DNA of 63,814 nt, filler included, from Phoronis australis (lineage: Eukaryota; Animalia; Phoronida), in NCBI GenBank assembly GCA_002633005.1. It is 5 parts of 5 records of this genome, joined end to end, with 100 filler letters (N's around TTAATTAATTAA, not from the genome) between each part and the next. Parts side by side here need not be neighbours in the genome. Positions count along the whole stretch, not along the records: positions 1 to 11,536 come from NMRA01001418.1; 4 more parts are not named here. One strand, 5' to 3'. Below the pieces are notes generated by a model. The model was not told the DNA's origin. It made no database searches and saw only the letters and a list, made by a program, of their open reading frames with translations. The translations under genes were made by a program, and so were the position numbers. Shown in pieces: positions 1 through 63,814 of the stretch (the first letter of the stretch is position 1; the number at the start of each line of letters is the position of its first letter).

Positions 1-883
1 CGTCTAGGCCTGGACGGCATTGGTTTAGTTGCTAAAAAACGAGTTCAGGAAGAATCAAAGCAATAATATGAAACGAAAAGTGCGGGGATGGGTTCCGTCA
101 TGGGAAATTAGGTTTTCTGGCCTGCGAGACAGTGAACAAGGGATGACGTTTGATTTTTGCCGGCGTTTACCTATGTACAGCTGGAAGAACCGCGTTCGTC
201 AGAGGATGTAATTGTAAGTCATGCAGATAAGCGCAAAAGCTAAAAAGTGAATGATTAACGACATATTTTCTACACTTCACAGCAGTTTAAAAGGCCTGGT
301 ATTTATTCAGGGGGAATTCCAAAGGACATTCTTATGAATTCCCGGCTCCCGGTGGCGACTCCCGAAAGAACAGGAATACGGTCTTCGGGATTGCCGCTCT
401 GAAGTCTGAAGGGTGACTTTTTCGCGGTCTATCTATTTTTCAAAAATGTAATTATTTATTGAAAATATAAGTATATGTGGCATTATTATATGTTAAAATT
501 TGATTTTAATTTAATACAAGCTACCGATGACCAAAACTACAAGATTTTTACGGATAGCAAAAAATGAAATTCAGGTTAGCAACAACTCAACTGAGGGCGT
601 ATAAACTAATGAATACACAGAAGTGTCCAGAGTTCATGCCCTAGCTCATTTCGGCGCCTGTGAACATGTGACAATGGTTCAGATACCATAGTTACTCTTC
701 TAATTTGTCTCTCTAGTGTTTTGACACACCTTATAAATAAATGTTCTATAAGAAGAATCGTTAACAAAATAGCAACTCATGTATATAGCGTGCACAACAC
801 AAGAGGAGGCTCAGCAAAGGCAGCCCCTACGGTAACACATTACCTAGGTGTGCACATGCACGGTGCTATTTGGGATTGTACTT

Positions 884-972
884 GGGGCAAGTGAATTTGT
901 TGTTCGGGCAAGTAAAAATTTCAACTACTTGCCCGAAGGGCAAGTGGCTTAAAAAGTTAATGTTGAGCCCTG
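884..972. mobile_element. Right terminus of a hAT-type DNA transposon; other end not in the window
   Basis: Ends in GTTAATGTTGAGCCCTG (reverse complement CAGGGCTCAACATTAAC). Preceded by clustered GGGCAAGT/ACTTGCCC subterminal motifs, a typical hAT end layout. Confidence 0.6.
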
Positions 973-1309
973 GGTCTCTACTTTCGTACTTGTCGAGTCA
1001 GCTAGACACCCTGTCCCTGGGACTAGTCAATAGATTTTGATATGAAGCACTTACCTAAAGCCTGGGTATATTTAACCTGAACTTACCTTTAAGGAAAACG
1101 CTCGAGACAAAATAAATGAACAGCGATGTCATTTTTCAAGTTAACGCTGCAGTTAGCAACACGGATTCTTCATTCAAATTGATGTCAGAATTTTAACGAT
1201 AACGCGGCCATTACCAACTTCCTCGTACCCAGAATGCACAGGTGCTTCCCTGCAAGTTCTTGGTACTTTCGTCGCTAGGAGTCGACAAGCATCAAACGCT
1301 GACCGGAGG

Positions 1310-1500
1310 TGGGCCTAACCTCATAGCATTTATTGTTGTTAGCACTTTGGGCGAGCAACCTAAATTTTTATATGATACTAGAAAATACACTTATAATTCA
1401 AATTAAAAAAGTTCCCACGTCTACACAAGCACATTTTTTGTAAATACTGTGTTTTGTTGCATGCAATATCATGCACATTCCTGCCACATGGCACTTGGTG
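1310..1500 (+). repeat. Dispersed repeat; diverged second copy at about 22170-22355
   Basis: Colinear shared blocks CTCATAGC, GCAACCTA, GTTCCCACGTCTACAC and ATGCACATTCCTGCCA at both sites. Confidence 0.7.
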
Positions 1501-2585
1501 GCAGTTTTCCATTTTCACGAAAGACGTCGCTCTAGTCGGCTGGCGACTAGTCCTCGCTGGTTCAAATCCCCTTTTGTCCACTGACGTCACACGCATGCTG
1601 GCGTGGAGGCCTTGAGAACTCGTAAACCGAGTTAACTACTGATTTAGCCTAGCCTATCAATACGGACCAAGTAGCATCAGACAAATCACAGATTTGCGGA
1701 TAATTCTATGTATCGTGACTTTCTTCAATCCTCAAAATCTAAGAATTAAGAATGTTTTTGTGGTATGTTACATAGTGAATTCTGAGGTTGCGGCATGACA
1801 AATAATTTTGCTCAGTTGAGTGTATTGGAACTGAGTCCTGCGTCCGCGGGTACTGGCGGGGGCCTACTGCGAATGGCCACGATACTTAAATATGCAGAGG
1901 TCTTTGTGTAAAATTTACGTTTGAGCTTCTCATGATTTACGGCAGTGATAAGACGTCTGCTGCCTGTGAGTTGAATGTGGCCGAGCATTCGGTTATTTTG
2001 TTTTTCATATTAAAATATTGAAAGTTATGTCGACCAAAATGGTAAGTCGGCGAGTCGCATTTGCGAAAGGTTTGCCTAAAATCCGTAAATAATTCCATTC
2101 AAGAACAGCACTGTCAGTTGGTATTAAATGTGTATGTATTTCAGGTTTTACAGTTCATCTCTGAATTGATTTATCTAAAATTTCATATAATTATTAAAAG
2201 AACTAAATTTAATTATAGGTCATTTTCTCAACTTCTTCTGTTTAGTTTGTTCTTTTAGGTTCTATGCCACTTTCAAAATTTTATTCGACAGTTACAAAAA
2301 GACTATTGCATATTGTAAAATTGATAAATTCATATGCTTTCAAAATATTTTAATATAGATATGCTTCCAAACTTAGAGATTTTGTGTGTTTTTATGACTA
2401 ATTTTGATGCGTTTGTTGCCTCTACTTGTTTTCTTAGATAGATATCACATCTGTACCCTTTGTATTTATGCTTTACACTAATGAAAGTACGTGATCAGTT
2501 GCTGAATGCATATTGCAAATGTTTGGCCACCTATGCTATTTGTATCCGGGTTGCACAACAAGTGAGTTTATGCTTTTTTTCATAG

Positions 2586-4860
2586 GTGAGGGCGTGCCTA
2601 AGGAAAACGTGTATGAAGCCCATCCCATGTTTCATGAGAAGCTTGTACAAGATGACTCCCCAACATCCACTCCAATTGGTGACAGAGTCAGCAACTCAGA
2701 AGCTATGGTATGTTCATTATGACTGGTAAAACAAGTTAGAACATTGGAATTTTATATGGTTTGTAATGTTGTCACAACTTTACAACTTAGTCTGCGTATA
2801 TCAGAAAAATTGAAGTTTATATTTCAAGGAATGTCAACCTCTCCTGTTAATAGGCCAACCACTGTTGTAGTAGTTTTCTGTAGAAAATTTAATGTTTATG
2901 GGAAAAGAAAATTGTGTCAATCTTCATGAGAAACAGTCACATTGACTATGAATGTCTTGACCTCTTTCAGAAAAAGATACTGTGATCATCAAATGTTAAA
3001 AATAAGTAGTTGTATGTGTCACACTAGTCCTTTGTGACAAATTTAACTCATTACCTTAATGAACAGGAGCAAATCAAGAACTAAGGTTCTGTCACTCACT
3101 CTGCAAAATTGATAAAACGTTTGACTTGAATAATCTGTCATGGAAAAATTTGATCGCTGTCCTCATGGACTCTTGTAATGTAATGCGAGGTGCGAAAGCT
3201 GGTTTAGAAACACTGATTCGGGAACGTAGAGCCCCCCATCTTCTTGATATTGATGGTGATTCATGTCATCATGTCCACAATTCTGCCAAAGCCTTTTGTG
3301 AGCCATTCGGGAAACACTGTGAGAAGATGCTGACCGACTTGTACAACGACTTCAAGTGGTCGACGTACAGTGCGAGTCTGCAAACAGAGATCTGCACTGC
3401 TCTGGGTATAAAACCGTCGGTGCCCAAGGAATGCGTTCCACATCGATGGCTGTCGCTGTTGCAAGTATGTATTGAGACTGTGCGATTATTTGATGCCTTG
3501 TCTGTCTATTATTTTTGTTTTCTTGATAAAGAAAACCAGAACGTTCACCAAGATATTATTGATGAGATTTTCACTAAGCGTGGCATTACGTCAGACACCA
3601 AGGAGGCAATTGAGGTGGTTCAAAGGAAGATTAGAAAGTCTCTAACTTCGTGTACTAAGGAAGGGAAGGATAGAAAGAGACGACTTTCAGACAAGATTTT
3701 TATTGTTCGTGAGAAGACGTCACTCAATCTGCATTTTTTTGCGTCATTTCTCACAATAATCCATGACTACATGAAATACTTTCAGCAGACTCAACCAAAA
3801 ATACATGAACTTCACAACAGACAAGAGGATCTTATGAAGGAGTATTTGGGATGTTTTATTAAATCAGAAATGCTGCAAGGTGGTGCCAAAAGTCTGCTTA
3901 AACGTGATTTGCATAACGAGGCAAATCATCTGACAAACTCTACTTGTTTTTACGGTGAAGTTGTGAAGAAACTACTCGCAGCTAAGAGAAAGGATGACTC
4001 CTTAAAGACGGAATTTCAAAAACTGGCTAGGAAGGCTTTTGTGGCTGGAGGAATCACACTTCAAAAGAAGATGCCTCTCAATAACACTGTTCTGAAATGT
4101 TTTAGTTGCCTAGATCCCTGTATGACAACCAATTCAGTCACCCTGGTGCAACTACTGAAGCTTGGAAAATTTTTTGAGCATCTCCTGAGTGTCGAGCAAA
4201 CACAGGATCTAGATCGAGAGTATTGACAGTTGGTGGAGTAGTCATCATGAGAAATTCCCTGTGCTAACTAGAGTTGCTAAATGTGCGCTGAGTGTCTTCC
4301 ATGGCCCTCTTGTCGAATCAGCCTTTAGCACGATGACTGAGATTGTTGACAAGTGCAACACAGCAATTGGTGTTGAGACATTCGCTGCTTATCAGACAAT
4401 TAAATTCTCTTTAAAAGCGGGAAAAAAGTCTGCTATTAATTACTTTATGAAGAAAGACCCAACACAAGATCCTGTTGACAAAAGACTTGTGAAAAATATG
4501 CGATGTGCTTGAAGGAAAAACCAAGAAAGGAAACAGCAAAACAGAGAGCATGGAGACAGGAAGCTGAAAGATATTGGTGTTGCAGTGAAACCACACCAGA
4601 CTAAGCGTCACTTTCACGAAAATGTAATGTCTGCAGCTAAGCAAGCGGTTAAAGACCACTGTTCATCTCAAGGTGACAAGCTTGCAGCAAAGCGAGTGAA
4701 GACAGGTTTGACTGTTAGTGACCAGACTGTCAATAGTGACATCCAAACTGACACCATGCTCCCTATTCCTCCCACTGGTAGTCGGGCATCTGTCAGTAAG
4801 AAGCAGTCGACCCTGAAAAACTTCTTTGGCAACAAGGGTACAAAGTCTAAGCTGAAAAAG
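2586..4860 (+). pseudogene. hAT transposase (spliced, disrupted)
   Basis: Candidate exon 2586-2707 (AG/GT, ...PIGDRVSNSEAM). ORF 3126-4226 has MDSCNVMRG, DGDSCHHVHN and HRWLS motifs. After a frameshift near 4220 comes the hATC-like segment IDSWW...KFPVLTRVAKCALSVFHGPLVESAFS. In-frame TGA at 4510-4512 (probably ex-TGG), then a basic tail to a GTGAGC donor at 4861. The N-terminal catalytic part appears deleted. Confidence 0.85.
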
Positions 4861-5103
4861 GTGAGCTTTGTGCTCTAAAATTTTGGAACTAAATATTAAG
4901 CAATTAAAAGTGCATGTCATCATTTGTATTAGTTGGAAGGTGGTGGACATCAATTTAGAGATTTTAAAAGTGATTATTGAGTTATGTAAGAACTATCTAA
5001 AGTGCAACAAAGCTCATGTTTACATTCCTTGTGTCTTGACTACACATTTTATTTCCTATAACACCTTAAGTAACACTAATGTAACACTGTACACTGTTCT
5101 CAG

Positions 5104-5891
5104 GTTGCTTCAGAATTGGTTGCACCTAATTCGCCAGGAGGGGATAGTTCTACCAGACCATCTCAGTGTTCGATATACAGTGCCCTGGATGATAAGTTGG
5201 CTAAAGGTTTGTATTGTTGGAAATATTCAAGAGGTTGGTGGTACATTTAGGCATAGTAAACATAGTTAAATTTAATTTTTATTTAATAGTAACCATCGTT
5301 GTTAATAATATTATTTGTTAATTTGATATTACGGCAATTGCCTATTATCTGTCTGACAAAGATCTTAAACAATACAATGTACCGTTTTCTATGTTTTCAG
5401 AGGGAAGAGAAATTGATAAAATGGTAGGAGATGGCAACTGCTTCTTTCGGGCCATTAGTAAGGCGACAGAAAAATCTCAGGAGGGCCATGCAAAGTGGAG
5501 AGGTGTCATCTGCGACGAAGTGATGAAAAATCCTATGTTGTTTCAAAAATTTGTGGACATGCCCATTTCGGAGCACGTAAAGAAAATGAGGAACCAGAAG
5601 GAGTGGGCGACCACTTGTGAAATCTATGGTGCTGCGAGTGCCCTTAAAGTTCCTGTCTATGTCTTATCACCACCGTCCGATTGTACAGGAATAGTCAGCA
5701 GTTACAGGTGGCTTATGTTCTCACCTAGTGGAAAGGTTGCTGAGCCAGTGGACATTCCGGCGAGTTATCTGACTCTTTGTCATACAAATGGCAACCACTT
5801 TGATATAGTTGTGTCTCTTCCATCACAGTCTGGATTACCACCCCCAAACCTGGATAATGTCATGTCTTGTGTTGATTTAAGAGATGAGTGA
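5104..5891 (+). CDS. OTU-family cysteine protease (deubiquitinase-like) domain; exons 5104-5206 and 5401-5891
   Basis: Spliced translation LDDKLAKEGREIDKMVGDGNCFFRAIS...EWATTCEIYGAA...HTNGNHFDIV contains the OTU Cys box and His box. No stops, canonical splice sites, matching phases. Confidence 0.88.
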
Positions 5892-6345
5892 ATGTCTTTG
5901 TGGATATTGCCATCCAATTTGCTTTTTGCTCATGTTCTGAAATATTGTTGAGTTGTAAGTGATCTGTTTTTTGCATGATTGTGTACATTAATATTTATGA
6001 TCCACATATTTGAAGTATTGATTTGGCATGACACTGGCAAAAATTATGATGTTTTTAAGTTATCGTGTTTTAAAGTTATGGAGGCTTTAATATATCAGTC
6101 ATAGTTGTAATATCATCTAGTATATGGTAAGATTTTGTGCATTGTGATCTAATTCATAATACAAGTTCACAACATGATGTACATCACGTGTCCAAATTAT
6201 TGTTGCTGTTTGGTGACTTAGACTAGCGCAATCCACCGCAAATGAGCATATTTTGCCAACTCAGCATAATTACAGGGTATCTTGTGTTTTTTTTTCGGTT
6301 TGTTGAGATATCCTCATTTGGATTGCAATATGTATTTGGGGGCGG

Positions 6346-6549
6346 CAGAGGCGGATCTACAGGGCGTTTAAACCCCCGTCCCGGGACGGGATATCAAAAA
6401 TGAAACTGAAAAAAAACGAAATCATCTACAAACACTAAAAAACATCTTACATGGGAGGGGGGGAACCCTCTCCAGACCTTGGGCGCTACGGGTCTCGGAT
6501 TCACGCGAGTCTTTAAACCCCCCTTATTGAAAACATAAATCTGCCACCG
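6346..6549. mobile_element. Small MITE of the GGCGGATC...GATCCGCC type inside the hAT subterminal region
   Basis: Imperfect TIRs CAGAGGCGGATCTA / TAAATCTGCCACCG (10 of 14). Similar single ends near 52070-52083 and 60413-60426. Confidence 0.5.
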
Positions 6550-7740
6550 GGCCGTAAAAATTTCCTCTTTTTTGTCATGAGTCATTCCAAGCCCTGACAT
6601 TCACATGACATCAAGTGTTGCAGTTTGCAACAATCATCTATTAATTTCAGTTTAATTGCAAAACAATGTCTCGGAACCATTCTAAAACATTCTGAAACTA
6701 CTAAGGTTCGCTGTAATCAAAGCATCATGGAGTTAGACATTGTAAGCAAGTGGATTTAAAAACCTGATTTGTTGAAATGACTAGTTGCAAAAACATCTCA
6801 CATTTTAAAATTGGGAGCTCAGGGTACTTCAAAGATTTTGAGTTGGGTCACTTAGCGCAAATTGCCGTTTTCTTGCGCGTTAGATGGGTTGGATTGTTAT
6901 CCAGGCAAAAGTCACTCACTGGCAATCCGCATTTTGAGAACAAGTTTTAATGTCTGCTATTCAGTGAAAAACAGGTTCCTGTTATGCAGTTGAAAACACT
7001 GCATGGTTCTCAAAGTAGGGGTCCCCTGTATGTGACTATTACCATTGTGTTTGCTCAGTGTTATGAACAACATGCTAGTGTGTCATTCTTGTGGTTAGGA
7101 TCTACATAATACAGCAGTGATTTTAGTCAACATTTCGGTCTTTTCGAACAGTTTTTCAAAATTACAATTTTGACTCTTATTGAGGGGGCCTCCTCGTGGC
7201 AAGAGATGGGCAGTGTGAATTGCTTCAGAACATTTGCACTGGCAGACACCCTCACGTTGACTCAAAATTAAAAACCGTGATGTCATTAATGTGTTCCTAG
7301 AAACATTGCACTCCATGGCATAGGCTTCAAATCGCACAACATGCCATGAAATTTGTCTAATCATTGGGAACTTTATTTTGCTGATGTATTGATCAGAAAT
7401 ATGGTTTAGGTTAGGGATAGACTGAAGTACTAAGTCTGGGCACTATAGTGATGTGGCGCACAACAGGGCTACCCCATTTTCATTGCAGACCCTTCCCTGA
7501 TAGAAACTCGTTCCGGTTTTGTGCTTGCCTAGCTCCCCTGGGCCCTGTTCCTGTCCCCTGTTCATGCAGTGCCTCCAGGTTGCCTCTCATCACAATCACA
7601 ATCATTGGTCGCCAACAATTTCTGTTGAATAATTCTGACTACACCAATGGTGCTGGGGAAATAGGTTATTAAAGACCCGACTACCATTCAAGTTGCACAC
7701 TCAGTGCCATGTGAAAGCATAGACCATTATGAAAGTAACA

Positions 7741-7980
7741 CCTGGGCCCTGAGTTTCAACTTTTTACTAGAGATTATTTTTATTATTTATGACAATTAAT
7801 GATCCCAGCATTGGAGCTAAGAGTTTGAGTCTGAGCTCGAGGTTTTGCTAGAAATCTTGAGTTTTTACTCAAGTTTTAGCTCGAATCTAGTGGTCCTTAA
7901 GTTCTATTTTGAACTTGGAAGGAAGTGGACTGGAAGTGACAAAAACAATTTCGAGTTCAATTTGGATTGAAAGCATCACT
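7741..7980 (+). repeat. Degenerate partial relative of the 21653-22059 MITE
   Basis: Starts CTGGGCCC...TTTTTACTAGAG and shares the CTCGA/TTTTTACTC-rich motifs. Confidence 0.4.
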
Positions 7981-9961
7981 CTAGAGGTGTATTCCCAAAA
8001 CATGATCTAATAATCCGTTTTCAGGGTTTTAAATCAATTCATCAAGACTGAGCTAGAACCTGTTTAGCCCAAAAAGCATTTAAATACAATGTGGAGAATA
8101 ATAAAGCATCTGTACTAAAACGAACCCATTTTAAGTTACTTGTCCACAAAGTGTACTATTTTTAAGCTGCTATTAACCCAACCTTTCTTTAGAACCGTCA
8201 TATAACAATTTAAGATTGGTCTCACTACCAACAATGTTGTTTTTGGCCTAAATAATAGCAAAAATCTAATAAAAATTGGTCTCATGGAGATTGGCGTATC
8301 CAGCAGTTGGATTTGGATCCTAGTGTCTGGTGTCAGTCTTCGCGTGTGTGCTCGTGGTTAGACTCTTGATCTCGTACTGTTCCTTACTGAGATTACATGT
8401 GGCATATTGGCTTCCGTTGAACGATAGGTTGTTATTGCTTAAGACCTGGTGCAATAACCATGGCTTTGAGCAATAACAAAGTTTGAGTTCTTCCAAGTCC
8501 ACTAAGGAACAAGTTGAGACAGGGATAGAAACATGGCTTGGAATTTTCTCTTTTAAGAGGATTTCATATTTTTTTTGTTTTTATTTCCTCTTGTTTGATT
8601 TCAAGCCTCTTTTTTATCATTACTTCGACTTCATTCATGCAAAGACTTTTATTTTTATTAATTAAATTTTACAACACGAAAAATATTTCTATCACACAAG
8701 CCTATTTGTGAAAACGATACATCATCTGGAAAACTTTCCTCTTTTAGTCTTTCCAATTCCTGTATGTAGTGGTAAGTTGTTCAGATCAAAATTTATTCTT
8801 TGTCACATACAATGCATTCATAGCACCTTTAAAGGAGTTTAATGCGAAGGAAATATTGAAGCCAGCAAACACCAGCTGATAAGCGCATTCTGAAATCAAC
8901 TATGGTGCTTGCTTGTGCTTTCCAAGATGTTCAACCCACATTGTTAGTTATAGGGATAGGGTTCATTCCACCATCCTTTGGCTTTCAGGGTACTCTCCTT
9001 AAACCATTCCAAGGGGGTACTCCCACAGGTTTATACAGTACATGAAGCTCAGCTGGGTGATTTCTTTCAAACAATTTCTCTTCAAAATGGTGCTTGAAAA
9101 AATCCCTACCAAAGAAAACTTTTTCACATGAATACAACGTGTTTCACTCTGGAAGTTAAAAACACTGCAAATGGTACCTTTTCCTACTGCAGAAGGGATT
9201 TTGTTACGATACCTGTATTTTCAAAATTTTGGGCACCAGAAGATTTTTGACAATAGGAATCTCTGAGCAGGCTTCTTCAAGCTTAATGAGTGAAAAAGAC
9301 AGCTGTCCAAAAATTACTACGAAATAATTCAGTTGTTAGCATTAACCCTTATAAAAAGATTGTGTATTTGTAACAATAGGCTACATTTTCATTGAACTCC
9401 AAACCTCAGATGACATACCTAATGTTTTTTAGCCACTGTCTAAGTGGGTGGAGATTCTTCTAGTACCAGATTATGCATAAAACTAAAGCTAAGGGCCCAT
9501 TTGGGTCATCTCTCAGGTATTTTTGTAACTACAAATTTATCCTCGGAACATCTAGAGCACCTCGGCTATTTTCCTATTTACAAATATTTCTTTTTTTCGT
9601 AGCCTCAACTATCCTCTCAGAGATTAAAGGCGAAGGCAACCTTTTTCCATGTCATTTTGAGCTAAAATAAGGTTGGTTGGTTATCCTAGACATATTTTTC
9701 ACTCAATTACAGCTTTTCGTAATTTCATTAATTACTCGTCCGCTATTCCGGAAGTGACATTTTAGGAGGCAAGCGTTTCCCGCCAATTGGTTTTGCGTTG
9801 AGTTTACTGTGCGAATCTGTTCTATTCTACTTCTGTTTTGGGCTATTTTTCACCAATTGTCGCCACCACTTTCCATCGGCGAGTATTCTGCGGCAAGATA
9901 GGTTAGTAGAGAACTCAACTACCTTGGATTTAGGGATTGTTTAGTGTGTTTTAAGCTGAAA

Positions 9962-10270
9962 ATGGCTGGAGTCGTGATCCGTATCACAGTGACAGTAGTG
10001 TGAGTGACGGAGACCTTGTTCACAGCAGTGGTGACGAGGAATTTTTTCACGGACATTCAGTGGGTGGGTACATGTTTGAGCCCGAGTAGAACGAGGCAGA
10101 GTACGCACAGGCACAGGCAGCTGTTGAGAGAAACGAGGCGGCTACTGAGGACAGACGTGGTGACACATCTTGGTGCAAATGCACTGTGTGCGTTGTTATA
10201 CCTACCTCAATGGAATGCTTGTGCTAATCAGAGTTCGACGAGGCCAAGCCACTACTGGACATGTTTAAAA
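9962..10270 (+). pseudogene. KolX / P2X7 cytoplasmic C-terminal (Cys-rich ballast)-like protein, N-terminal part
   Basis: Manual translation ...GYMFEPE*NEAE...RRGDTSWCKCTVCVVIPTSMECLC*SEFDE matches the YxFEP...WCxCxxCxxxPTxxECxCC signature. Stops at 10087-10089 and 10225-10227, and a frameshift just after ATG 9962. Confidence 0.8.
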
Positions 10271-11426
10271 GGACCTCCGGCATACCACGGACAGAGGAAC
10301 AACTGTCCCGCGACACACTCCCACTGGATGGTGACCTGAATACCCAAACTTCTTACACCGTGTCGTGTGACTCCCACGGCACCTTCTAAATAGATCCAAC
10401 ACTTTAGACAAGTCCACAATAAACTTATCAAAGTTTGGCTCGCCGATCTGTTCACTGGACGACGAACTGTCCTCTTCACTGGGTGTCGAACTGAGCCTGT
10501 TATCACTCGACCCACTACTCAATATCGCTGCAGGGCTGCTTAGAGGCTCTGGGGTGGAGAAAACAGCACAGGGCGAATCACTACTGGTTCCAGGAATTAC
10601 ACGCTCTGGGGTACGTTCGGAGGCACCGGGTGACAGTAGATGAAGTGCCTCCACTGGCTCCAGTCATTGTACTGGCCACAGCTCGCGAGACTTCTCGCTT
10701 CAAAAACGCACTTCTCGGGGGTGGCAACGGGGTACTGCCGGGAATCAACACAGACGGAATGGCATCCTTCTTCAGGCGTTGTTTCGCAGGGACCTTCATC
10801 AGTTCAGCGTNAGACAAGTCCACAATAAACTTATCAAAATTTGGCTCACCGATCTGTTCACTGGACGACGAACTGTCCTCTTCACTGGGTGTCGAACAGA
10901 GCCTGTAATCACTCCCACTACTCAATATCGCTGCGGAGCTGCTTAGAGGCTCTGGGGTGGAGAAAACAGCACAGAGCGAATCACTACTGGTTCCAGGAAT
11001 TGCACGCTCTGGGGTACGTTCGGAGGCACGGGTGACAGTAGATGAAGTGCCTCCACGGGCTCCAGTCACTGTACTGGCCACAGCTCGCGAGGCTTCTCGC
11101 TTCAAATACGCACTTCTCGAGGGTGGCGACGGGGCACTGCCGGGAATCAACACAGACGGAATGACAACCTTCTTCAGATACGCAGGGACCTTCATCAGTT
11201 CAGCGTACAAATCCCTTTCGTAATCGGAATGCAGAAAGTGCTTGCCACACACACGGTAATTCTCCACTGCTTTGTACGTTGCTTGGACGGGTAACGCTGC
11301 GTTATTCACACGAACGAGCTAAGTACGGCGAAGTGTGTCATCCATCGGAAAGCGATGCAAAGGTACTCCCAAAGCGCGCGTGAGCCGATAATTAGTATAT
11401 CCTGGTACGCAGCAACAGTGTGGCAT
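10265..11426 (-). pseudogene. THAP-domain transposase N-terminus (Kolobok type), truncated
   Basis: From ATG 11426: MPHCCCVPGYTN...LHRFP...RRT*LVRV...RVCGKHF...LKKDAIPSV, a THAP zinc finger with C>Y and W>TAG (11319-11321). Then a Ser-rich linker and KFIVDLSKVLDLFRRC. No DDE core present. Confidence 0.85.
10406..11206. repeat. Direct duplication of about 400 bp (10406-10810 and 10812-11206), probably an assembly overlap
   Basis: Both copies begin AGACAAGTCCAC and end GTTCAGCGT. They are highly similar and separated by a single N at 10811. Confidence 0.85.
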
Positions 11427-11536
11427 GTTGACTGACTAGTGAATGAAAGCAAACGACGACCGGAACTTAACACAACCGAGGTAGAACAATGACTGACTCG
11501 GCAGCTCTCACAGTCAGACTATATGAAAAGAAATTG

Positions 11537-11636
11537 NNNNNNNNNNNNNNNNNNNNNNNNNNNNNNNNNNNNNNNNNNNNTTAATTAATTAANNNNNNNN
11601 NNNNNNNNNNNNNNNNNNNNNNNNNNNNNNNNNNNN
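11537..11636. other. Artificial contig spacer (also 27291-27390, 59232-59331, 61462-61561)
   Basis: Identical 100-nt N-run/TTAATTAATTAA/N-run at four sites; the core gives stops in all six frames. Confidence 0.95.
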
Positions 11637-11702
11637 CGACCGGTCGGCCAAAAATTCGTGATGTGTGCTGTATATACTATAAATGCCATTTTTAATTTGT
11701 AG

Positions 11703-12954
11703 GTCAACCACCTTGCTTCTTTGGGTGGCACAGGAGCAACTCAGATTGTTCGTAGAATAATGGCTTGCATTATGAGCAACAGCCTTGCTTGCTCTTATAA
11801 TTTCTTTGGAAAGGGTCAAAAACAGTCCTTCTCTAGGCTAGGACTTTGTGGAGTTGTGACAGGTAGAGCTTTAGTATATTATAATTCTTAAGGCCTGTTT
11901 AAAAGACTGAAAGACTTTGACAGAAAGCTATATGCCATTGTCAGTCAAACTTTGATGAACTTCTTGTCCTCATTATTTGACAGTTAAATTGAACTTCTGT
12001 AGCCAACAAATTATATTTTTGTCCAACGTAAGCCTGAGTTTGATATGACGTTATTGTTTTTTGCTGCTTTGTTGTTTATTTTTAAACTGAAGTAAAAAGT
12101 AAGTTATTGTGATTTTGGTTATGTGCGTGGAGGAATCCCTGTTGCTGTTTTGTCGAAATTAGCTAGAATTAAAATTATTTTAAAAGAAATGTTAAGTTAC
12201 ATTTTAGTGGGTCAAAGTTTCCTCCATTTTTCACAGTCTAGTTTAAAACTACTGTACTAATTATTTTTTTGAATAAGCATCCCTCCAATATTCCTTTATT
12301 ATGAATAAAAATGTCACAAGAATTATTGTTTATGTATGTAGAATATTTGTGAACTTAAACTTCAAGTTACTTGTTTCTCAAAATATCTATCTTGTTTGTG
12401 CTGCATTATTGGCGATGTCTGCCTGCACTCGTGGGATGTGAGGGGTAATAACTATGTACTTTTCTATAAGATTGATTTGTTCATAATTTACCAATAATAT
12501 TTTATTTTTCTTTAAAATTTAAGGATGCATCTAAGTCTTCGGGTTTAAAGGTGGCAGAAACGGAAAACCATTTGAAAAGATGGCTGAAGTATGCCAGTGA
12601 CAGAGACGGTGGCAGAAAAAGAAGGCAACAAACAGGTAAGCAGCAATTATATATGTTTCAAAATTGATAAAATGAAATGACAAACCTTTTTTAGTGTTAT
12701 AGCGGAAGGTGATTGGTTCAACTTCAATAAAAATTACTCTTAATAGGGAGTAGTTTAGTTTTCATAGCAGCCTAAACCTAAAATAAAGTTTTCTAAAAGT
12801 GAAACTAAAAACCTCAACATATTTTGGTGAAAAGGATTTGTTTGATGTGAATTCAAAACTTCATTTCATGTAGCTTTTGTTGTTTGCAGGGAATGCTGTG
12901 CTGGTTTTAGATGCTGTCGAAGACCTAAGTAGTGACCAAGAAGACACGGAGTGA
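11703..12954 (+). CDS. 3' exons of a DUF4806-like protein (11703-11862, about 12524-12635, 12890-12954); possibly decayed
   Basis: VNHLASLGGTGATQIVRRIMACIMSNSLACSYNFFGKGQKQSFSRL, then ENHLKRWLKYASDRDGGRKRR, then an acidic tail to TGA. GT-AG sites present. The exon 1-2 junction is one base out of phase; exon 2-3 is in phase. Confidence 0.75.
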
Positions 12955-13743
12955 TCCTGTTGTGAAAATATCCTCGGCAAAACTATATAAAACTTTAAAT
13001 GATGATTTCGTAGAGTAGCTTTTTATACTTGAATATAAATATTTCGCATTTTATTAAACTTGAAGATCTTATTGTTATAGACTGGTCCAAGTTTTAAATT
13101 TTAGTAAGTCTGAAAATTTATACACCTCGGAGCCAGTATTGATGACAGATGTTAACTAGCATCAAATCCTTCAACATTTGTAAGAATATACTTTTTGGGT
13201 TGTTTGATTGTTTAAAATCACAGTTGTTAACTACTTGCTATTTCATTGGTCATTTAGGCACATAATTGTATTTTAGTCTATTGATTTACATGTCGTGTCC
13301 AGTGCTTTTCACACTGCCCCTTGGATCCATGTTTAAGTATCCTGGAAAGTTTTGCACTTCATGGGTGAAGTTTTTCTTTCAGTACTTATAATATTCGGCA
13401 CATTTCTCATGGAAGTCACTATACCAGGCTTGCTATAAATTTACATATTCTAGGTTATAATGAGATATTGCATCTTTATAAGTTCTTTTCAATGCTATTA
13501 GTATATTTTTCAGATTTATTTCATCATTAACCATTTCTGGTATTCATCATTTCTGGTATTGACATACTTTAATAAAATGGTAAAAGAACAGGGGAATGTT
13601 TTAAATGAGACACTGCCTGCTGTCAAGTTAAAATTTTCTGTGCATATCGTGATGTTGTCGCCACACATTGGTTGCGTGGCTGTTACTGCTGTTAACGTGT
13701 TCTTCATGTAGAGGCGACTGTTGACCAGTCTTTGATTTTTTAA

Positions 13744-13838
13744 CCACGTGCTTTTTCCGCCTGCTCTGATAGATGACATCCAGATTTAATCCTTAAGCCA
13801 ATATCTCATCTACGGGAGCAGGCGGAAAAAGCGTGTGG
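13744..13838. repeat. Inverted repeat / long hairpin
   Basis: GCTTTTTCCGCCTGCTC pairs perfectly with GAGCAGGCGGAAAAAGC (17 bp); imperfect pairing extends on both sides. Confidence 0.85.
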
Positions 13839-13857
13839 CTGAAAAGTTAATGGTCGG

Positions 13858-14150
13858 TGCTATGTTGGCAAACAGTCGTCACTAAGTTGGTGCTACGCTG
13901 GCAAACAGTCGCCTTTAAGTTGGTGCGACGTTGGCAAACAGTTGTCTTTTAGTTGGTGTGACGTTGGCTCACAGTCGCCTCTCAGTTGGGTTGACGTTGG
14001 CAAGCAGTTGCCTTTTAGTTGGTGCGACGTTGGCGAACAGTCGCCTCTTAGTTGGGGTGACGTCGGTAAACAGTTGCTTGTAGGGTGGCGCGACGTCGAT
14101 GAGGGGTCGGAATTGAATTGGCGCGACGTCGGTAAAAGGTCGCCTTTCCA
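13858..14150. repeat. 33-bp tandem array, about 9 units (EnSpm subterminal repeats)
   Basis: Consensus about TGCGACGTTGGCAAACAGTCGCCTTTAAGTTGG, decaying into shorter GACGTCGG/ACGTTGG motifs toward 14320. Confidence 0.9.
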
Positions 14151-17100
14151 CCGTCGGCCCCAGGTCGTGCAGTCGGACCAACGTCGGTTCACCGGCTGCC
14201 CGACTGCGACGTAGTTACGACGTTGTTACGACGTTCATCCGATGGACAAAAGCACGTTGGTCCGACGTCAGAAACCAACGTTGGCCCGAGCTGTCGGACC
14301 GGCGTCGGACCACCGTCAGCATGCGATCTGGGTTATAGATGGCGATTTTCACATGATATATGCGAAGTAGTGGCTCTCCCCAGACAGAGGGCCTTTTAAG
14401 TTTACTAACCCAAACCACCTCCTCTTTCGTTAACCTACATCGTATTGACAAGGTTGAGTAAATTGACGTCCAGAATATTGAGTACAGTATGAGGGTTACC
14501 TGGCAAAGTACACCTTGCATGTACATGTAAGTTGGTCTGATTCATGCTGTTTCAGTCAGTCTAACAAATAAGTGCACTTTCCTTTAACTTCTTCTTGCAG
14601 TGTCAGCTGACCGTGCCAGCAAATTCTTACCCTGCGTAGCCTCCGTTGTGATGGCGATGATCTACACTACCGGATAAAGCTCCAAGGCACGACACACGGC
14701 CTCTGTGTGAATTGCAATTTGCATACTCTGTATATTTCCACCATCGGAGGTCAAAATTTTTTCGGCATTATATTCTGGAGGCTTCATCAAAATGCCCGTT
14801 TTGTGTACTGGTTTTATAACGGGTTTTGTTTTTACCAACGTGAAAGTTCCTTTGTTTGTTTGATGTTCAGGTGTTAGTTGTTTGATAAAGTGTTAGTTGT
14901 TATTAGAATTTAGTGTTGGCGTTCTGCTTTTTACCAATCCATTTATGCAGGCTACAAGTTAATTTACACCTTTTGGATTTCTTGCTAGATGACTTTTTGG
15001 CGTTTGGTGTTGACGTTGATATTTCTTCAAGCGTTAAAATTTGAAATAAAATTCATAGATGTAAACACCATTCTTCTAAGTGGTTTTGAGGAATCTCGGA
15101 TTTTATGAAGTCATTTTGCATCAACTACGCGGATGATACAATACACATGTGACGAAGGTACCTTCATCGTAGCTCATTTCTGAATCTGTGCACGTTCGGA
15201 TTATGGGAGACGCGTCCAACTTTTCTGCCCGGCTATCAAAATTGTTAAACTTACGGTAAACCTACACATGTGCGGCAAAAATCTCGAAAATTCCGTCCTT
15301 TCCCATATTTGGACGCTACGTCTAATTTCTAGTGGACGTTGGTCTCAAATAGTCGCGCAGACCAAAATCTGAATCAAGAATTGATCATGCATTAACGTCA
15401 TGTTTTTGAGCGTCCAGTGGTATTAAATTTCGGGAAACGAATAGGGAATTACACTTTTCTTAAAAACAGCCATTTTTTGATCTCAAGATTGCAAACCTTT
15501 TTGCCGATGATCTTCACGTTTAAGGTTACATATGCTCATAGCCCCACAAAATGCTTATTTTTTACAAACACTGGATATTCCCGAAGCAGCCCCCATTGGG
15601 TTTTTGTTGTTTTGTTTTGTGATAAATACCTCTATCACAAAGGCTGTAACAAACACACAAGATTTGTGTGAAAGCATCATTTCAATCTAATAAACTATAT
15701 CACAATTGCAAAACCTACAAACACAATCAGCTATCTAATGTTCATTTTCAGGGGTCTTCGTCTCTATCCAATGTTCATTTCAAAACTACATTTTTTCAAA
15801 AGGCGTGGTGATGGTGTTAGGAGTATACGTAATCTTATGGATGCTTTGTCTCATTAAAACCGTGAATATTCAAATTCGTACCAAGAGCCACCCAGAGACT
15901 AGCGGGAGAACTGCAGCATTATCAGGAAAACAAACACTATGTAAATAAACTTCAGTTTTCAAGAAAACTCCTCAACTAAAAACGAGTACACACACATAGA
16001 ATATCTAATAATTCGAAATAGTAGAGTAGATCAATATTTCATAGCCTTGTTTCATTAGGGTGACGATGAAATATTACCATACTCATTTACATAAAAACAA
16101 AGGATACGTTTGCAAGATTGAAACTGTAACTGGTACCTGAATGGCTTCCGGCACACCGGAAGATCCGGGGTTATTTGTAAAGTAGTACTTTGTTTGCATA
16201 CCTACAATTTAATGAGACATACCATCTTTGATGTCCCGGGGGAATATCCGCGTGGTGAGGCTTCACATTCCGCAACACTACTTGCAGGATAATTTATCAA
16301 TGTCACCAATGAAACCACTTGAACGAGAGGTAAGGAATACATCCAAGTTAACCTTTAAAAATGTGTATAAGCATCCACTGTGTGTCGTGGAATGTGTCAC
16401 ATCAAGAAGTTTGAGCATATCCGATAACTGAATTAGTTAAACATGTAATAAACTAAACCTTGTTGGTTGGCAGCTTCAAATTTAGTTCGACACTTACACG
16501 TGTATTTGTAAAACTAGGTCCAGTTGCATAAACGTTTTACGCTTAATTGCAACGATGACGTGGCATTATCACGTGACACGTTGTTATTTTTTGTACAATG
16601 CACCAGACGTCATCCAACGACCAAACTGATCCAGCGGATAATTTTGAAATGTAATGCAACACAGCCCTGAAGTTAAGCACATCTTTTAACACATTTTGCT
16701 AGACGGCTTTGACAGAAATATTGTTATTGTGGACTGAGTTGCAACAGTTCAATTCTTACCACCCCAATGTGACTAAACTTCCATAATAAAGACCCAATAT
16801 ATTGTTCCTGAAATCATTGTCTCGAATCTGTCTCATTTGTAATTCGTATTCTTTCAAGCGAAGTGATATTCAACAAATCGGGTGCCGGAATTAAAATAAA
16901 GTTTGAACTATCAGTTAACAAAAACAAGGTTTTCCGTATAAATGAAATGGATTGCTTTCTTTTTGAGACGCGATTGTTACTCTGAAAGAACATTATCCAG
17001 GCTTTATATGAGGAGCGTCGACCCTTCGAAGACTCATTGCTCAGGGTATTGTGCTTTTTCCTAGTACACTTGTTAATTTTAATACCTTGCAACAAATTCG

Positions 17101-17659
17101 TCATCAAGTCTGTACGTTACCATAAGCTACATCTACTCTAGTAGCACGCGCCACTGGTTGTCCACCTTGCCTATATGGACCTGCCCTTTTTCGTGCGATT
17201 GCTTAACTGGCACTTCCATTGTACTGTAGAGCTGATAAGGTGAGCCTACAGTGGATTAAGGATTTGAAAATCAAAAAGATTACTTGATACATATATCTAC
17301 AGTCAGGGGTGTTTAAGGAAAAAAACCCTCTCGCACAAAATCACTGCATGACACTTTAAAAATAAGCTACCAAATTTTGAGGTTTTCAAAATTAGCTGCT
17401 TTAATGCGTATGAATTTGAAAGTGCCGCGTCTTCAATCCACCAGGCCATGTCTATTTAAAACGGATTTTTCTGAACACATTTTTCCACTGTTGTCTTTTC
17501 AGCACTTAAAAAGCTCTTCATATTGCTGAAATGCTACGACAAAGATAAAGCATATTAACTGAAATTATGAACGCAAGTAAAAATAGGGGTCAATCATCAA
17601 TTCTGGGAAAATTGGGTCAGGCATCTAAAACCGAAACCCTTAATTAATTTTAAGCAAAA

Positions 17660-19050
17660 TCAGTTACTGTTACACGCGCAGAGTACAGTTGTTCCTAGGT
17701 TTTCTTCAATTTTATAACTCTGCCCTTGTAGGCGCAAAGTACTGTTGTTCCTGGGTTTTCTTCAATTTTATTCTTACTCTTGTTCTTGTTACTCAGCGTG
17801 TGCAAGCGCAGAGTACTGTTGTTCCTGGGTTTTTTTCCGATTTTATTCTTCTTCTTATTCTTCTTATTCTTCTTCAGACCAACTTCGAGGCTTAATAACT
17901 CCAAAATGGGTGCAGGTTTTTTCTTTCAATTCTGCAGTTGATTTTAGGCAGTACATAAATTTTAATTCGTTATGTAATCATATTCCACGTTGCAGCAGAA
18001 GAGATCATTTGATGCAAAGGTCATATAATTTTCAAAATGCTAATCCTTCAGTATTAAACCTATCTTTTTCAAATTCGGTGCAGAGGTATAAGTCAACATG
18101 TCAATTTAAAACATTAGTTTTCTAAGTAATCGAATCATCATTCAGATAAAACAGGTCAAAGGTCATCATGTGCAAACTATGAATTTTGAGCTAGGCTCTT
18201 CAAATTCACAAGTCTGATTGGTACATCTAATTCAATTCGACGTACAAAGTTTCAGGTCATTTAGTGCAACTATGGGGTCATTAGGTGCATCTTTCTTCCG
18301 AAAATTAGTCCTTTTCATTCACCAAGTATTCTGATGTGTGCACCGTTAGACAACTGTGATTCTCAGCATTAAGCACACTTTTCACGGGCTTTGCAATAAT
18401 TCTCTTAAGTGTGCTCATAATGCGCTGCATAGGGTCACTTATTGCAAAGGTCTTCTAACGTTCAAAATTTTATATCTCCTACATTTTTCAAGGAATTCTT
18501 TTCAATTTCAGCACACTGGTGTAAGTCAACGTGCCAATGGAAAACCCTACTTTACTACGCGATAGGCCTAACCAATCAGAAAAATAGGTCGAACGTCATT
18601 GAGTGCAGACTAAAAAATGAGCTAGATATTTCAAAATTACAAATATGTTTAATTAATGCGATCGAGTTTTAATTCTAATTTTTTCAGGTCATTTGGTGCA
18701 TCCATGGTGTCATTGGGTGCATATTTCTTCTGAAAGTTTGACCAATTTATTCATCTTGTATTCTGAACTGCTTAAAGACAAACATCTGTGATTCTTAGCA
18801 TTAGCCAGACTTTTAATGGAGTTTACAATTATTCTCTCATAGGGGCTCATACTGCACCGGAGGGGGACAATTAGTGGAATTGTTATCTAAATATTAACAT
18901 GTAATTTCCGCTACAATTTTAAAGAATTCCTTTTCATATTGGTAAACGCACAGAATCCAATCTTTCCAGTTAATGGTACATGTATGTTACTCTTACTGGT
19001 GTGAGGGGCGCGCCCTCGCTTTGTGAATTATAGTTGACTCTTCTTATAGG
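17660..19050 (+). mobile_element. Probable non-autonomous Helentron/HINE-like repeat
   Basis: Triplicated 5' motif GCGCAGAGTAC.GTTGTTCCTGGGTTT, TTC/TTA microsatellite, diverged internal tandem repeat of about 430 bp, and GC hairpin GAGGGGCGCGCCCTC near the 3' end. Confidence 0.4.
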
Positions 19051-20480
19051 GGTGTTCCATTACGTCACATCTGTTTTAGACTCATCCTAACGTGCATTAT
19101 TTTGGTCTATAAAAAGCCATGCACTAGTAATTTTGGCGGGCTGTCTGGGGTCTTGAATCCGATCCAAGCTCAAGTTCAGGATCAGAATGAGGGACGTGTT
19201 ATCAGTCTCCTGGTTTTTACTAAATAATATGTTCAGTAGTTTTGTTTTCCATAACCATTGCTTGTAATTTACGCAGACAATAATAATTAACAAATGTATT
19301 CTATTCTATTCAAAGCAACCGAATGTCTATCCGTCAGCTCGACACCGGCGGTCATTCAAAACACATAAAAACACATAAAAACACAATCCTACACTCGTCT
19401 CAGGTTTATGACAAGGGCAATCCTCTTGGAAATTCCGACAAAATCACATGAAAAATCAAATTGACCAGTTCTCTTTACCGAAAATTTCGGCGTGTCTAAA
19501 ATTTTCAACCACTGGACGCAAGTATTGTAAAAACACACTTGCGCAACATTAACTGATTCAGTTACATTTTGTTAATGGTTTTATCTTATGCTTGAACAGT
19601 TTTAAATTGCATTCAGATTTCGTATTAAATATTCAAATCAGAATCTAATCAATAGTCTTTGAACTTGTAATATTAAAACTTGAAAAATGTTTAAAAATCA
19701 CAGTAATCAAGGCTTTCCCGCTCGCGAGCAGGGACATACGCCTTGAGGCAGCACAACTAGGCTATCGCACGTTTCTTGATTTGGGGTTTGTCTCCGCTTG
19801 AATAAACATGGATATGGGATTTGCCGCCAAAGATGGGACCGTGTAAGAAGTTCTTTGCATGTCTTTCCGTCTGAGAGTACGTCGTACTGTTAGTTGAAAT
19901 TAGTTGAACTGACTTATCCCAAGTTATCTCAAACTTACCTGCTTACCACCACTACCGCTGTTGTCCTTGAACATAGTTTAGATGACAGGTGCTTGCCCCA
20001 CTTTCAACGATCATCTCAAACGGTCAAACCAACTAATTCAATCATTTGTAACGCCTTCTAAACTATAACTGTTATTGCAACCGTGGTGCTAACTGTTGTC
20101 AAATGTGAACAGCTGTCTGTTATCAAATGATTACATGAGTCTACTCCGACTTCTCTTAATCATAGGCAGTCTTGTTGATTTTTTTAAATTAATCAAAAAT
20201 AAACTTTTCTGCATTAACCATCTGAAGTATTACAATCATTTTTAGAAGAAAGACCGGCGAATGAGTGACCGTTGGGCACAGTGCTAAAACGTTTGTTCAC
20301 GAATGAAGCCTAATTATTGATAAAAACATGACAAAAGCGGAGACGGGAATTATTTAAAAGGAAATCAAAAGCAAAGTCAGTCAATAGGCCAAGTTTAAAC
20401 CAGGAAGCGATTTTTGTTACGAAAATTCTTTATTTGATATATCTGAACATGTTATAGCAACTTCAGAGAAAATATCACAG

Positions 20481-21060
20481 ATATTCAAGAAAACAACAAC
20501 AGTTTTAAAGCTTGACATGTATCGGTTTCATTTATTAAACACCATCCTCAGCAGTGATAATACAGTGGCCACCTTGCTAGGCCCAGCAACAAGTAATGAA
20601 GCACAGATACAGTCAGTTACAGGGAGTGACAATGTACTAAACCAACAATGACAACCTGAGGTGTGTCAGTTGCCTATTGAGATTGGGCTTGCACCATCTG
20701 ATGTGTAAAGCCTCACGAATTTTAAGCTCCTTTGTTGTTAATGCCTGGTCTATTATTGCAAAGTCGTTGAAAGATCACTGCTGATAACAATGATTGGAGC
20801 TCTGTAGGTGAATTTTTACATGTGAATTTCTTTCAGAATTTAGATGTTCCTTGGTCCTGGTTATCAAATGGCAGTTCCGCCTATATAACAGGAGCCACTT
20901 CCAGCACAGATAAAATTGTATACTACCTTGGAGCGTAGACCCATAGAAACTTTGGCCTTAGGGTTAAAGAAACTCGACAGTTTTAGAGACTTGAATGTTA
21001 ATACAACTCTTAAGTTCACAAAGTAATCATTCACCAAACCGTTGTTGTTTTCTTGAATAT
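20481..21060 (-). mobile_element. Penelope-like element 3' fragment (GIY-YIG endonuclease remnant)
   Basis: Minus strand reads LRSKVVYNFICAGSGSCYIGGT...TRTKEHL...LKIREALHIRWCKPN with lesions. Bounded by a perfect 20-bp inverted repeat (20481-20500 / 21041-21060). Confidence 0.8.
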
Positions 21061-21652
21061 ATGCTGCTACTTCCTATCATGGAAATATCAGATTGTCAAA
21101 ACACATCCACACAGGGTGTAAAGTCTTCTTTCACAAAATGAGTTTGTGGAAAATTCGCTCCTCTTTCACAAAATGTGTTTATGGAAAATTCGCCAACTCG
21201 TTATATAGTGAATCAATGCTAGAACGGTTGTTTCAGTGTTTTGCGGACGATAAAATGTAAGGTGTTTGGCTTTGTACTCTGCACTACTTTGTGATTTGCC
21301 CATGTAATATCAAGAATTGAATACTCGGTGTTATTAACCACTGGTGTCGTAACGCATTCGAGGTCATGGAAGAAAAAACTCCTTACTCAAATTACAAGAG
21401 TTGTCTGAGTTTCGAATGTTCATTATTGCTCGATGCCATCATTGCTTCATGAATTTACACGCATGGACAGGACAAGCTATTCAGCACAACCTTAGTTAAT
21501 GACATGCCATTCCTATCCGAATCTAAATGCAGCAATTCTAGTATGATTAAGGAACGGTTTAAGGCCACGTTTATGTGGATGGGCAGCATGTATTTATCAA
21601 AACATGCATTTTTAAAAAATAAAAACGCAAAATAACGCTTTGGCAGAGCATC

Positions 21653-22059
21653 CAGGGCCCGATCTCCAATCTTTTTACTCGAAATGGAACTCGAAATTAG
21701 GTTTGACATTTTCTACTCTACTTTTGGGCGAACTCAAGATAAGTGTCTATTATTCTATGCTCGAGTACACAATAACTTACGTAGATAATTTATTGCCCTT
21801 AGTTCACAGTTTGTTAACCCAATGTTAAAGCAATAAGTTCGAGTTTGAACTCGAAATTTCCAGTTTTTACTCGAGTTTGTATCACGAAAATAAGGGTCTT
21901 CAAGGGCAAACTTGAACTAGAAACTCCTATGCATAAACTATAATGTATTCGAGCACAGTCTGATAATCAATTACCTTAAGTTCGCACAAAAGGAGCAGAG
22001 AAATTGCCAAAAATAGTTTCGAGTTCGTTTCGAGTACAAAGATTAGAGACCGGGCCCTG
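21653..22059. mobile_element. MITE of about 0.4 kb, PIF/Harbinger-like
   Basis: Imperfect TIRs of about 40 bp: CAGGGCCCGATCTCCAATCTTTTTACTCGAAA / TTTCGAGTACAAAGATTAGAGACCGGGCCCTG. Confidence 0.8.
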
Positions 22060-23996
22060 ATGTTCGTAATAAGCTACAGTGGATATTACATTACACAAAG
22101 CAATCACTGACCGTTCATCCCATTCAGCCGCATTGAATTTTGGACTAGTAGTTACTCCCCGTAGTCTGTGGGCCAAATCTCATAGCGTTTATCCTTGTGA
22201 GTACTTTGGATGGGGGGCAACCTAGTTTTTTTCTATGTTTCTAGACAATATACCTATAAATCAAATTCCAAACAGTTCCCACGTCTACACTTCCACATTT
22301 TTTAAACAAATGCGTTTTTGTTGCACGAAGTATTATGCACATTCCTGCCATTTGGTGGAGCTTTTCTAATGAATTGACCAATCAGAGAGCAAGATTGTAT
22401 TGTTGTGCGGAGTAATTTCAATATCGATGCTCCAATGGAGTGTGATGCCTGTATAAATTAAGGTTTATCAAACAGCACAAAATCGTAATGCCTGAACCTG
22501 AAAAAGCTTAGACAAGCATCCTGACAAAAGCTGATGGACTGTGGAACTCTGTAAACCAGTAGATTCATCAGAAGATGAGGTTTCTGTGCAGAAAACAGCT
22601 GCATCTCCTGCATACTGCAAGACCAAGTGTCAGACCAAAAATTGAAAGGACATAGGAAAATATACCAACGTTTCAAGACACAAGCAGCAGTACTAAAGCT
22701 GAAGCATATGAAAGTGATACAGATGTTACCCAAAATTTCCAAAGAATATCGATTAGACTTCCAAAATCTAGAACACCTATAGTAATAGCCGAGATTACCC
22801 GACCTAGGGAATCGAACCAGCGACCCCCATAAAACCGGCAAGCATGCTAACCGTTGAGGTAATAGGCAATTGCCCCTTACCGAGTGACTAACAGAGGCTC
22901 ATATACATGTACATGTATGATTCACCGGAAGCACTTTCACAACACACCCATTTTACCTGAACAAGATAACACGAGTGCATCAGTTGTTAGCAGGAAAATT
23001 ATATTATGGACCACCTTTCAAGAAAGATATAGAAGTAAGAACTTTATATCTTTAAAAAAACAGGTACTTGTTTTTGAAAGGTACATCTTGGTGTTTTCCA
23101 AGTGTTTCAGTATTATTACGAGTTATTTTTTTAATTTGTTCAGTCCCTTGGCTGCCTAGGCCTTAGGGAATCTACCTACCGCTGACACAGTAGATACGGT
23201 GATCATACTATAGGTACTCCGTGTGCCATATGCATTTCGGCAAATTATGCATCACACAGGTTAAACCATAAGTCATGTTGCTATAAATTTAGAAGTACCG
23301 CGTAGAGAGATGCCTCTGAAGAGGCCGTTAATTGTTCTCAATTTACACACATACTCCTGCAATCCTGTTTTTCGAACACTCCCTTGTTCATTTGCCAAAT
23401 CGACTCTGCTTGCGCCAGGGGATAACCATATTGCGTAATACTTTGAGTGTGATTTGAAGCACTTTAAGTCCAAAAAAATTGAGAAAGTTAAATGGAGTAG
23501 ATAGTTGCAAACAACATGCCCAAGTGGCCGTCATCCCTTGCCTTAATGCTGGGATAGGGGGAGCCTCTTCTTATTTTTTGCAAACGTTAATTACTTTGGT
23601 AGCTGCAATGGTAATTAAATTAAAGTGCCTTAGTGGCCAGCGTCCCTTTAGTAATTTGATCACAGTGGAAGCCACTGTCCATTTCGTCAAACGTTGATTA
23701 CCTTAAGAGTAAATCGATTGACTATGGTATGAGCAGCCATCTTACTTGCCGGATGTATACGTGCTATGTTTGCAAAATGTTGCTAGTAAATAGTTACGCC
23801 AAGGGTTATGTCAAGGAACACACATGTAGTCCAATGAAAATATACGGAGTTGGCAGTCCATTTACTATAGACTATGGTAACACCCTCAAGGTGACTTTTC
23901 ACCTATTGACTCTATACATAATGTCTGGCGCGTCCAGATTCACTTATACATGTAGACATACATGTAGTGATCGTAAAATCAATTTCTTATTTACAG

Positions 23997-24032
23997 GAAC
24001 AACTTCTTTGACTGGAATGGGCGGAGCAGGTG
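23997..24032 (+). CDS. Candidate 36-nt phase-1/phase-1 microexon (GTTSLTGMGGAG)
   Basis: TTACAG acceptor and GTATGT donor. A paralog at 26693-26728 keeps the length and splice sites. Confidence 0.45.
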
Positions 24033-26692
24033 GTATGTTGATATTTTAACTAATTTTGTTCATTAAATGATATAGTGCTTAACATCAAGTGAAAAATTAT
24101 AACCTTTGACGGCAAGCTGTACCAGGGTCTTTTTCTCATCAAATCATTTCGAGAAGTTGCTACTGTATGTATTGCATGTGTTTTTTTACGAAACCGATTT
24201 TTGACGATGACGGATCACTTTGATGGAAGACATTAGCCGCCTGTTATACCGCATTATTAGGCCTGCTACAACACTGCCATTTTATGGTAGGTCAATGGTG
24301 GCAGCATATGCTGTCGCACTTGGTATTAATGGTGTTGTCAAGGAGAGCCTGTTGAGATTCAAATTAAATGTGTTTTGCAATGGATCTCCCTCTCATGCCG
24401 CTGCACACACCCGATAAAGTCCATTTATCAGACCCAAGATAGACAACAAGCGTCAAGGATTTCAACACACGTCACAACAACCCGACTGTAGTGAAATCTA
24501 ATCAGTTTCTTTACTTCAAACTTCACTGGCTACTTGAATGAATGTGTTGTAACTGTGTCTGCTGCCAACCGGCTGCAAATCTGTCTGTGAATGCGCCACC
24601 TCCTGTAGATATGAGTAGGCTGAAATTGAATTTTTTAGTTATCATACCGCATTCCTTCGAGTCAGGTCTCAGCTGAAGTACTTGAATTAATATCACAGGA
24701 AATTTAGTGTTGTTTTAAATTCTTAATCAGTGTTTAGCTGAAAAGGGAAGCTATTCAGGAGACCTTTGTATTAGCACAGTGTTGACATGTTTACAGTGAC
24801 AGTCCTTAAATGATGAATTTTATCCTTTTACTTTATTTAGTGTTTTAGAAATTACAACAAGAAAACAATTTGACGACTGCAAAAACTCTATTTAAGTTTT
24901 TTCAAATATTTTCAATTTTACTAATTATTGTATTCAAGTACAACGAAAGGCTTTACGCCAGTACTTCCTGGAATTAAACATTACTATTTATTGACAAACT
25001 CACGCAGGCCCCAGAACATTTCATTTTCTGCCTTTGCCTTCACAGTTGAATGACTTATCTTTGTTCTGAAAGAGAGGCTTCGAGCAGTTTCATATGGTGA
25101 CACTTTAATTGAAATGTTTTAATGACGACTTCATCAATCATCTCCTTTTAAAGGATCATAATGTTATTTTGCACCTTTTGTCACCTGGCAGAAAGTGTGC
25201 CGTACTTTGATATTCGAGTTAAATTTGTCTGAGCCAACATGTAAATGACTGGATCCAATCGCCATCTCTGTCAGTCCGGCTGGTCAGTGCCTGGCTACTT
25301 CTGATGTATCGGATGACCATTATCTGTGACACCCTTTCATGGATTTTTGTGAAATTTTGAGGACAGCAAACATTCACTGATTGTGTTCCGCCAAGTGTTA
25401 AGCTTTAGGTTAACGTATGGTGGATAATAATTAAACGTTGCAAACATGTACTTGTTGTAGAAAAAACGACACCAAACTATTTTCAGATGCATTCTACTGT
25501 ACGTATTTTGCACCCCCTGTCGTCGTTTTTAGTATCTGCTTTTCATTCATCGCGTGTTGAACTACTGTGGTGCCCCTGATGGCACCTGTTTTCTTCTGCT
25601 TAGGGATCTACCAAGTTCCGTGGGATTAGTACACGCTTGACATTCATTTCAGTAAAGGTCCTTTTTCTATGGCATCAGTGGCATGTCTGTCTGCCGGTTT
25701 CCTCTTCCTTTGTACGTTGTCAAAGCAGGGATGCGCATCACAGGCCACTGTGGTGGTCGTAGCAGCCACTTGCAATAGAGTTTTCGGGGTTTTGATGAAT
25801 CATCAATTGTACGGGAGTTCCCAACCATTGAAGTTACTGCATGAGCGCGCTTTATCGAAGTCGTACACGTCGTCTGCCCCTAAAAGTCTCGTGGGCAGAG
25901 ATCACATTTGCGGTTCCTGGCAGCTTAAACTGCTGAGGAATAAACTAGTGTTTTTTTACGTTAATTCCTGATCTACACGGTTTGAATTATTCTTGTGAAA
26001 TATAATTCTTTTCTGGTCTGTGATCACTTTGATGGATAATTATAGACATCAATTTGATCGCATTACTTTAGACCTGTTGATTTATCCCCATTACAGTGCC
26101 GTCCAGACGATATTACGAAATATTGACGGCATATGCTCTCGTAATTGGTATTTTATATTTTCAGGGAGAGGCTGATGAGATTGAAATTAGGAGTGTTGTC
26201 TAATGGACTCGATTTACACGTATGCGGCTAGTTCAAGCCTATGAGGTTCAAGTATAGGACTTCTTGGGTGCCAATAACCGTCCATTATTACTTAGTTACA
26301 CGTTTTGTAAACCTCGACGCCCTTACTTTTTGACACATGAAATGAATCTCCGTGCTTTTTTTTACAATTTCGTTTTGTGTGTCTTCAGGAAATAATTCAG
26401 GAACTACCAACCGTTTCCATCCCGGATACCGTTTCTTTTGAAGTGAAATTATTTTTTCATTACAACAACAATAACTAAAAATTAGGTCGTAATCATAAAA
26501 ATGCAACAACAGTGTCATTTTCTTATCAAAGCAATTAGTGGGGTTGCTGAAGACTGCATGTCTTTTTCACAAAATCAGTTTTTCCTGGAGTACTGTTCCC
26601 TGATCACTTTGATAAATGAGAGTTCACATCAGTTGTACCTAATTATTCGAGTTTGTAGCTATGCTGATCGTGAAATCGATTTTTTTCAATAG

Positions 26693-26728
26693 GAACATCT
26701 TGTTTGACTAGAAATGGTGAAGGTGGTG
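26693..26728 (+). CDS. Candidate 36-nt microexon, paralog of 23997-24032 (GTSCLTRNGEGG)
   Basis: AATAG acceptor and GTATGT donor. About 250 bp of flank is similar to 23970-24230. Confidence 0.45.
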
Positions 26729-27140
26729 GTATGTTGATATTTTCTCTTACTTAATATTCCATTGTAGCTCTCTTCATTGATTACATAGAGCTTAACGTTA
26801 AATTAAAACTTAGTTGCTTTCACCTCAAACAGTAATGCGATTTTGTTATCAAAATGTATCGAGTAGTTGCAATACTGCAGTTGTTTTCTTATGAAATCAG
26901 GTTTTCACGATGGACTGTTCTCTAATCACTTCGATGGATGATGACTATAGATATCAGTTTTTTTAAACAGTACACACCATGGATTTTTGCACATTGCGAA
27001 TTACCGGTGGCCACAGACTAAATGTATGACGTAAAATTTAGCCAAATCCATGATTATTTTGTGTCATTAGCTCGAAATTTTGATTTCTCTTTCAATTTTA
27101 CCAATTTTCACATTTCCCGCCATGTGACATCATGGGTTGA

Positions 27141-27290
27141 CAGGGCTCGACGCTATTAAAATCGCCAGGTCGCATTTTGCGACCTAGCCAAAATCCCAGG
27201 TCGCATTTTCAAAATCCAACTCTCATTCGTAAGTGCCAGGTCGCAAAATTTTCCCGCCATTTTTACGCGCCAAAATAGATTTTTTAGATC
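27141..27290 (+). mobile_element. Left terminus of a hAT-type element, cut by the spacer
   Basis: CAGGGCTCGACGCTA followed by three CCAGGTCGCA subterminal motifs, one forming GGTCGCATTTTGCGACC. Confidence 0.6.
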
Positions 27291-27947
27291 NNNNNNNNNN
27301 NNNNNNNNNNNNNNNNNNNNNNNNNNNNNNNNNNTTAATTAATTAANNNNNNNNNNNNNNNNNNNNNNNNNNNNNNNNNNNNNNNNNNNNGCAGTATATG
27401 GATTTCCCCCGCTTTTGATGACGTCATCCGCATATTGCGCAAATCAACAAAACGCGCAGAACAATAGCAATCCTAGGCAGTTCAACATGTAGCTGGGGTA
27501 GCATAAAATAAACATTTGGAAAACCCTTAAGGCATAACAACTAGGAGTAAAATATCAGTGACGCTTCAGTTGACTATAAAATGATTTTAGACAATGCATC
27601 TGGTAGGGATATTTTAATAGTTGGTAAGTGCAATATAAATTTCTCAAGGTCAGTCTAACGTATGTGTAGGAATGATCATAAAACATGCACATTTGCTTAG
27701 ATTTAGTCTAATATTTTTCATGTTTTTTTTATAGAACAATTCCTTTTAATGATGTGTTTTTTATTCAGTTTAAATGCTCCTGACCAGCTCTCATAATGAA
27801 TAAATGACCACTTCCATTGTTGGTATTTGCCAGTATTTTGCATTTCATTTTGTAGAGCCAGGCAATTAGACACAAGTTACTCCCTGCTCAAGAGTATCAT
27901 CTATTACCTGATAAACTAGACCTGCTAGTTGGGATCAGGGATACTTC

Positions 27948-28335
27948 TGACCATGGTTGACTATGGTCGAAAGCGTAATCAACCATGGTTGCCTCTTTAT
28001 AGACCAAGGCAACAATGGTTGACTATGGTTTGACCATGGTTGACCATTGGTCAGATGCCAAGTCAACCATGGTTGTCCATTTTAAAAATGGGCAACCACG
28101 GTTGACCGTGGTTTGACAGTGTTTTGCCCATGGCTGACCATGGTCCGAAGCATAGTCAACCATGGTTGATAATTTCTGGAAAAGGCAACCACGGTTGAGA
28201 ATGGTTTGATTGTGGTTCACCATGGTCAGAAGCATGGTCAAGCACGGTCAAATTTGGTTTAACCATGGTTGAACCATGGTTGACTGTGCTTTACCGTGCT
28301 TAACCATGATCAACCATGATAACATTTCGTAGGGG
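27948..28335. repeat. Array of palindromic AACCATGGTT-type motifs; likely subterminal end of a CCC-ended non-autonomous transposon
   Basis: Many (A/G)ACCATGGT(T/C) variants at roughly 11-bp spacing, ending abruptly in CATTTCGTAGGG. Confidence 0.7.
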
Positions 28336-28383
28336 TACCCTGGTTGTTAAATCTGCGCGACGATGTTGCCAGCAACTACTTAC

Positions 28384-28482
28384 CCTGTCTCTTATTTCTA
28401 ATCTGGCTCCTTTATCCAAAAGCAGGCGCACAATATTCAAGTTTCCTCCAAAAGCTGCGTAATGTAGAGGTGTTGACCCGTT
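28384..28482 (-). CDS. Ankyrin-repeat exon of a host gene
   Basis: 99 nt, phase 0/0, TAG acceptor, GTAAGT donor. Encodes NGSTPLHYAAFGGNLNIVRLLLDKGARLEIRDR. Confidence 0.92.
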
Positions 28483-30180
28483 CTATAAATTACATAAACA
28501 TTTAATGATAACATTTGCAGACCGTTTATTATTGAAAAAAAACATAATTCTCAACAAATTACTTGTGCATCGTGAAATCAAGTTTTGTATTAAAAATATT
28601 TACAAATATAGAAAATTTACAAAAACAGAATATATGTTTGACTGGGAGCATATCTATCCCCCAAATGTGCACTTTGCACTTCTTTGAGATTTTGGCTTGG
28701 GAAGCTTTTAAAAATTATAATTCACGAAGTCCACAACTTGCTGTTTCTCTTCACAGAACTGAAACACTAACAGGTCTAGGATATCGTATGGGGGACTGGA
28801 CAGACGCGAATTCCCAAAGGCAAATGTTCAAACGACACCTATAACGGTATGTTGACGGCTTTGTTTGGTCGTGCCCTTAACGAAACCTCTGCACCCCGCC
28901 CCTCCCTTCCCCAAACAAAAGACGCAGGGGTGTAGTGTTGCACGCACAGCAGTCAGTGGTCTGGTTTCGAGAATTTAAGTTTGAAGGTAAACCCTATAGC
29001 TCCAAAAGTGTAAATAGCAGTTCTATGAAGAATGCACAAGTCTTCAGCAGATCCAGACCTCGGTTAATAGAAAAAGGAACTGGATTGTATTGATGTACAT
29101 GTAAGCAGAAGAACTTTGACGGAACATTGTTTCCGTCCAAAGACGACGTTTTTACAAGCTTAAGTCATGCTGAGGCAGCTTCATGTAACTCAGTGAACAC
29201 AATCCTAATCTGCGGACGTGTTGGAGACGTTTGCAATGCGGCACCTGTCACTCTCCCGACGTCCCTGACTAGGTTACCATTGCCAAGATGCGTTTTAATA
29301 ATACTTCGATGATTTAATATCCCAACTTAAGTTAAGTAGAATACTATCCATGGTGTGTGCATTCCGACAAACATCTGTAAAAAAGATGTTAATGGCATCT
29401 GAAGAACTTAAGATTTGAACTCAGCAAAATAAGACTTTTTCGGAAAGTAGAAATCCTGTTAGTAAAATTTGGTGTTTTGCTTTCAACCTTTCTCGCACTG
29501 ATAGGGCCACGTGATCATGTCATTTCAGTGCATTCACATGAAAAACAATGACAATGGCATGAGCAAATTTTGCTTGAAAAAGTGTTCAACATGAAATCTC
29601 AAAAAATATGTTACTGTTTTCTAAATTATCATTTTGTTTTCATTTCAGGGAACTCTTGATTTATTTTCAGAAAAATTGCAAAATTATCCTCTCAAAAGTG
29701 ACATGTTTTAATACCAAACCCTGATAGCGTCTTGGAAAATAGTGCACAAAGAAGGATATCAGAAAGTTTCATATCAAAACCCATCAGGCAGTTTTGAGAA
29801 ATGATTGTCCGATGTTAACCATACCTGAACATTTTTCAGGGGTACATGTACAACATAACCTTAACAACGCGTGTTAATTCCCAACAACACGTAGCTTATG
29901 AATGCATATGTATTTGCCATGCCTTGGACACATATTAATACATTGTAAGCGAAACGTCTTGATCGATGACAGACAAAGACAACGATGACGATGACGGTGA
30001 CGGTGGTATTTGGTAATGAAATTCATGAAATTTAATAACGGTGAAGTTGATGCAATTGTATGGTGACTTTGGCAGTGCTGCTGCCAATGACTGGAGATGA
30101 CGGAGACGGCGTTAACGACGCCAACAAACATGATGATTAAAAGCTCACTAACGTAGAATTATTCAGCTTACGGGTTTCTA

Positions 30181-30616
30181 CCAGGATTTGCTGTAGATAA
30201 GCCCAAGGGCGTGTATTCGGAGAATGAAACATTTCAGGAGTTTTAATAACACCAAATAAGCGCCCGTGTGTTCATTCGGAACGGGGGAGGGCTGTCAACG
30301 GAAATCATAGCCTCAGCTGACTGAAAATATCAGCGCTTTTTATAAAATTGTTAAATACAGTTTGCCAGCATTTTCTTCGTTTTTTATTAAGGATAAATGC
30401 TCCATAGAATTGAATTTGTGGCTAAAAGTTGTCGCTGAGTAGGGTTTTAAGAGCAACTTTTCCGAATGAACTTCCTGCTATCTGGACACTTGATACCAGA
30501 AGTTTCAATACCAAAGAAATGCACATGGGCATATATATTTGACATGTTTGACATGATGTTCTCAATAAACACCCATGGGCGTTTCATCGGGTGGGCTTAT
30601 CCACGGAAAATCCATG
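30181..30616. mobile_element. MITE, Tc1/pogo-like ends
   Basis: GATTTGCTGTAGATAAGCCCA versus reverse complement of TGGGCTTATCCACGGAAAATC (18 of 21). Confidence 0.6.
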
Positions 30617-30879
30617 TCTGGCACCCTGTACCCTTTGAACGTTAAGTCCGAGTTGGCCTGTAGACGGTCGAACAAACTATAACGAGGTAAAGCAGTTGAT
30701 CGCAATCGCTCCACAAATGCACAATTTAGATTAATTTATACAGGCCCTACAAGAACGAGTCTGCAGATTTACCTTGTTGTTGGCACCAAGGCTTCAAGTT
30801 ATCTCGTTCAGTGAGTTCACTGGTTCCAAGTCCAAAATATATCCCAATCTGACGCTTCAGATCATCGTTTGTTAGAGTG

Positions 30880-32613
30880 GTAGAAAAATTAATTAATAAA
30901 TTAGTGGATTTATGATTATATAGAGATGGCTACGTTACGAGGACTTCATCAGGCCATTGAGGTGTCATGTGACTCGTCATGTGATTCACAGCACAGTTTG
31001 CGCAGGATCCTCTTCAGTGCCCTATCCCACGTCCTTGGCAAAAGAAACCTCAGGCCTCCGTCTGTTTAGGCTAGGATTCTCAATTCTTTCATAAATAGCT
31101 TCCTTGACACCTCTCCTTAACCAATTTTCCTCTCTATCCAGAATCATGACATCTTCTATGGAGAAAGAGTGGCCTGTGGCCGCCATATGACTAAAAACTT
31201 CAGAATCATATCAGTCCCCATAACTGGGCCTACGATGTTGGTTGAAACGACTTTTCAGGGCTTGTTTGGTTTCCTCAAGGTATGCTTCCCCACACCTGGC
31301 TCTGACCATGAAATGTCATACACCACATTTGAGTTTTTCTCTTTCGTGGTCTTAACTTTCACATTCAACAGATGACTCCTTATGGTGTTAATTGGTTTGA
31401 ACGAAACAGAAATATCGTGGCCTCTCATGTGAGATTTAACCTGGTCTGAGATCCCTGGCACAAAAGGTAATGTTATCCTGATGTTTCCCTTTGTTGGCAG
31501 GCTGCGTGTTCTGAGGCCTGACTCCGCAGAGGTTTGCTTTGTGGAATGACCACTCAGGATAGCCACATCTCTTTAATACGGTTCTGTTGTAGTCCAATTC
31601 AACATCGCTGCCTCCCTCCGAATTGGGTATGGTTTTTGCACGATATCCCAACGTCCTTATCACGCCCAGTTTGTGTATCAAAGGGTGATTAGAGTCAAAC
31701 TGAAGACAGTACTCCCTGTGAACGGGCTTCCTATAAACCTTGGTCTTAACACGCTTGTCTATAACAGTCACAAATAATCCATCAATGGCAAACAGTTGCC
31801 TCTAGATTCCACTTGAGTAAATTTGATTTTGATATCACATTGATCAATGTTTTCGAAGAACCCTATTTTTTTCAGAATTCTTCAGCACAACAAAAGTGTC
31901 ATCTACATACCTCAGCCACAGTCTAGGTGGAACACCATCATAGGACGCTAACGCCTTTCTCTTAAAGTTCTCCATGTATAAGTTCACCACAATGGCGGAA
32001 ACAGGAGTGCCCATGACACATCCATTGTATTGGATGTAGATGTTCCCGTCAAAAGAGAAGTAAGTGTACTTAAGTGTTAGCTCCAGTAGCTGGCAAATAT
32101 TGTCTACCGATAGGGTTGTTCTGTCACTCAAGGAATTATCCTGCTGTAGGTGTTCTCTCACAACCGTCATGGGGGTACACATGTAAACAGTGCACTCACA
32201 TCATAGGAAGTAATGCTATCATCTTCTTCCACCACTAGATTTTCTATGTACTTAACGAATGACTGAGTGTTCTTTACATAGTGTTGAGACAGGCCAAGCA
32301 GGGGCGAGATGATTCTCGAAATAAATTTAGCGATGTTGTAAGTGACAGAACCAGTGCAGCTTACGATCGGCCTAAAGAGACAGGGGAGCCTGAGGTTTCT
32401 ATTGCCAAGGACGTAGGATAGGGCACTGAAGAGGATCCCGCGCAAATTGTGCTGTGGATCACATGACGAGTCACATGACACCTCAGTGGCCTCATGAAGT
32501 CCTCGAGAGGAGGACGTAACGTAGCCATCTCTATATAATCATAAATCCAGTAATTGATTGATTATTTTTTTTCTACCTTGATTACCGAACTGGATGACCG
32601 AAAACATTCATCG
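30880..32613 (-). mobile_element. 5'-truncated Penelope-like retroelement with inverted terminal repeats
   Basis: Frameshifted RT (SYDVSALFT, MGTPVS, WLRYVDDTF, VYRKP) and GIY-YIG remnant. Inverted repeats of about 200 bp at 30879-31072 and 32370-32577. 14-bp TSD CGTTTGTTA(G/T)AGTG at 30866-30879 and 32614-32627. Confidence 0.92.
32486..32528 (+). ncRNA. Degenerate minimal type I hammerhead ribozyme in a Penelope terminal repeat (second copy 30926-30957, minus strand)
   Basis: GTGGC-CTCATGA-A-GTCCTC gagag GAGGAC-GTAAC-GTA-GCCAT: stems I and II pair. The other copy keeps CTGATGA but lacks half of stem II. GAAA is GTAA in both. Confidence 0.7.
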
Positions 32614-33479
32614 CGTTTGTTATAGTGCTTTCGTTGATACGAGGGTGGGTTATGATACATGTACTACCCTAAAAATTTTCCATTGAACACAATTGCAGCG
32701 TACTAGCTGTACCAGGTAAGATATGAGGATTGTTTTGCAAAATTAGTAAACACCATATTGGTAGAATTGCTGCATTCAATTAACCCAATTTTCTGTGATC
32801 TTAGATTTTCATTCATCCTAAGAGATTCAGATATGTGGACACTGATAATATTGGCGTCACCGTGCTACATTGACAAGATTTGCCGTTTCGGAATAGCCAT
32901 TTTCTAAAATATAATATGTAACAGAGAAAGTCTCCATTGAACCTCAAAATATGTATTTTCTCTCATCAGGCATTCGTTTCAGTTCAATTTGCACATGGTA
33001 ACGATCAACTTTCCATGAAAGCAAGAGAAGGAAACACCCTTCTCCTAAGCCTGTCGCTAGCGAAGTGCCCAACACATACAGTCGCGCCAACATGCCCACG
33101 TAACAAAGGCGCACTGAGACGCAACAAAGACATTAGCATAAGAATAAGTGAACATTTGCAACCAAATAAGAATAACAATAAGCGTAAAGTTACGAACGTC
33201 CCGTCACAAATAGAGACTGCGCGATATGATACACCGAGTATCTTTAACTACACATACAATACAGTGTGATATTTGCAGTTTTTTTCAAATATTCTTTGCG
33301 AGCATAATGATGCCGTATTGCCACAACTGTAGAGTGGGACATTCAAACAATCCTTCATAATGTCCAACGTCTCAAAATGTCTGTGTATGAAGCAAATTGG
33401 ATTTCGTTCCTGTCATGCACACAAAATGGACCAAGCAACAACGCCAGGAAAATGCCATAGATTAACTGGTAAGACATTC

Positions 33480-34460
33480 CAATCGGAACCAACCCACTTC
33501 GTTCTTTGTGAATGACATTGTTGAGTTAATTGAGACAGTGCTGAACACCCCCTACTTTGTGTTTTACGACAAAAATAGACAGTAGTATGGCACGGCTATG
33601 GAACGCTATGTATCCCCTATTGTACTGAATTTGTACATGAGGTAATGAAAACATTTAGTCCTTAGTTCGACCACTGTTGCCCATAGATTTTGGAAGCGGT
33701 ATGTGGACGACACGTTCACCATCCTCGAGAGGAACTGCATTTGTACCTGCATCAGTTAACCACATGAAAGCTCTAGACACTTGTATTAAATTCATTGATT
33801 AGATTGAATCGTCTCACAGCTGTATTTCGTTTTTAGGCTCTCTCATTGAAGGTTTTGAAAGTTTATCGTAAGTCTACACCAATCAGTACCTTCACTTCAA
33901 CACGCACCACCCATTTTTCCAGAAGTTCGGACGTAGTTCGGACACTGAGACAAAGTTATGAAAGTACTGTCACCAAGGAAGAGGGTAGATCTGTGCAACA
34001 CGCCCTGTTTAACTTTGCGCTTTCCTCATGTGTATACCCGGGTTTGGCTCTGAGGACATCTTTTTTGGACAGACAGAGATGGAGAAGGGAAATGTGTGGT
34101 GATGCTACCATGCTATCAATGTACTTCGGAGACGTTATGTATGATTTTTAAGACGCACAGGGTTGAAGTACCTTTCCGACCTAGCCATAAACTGCAGAAT
34201 TCACTGGTGTATTTCCCAAAGATAAAACTTTTTTTAATCAAAAGTGTGGTGCCAAGCATCAAGTGGGCTGTGCTTCTAGTGAGTCTGAGTACGGAGATTG
34301 GAGACCGGGTCTAGTTCTCTGTCATCAGCTTTATCTGAACACGCCCAGGAAAAAGGACAACCCATCAACAGGCAGTCTGTCAACGTTTTTGACAGTGAGG
34401 ACCTTTATATAATTAGGAAAATGAGGGAAGCCATACAGATTAGACAGAAATCACTTCAAA
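33480..34460 (+). pseudogene. Old, heavily degraded Penelope-like RT/GIY-YIG fragment
   Basis: FWKRYVDDTFTI near 33690-33725, KVYRKST near 33860 and RKMREAIQIR near 34415-34445; many stops and frameshifts. Confidence 0.75.
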
Positions 34461-35377
34461 TTATGACAAGATTTTAAGCCAGCGCAAAATCAGTAACTGC
34501 AGATTTCTTTGCATTGCTCTAGGTTCACTAAACATCAATGAGAACACACAGCCAGCATCCCTTACGTATACACTTGACATCAAAATTGGATCCCGGGACC
34601 CAATTTATCTGAGGTCATACAAGTCATATACGTCAGTGGTGGACTCATTTTTGCGACGACGACAACGTGAAGACAAGTGTCCGTCTCCATAAACCACGTT
34701 GGAGAATAGTTTGCCGGGCCCGGCAAATTTCATTTGGTTTGTCTGATGCAACGTAGTCCTGTCGTTTTCGTGTGACTCCATAGCATAATATACCATAATT
34801 TATGAACACGCACACACTGTGTCTATTTTGAGAGAACTTTGACATATGCACTGACGCCCTACCCTCAAAGTCTTCAGACTGACGTTTCTTAGTAGGTTAG
34901 TGACTTCAAACCGGATTGTTCTGAACCCCCCTCGACCCCCACATCCCGCGACCCATAAAACTCTTGATCCACTACCCAACAACCAACGATCCACACTCCC
35001 CTCGACCCACGACTTGTGCCAATAAATGTTAATTCAAACACGGTGATCTTTATTTTTGTTGATTGCATATGAATGCCATGGGCTTTATCATAGCTAAATT
35101 GGAATGTGGTGCTTAGTTCAAAACTTCACAAAGGTACTACAACTTCGTTATCATGTGTATACACTGCATAAAAATTTCATCTGTTAAAATCTCGGTGAAA
35201 ATGAGAACAAGCGTTTTGTAAAATGTACTCCCGATTCATTTAGGCTGACTGTGCGTGCCCACATTTGTATCAACACCAAAATACTTGCATGGGGGTGGAA
35301 AACGATGTTTATAATGCATCATGTATTGAAATAAACCTCCAGTCATTCGTTCAATGATAGTATTTGAACATGCTTAC

Positions 35378-35476
35378 CTTATCACATAAATTGACAGCTG
35401 CGTCAGGCGGGAGCATTAACTTTAAAACTTCGGCGTTGCCTCCCAAAGCGGCGTAGTGCAACAGAGTACCACCAGT
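35378..35476 (-). CDS. Ankyrin-repeat exon, probably the same gene as 28384-28482
   Basis: 99 nt, phase 0/0, TTACAG acceptor, GTAAGC donor. Encodes TGGTLLHYAALGGNAEVLKLMLPPDAAVNLCDK. Confidence 0.88.
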
Positions 35477-37038
35477 CTGTAAAACATAAAGGGTATATTT
35501 TTTTCTGCAACTCGCTCGTCCAAAATCATCAAACTTTACGAAGTGACGTCACTAATTTCATACACTGTAAATGTGAAAACAATGTCTGTTATTTGTCGTA
35601 CTGATTGTTTTGAGACCCTTTAGAATCACTACGTGTAGGTAAATATTAAAGTAGAGTGATTATAAAATTAAATTATAAATTCGAGAGTTTTTCGGGAATG
35701 AAAAGGTAACCAATTTTCAAAGGTACAGTACCACAGTATTCCTTAGTATCCTGATGAACGAAATGGAGGTGTGATTAAGAGGGCCATAAAAATGGCACCT
35801 AAATATTGAGCTAGATCAACATCTCTGACAACCACCTGAAAAGTCTATCATGTCATTCACTGTTTTAAAGTGACAACGGCAGAACAGTTTTAGGGGTAGA
35901 GAACATAAGCTCGATCACTTCAATAGGAGCCAAAGCTGAGGTCGATCAACCCAAGATGTGACCGCATGAACCCAGTTGTAAAATATTCAGCATAACCCAT
36001 GTATCATTTATGAACACTACCAGATAAGTCATGTGATGGGTTACCCCCGAAAGACACATACTATCTTCCGACTTGAGCTAAATTAGGTAACCAGTTGAAA
36101 GCAATTGCAATATATGTAGATCACTCCACGTGCCACAACTGATACCCCACAAGTCAGACAAAATAAAAAACACGAAATATATTTGTTGGTGACATTTTTT
36201 GATGCTGTAGATAATAAGTCTAATTAAAAGCAATGTTATGCAATTTTAGTGACTAGTGTATAATTAATTAAACATATTGGTTGTTTACCAAAATTAGTAA
36301 CCTCCTAGGAGTTCATTGGAAGTGATTCACCACATGTCTGTTACCAGTTGTGGGATGTTTAAAATAACAATTGTGCCTTGTTTTGCAAGTTGTGTAACTT
36401 AAAGTCTTTGAAAACCTGTCAGCTTTGGGACGAGGCGTTTCCGACAACAACAATAATCTGTTATTTGTCCATCGGAATTACTCAACTCTTGATTGTCCTG
36501 CACCATAATTGGTAATGACTTGGGTTCATTGCTGGAGTCCAGCAGATTGATTCACAGAATTGTTTTGGAACCAGCGACTTGTTCAGAGAATTGTTTTGGA
36601 ACTACTGTAGATGTAGCATTTTGGAGGAAGTTTGCGGGTTTTCATGTTTTGAACTATCTCGCCCACATTTCTTGTGTTCAGTATAAATATTCTGTTAGCT
36701 ATTCTAGAGTTTATATTGCTTGGAGAGAGGCTGCTGCTTGCTTCAAGAATATCACAGATACCCAGCGTTGGTAAGAGACAACTTTGATTCTTGATGTTTT
36801 ACTATAAGGTTTGACTTTAGAAAAAAATAATTCTCAGTTCTTTGATTATTTGATTAACTCATAGAAAGTGTTGTAATAGAAATTGTTTTAACTACAAGTT
36901 TCTGCTAACTATTGTTTACCAAATTGTGAGTTGATATAATATTATTAGATATGCAATTTTCTGTATTTTAGTATGATGTATTTGGTACTTCAATTTGTAT
37001 TACGTATTTTATTATCTTTATTAATTGTTTCAGGTTTA

Positions 37039-37063
37039 ATCGTATCGTATCGTATCGTATCGT
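37039..37063. repeat. (ATCGT)5 microsatellite
   Basis: Read directly from the sequence. Confidence 0.9.
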
Positions 37064-39899
37064 GAATAGTAAGTCGTTCGCCGAATAGGTAATCGTATCA
37101 TTACTCGTATCATATCATAAATAAAGTTTTATGAGCCACTGTTACGGTATTATTATTATACGCGTGTAAACCGCTTGGGTCAACAGCAACAACAAGAGAG
37201 TGATCTAATGTGCGTGTGACTGTACGCTACAATATTTGAAAAATCTCATTTACCCAGCTCGATACCTTCAACGTTGATTCAAGTAAAGAAATGGAATCAA
37301 CCAATTACATTTCAAATTTGAGCCACGTTGGCTACGAGGGCATAAAATGGACAGTTCATGGGTGGTATACCTTTCTCAGGTATCGTTTGTTTTTGATAAA
37401 TTAGCTAAGCTGATCCTACTTCCATTGCATGTAGCCCCCATGCATTGTATAATATAAGTGCACAATCTCCGTCAAGTATAAATTCTGCTATACTATTGAT
37501 ATGTCCAATGTAATTTAACATGACTACGTGTCCTCAATATTAAATGCCACAGTCGTGTTTTACCATTTTGGGTCACATCTTACGTGAAGCAAATCCTTCC
37601 CGGGCCATACGGAGAGTGGAATCAACTAACAGGTTACGTAGCGTATGCACCAGTGTCTTTCAACTCAACCTAGCCACTTCACATTCATGGCGGTACGCAT
37701 TTTAAACAACAGAATCGACTGGAACATTGCGGTTTCAATGCTTTGCTTAGACACATAATGATCAGTTGGTAGCAAATTCTTACAAACGAAACTTTAAGGC
37801 AAATTAAAAATCGGTATTTTGAACGAGTTCTAACATACGAGATAAAATAATTATTTCCTAATGGCTTATCATTACATGTCTACAATTTTGACAAACAGAG
37901 ACTCGTTGATATCTTCGAATTTAATCTGTGCACGAATTCAGAGACTAAACTCAAATGCCCTGGCTGCCGCAAAAAAATAAAACAGCAAGAGCGTGAGGAA
38001 GTGTTGAGTTTCACAATTAACCATGGCAATTAATATTATATGGCTGAAACAAAATTATCAAAGGGTGCAGTTTAAGTTTGTGTGTGCGTGTGGGGGGAGG
38101 GGCTTTCGTGTCCGTTTCAGACCGCTGGCGCAATCGTAACGGAACTATGGCTAAGTAATGGCGCTCCCTGTCGATATGTGCGTGACATCCCAGCGGAGCG
38201 GCAGTAGCGCTAGGCACCACCACTCTGAGTCTGTTGCCTGCTCCACTGTGCTCTTAAGGAAATTACTTCATTTTTTTCAAAGAAAACGGTATCTGATTGA
38301 CGATGAAGAAACTTAAGCTACTGGTAAGATGTAAATTTTAATCAAAGACTCAGTGAATCACTCAAAACTCATAATTTTCTCTTTGCCAAACATTAAAGGA
38401 GAATGCCACCCAAAAAACAGCCCGTTTTGCATCAATTTAGATCGATTAGTTCCATTCGATAACAGCAAGTTCAGCTGCTTTTACCTGACAGCTGGCGGCA
38501 GACGGAGGTGTTGAAATTAACCAATGGCGTAAAAGGTTCGAACGCAGTCTGTTCCGCCATTCACAACATGCTTACTGGTGTCAACTTATCGTTTGAATGC
38601 ATCGTTTTGCACCAGTAAATCATCAAATTTCGATGTGAAGTCCTTACAAATACACCGAGTTCTTGAACAAACGTGTTGCTGTATTTCATTGTTACGGATT
38701 TATAGGTATTTGAACGTGCGGTAGCCTACAAGGAGTCAAGTAGTGTAGACCCCTATAGGCCAATTTATAATGGTCGATCGCGGGAGTTTGGTGATAAATT
38801 CGAAACCTTCTTTCGTGAAATACAGACATTAAAGACAGTGTGTTGTACTTTTAGACTTGCGATTTGTTTCAGTTCTAAACACACAAAACGCTTGTTATCC
38901 CAGGGACTGCCTCAGGCCTGTTTCGGCCGCCGGGACTGGACATCACGAACATATACCTCCACTCACGTAAACACTATACTAGTGAGCCAGAGAAATAATG
39001 TGCACGTAATTATTTTAGTGAATTAGCAACGCAAATGCAATATGTACTTACTTGTCGGGGGCCGCGAAATCGAGTTGCAATTTGACATAACCGTCAGGGA
39101 AAAGTTGTACAGTAACAATGATGTTATACAGAATTTGTTAAATGCACGACACTTTTCCTTGTTCACAATCTTTATTCCGTTACGTTCGTACTTTAACTCT
39201 ACTCTCAACTGAACATAGATACAGTAACTGATATAGGGACATAATTAAAAGACAGACGATATTTCGAAACATACTTGTTTCATTCTCAAGTGAAGATAAA
39301 ATGACGCAGTAATGCCACCACAGAGTATAAGTTGACAACACACACAGTGAGACACGTAGGTGTGAAATACTGCAAACCATGACTAATGAAGGGGAGTAAC
39401 AGGAAAACCACGCAAACAAGTGTAACGTGCGGCGCGACCCTGTTTGCTGCTCATTCAAAACAGGCTTCTCAAAAGCAATTAAAAGGGACACTTTCAAACG
39501 CACCAGATCTTGCTCCACGTAGCGAATTGTGTTTTCCACAATTTCTTGACGGGTGATTTTACGTGCGTGGCTGTGCAGAAAATGTTCTAGAATGGCGCCA
39601 TTTTGAAGATGCATGGATAACCGACGGCAAAGATTGCAAACGGTTTGACTAATGTAACATTGTTTGACGTTTAAACGGACATTCGTCCATAAGGCATACA
39701 AACTCATAAACAACACTACACTGTGAAACGGGGTGGACTTTCGCTTGAGAAACTTTATTTTTCGTGACCAAGTTGGAGGACTTCCTATTCCGATAATAAG
39801 TAATAAAATCGAGGTAACCATCAGGCTTACAAACTTTAACATTGTCCCTTATAATTTTCTTAATGGCGATTTCGTCTTGAGGTAATTATTAGACATGAC

Positions 39900-42800
39900 T
39901 GTAGTGTTGTTACATTCGAATAGTATAAATGTAAGGAGTCACTTCCGGTACGTTGATCGTCTGACATACACAATACACGTTAGTTCCTGATTTAATACTT
40001 GTTTTATTAGATTTACTAACGATGCAACACTGGCGACGAGGATCGACAAGACCCCAATAACAACCGAGAAGTCACGGGGATACGTGTTATTCCTACATAA
40101 ACTGTCACGAACTGACATTTGCAGTATACTTGAGCTGTTCTCGCCCGTACGCGCTGTGTCCGTGCTGTTGATATGACATCCCTACCTGCCTTTCCCCCGT
40201 TTCTGGTACACGCCAATGAACAATCCGCGGGTAGTAGGTGGATGAAATGGCTAAACAAGTTTGAAAACATGCTTTTAGCCTTATACATTACTGACACTAA
40301 ACGTAAGAAAGCCCTACTACTACATTACATAGACGAAGAGGGGTTCGATATCTATGATAGCATGACAGACGCTCAACAGGGTGAAGAAGATGCCTATGAT
40401 ACTGTGAAACAAAGCTTCACTACTTACTTCACGCCTAAGCAAAACACTGCATATGAAACTTACAAATTCAGGCAAGCGGTGCAAGAACCATCAGAGACAA
40501 TCGACTCGTTTAACACTCGCTTGAGAACACTTGCAGCCACATGTGACTTTCATGACACAGATCGTGAGATGTTAACACAGATTCTTCATGGGTGTACCTC
40601 CACTCGACTCCTCCGTCGTAGCCTACGAGACAACATGACGCTGACACAAGCTCTTGACGAAGCGCACGCACTCGAACTCTCCGAACAACGTGCCAGTGAC
40701 ATTGAAAAGGGTGTCAACTCGCTAACATTGCACAAGCACAAATCACAGTCGTCCCATAAGTTCAAGAAACAGGACCAACACAGACCCAGGAAACAATTCA
40801 ATTCGCGAGTCCCGAAGCAAACGTCATCAGGGCAGACCCACACCAGTAACAACCACAACCCCAACAACAGCTGGCGAAAACAAAACCGAGTGGGTCGAAA
40901 CTGTGGTGGAGATTTTCCCCATCCTGCGAACACCATATGTCCTGCAAAAGGGAGATACTGTCTGAACTGTGGAAAAGTTGGTCATTTCGCACAAGTATGC
41001 AGATCAAAGCAAGTCAGCCAAATCCGTCGAGAAGACACTGCTGAGCACGACAACGATTCCGACTCCGAATACGTGTTCACTGCTGATACTGTCAAAGGCA
41101 ACGTCCCGAGGGTCAATATTTCACTCCTTGATACAACAGTAGAATTCATTGTAAATACGGGAGCTTCAGTGAATATTATTCCCGAGTCCATGCTACAGCA
41201 TTTTCCTGAGAGACCTACACTACAACCCCGCTCGACGAAGATTTACGCATACGCACAAGATGCATGCCTCGACGTAGTGGGCTCCTTCAAAACGGAAGTG
41301 GCGTATAATGGCTCTAAATGCATGGCGACCTTCTACCTGAATCGACGAGACCGTCCCACTTGCAGCCTACTTTGTGGACAAACCGCCCAAGCACTTGGTC
41401 TCATCCAGGGTGCCTTCCAGTCATCCATCCCGGAGAGTGAAGAGTATTCTCATCTGTTTTCTCCAGGCATTGGCAAACTCAAAGATGTCAAGATCAAGCT
41501 CCACATCGATGACACCATCCAACCGATCACTCAGAGGCATCGCCGCATTCCATTTCACGTGCGAAAAGATGTCGAACAAGAAATTGCACGACTGACCGAT
41601 CTCGACGTGATTGAGGAAGTCAACGGCCCCATCCCATGGATTAGCCCAGTTGTAGTAATACCCAAGAAAGAAGGCGTACGACTGTGTGTCGACATGAGAG
41701 AAGCCAATAAAGCGATTAAGCGAACCAAGCACATCATGCCGACTATTGATGACCTTGTCCATGACCTGAATGAGGCTACAGTCTTCAGCAAGTTAGACAT
41801 GTCAAGTGCCTACCATCAACTAGAGTTGGACGAAGAAAGTCGNNNNNNNNNNNNNNNNNNNNNNNNNNNNNNNNNNNNNNNNNNNNNNNNNNNNNNNNNN
41901 NNNNNNNNNNNNNNNNNNNNNNNNNNNNNNNNNNNNNNNNNNNNNNNNNNNNNNNNNNNNNNNNNNNNNNNNNNNNNNNNNNNNNNNNNNNNNNNNNNNN
42001 NNNNNNNNNNNNNNNNNNNNNNNNNNNNNNNNNNNNNNNNNNNNNNNNNNNNNNNNNNNNNNNNNNNNNNNNNNNNNNNNNNNNNNNNNNNNNNNNNNNN
42101 NNNNNNNNNNNNNNNNNNNNNNNNNNNNNNNNNNNNNNNNNNNNNNNNNNNNNNNNNNNNNNNNNNNNNNNNNNNNNNNNNNNNNNNNNNNNNNNNNNNN
42201 NNNNNNNNNNNNNNNNNNNNNNNNNNNNNNNNNNNNNNNNNNNNNNNNNNNNNNNNNNNNNNNNNNNNNNNNNNNNNNNNNNNNNNNNNNNNNNNNNNNN
42301 NNNNNNNNNNNNNNNNNNNNNNNNNNNNNNNNNNNNNNNNNNNNNNNNNNNNNNNNNNNNNNNNNNNNNNNNNNNNNNNNNNNNNNNNNNNNNNNNNNNN
42401 NNNNNNNNNNNNNNNNNNNNNNNNNNNNNNNNNNNNNNNNNNNNNNNNNNNNNNNNNNNNNNNNNNNNNNNNNNNNNNNNNNNNNNNNNNNNNNNNNNNN
42501 NNNNNNNNNNNNNNNNNNNNNNNNNNNNNNNNNNNNNNNNNNNNNNNNNNNNNNNNNNNNNNNNNNNNNNNNNNNNNNNNNNNNNNNNNNNNNNNNNNNN
42601 NNNNNNNNNNNNNNNNNNNNNNNNNNNNNNNNNNNNNNNNNNNNNNNNNNNNNNNNNNNNNNNNNNNNNNNNNNNNNNNNNNNNNNNNNNNNNNNNNNNN
42701 NNNNNNNNNNNNNNNNNNNNNNNNNNNNGCCATGGATTTTGCGGGTCCATTTCCTACGGGAGAATATCTTCTTGTAGTTATAGATGAATACAGCAGATAT

Positions 42801-44069
42801 CCAGAAGTAGAAATCGTCTCATCTACTTCAGCTAAGGCTGTGATTCCGAAACTCGAGATGATCTTTGCTCGACAAGGCAACCCTCACAAACTCAAGACCG
42901 ACAATTGACCGCCATTCAGCAGCCATGAGTTCTCAGCCTTCGCTCAACAGTTCGGAAGAAAGTTACGCCGTTGTGGCCAGAAGCAAATGGCGAAGCAAAG
43001 AGATTCATGCGAACTCTGAATAAGTACATACGAGCAGCAACAGCAGCCCAAGAGAATTGGAAGACGCAATTCCCCACGTTTCTTTCCCAGTATAGAGCGA
43101 CGCCTCACTCCTCTACCAAGACATCTCCGTTTGAAGCCCTCACTGGTCGAAAGATGAACATTGGTCTACCCACCATACTTCAGTTTCCCAACAACGTTTC
43201 AGTTCACAATCGCATCGTTGAGAATGACACCTCCAGCAAGGCCAAGATGAAGTCATATGCTGATAACCGCCGACATACAGAGACTTCGAATCTGCGACCA
43301 GGAGATCACGTGCTAGTGAAACAACCCAAGTTAAACAAAACAACACCACCGTTCCAACCGTCACCTTTCACTGTCACTGATAAGAAAGGCAGCATGATTA
43401 CAGCACAACGGGGACAACAGATGATAACCCGTAGTTCCTCACATTTCCGACAGATCCACGGTGACATCGACACCAACGAAGAAGACAAAGAAGATGAATC
43501 TACCCAGGTCGATACTACAACACCTACTACATCTACCAAGAAACTGTCTACATCTAGTCCCAGTTCCCCAAGTGATGAGATTCCAGCTACATCGCAAACC
43601 TCCAGACCCAATCGTGACCGACGTCCGCCAGACTATTTAAAGGACTATGTACTAACCCGTTAGTTATCGTCAATCCAATTGTGTGCGAGAGACTATTACA
43701 AACAGTGTTTATCACATAGACTTTAGAGTTAGTAATTAAGGTCTTGTTCTTACATGTTTAAGCTTACTCTAGCATTCAAGTAGCATGTAGTTGTTGACTT
43801 CTGTTTTCATTTAGTGTATCAGTTTGCACTAGATCTTAGGCGCCACTTAATTAACCTTTATTAGCAAGGTGTCACGTTCTGTTTAGATTTTCAGGAACTT
43901 GTATTGAGTAGGAATCTTCACTCTGTAGTATGGGAGGAGTGTAGTGTTGTTACATTCGAATAGTATAAATGTAAGGAGTCACTTCCGGTACGTGGATCGT
44001 CTGACATACACAATACATGTTAGTTCCTGGTTTAATACTTGTTTTATTAGATTAACTAACGATGCAACA
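39900..44069 (+). mobile_element. Ty3/Gypsy LTR retrotransposon (Mag-like)
   Basis: 130-bp TG...CA LTRs at 39900-40029 and 43940-44069 (4 mismatches). 5-bp TSD ATGAC, PBS TGGCGACGAGG at 40031, purine tract GGGAGGAG before the 3' LTR. Confidence 0.97.
40173..43663 (+). pseudogene. Gypsy gag-pol polyprotein, disrupted; assembly gap 41843-42728
   Basis: Gag with CLNCGKVGHFAQVC knuckle; protease FIVNTGAS (catalytic D>N); RT start PWISPVV...RLCVDMR...FSKLD; integrase MDFAGPF...TDN*PPF (TGA 42906-42908), then frameshift and WPEANGEAKRF...YRATPHSST. Confidence 0.95.
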
Positions 44070-45140
44070 ATGACATTTTTGTAAAATATATTTTTGGTGA
44101 CACAAGTCCGACGTGCAGGGACTTCATAGCTAATTCTGGACACAAATCGCTTAATATGGAAATCCACAAAAGCATTGGCATACCCATTATTCACCAGTGA
44201 TTGTCTTATGCGATCTACCACTTGATTGAACGATAGCCAGTTGGACGAGACCGAATACGCCCTCTTTAGGAAGTTGACCACAACGGCTACCTTATACCGC
44301 TCAGAGCACTCACCTTTATCAGTAGGCTTGTGGTAAACTGATGTAGAAAATTCAGATGGAGAATGGTTCACAAGAACGTCCAAAAATGGAATCTTGTCAT
44401 TTACAGGAAGCTCGTGGGTAAATTTCAATACAGAGTGACGTTCAAGTTCATCACGTACTGATAACAAGTCATCAAAGGCACAATAAACAAAAATATCATC
44501 TACATAACGTACATAGATAGGAATACCACCAATTTTCATTTATATGGCGATATGGTACTTTGGTTGTGCAGATGGTCAACATCTCTCTCATATGAGTTGG
44601 TGAATTATCGGGTGGCTTTAAATGTGCGTGACGGTATACACTATCCAAAATGATAGAATTGGTCTCATCCACCGGTACGTTTGTGAACAAAGACTCGTCA
44701 AGCGACATAGGTTGGTAATGGGGGAATAGCACTTGTGTGCGCAAAATGTCAATGAAATCCTCACGAGATTTAATGGAGTAACGGCTCTGAATGTACGGCT
44801 TTATGATGTTATCAAGATGCTTCTCTGTCTTGTACGTAGGCGTCAGGACTTGGGATATTATCGGCCGTAGAGGAACATCTTTTTGTGTATTTTGGGGATA
44901 CCATAGAGATAACCTTCGGAGTAATCACCTTCGATTTCGGAGAAAATGCGACGACCAGCCTCAGCATTTATAGCCCTAATGTGACGATTCAATTCACGTT
45001 TAAGGTCAATGAGGGTTGACCGACTAATGCTGGTAAACTTAAAAGGGTCACATATTAATAGACTAAGTTTATCGGAATAGTCATCTTTGTTTCAAATAAC
45101 ATACTGGGCAGACTTGTCTGCGCGCGAATAAAAATACAAT

Positions 45141-45178
45141 CACTTGAGAATGAAACAAGTATGTTTCGAAATATCGTG
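45141..45178 (+). ncRNA. Variant minimal hammerhead-like motif in a Penelope terminal repeat (also 39255-39292 and near 49475-49509, minus strand)
   Basis: CAC-TTGAGAA-T-GAAAC aagtat GTTTC-GAAAT-ATC-GTG: stems I and II pair, GAAA and an NUH triplet are present, but the core is TTGAGAA instead of CTGANGA. Confidence 0.6.
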
Positions 45179-45416
45179 TGTCTTTTAATTATGTCGCTAG
45201 GTCAGTTACTGTATCTATGTTCAGTTGAGTGTAGAGTTTTGTTCCGAAAGTACGAACGTAACGGAATAAAGACTGTGAACAATGAAAAGTGTCGTGCATT
45301 TAACAAATTCTGTATAACCTAAAACTTGCTCCCGAAGTACAGCCAGTTCAAGTAACAATGATGTGAAAAATGTATTTGTATATCTAAATAAAGATTCCCC
45401 TAACATGTGACCAAAG

Positions 45417-48163
45417 TTTTTTTTTCAAAGTGATATATATTTATTCATGGATACACAGAACATACAAAGAAATAATAACAAACCCAGAAACCGCGAAGCA
45501 TTATATCTGGGTTGTAAACAATCCATAAATGAAACTAATATACATAGAGGTATGTACAATTAAGTAGTATCTAAAATAAGTATTCCAATACTTAGATAGG
45601 CTATTACAGATATACAAAAACAAACATATGTATAGATTCATGTGGGGAAATCAGATGCAACAATATTGATAAACGGTACATAAAAATTTACTAACGTTGC
45701 TTAGGAGGAATTCGTTGAGAACGAGGTCAAGGTTAGGACTACCTTTCAATAATAATGTAACTCTAGTAGGGATATTATTACAAGAATTGAGAGCGTTAAC
45801 AATTGATTGATTTTCATTGAGTGCACGAAAGAGTGAGTCTCTCTGGTATTCGATGAGGGGACATTTGAAGAAAATATGAGGATACGATTGATGGACACCA
45901 CATTTACAGTTTGGAGAGACATTAATAAAGTTGTGCCTGAACTTGTCAGAGTTGAGGAAAAGGCCACATCTTGATCTGTACAATGCTATTTCGTTATCGC
46001 GTGTAAGGGAGAATTGAGTCAAGGGTGTTGAGTTATCAAAATTATGAAAAACAGTTCTAAAATTATTTTTTATACTCGTAAAAGAGTTGCTTTCCTTAAC
46101 AGAGACTGGAAGAGAATTCCAGTTGTTGATGCACATCATGACTGTAGACCTTCTGAATGCCTGACTGAACGACGGAGGAATTGCATATGGGGTGGAGGAT
46201 CTCAAATCACTACGATGGCCTTGTCTAGTATATAGATCAAATATTTTTTTGACAGACACGTTGTTGACATTGTTTATTACCTTGAAAGTAAATGTGGTCA
46301 TGTGAAGATTGCGTCGAGTAGACAGTTTGGGCCACTTGAGACTATTCAAAACCTTAACACTATTGGATCCCCTGTAAGCTCCGGTTATGAGTAAGGCGGC
46401 TTGATATTGTAACTTCTCCAAATGTTGGAGTGCACCCGTATTGGCAGACTGATATATAATATCACAATAATCAATGTGTGGAAGTACAAAGGACTTGAAC
46501 AAAACTTCTAAATGTGTAGAATTCAGATGACGAGAGACAAGCTTAAGTGGGTTAATTAGTTCCTGAGTTTTTTGTACGAGCTCCCGAACGTGAGGGGTGA
46601 ATGAGAGTTTTTCATCTAACAGTATACCTAGATGTCTGTGCGACTGTTTTCTAGGAATGATTTCATCATTAAGTTTAAGGTCATAAGACGGGTCAACAAG
46701 GAAGGGAGCATTAATAGATTTGGAGAAGGTGAGGTTAACGCTTTTTTCTGGTTTAAAATTCATTCTCCATTCTTGTGACCAATAGCTGAGTTTATTTAAG
46801 TCGTGTTGAAGATGCAAAGAACATTCAGGGCTGCTCCCTGGGAAGGGGTAAAAAAGCGCCGTGTCATCTGCATAAAGGTATGTGCTACATGACAGGTTAT
46901 CAGGAAGGTCATTAATATAAATCAAGAAGAGAAGAGGGCCCAATACGCTACCCTGCGGTACACCTGCGTTTACAAATCCAGGAGGAGATAAAGTGCAAAG
47001 TACGCCGTCGACTCGAACACTGTATGTTCTTTCGGAGAGATATGATGTGATCATGTTTAAAAGATTACCAGTAAAGCCATAGGATCGAAGTTTGTGAAGT
47101 AGAAGGTCGAGAGGGACACAGTCGAAAGCAGAAGCTATATCTAGAAAAATGGACCTGACACTCTCGCCCTTCTCAAAATGTAAATGAATCTCATGGACTA
47201 TTTCAACAAGTTGTGCTACGGTGCTGTTCCCACGCAAAAAACCGAATTGACGATGATAGATCAAGTTGTTTTGTTTGAGAAATGTAAGAATTCTTTGAGA
47301 AATGATCTTCTGGAAGATTTTGGACAGGGTGTTAAGTACAGTTATTGGGCGATAATTTGAAATTTCAGTTTTGGAGCTTTTTTGTGTATAGGGACCATAA
47401 TTCCATGTTTCCAAGAAGACGGATATATACCAAGCTGAAGAAGTTTGTTAAACAGAATGGCCAGGGGCATGGTAATTTCGTTGGCAATCATTTTGATCAT
47501 CTTGCTGGTTATTAAAGCTGTGCCATCATTCTTATTGGAGTCAATTTCATTGAGATATTTCCGGATATCAGTTTGATTAGCCAGGATGTCAGACAGTTGA
47601 TTGAGACAGCGTTCACGAAGAAAACGAAAGTTACCTACTTCAGTTGGTGTAATGTGGCTTTTGTTCGTGAAAAATTTGAGAAACAAATCACACTTGTCAC
47701 TACTACTTGAGGCTAGGTTACCATTATAGTTGATGACAGTATAGGAGGATTGTTGTTGACTGCCGCGTATTTTATTGATGATGTTCCAGTATTCTTTGGA
47801 GTTCTTGCTTGTGCTGTTAATTTGTTGAAAAAGCTTGTGTCGGTGATCAGCTTTGGCTTGATTTACTAAAGTTTCAACCAGACGTGGCTGCTCCTTATAT
47901 CTGTTGTGGATTATAGTGTTGTTAGATCTTCTGAAAGAGCTGTAAAGTCTGTTTCTTGTGCGGATTGCCCGTTTAACATTATTGTTGAACCAAGGTTGGC
48001 TGTTGTGTTTAATTATCTTTTCAGTTGATGGGATGTTGTTTTTTAAAATTTCATAGCGGGTACTAGTGAAGAGTGAAACAGTGTCATCAATGTCGCCAGT
48101 GTTCAATATGGAATCCCAGTCAGTGTTGGTGATATCCTGACGAAGTTTATCGGTGTCGACCAT
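45417..48163 (-). mobile_element. 5'-truncated non-LTR retrotransposon (CR1/L2 group), ORF2 with one frameshift
   Basis: ORFs 47342-48163 and 45651-47414 with NYRPIT, FLDIASAFD, GVPQGSVLGP, LYADDT and C-terminal CKCG...H...CP. The 3' UTR has an 8-bp stem (45481-45513), AATAAA (45440-45445) and an A9 tail. No AP-endonuclease domain. Confidence 0.93.
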
Positions 48164-49452
48164 AGCATGTAAAATCGGGTTATTGTTTTACAACAGCATT
48201 CTATTAGCAAACGCTGACTAAGCATACGCTCACACGGTCTCTGTGCCCGGTCAATTACATGTACCTTTATTGCATCTGAAGCCGGTGACGCAATGATTTA
48301 TTTTATTTTTTTCAATGTTGAAGTTAAGAATCGGAATACGGTGATCAAGAAATACTAGAGAGGTGCCGTGAAATTGCACAGGCAAGGGAACGTATGGATA
48401 GTTCTTTGGTCAGCCGGCATTAGTCGGACTCGCTGTCGACGACTGCCTGCCACAGAATCGGAGTTGTGTCACCATAGACAATAGATAGGGACTACCAACT
48501 CCCGTTAGAGCGCGTTGAGTATGTCAAGGACCAAGAGACATAAGCACTAACGATAAATGGGCGCTGCACACGCAGGATAGAAAACTTCCGGTTTTACGCA
48601 GCGGCCGTTCCCTCGTTTCAAGATTTGGTTAAGTAATGCGTCGACTTGCTTGATTTTTTTTTAAGTTTAAAAGACTTGTAAAATTAAAATGCGTATATTG
48701 TTCTCTGTCATGTAACCTTCAGAAGATGATTCAGACAGGTTATGAATTATTAACGCCAGAAACGTCTTCAGCTGATATTCCCATTTCCCATGTTTACACT
48801 TAAGTCGCATCAGCAGTTTTTTTGCTGCATATAGTATAAGTGTTTGTTTACATTCAGTACCGTACGAATCACCTCATAATCATAAGAACAAGTATTAACC
48901 AACAAAAATGAATTTGTAGCAATGTTACACAATAAATATTTGTGTAATTCACACAGCTTTGTTCCAGGGGGTAGAAAAGGCTCACCGACATTGACATATC
49001 ATTTGCAGAACCCTAGTGTCAAAAACTTGCTGTCACTAGTATCAAAGTGGGTATCTAGAATGACATAAGAAGGGCCCAACATGTCGCTCGGGAAATTGGG
49101 CAAATCGCAATTGTATGTGCACAGGCTACCCGAAATTTGAAGGGGCAAGGGATGTGGACCTTGCGTTCTGAAAATGTATTGGTGGACTAAAAAAGGGGAC
49201 GAGATTCCGCCGCTAGCGGTCCTAGTTACTCACAGTTCTTGCCGTTGCTGTTTCGTTNGGCAGGCCCATGCTTAAATCTGCCTATGTATCATAGGCCAAC
49301 AGTACATTGTAGGGCAACTTCTAAATATATTTATGATTATCATTGGTTCGATACATGGCACTCGTTGCTGTTAACAATCTTTATCCCATTCCGTTCGCAT
49401 CCTCGGAACAAAGTTCGAAAGTCAATAAAACATTGGTAAAGAAACTGACAAA

Positions 49453-49767
49453 GAGACATGATTAAAAGACAAATGATATTTCGGAACAACCTTGTTTCAT
49501 TCTCAAGTGGAAACAAAATGACGCAGTAATATCACCACAGAGCAAAAGCTAGTAAAATACCCAATGGGACGCAGCAGGTATGGAATACTGCTAAAACTGA
49601 CAAATGGAAGGGGTAACAAGTGGAGCACGATGACCCCGTTTGCTGCTCAGTCAAACAGGCTTCTTGAATGCAAACAAAAGAGAGTCCGATAATTTCAATC
49701 GCAGCACACCGTGCTCTCCATGTCGACTCAATTTACGTGTTCTCCACAATTTTTTTTGACAAGTGAT
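49453..49767 (-). mobile_element. Diverged 3' fragment of the Penelope family at 39125-45350
   Basis: Colinear with about 39235-39557 (CTTGTTTCATTCTCAAGTG, AAAATGACGCAGTAAT, GTTTGCTGCTCA, AAACAGGCTTCT). Confidence 0.8.
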
Positions 49768-52700
49768 ACTTATGATTATGAAAGTAGGCATGCTCATTAA
49801 GACATAATGTCCATTTCTCACTTTCAGTGTCTGAGCATCCTCTAAATAAAAAGGATCCTGGATAAGTCGAAAATACCACAAATACGTGGAATATTTGTAA
49901 AGTAATATGGAACTTAAGAGTTTTACCTAGAACGTGATTTTGTGAAAGTGAACTCTTCCCCCAGGACTCTTCTCTAGCTCTTTAAACAGAAAACAGCTAA
50001 TTTTCATTATCGCACTGAGCGTGATCATTCATTTGCCAAAATCAGTTCCAATATTGGGTAGTGGAGAGACAACCTGCGATTGAATTGAAGTCAAAACTTG
50101 GAAGGACCAGTTAGCACTGTTATTTTCTTTTGGGTTTTGTGATGCCAATAAATATTCAATGTTCGCAAGGAAACTTGTATACTGCATTTTTTTAAAAATA
50201 AGTTTTTGTACTTTATACTCAGTGAAGGGAATGCAGTTTTAAGTGTTATATTATTGCATGCAGAAGAAAAACAGTTGTATAATAACATGAACTAAACCAA
50301 CAACTGAAACAAAATATCACAGCATTTGACATCAGAGAACATGAGTGGGAAAGACTCGAGTTATGAAAGGTGTTCGGTTAGCCGTGTTTTTAGTGGTTAT
50401 CAGATAGCACAGCACACTCAAAATACACATTTTTCATTTTAATATTTTCCCATTTCCAATGAGTAAGTAACAGGGGTCTGGGATTCCCCTGCCTTACTTT
50501 ACAATTGTTAAGTGAAAATTGGCAACACAAATATACAATGGAATTGATTTTTACAATGACAAACAGGAAAAAACATTCCATAATGTGATGTATACATTTC
50601 TGAGAAAGTAATACAAAAACACCATTTGCATACTATGTTTTACAAAAAAGAACTATCGGAGCAAAGCAAAAAACAAATTTTATCAGGTAGTCTTAAATGG
50701 TAGCTTTAGACATGCCATCTATACCAGTTTTTGAATTTTCAAATCGGTTAGGCGACTCTCGAGTTCTTTAATTTTTAAAGCCTCAAAAATAGACTTCAGC
50801 AAACAGCATCTTAAATTTCAGGCCATAAAAAATGCAAGTTTAAACAACTATATTAGGGAATCAATAGCTTACTGTCTTCCTAAAACAAGATGGAGAGTCC
50901 TCTACAAGTAAGTTAACATCATGGCATCACACCAAACACTCTGAAAATGACAAAACACTTCAAGAATTACTATGGTTGAGAGAAAATATTTCTTTTGTTC
51001 CAAAATATTTTAAAACAATTCTAAAAATGAAATTTGCAGAACAAATTATTTCCAATTTGGCAAAAACCAGAAACCCGGTCTTTTAAGAGTATTTCTTCAT
51101 TTCTTTAAAAGAGGCTACATGAATTATTCTTTTTCCCAAAGTAAGATCAATGTTTCACAACCTTAAGTTACACACCATATGATAAAAATGATTATGTGCA
51201 TTTTTAATTAAACAAAATCAAATTAGACCCTAAAATTTCATTGAAATTTATATCAGTTTCATTCCTGTCCACGTGCGCACCCAGCCTAAAATATTGGGGG
51301 GCTCGACTTTTTCGGTATGGGGACCTTTTACTGGAAAAAATCAATGAGGACAAAAAACGGGCCATTACGTTCAGGCTTACGATTTGTGCATTCGCCCCGA
51401 ATTCCTGTGGACTTTCTCGTTTACTCGTACGTTTTGTTTTACTGAAGCAGACCTTTTTGCCCAATTCGCCAAATCCCGAGCCCCTCCCTTGGGTGCGCCC
51501 ATGCAATCAAATATATTATAGGAATTGAGATGTGTTGTGTTGGTGACCATCCAAAAAGTTAAATTGAATTTAAAAATTATTCTGTATTATTTTGATAAAA
51601 ATATTTAACCAATTTGGGCCACTTTATGTAATTTTGAGCAGTTTTGATTGGTTCTGTTTCATACATGTGACCAATCAAGTTTGAGTTCAGTTTGAACCCT
51701 GGAAAGGTCAACAGGTTTTTTAAAAATGACTGAATTTACCTTTTCGGAAGTGTTCCTCAATAAAAAAGGTGAGATAAAGTGAAAAAATTAACGGGGAATG
51801 GCTTAGGACATTATTAGTAATTGTGACGTTGAGAATACACTTTCAGGATTTTTCCAGATGATAGACCGACAAGACATTCACTTAAAAAACTTTTTCTTTT
51901 TATACGGTTGTACACTTAAGCTAGAATTTCTTAGCAAACAGTTTGATATCAGTGATGAATTAGAGGGGAGCCCTAAACTTCCCCCATACTCCATTTGGCA
52001 GTTCGGGGGTGAGAATGTCTGAACGGCAAAATCCTGGCTAGTACCCGGCCTTCCCCCAACACAAAATGCTGGATCCGCCCCTGGATATACATATCTTTAA
52101 ATTCGGTACAGTAACGGTCATTTAGCAGCTGAAAGCTTATCGCCTCCTATACCTTATAGTATAAGTCACAAGAATTTTCCGGTCAGTGAAAAATTTGTCA
52201 AGTGTTCGCAGTACTTCGATTTTTAAAAATAATCGTTGATGCCCCCATTTGCTGAAACGGATATCAATAGAAAGAAGAAAGTTTAAATAATTAGCTGGAA
52301 TGCTTTTCGTTTTCCACCATTTTGCATGTTAATAGATAAGAGCTTCTGAAAATCATGAGAAATGGCAGAATCTCGCTCTTGCAGAATTTTGGCCATCTGT
52401 TGTAGGCGTGGTGACGAATGAGAAACTACTACATTTAGGTCGAGACAAAATTCCTCCAAAATCACAAAATTCAAACTAAATTTCATCGTAAATGACTGAG
52501 AATTCAACTATATGAAAAAAATTATGCAATGGGGCTCCTCGAGGTGTCGCCACTGTACTAGTGGTGATTGAATTGCGCATGCGTCGCTGTCGGCAAGTAA
52601 ACAACTGGTAAAAGATGGAATTGTTATCAAAATACGTCGTCACGTTAAGCCTTATTATTGCTATTTTCCGTGGTACACGTTTTCGACAGGTTGCCACAAA

Positions 52701-53399
52701 TTTCCAAAAGACCTATGGTTCCTATATCCGTGGACAATTGCGGCCAAATGGGTCAACCGACTAACAAAAAAGTGTGTGGATGCTGAAGCTCCTTGTGTAC
52801 TCTATGCATTGGGAGACTTTATACGGCTAAATCACCATCAAGGTCCATATTCGAGAGTTGATTGTGTTACGGTTTCAAATATTTTTTTATTGATCACTTA
52901 TCAAATGCAAACTGAATCTCATATGCAAATAGTCATTTAGTTGTTCAAAATCGGACAATGTTTAAGAAATTTACCCAAGTTTTTGCCTATGAAGTTCAAG
53001 CATTTTTAGCGTTACGAGTGGCCATTTTAAAAATTACAATTTTCAATTGTCAACAGTAAAAACGAATTTTATTTTATGAAGTAAGCAATTGCTTAGACAT
53101 GACTGGGAATAACTTGAGTCACTTACAGAATCACTTAGATTAAGTTGTGCTTAATCATAGATAAATGGTAGCGTCCATCATAAAACATGCACACTTTACG
53201 AAGTTTGTAAATTCTTTGTTTATAACCCTCACCTACTGTAAAGAAGGTTAAAACCTGAAGTTCACACTCTGTAATAAAAAGAACTACAGAATATGTTATC
53301 CTAAGCAACACAGCAAATTAGTCAATATCTAAACAAACCAAAAGTTTTGATATTGACTGGGTTCTGCTATGTCGAAAATAGGCCAAAAAGGCTAACAAA

Positions 53400-54910
53400 A
53401 TGTAGTTTACGTATCCCCATGTGGAATTCAGTAACACAAATGGTCATTGCAAATGGAATTATTGCTTTTTAAGTAACAACATGGTGCTTATTGTCATCAA
53501 AGAAAAATAAATGGCCATACAACATTATGTTACCATGTGATGCAGAAACAGTGATGCAGTGTACGTACCCCCCTGTTTACAAATGTCATGAAATTGAAAT
53601 ATCACTTGGTAAGTGAGCAACACTGATCATTGACAGTTTTCTTCCTTAAAATGTTAGGTGAAAAGGGTGTTTATTGCAAATACATTATTTTGTTTGTGTA
53701 TTGTACGTACCCCTTAATTTTAATTTGTGCGTATTTTCAAAGTATGGCAGATATCCACATGAATGCTGTGTTTTTTTTATTTTTTCTCTTTGAATTGATT
53801 TAGCAAATCAGCTAACTCTCTGTAGGTTCCTAGTTTTTAGTTACAAACTTGACATGTCATTGAAATGTAGTACATGTACCCCTGCGCAGTGTACGTACCG
53901 GATGTGAAAAAATACTATGAATCAAAAATAATACACGGTAAGTAAGCAACACTTGTCACAGACAGTTTCGTCCTTTAAAAATGCTAGGTTAAAAGGGTAA
54001 AGTTAAGTACAAAATAATACATTTATTTCGAGTAAAATATTAGCATTTATGTAGTGTACGTACCCCTACAATATAACATGTGCCTGTTTTCAAATAATAA
54101 CAGACAGATATGCACATGTATGCAGTAATTATTGTTTGTTCTCTTTAAATAGATTTGGTAAATGAACTAATTCTCAGTAGATTCTAAGTATTTTTATCAA
54201 TCTGACAAGTCATTGAAATGTAGTGTGCGTACCCCTGTTTAGTGTACGTACCTTCAACCTCTGTTTTATAAAGTATTGCCCACAAGTAGTTTACATACTG
54301 CCAGAACTGCTGTTCTGATGAACAATACTGATATTTCCAGAATAAATCCAGTAGGACAAAAAACAATGGACGTTATCAAATTTGTGGCCAAAAAATGCCA
54401 CGCAGGACTTGGCTGGTACTTAACATCCTAGAAGACACGTCTTGTGACAACTGATGTTGCAGAGTCGGGTTCTCTATCTCTCAAGACAACTTGCAACAAA
54501 CCAACAAGTAGAGGCAGCACAAAACTCGAGGCCATCCCATACATTTGTAAATTAGTTAAAATTGACGTTGATTGACTGTGCGTAGTGTACGTACCCACCC
54601 CCACCAGTACCATTTTTTACTGTTTACAAGTGGAACACTGGTCCTAGCATTGCTTTAACTATTTTGAGCAACTGGTCATTTTCTTTTTATAAAATTACAT
54701 TGTAAGAGAAAAATTCACATTATACTGTGTTAAGATATGCAATGTATCATCATCTAGAACAACTTGATCAGCACGGTAATGAGTTTTCTTACTTTATTAT
54801 GATATACTTCTTCAATTTGATCAAGAACTTATTAAATTAACAGCTACCTTATGAATTTTTGCATGATAGAAATGAGCTGTGACCACAAGTTGTAGTGTAT
54901 GTACCCTTTA
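53400..54910 (+). repeat. Array of about ten AGTGTACGTACCC motifs within a diverged tandem repeat of about 340 bp
   Basis: Motif variants near 53402, 53558, 53702, 53868, 53888, 54051, 54219, 54241, 54582 and 54892, all in one orientation; 53560-53890 resembles 53890-54250. Confidence 0.75.
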
Positions 54911-55221
54911 TACAACTGTGATGCATTCGGTGGTTCTTGTGCAAAAATACGTTAGATTACAAACCTGGAATGATGGTACTTTATAATAACTCAGCTTTTA
55001 CAATATGACTACCTTCATTTTCTACCAACAGTGGTCACTGAATAAGGACCTTGATTGTGATTTGCCCTATAACATTACTTGACATGTTTTTAGCAATACG
55101 TTTCTATCGACATCGTTCGGTGGTGTTATCGCCACCAGTTACCCCACTGAATAACAGGTTTATTGTGTGGAGCTAAATGTTACGAACTCTCGATGAAGTC
55201 GAAAAAACGACATCAGGCGTG

Positions 55222-55362
55222 CGTTCAGTAGACGCTAGGACCTACGCTAGGACCTAGCTAAAACCTAGTCAAAGTCACGTGCTCTCATTCAAAATGCACG
55301 GTAATATCTCACGTAATCTCGCGAAGTCTTGCTTTTTAGCGAGGTCCTAGCGTTACTGAACG
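55222..55362. mobile_element. Small MITE-like inverted repeat element
   Basis: CGTTCAGTAGACGCTAGGACCT pairs with AGGTCCTAGCGTTACTGAACG (one indel). Confidence 0.7.
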
Positions 55363-58300
55363 GGAGGCAGGCCTACCCGCTTTTCTCGCAGCTGCATAGC
55401 TCGGACAAGCGGGAAAGATGCACCTCTATATAGCGGCATCCACACTGCAGATGAATCACTGACGTCGCTGCGTCGTTTCTCACCTTCCTCACTGGTTAAC
55501 GCGACACCTCTCGGCAAGGTCAGGTCGACAGCAAGCGAGGCGATGTGGGTAAAGAGCGATTAAGACGGTAAAAAAACTAATTAAATCGGGTGGCGTTCTC
55601 CTTTAAAATTTAGAAGATTTCCAAAGGCAGCAATCGCGTGGTTAATGCCAACACGAAAAAAAGAATCTGGGCCTTTGGGCAACTGAAGACTATTTTAAAG
55701 ACAACTTTAACTACGAACTGGTTGCACCAAATATAAAGCGTGTTATAAGAAATACGGAAAGAATTAGGTAAGCGCGCAAAAGTTGGGGACCATAAAAAGT
55801 GCTTCTCTCAGTACAACATTATAGATGGAAGCGTGATTGTGCAGTGGTAAAGCTCGCGCATTTTGGCAGCGATGTCGTGAGTTGAATCCAGTGGCATTTA
55901 CGAATTTTCGGTTTTCCATTTTCTCAGTGTTTTTTTCTTTGATAATACTTCCGAAATCAAAGAAAATGTTTCCAGAGGCAAAAACAAAATTTTGTCATGG
56001 GTGGGAGAGGGGAAACCCCCTCTCGACCTCCAATTATTCGGCGCTATGTGCCTCTACAATCGCTCTTTGAGCAATTGTTTACGAGACAACGTGTTGGGCC
56101 CCCCTTATGATATCCTAGATCCGCAGGTAAAAAAAAAAAAACACCAAAGCTGTCATGAGCATCTCTGAACAATATTGACGAAAATTTTACTGACTTTCAA
56201 GAATACCCAAGAGTTTGATTTAACTGAAAAACTTGGGGAATGAAGTAAAATACTTGTTTTTATTGCCTATTCTTGTATTGTAGGCGAAGAATACATCTAA
56301 AGCCTAACATCACAAAGGGGTTAATCAGACGTCATTTGCAAGGCAAACTGAATTAGTACATAAATTCGTTTGGTTTTCATTAGTACTGCATTCATCACTT
56401 TGATAATAATACCTATTCACTCTGGCCTTTTAATAAAGGTCCTTGTGTAATCACACCAAGTAATGGCGTGGTATCCGGGTATGGCACGCTGCTTAGTCCG
56501 TCGTGTGCAATGTCAAGTGTGTTGATAAACTTCCCCGGCTCTTTTGCATCTCTTTTAGGGCCGTAAGAAGCGGGGGGGGCGTGCATCCCCAAAAATTTGC
56601 AGACGTCGGAAATAAACCATAGCAACCGACGTAGACTTGGGGCCGGGGACAGGCGAGAAAAAAACACTACGAATACGGATAAGAGAGAAAATTCAAGACA
56701 ACTTTTGACAACTCGATATCAGTGCATGGTTTACCTTTTGAGGGACCTGGCCAGGACAAATTTGTTAGGGTCTCTGTTTTTGCTGCATACTTTTTGGTCG
56801 TCTAAACCCACTTGGAACCGTGCACATGTATTTGGAATAATCGAGAAAATTCGTAAAGCATAGATTTTGCGGAGCATATAAATTAATTGGATTTTTAAAT
56901 TCAATAAGACAGTTTTGCAAATGCATACTTGCAAAATTTTATTTTCCAGAAGCCCTTCTCTAGCAAAGGATAACTCTCGCTATATTTTCTGTGTTTTACT
57001 TTCTCTAAATTTTGAGAAAATTGTTGGTTTGGCAGATAACATCAATTGTTGCACATTTCCTGACTTTTGAAAATAAACATTTTTTTCAGATTTAGGGGCG
57101 CAGCTCTTGAAGAGGACCATCGATGACATTCAAGTGGACACCCTTTTCGTGTTTTAATGGCAAATTCTAAAAAGAGGCCGCTCACGAAAAGAGGGCCCAA
57201 TGTTTGAATCGATTATCTCTATTTTCCCATTTTTTGTGAAATCGCACAACCGCCTTTCATGCTGAGGTAAGTCACTTCCTGCAAGGTCATCCGACAATGG
57301 AATGAACTCTCATTATTTTCCAAGGTTAGTGATGTGTAGCCTTTCATCTTAGGTGTGCCATTTCCGACGAAACCCCCTCTCAGTGGGGCGGTTCGGTATA
57401 CCTCTATACATGTAAATCTGACACTGCCAAATTTTCACTAGGGAAAGTTGAGATTCCAAATTCATCAATAACCCAAAAGAACCGTGAGCAGCTCAGCAAT
57501 ATCAAAATATTCGACGCAACAACCAAAAATGTGAAAAATACAATAGGATTGCTACCATCGAAAAGTTGGAATTTTGAAGGAAGTTGAATGCCAATATTTG
57601 TGAGTTACACAAAAAGGCTACTTCCGAAGGTTAGTTATAAATAATGTTAATTTTTTCTAATAGTATCACAAGAAAAGTATTTCTTTTGAAGGTCGTTACT
57701 AGGAACTGTTGGTAATGAATTCACAAAGGTCGAAAAGATTTGTGATGACCTTGAAATGAGCATAAATACACCTTAACACAAATGCCCCATATCCCACATT
57801 CACGGGGTTACCCGTCAAAAATCTGCGATCAGTCCGTTTTGATAAACAAATTTGTTGGTTTCTGATTTACATGTTTGTGTATCTACGAAACCAACAAGTT
57901 AATGGATGATTTTTGGCAATTAGACGCTAATATTTTAAGAACTTGGGATGTTTCAGTGAATTTAGATTATGAAGAAACAGATCCCCAAATAGTAAAGTGC
58001 ACTTGGACGCTTCTTGCCTATCTAAAATAACTCTTAAAGACATTGATGAAATTTGGACAATTCCTAATAATGTACTCACCATTCAAATGACAATAAATGC
58101 ATTGCATTTTGACTTCGGTACAAGATTTGTTGTTTAAACTCACTAAGAGGGGATCAAATTACAAACTAATTTTGTAAGAAATAACAATGCTTCAACGAAC
58201 TTAGTTGAAAGCAGACATTGAGAAAATTCGATCCATCACCAGATCCCCAAATACATTGTATACAAGTACACTAAACAATTTTATTTGTCTATATTAAAGA

Positions 58301-61300
58301 AGTCTTAGTGATATTAAGCAATGTCGGACAGCTGTACAAAGTGTCCTAAATTTTTCTAAGATTTCAAATGACATTAAACTGTTTATTGACTTAGGAGATA
58401 GATTAGTGGGTTAACTTTCACAAACCGTAGATCGAAGAAGTTTAAGTATTTAAATAAATAAAATTAAACATATTGCCCATCAACTGGGAAAGGTTCTCTT
58501 TGCACTTCCTTCATGTTGTTAGTTTCCAATAGTATTGGCAATGAATTGTCTTCAAAACTGAATCATTTGCTTTCCATTCCTGTGCACACTACACACATGG
58601 AGCACGTCAGGACTGACGCACCCACAATATGAAGTGTACATTTTTGGGACACACTCTGTATCATTTCCTCCAGCCACAAGAAAGTGGACTACCGGCTGTG
58701 TTTCATCAAGAGATTTTGAAACAGCCACAAAGGCACTCATACCATGCACCTCAGGACCTCACCTTTCCAAAAATTCCTTCAAAGAATGGCTATGTTAAAA
58801 TGAAGTTTTCTCGAAACTCGATCATAAAAACGAGGCCTTAGAGTCAGCGCAGAGGAATAGGTACGAGCTAAGCTGCCTGTCTCAGATGAATCATAGCTAG
58901 GCTGACCAGCGACTAGCTCTAGTTCATCGAATCCACTGTTGGAACCCAGCTACTCGTCAGTGCGCTGGCCCCAGACCATTCTTACACTCTTCGAAACTTT
59001 GTTGGTTCACGGTTACTAATCCCGATGGCTTCATCTCAGGTATTACCCCCAACCCACCTATGGCGGACGTGGGGGGTCGGTACAAATATGGTTACATCCA
59101 CAGAATGGGGGAGTGGCGATAGGAAGGAGTTAGGTTGGCGAGGTCGAATTAGTTTGTGCCCCCTCCCCAATAATGTTTACCTTCCTGCAGGCCTGCGTGC
59201 AGTTCCTGATAATGTTCTTCGTGTATCGTAGNNNNNNNNNNNNNNNNNNNNNNNNNNNNNNNNNNNNNNNNNNNNTTAATTAATTAANNNNNNNNNNNNN
59301 NNNNNNNNNNNNNNNNNNNNNNNNNNNNNNNGAGAGATCAGCTTTCAAAAATTATCATTAACTGTTACTTTAAAACCAACTTTATAGGTAACAACAATCT
59401 GTTGCTTAAGTATAAACAAAAAAATCTGAGAAAAGGGTCCTTGAGCATTGACAGATATCATGACTTAACTGAACAAACACAAAATTTTTGGTACTATTTT
59501 TGAGATCTTACTGTTCAAAGAAGAATAACAGTATTTGAAAAAATGGTCACGTGTTAATAAAAGATTGTCTGACTCTCACATCCCAGGGCATGATTTTAAG
59601 TCCCGGAGTTAATAAAACATGCAATTTTTGGTTGAAAATATACCTGTATAGCTGCTTATGGTCTATGCAACAGAACATCATCATCTTTTCTATAATCACC
59701 TACCGTCAAGCTTGACTGTAGACACTTTTGTGATTTTCAGTGTCTTGGGCGACGTGTACGAAATGATTTCAAAGCAAATGATTTACATCATCAGAGTTCA
59801 TTACGGCGTTTTCCCGTCCGCCAACTTCATTCGATTATAATGGCATAAAAACAAGTTGGGAGGATGACCGCTGTAGCCAATGAACTCCACTCAGGCATTC
59901 ATGGCTGGAGGGCCAGCTCTCTGTTGTCCGAAGATTGCTTTAATCTCCGATAAGATCGTATCTAGCCTGACTGGGCTGATAAAAATAAAAGTTAAGTTAT
60001 AACATATTTGAACACAAACCAATAGCATTTCCGAATTCCTCGTTAAGTGCTGATCATATTTAGTGTTTAAATCACCAAAATCGCCCAACTACAACCGAAG
60101 TTATGAACCTGAGTACGCCGTTTGAAGGGGGAATGAGGATGGCCTATTGCAAAGATTGGTATTAAATCTCGGTCTAAATTTGGTGGTCCGGGTTAGGCCG
60201 CAGCACTATCTACTTCTGTGCTCACGTAAAGCAATAAGATCATGGTCCTGTACCTGAAGTAATGCATTTTGGGAACGAATGTAGGCCCATCGTTTTTCAT
60301 ATCAGGCTATTTTTCTTGTGCTTTCTGCCAATCGGCGATGACCGAAACGCTAAAAAGTGCTGAAGTTGACAAAATATTGGTTGACTAAATTATTCCATNC
60401 CTGGGCCCCCCCTAAATCCGCCTATGATAATACATACTTAATGTAATACATGTTGTGAATTTTTCGAATATTATTGCTCAAGCTAGTAGAATGATCCCGA
60501 CCTAAGGTCATTACTCTATCACTGAATACATTACTGGGGATACTGGAATAGATTTATCTATCAAAGACGGGGGAATTTCAGGTTTTTAAGACGCTGCTGC
60601 TTGTTTAGTAACTTCAACATTCCTCTTTAGTTAGCTGTTTATTTTGTGAACCTTGATTTAAAAATTCTTCAAGAAATCAAATTCAGGTATTACTCCAAAG
60701 AACTTATTACCCCAAATTTTCTATATTTCCTTTGTAGGTCGGTTGTAAAAGCTTTATCTTGTGTTACTGTCGTTCATTTCTTTTGTACCTACGTAAATAC
60801 ATTTCTCTACTCCTCTCCACTGATACCAGCTGACTTGACTCGTTTTGTCGTGACCCGGTGTGGAATTTGAAATTGCCGCGTTTGTGTCAAGTGTCAACTA
60901 GAGATAACGCTGAAGCATGTGTTAAATATCAACCGATGTCAGTTCTCTACCATGTGAATAATAGTTGGGTCGAAAGTTCTCGGCAAAAACCATGGCTAAA
61001 CATAGTTGAACCGGTTATCGACGAATCTCGGACTACAAACCTGGTTTCTAATACTTTGAGAACGAGTGGATGAAAAACTTTGAGCGCTGACTCTACACTG
61101 GACTCTATATGTAAAAAGCAGTACAGTACATTGCGATACAAAACAATGAAATAAATGTAGTCATAATCTAACCGACATGAACTACTTCATCAATGTCAAC
61201 AATTTTTGCTCCAACCATAGCACTTAAAAAACATACCAAATCATGGCACTGACGAAAACGAGTCAAAATATTTTCAAGTGTCAAAATGTATTGCATGTAC

Positions 61301-61830
61301 CTACTTACATATTAGGGGCTCTTACATCTAGTAAATGTGAATGTTGTTGTACTCCTTGGTAACTTATTTGGCTCTGTCGAGCAAGGCTCGTGATATGACA
61401 TTATTTCAACAAAGGACATTGACAGTAAAAGCCGTAAATACTGATTTACAGACGGAATACTNNNNNNNNNNNNNNNNNNNNNNNNNNNNNNNNNNNNNNN
61501 NNNNNTTAATTAATTAANNNNNNNNNNNNNNNNNNNNNNNNNNNNNNNNNNNNNNNNNNNNTAACGGAACCATGACTAAGTATAGGCTTTCCCGCCATAT
61601 CCGGACGACCGGCAGTGGCGCTGCGCCCAACGACTCCGTTTCCGTCGTCTGCTTCACTGTGCAATGAAGAAAATTACTTCGCAGCTTTTTAAAATAGTAA
61701 GCACACCCTTGAGAAAGAGCGCACCGCTCGATACGTGGTACCGACGCTCGTCATTTTAGTTATACTAGTTTTACTATTTTATATATTATTCGTCGGTAAC
61801 TGCACGGCATTGCAACATCTATTTGATTTC

Positions 61831-61910
61831 TATGTGTCCCGGGTTCTATGTGTCCTCGGCTTTATGTGTCCCGGGTTTTGTGTGTCCCGGGTTTTATATG
61901 TCCCAGTTTC
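61831..61910. repeat. 16-bp minisatellite, 5 units
   Basis: Consensus TATGTGTCCCGGGTTT. Confidence 0.9.
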
Positions 61911-63742
61911 TACCGCAGGCGTCCTCAGCTTCTGATCGTCCCCAATACACTATATAGTCCGGATACCTATCGTCGTCAGGCTCCAAAGGTCGTCCGCCAT
62001 CTTGTTTCGCGTGCAGCGCAACCACCGTACGCGGGACTTAGCGTTCCAATTTGTAGTGCTCGTCTGCACGTTAGGTACTAACCTCTCGGGAGAAACACGC
62101 ATGGAAGAACTGAGACTAAAATTAGTGCATTTACCGACTGTTTTTTGAGACCACTTAAAAACTTGTCGATTTTACTAATGCACTTTTTTGTTCATTTTCA
62201 GAAGATATTTTCGAAATTAAATTTTCTTCAGACGGAACAAAAAGCAACTCAGGGATTGTCAGGGATGTATCTATTTGTCCCAGGCACTAACCGACACCTG
62301 TTAGGCCAAAGGAAAAACGCAGCAGACAAATGGAACACGCTGGGTGCTTAACAGTTTCGACCCACGCCTTGGTCATCAAAACATTGTCCACTTGTTTTTT
62401 TATTGCAAAACACAGTACTGAGCTCGACATTTATGTTGACATTTTTGATTAAAGCATTTTGAATTTATTTGAAGNGCTGTTGCAATTTTCATTACTTCGG
62501 TGGCCTTTTTCTGCATGTTTTTCAGTTTTTACAAAAGGGGGCAGCATATGAAGAACTTAGGTGTCACAATAAAATGGCTGCCGAAGGCAGTGCACATTTG
62601 AAATAACTCGGCACAAATTAAAGAAAACTTCTGAATCGATGAATGCGGTATATCTGTGAGAGTTAATTCGAATCCTATTCAGATCATAACTTTGAAGTGG
62701 AATAATTCGGTGAGTACAACAGCAAGTCGGTTTTATGCTTAGGCGGACGAACATTGGGTTCCCCAGTATATAACAACGTGACTTAGATGGTTTAGTCGGT
62801 GCGAGGCATAATTCGCCGAAAAGCTTCCGGCGTACAGAGCGCCTATAGCCTCTGCATCGCCTCTGGTTCGGGCCAACAGAGGCGATGGTCATTGCCTAGG
62901 GAGTAGTAGTCCTAGCAGTTGCCAAGCCCAACCAATTTACCAATGCGAAGCCGAGAACAGCACTGCGACACAACCGGGGACGGACACCTGTTAGTGTTGC
63001 GCAGGCTCTCAATGGTCGTTCACGGACGTGAAGTTATTCTACGCAAAATTACTGGCAATCGTGCAAACAAACAAACTTACGCAGCAGTAATGTCAAAACG
63101 AATGTCCCTGTCTTCCCAAATCGCGTCCATTGGCATAGTTTCGGAAACAACTATTTCCCATAATGCGCTTCACAACATCCGGCAAAGTAAAGGTCAAGGT
63201 TGCAAACAGTTGTAGCAACAACTTTGAATTACGAGTTTTTGTGAAAGGTATTCTTCTTTTGTCGACTTCCTTAGGAATTAGTTCACACTGCCTTCACAAA
63301 AACGCACAGAAATGCTTTGCGAAGGACGAAGCCATTGAGATTCCGACCATAATGCGTAGCATACGTCTTGGACTTAAATTCGTGAACCTGTAAAACATGT
63401 AGAAGAACCGAACTTGTCTCGACTCGACTGTCTCAACTCAGCTGCAAATTCACATGGGTCGATTGACAGCTGGTTGTCGTAACTCCTCCAATAACCCATG
63501 AGTGGCCATGTGGTGCTGGGAACATAAGTTTACTCCCGCAAATATATAGTCAAAACCTTTCTTCACTCTACAAGAAGGTTTTGCATGGTTACAGAATTTA
63601 ATCCGCCTGTATTATGTACCATTCTCCTGCCCTGAAGTTTAAAAATCAAGAAATTTCCACTATTTTGTGATGTAATCTAGAATTACGCCTGATTAAACTT
63701 GTGAGGTATGCCTTTTGTGTTGGTATACAATACTGTGGTTAA

Positions 63743-63814
63743 AGGCGAAGGCAACCTTTTTCCATGTCATTTTGAGCTAAAATAAGGTTGGTTGGTTATC
63801 CTAGACATATTTTC
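63743..63814 (+). mobile_element. Terminus of a second Kolobok copy, running off the window
   Basis: TTAA at 63739-63742, then sequence identical to 9628 onward apart from one T in the last homopolymer. Flanks upstream of TTAA are unrelated. Confidence 0.9.

What the first reader, a model, noticed from the sequence alone, without database searches (positions are those of the whole stretch)
4261..5891. hAT transposase apparently fused by splicing to an OTU deubiquitinase domain
Seen: the transposase tail frame reaches AAG|GTGAGC at 4860/4861 (phase 0), which fits the CAG acceptor at 5103. Exon 5104-5206 ends in phase 1 and joins exon 5401-5891, giving ...SKLKK-VASEL...LDDKLAK-EGREIDKMVGDGNCFFRA...GNHFD. 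All of this lies inside a hAT-like right terminus at 6596. Known: protease cargo occurs in other transposons (OTU in Helitrons and Ginger; Ulp1-type in MULE and CACTA). I do not recall it as a standard hAT feature. Inference: this hAT lineage encodes a transposase-OTU fusion that might remove ubiquitin from itself or from chromatin. Reading through the 4861 donor hits a stop at 4876-4878, so OTU-less and OTU-bearing isoforms are both possible.
Basis: partly seen in the sequence, partly recalled or inferred. Interest (0 to 1): 0.85.

Follow-up and report, generated by a model that had tools for sequence, protein, structure and literature searches.

The report
Dead hAT transposon carrying OTU deubiquitinase
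This is a broken copy of an animal cut-and-paste jumping gene that carries, inside its right end, two exons for an intact-looking ubiquitin-removing enzyme; intact relatives likely splice it onto the transposase, a pairing known from other transposon groups and seen here in three other hAT proteins.

Summary
The exons, splice signals and OTU domain are real (PF02338 E 1e-9; OTUD1/3/5-like fold). The right terminus at 6596 is a mobile end. Intron 5207-5400 is spliced out in one RNA read and one contig of sister copies. The key junction 4860^5104 was not seen; no read covers 4155-5144. It rests on the best donor of 55 being in frame, and on the OTU exons having no usable start of their own. hAT+OTU single proteins exist elsewhere: P0158, and P0060/P0062 with another OTU type. 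Their OTUs have other origins (AU p=0.003 for P0158), which points to repeated capture. This OTU groups with a mollusc-wide host gene. OTU cargo is published for Ginger1 and Helitrons; my searches found no hAT case. The scan noted similar transposase-DUB fusions in other genomes. Verdict: new variant of a known kind; fusion likely (0.6); enzyme activity untested.

The parts
2591..2719 (+). Weak relic of an N-terminal transposase exon (profile positions 100-123)
   Evidence: tblastn E 1.8e-5 with P0091; 24 bits against 13-22 in 3 shuffles; sense RNA depth 1.5-2.3 on 2385-2738
3105..4226 (+). hAT transposase core (profile 237-612); keeps the LMDS Asp, the SCHH motif and RW, lacks the first catalytic Asp; frame ends in TGA 4224-4226
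   Evidence: 95 homologs, up to 44% identity; profile match E 4e-141; motifs
4200..4222 (+). Deletion with frameshift, about 19 residues missing
4213..4512 (+). hAT C-terminal dimerisation region with the VESAF Glu (4312-4326), ended by a premature TGA at 4510-4512
   Evidence: PF05699 E 2.6e-5; 69 of 82 homolog alignments run past the stop
4513..4860 (+). Basic transposase tail with PIP-box-like motif QSTLKNFF (4804-4827), ending at the splice donor
   Evidence: the PIP-box consensus is recalled
4861..5103 (+). Predicted intron 1 (243 nt, GT..AG, GC 0.32); holds the read-through stop 4876-4878 and ATTAAA at 4903
   Evidence: not seen spliced
5104..5206 (+). Exon: linker plus the conserved helix that precedes the OTU in this clade; no in-frame ATG
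   Evidence: RNA cover from 5145 on
5207..5400 (+). Intron 2 (194 nt, GT..AG), spliced out in sister-copy RNA
   Evidence: joint 5204>5399, skips 194
5401..5891 (+). OTU exon with catalytic Cys (DGNC) and His/Asp (GNHFD) motifs intact
   Evidence: (pLDDT 88.5)
6346..6555 (.). Nested small inverted-repeat element, absent from some sister copies
   Evidence: 2 reads in X2 join 6345 to 6556 (table 5c); imperfect inverted ends
6556..6596 (-). Right terminus of the element (reads CAGGGCT... inward), shared with high-copy short elements
   Evidence: hundreds of reads break at 6596 into mixed flanks and at 6549-6561 into other interiors

Best explanation
This is a decayed, 5'-incomplete copy of an animal hAT DNA transposon whose family likely captured an OTU protease domain and likely spliced it onto the end of its transposase. 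Shown: the two OTU exons lie on the transposase strand between its tail and the right terminus, the second intron is spliced in sister copies, and this copy's transposase is broken before the junction. Inferred: the ancestral transposase ended just after a PIP-box-like motif, as 7 of 95 homologs still do; a donor 11 codons behind that motif bypasses the old stop and adds about 197 residues of linker and OTU; read-through to the stop at 4876 would give the plain transposase. Inferred and untested: tethered to the transposase, the OTU would remove ubiquitin in cis, most likely degradative chains from the transposase itself, or else ubiquitin on PCNA or chromatin at the cut and target sites. The domain most likely came from a host gene found across molluscs, independently of the OTUs on other hAT proteins.
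For: Donor is best of 55, in frame. Exons 5104-5206 and 5401-5891 have no ATG before the Met four residues ahead of DGNC, so they need an upstream exon, and the transposase tail is the only gene-like frame found upstream. Exon 5104-5206 scores as OTU-clade sequence, 0 of 200 shuffles reach it. Intron 2 is spliced. Interior reads of X1 and X2 over the transposase core and the OTU side nearly all lie in one direction, which in most stranded libraries means the sense strand. Two reads tie the 3' region straight to the terminal 41 bp. The OTU keeps its catalytic motifs and fold while the transposase is broken. One-protein hAT+OTU fusions exist: P0158, a single 957-aa protein (PF05699 E 3e-7 + PF02338 E 2.5e-14); P0060, an NCBI gene model of Babylonia areolata, and P0062, a Trinity transcript. 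P0060 and P0062 lie on the same side as the window of a 99-supported branch in the transposase tree. Six proteins of another transposase-like family end in the same OTU clade.
Against: No read or contig shows 4860^5104, and 4155-5144 has zero depth in all 4 runs although the core has depth 1-4 in two of them. Two of the three records that reach exon 5104-5206 (an X2 read, the X4 contig) begin to match only at 5145; the contig has 45 other letters before that. The two nearest other transposases, P0034 and P0036, stop at their PIP-like motif. 93 of 95 homologs have no OTU, and 0 of 31 metagenome loci do, although many of these proteins come from short unnamed contigs where spliced exons could be missed, and only 3 of the 15 loci that reach the transposase end hold over 1.2 kb behind it. 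No intact copy, left TIR or target duplication is available. A search with the C-terminal half of P0158 found no second hAT+OTU protein among its 5 hits.
Confidence: 0.6

Rival explanations
1. The OTU exons are cargo inside the element, as a second gene or a captured piece of the host gene, with their own upstream exon or none, and are not joined to the transposase.
For: Junction 1 unseen; zero RNA depth on 4155-5144; sister records diverge before 5145. The PIP-like motif marks a complete transposase end before the donor. The OTU's nearest relatives are stand-alone mollusc genes at 37-46% identity.
Against: No start codon or alternative upstream exon is visible between 4878 and 5104; the strongest donor sits in frame at the very end of the transposase. 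The linker is low-complexity and may simply be too diverged for reads to be laid. Fused architecture recurs.
Confidence: 0.25
2. The OTU and the 6596 terminus belong to a different small element that happens to abut a transposase remnant, so the arrangement is a one-off chimera.
For: The terminal 41-48 bp are shared by many short elements with other interiors. No left end or target duplication ties the parts together. The region 1500-2200 is a patchwork of other repeats.
Against: No terminus or repeat signal between 4878 and 5104. Transposase and OTU reads share strand, low depth and the same runs, X1 and X2. Related transposase loci L019 and L020 have a CAGGGCT-type right-end motif shortly after the gene (7-nt matches only).
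Confidence: 0.1
3. The transposon-borne OTU is the older form and the mollusc gene was domesticated from it, so the element did not take the domain from the host.
For: With distant OTUs included, the LG+G4 tree attaches them inside the window's group, which would make it basal. Same-clade OTUs sit on several transposon types.
Against: That attachment is flagged as long branches meeting. The mixture-model quick tree nests the window's 4-row group (96) beside caenogastropod genes (88). Host-type genes have short branches, largely group by mollusc lineage and occur in chiton, gastropods and bivalves.
Confidence: 0.3

Closest known systems
Ginger1 DNA transposons (Bao et al. 2010, PMC2836005; passages read)
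   Same: DDE transposase with a C-terminal OTU (pfam02338) or Ulp1 domain, with introns, in Hydra, Aplysia and aphid; the authors propose a role for the ubiquitin pathway in transposition.
   Different: Ginger1 has a Gypsy-integrase-like enzyme; here it is hAT (PF05699). 'hAT' occurs 0 times in that paper's main text.
Helitron/Helentron OTU and VTD deubiquitinases (Erven et al. 2022, PMC9741609, passages; Arkhipova and Yushenova 2019, PMC6431247, passages)
   Same: Transposon-borne DUB domains; the VTDs were shown active, and protection of transposition proteins from the proteasome was proposed.
   Different: Rolling-circle elements. Erven et al. state that transposon OTU domains had not been tested for activity. 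No hAT is mentioned.
Human OTUD1, OTUD3, OTUD5/DUBA catalytic domains (PDB 4BOP, 4BOU, 3TMP)
   Same: Best sequence-profile (E 1.5e-22 to 4e-18) and fold matches (E about 1e-9, TM 0.67-0.68).
   Different: 18-24% identity, so linkage specificity cannot be carried over.
Uncharacterised mollusc OTU gene (e.g. LOC133197408 Saccostrea, C0Q70_12168 Pomacea, XP_046339917.1 Haliotis)
   Same: Nearest sequences, 37-46%; share the pre-OTU helix, WATT/Q.EIY, LCHTNGNH and the PP.L...VDL end.
   Different: 377-586 aa stand-alone proteins with no transposase match; the window's domain has a long branch and lacks their CNC motif.
hAT+OTU database proteins P0158 (Logan), P0060 (XP_076440671.1, Babylonia areolata), P0062 (EukProt transcript)
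   Same: hAT transposase and OTU-type domain in one chain with catalytic motifs present.
   Different: P0158: distant transposase (25%) and an OTU that does not group with the window's (AU p 0.0026; group named after an earlier tree). P0060/P0062: related transposase, but a very different OTU type (I recall it as vertnin-like; not tested) placed before, not after, the terminal motif.

Membership tests
hAT superfamily | C-terminal hAT dimerisation domain (PF05699) | tested here: met
   24.3 bits against cut-off 21.4
hAT superfamily | DDE triad with C/DxxH and RW motifs (definition recalled) | tested here: inconclusive
   Second Asp, SCHH, RW and Glu present; the first Asp falls in a deleted part of this copy; homologs P0060 and P0158 have it
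hAT superfamily | N-terminal BED zinc finger | tested here: not met
   Profile positions 1-99 not found in 973-3260 of this copy; weak zf-BED hits in homologs P0099, P0102
hAT superfamily | Short terminal inverted repeats at both ends | tested here: inconclusive
   Right end at 6596 supported; no matching left end in 1-3100, best 10 of 16; the window starts 3.1 kb before the core
hAT superfamily | 8-bp target site duplication | not testable with these tools
   No left end; the 8 bases after 6596 do not recur upstream; no genome held
Autonomous hAT element | Intact transposase frame | tested here: not met
   Deletion, frameshift and premature TGA
OTU deubiquitinases | OTU profile and fold | tested here: met
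OTU deubiquitinases | Catalytic Cys, His and Asp/Asn in the DGNC and H-x-D motifs | tested here: met
   In sequence; geometry in the model not measured
OTU deubiquitinases | Cleaves ubiquitin or ubiquitin-like conjugates | not testable with these tools
   needs a bench assay
Transposase-protease fusions (Ginger1 type) | Protease in the same polypeptide as the transposase | tested here: inconclusive
   Junction 2 seen, junction 1 not; met for P0158, P0060, P0062 as predicted proteins
Ginger1 | Gypsy-integrase-like transposase with GPY/F motif | tested here: not met
   The transposase is hAT by profile and homologs

The most novel reading that the evidence does not exclude
hAT transposases have an exchangeable deubiquitinase slot beside a PCNA-binding-like tail motif, filled at least three separate times (a mollusc host OTU here, another transposon-type OTU in P0158, a third OTU type in P0060/P0062), and in this family a splice-versus-polyadenylation choice switches between a plain transposase and one that strips ubiquitin from itself or from PCNA at replication and repair sites.
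Probability: 0.3. Interest if true: 0.75.

Novelty: new variant of a known kind. Interest (0 to 1): 0.5.

Why it matters
Deubiquitinase and SUMO-protease domains recur on Ginger1, Helitron and Mutator elements, which suggests that hosts restrain transposases through ubiquitin. The function is open: as of Erven et al. 2022 no transposon OTU had been assayed. hAT is the superfamily with working tools such as Tol2 and Hermes (recalled), so a hAT with a natural, optional OTU module makes the question testable: with and without the domain, and against a catalytic Cys mutant. Repeated independent capture would argue for selection on the activity. The window's copy is dead; P0158 or P0060 are the better starting points.

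Tried and rejected
No genome is held, so genomic copies, a consensus, the left TIR and target duplications could not be collected. No RNA holder was listed; four same-label runs were laid, with about 18-19% of each raw run read. X3 gave 0 reads on 4711-5610, which is no test. Repeat search of 1-9000 showed no TIR pair. The CAGGGCT-type end at 972 faces the same way as 6596 and is not its partner. Viral contigs gave 4 weak OTU loci and no hAT. Reading intron 2 through as one ORF (5322-5891) scores 14 bits below the spliced form, so it was rejected. A single origin for the window's OTU and P0158's was rejected; the same test was not run for P0060/P0062, whose domain aligns over only 39 columns. 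The first OTU tree is a quick tree, as the careful search did not finish, and P0170 was dropped for lack of the motif. Paper searches for a hAT-OTU fusion listed none; I saw listings only, except passages of PMC2836005, PMC9741609 and PMC6431247. Repbase Reports and most subscription journals are not in the library, and no supplements were read, so a Repbase entry could exist. Searches for PIP-box or ubiquitination work on hAT transposases gave nothing usable. An Atlas search did not name the other OTU-bearing transposase family (best named lead DUF7869 on 12% of members). No complex prediction was run.

Full report
Observation. The window is repeat-rich animal-type DNA of about 39% GC; no genome is held for it. 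Joining 4513-4860, 5104-5206 and 5401-5891 gives one open frame ending in an OTU domain. The OTU passes Pfam's cut-off (E 1e-9). Its model (pLDDT 88.5) matches OTUD5, OTUD1 and OTUD3 best. The motifs DGNC and HTNGNHFD are intact.

The second junction is shown. An OTU profile from 54 relatives, without the window, scores the spliced form at 190.0 bits, the unspliced ORF at 176.1 and the last exon alone at 172.8; 0 of 200 shuffles of the middle exon reach 190. One read in X1 and one contig in X4 skip exactly 5207-5400. Both are under 90% alike, so they come from sister copies, and X4 is RNA only by a guess.

The first junction is only inferred. For it: the donor at 4861 is the best of 55 GT sites in 4230-5080 and is in phase 0; the acceptor has a branch-like site; the middle exon has no in-frame ATG; exons are 45-47% GC against 27-32% in the introns. 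Against it: no read lies on 4155-5144 in four runs, while the core has depth 1-4 in X1 and X2. Two of three records entering the middle exon match only from 5145. The 30 loose letters shown for the X4 contig read without a stop in the OTU frame (my reading by hand), which fits a diverged linker as well as another upstream exon.

A profile of the family matches positions 237-612 at 3105-4235 and 624-794 at 4216-4728 in another frame. About 19 residues are missing at the break, and 69 of 82 homolog alignments run past the TGA at 4510-4512. Upstream only a weak relic at 2591-2719 remains; the BED finger and the first catalytic Asp are absent. Any fusion protein must come from another copy.

The element's end. 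Hundreds of reads break at 6596 into mixed flanks, and at 6549-6561 into other interiors, so the last 41-48 bases are a terminus shared with abundant short elements. The stretch 6346-6555 is a nested insert: two reads join 6345 to 6556. No left end or target duplication was found.

Relatives. Of 95 transposase homologs (identity up to 44%), 2 carry an OTU-type tail: P0060, an NCBI model from Babylonia areolata, and P0062, a Trinity transcript filed under Piridium sociabile; I recall that organism as a whelk parasite, so the transcript may be the host's. Seven of the 95 end in a strict PIP-box-like motif 1-11 residues from the stop, against 2 hits in 64,145 residues elsewhere (consensus recalled). 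The window has that motif at 4804-4827, 11 codons before the donor, which marks the old C-terminus. Among the best 150 OTU hits in the representative library, 13 of the 143 new proteins are 700 aa or longer. One, P0158, is a full hAT transposase with a C-terminal OTU; six belong to another transposase-like family; three have Helitron helicase domains and one is an LTR-type polyprotein. None of 31 metagenome loci has an OTU, but only 3 of the 15 that reach the transposase end hold more than 1.2 kb behind it.

Origin. The nearest named OTUs are stand-alone mollusc proteins, from chiton, gastropods and bivalves, with more distant ones in a cephalopod. In an 89-row quick tree the window groups with three unnamed short ORFs (P0121, P0128, P0129; support 96) beside caenogastropod genes (88), apart from P0158 and the other transposase-borne OTUs (96). 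A 33-row tree rejects a clade of the window's group with P0158 (p-AU 0.0026; the group was named after the first tree), but leaves the root unsure. In the transposase tree the window, P0034, P0036, P0060, P0062, P0158 and P0264 lie outside a 29-row clade (99), with P0158 and P0264 far off. I read this as at least three separate OTU gains by hAT elements, the one here most likely from the host gene.

Mechanism. Shown: anatomy, intact catalytic motifs, splicing of intron 2, decay of this copy. Inferred: splicing at 4861 adds the OTU behind the PIP-like motif; read-through to TAA 4876-4878 with ATTAAA at 4903 would give the short form (weak in AT-rich DNA). Untested: that the domain is active and what it cuts. 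Removing degradative chains from the transposase is my first choice, following the proposal for Helitron DUBs (PMC9741609, passages). Ubiquitin on PCNA or chromatin is the second, because of the adjacent motif and the repair-linked proposal for Ginger1 (PMC2836005, passages).

Comparison and novelty. It works like Ginger1 and Helentron DUB fusions but is a hAT by its dimerisation domain and homologs; TIR pair and target duplication could not be tested. Seven paper searches listed no hAT-OTU report, in a library without Repbase Reports. Earlier notes of this scan describe kindred transposase-DUB fusions in other genomes; they are leads, not support, and look-ups by sequence and place gave nothing. 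Verdict: new variant of a known kind, interest 0.5.

Noticed in passing
P0162, P0163, P0171, P0177, P0182, P0190: Six 1011-1148 aa proteins of an unnamed DDE-like transposase family (DF.ENY, FSD, HGK.P.DG motifs) end in an OTU of the same broad clade; their OTUs group with that of the hAT protein P0158, hinting at OTU exchange between transposon superfamilies.
   Followed up: partly
P0158 (Logan, 957 aa): Apparently intact single-ORF hAT transposase with C-terminal OTU; no second example among the 5 hits. The best candidate for bench work.
   Followed up: partly
P0021 (ENA, 393 aa): Same-clade OTU behind an N-terminal domain with a KGYHVY motif that I recall as HIRAN-like; no Pfam hit for that part.
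   Followed up: no
P0001-P0020, P0117-P0143: A conserved, mostly uncharacterised mollusc OTU gene with a long low-complexity N-terminus.
   Followed up: partly
window 900-972: Right-type end of another hAT-like short element (CAGGGCT... on the minus strand), same orientation as 6596; a similar end lies at 16669.
   Followed up: no
window 410-587 and 22168-22350: A 180-bp repeat at 79% identity.
   Followed up: no
window 3213-3232: RNA reads of sister copies carry single-base insertions here (7 of 7 at 3213 in X2), so the transcribed copies may be broken too.
   Followed up: no
window 6569-6596: Six reads run off the terminus, through 13 other letters, and back into 6569: tandem or rearranged ends in some copies.
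   Followed up: no
window 10265-11318 (-): Duplicated ORF pieces with a CGKHF motif that looks like a THAP finger (recalled; not scanned).
   Followed up: no
window 40134-43663 (+), 43979-44924 (-), 45651-48187 (-): By eye: a Gypsy-like gag-pol across an N gap, Penelope-like RT pieces and a LINE-like RT with a frame break; not scanned.
   Followed up: no
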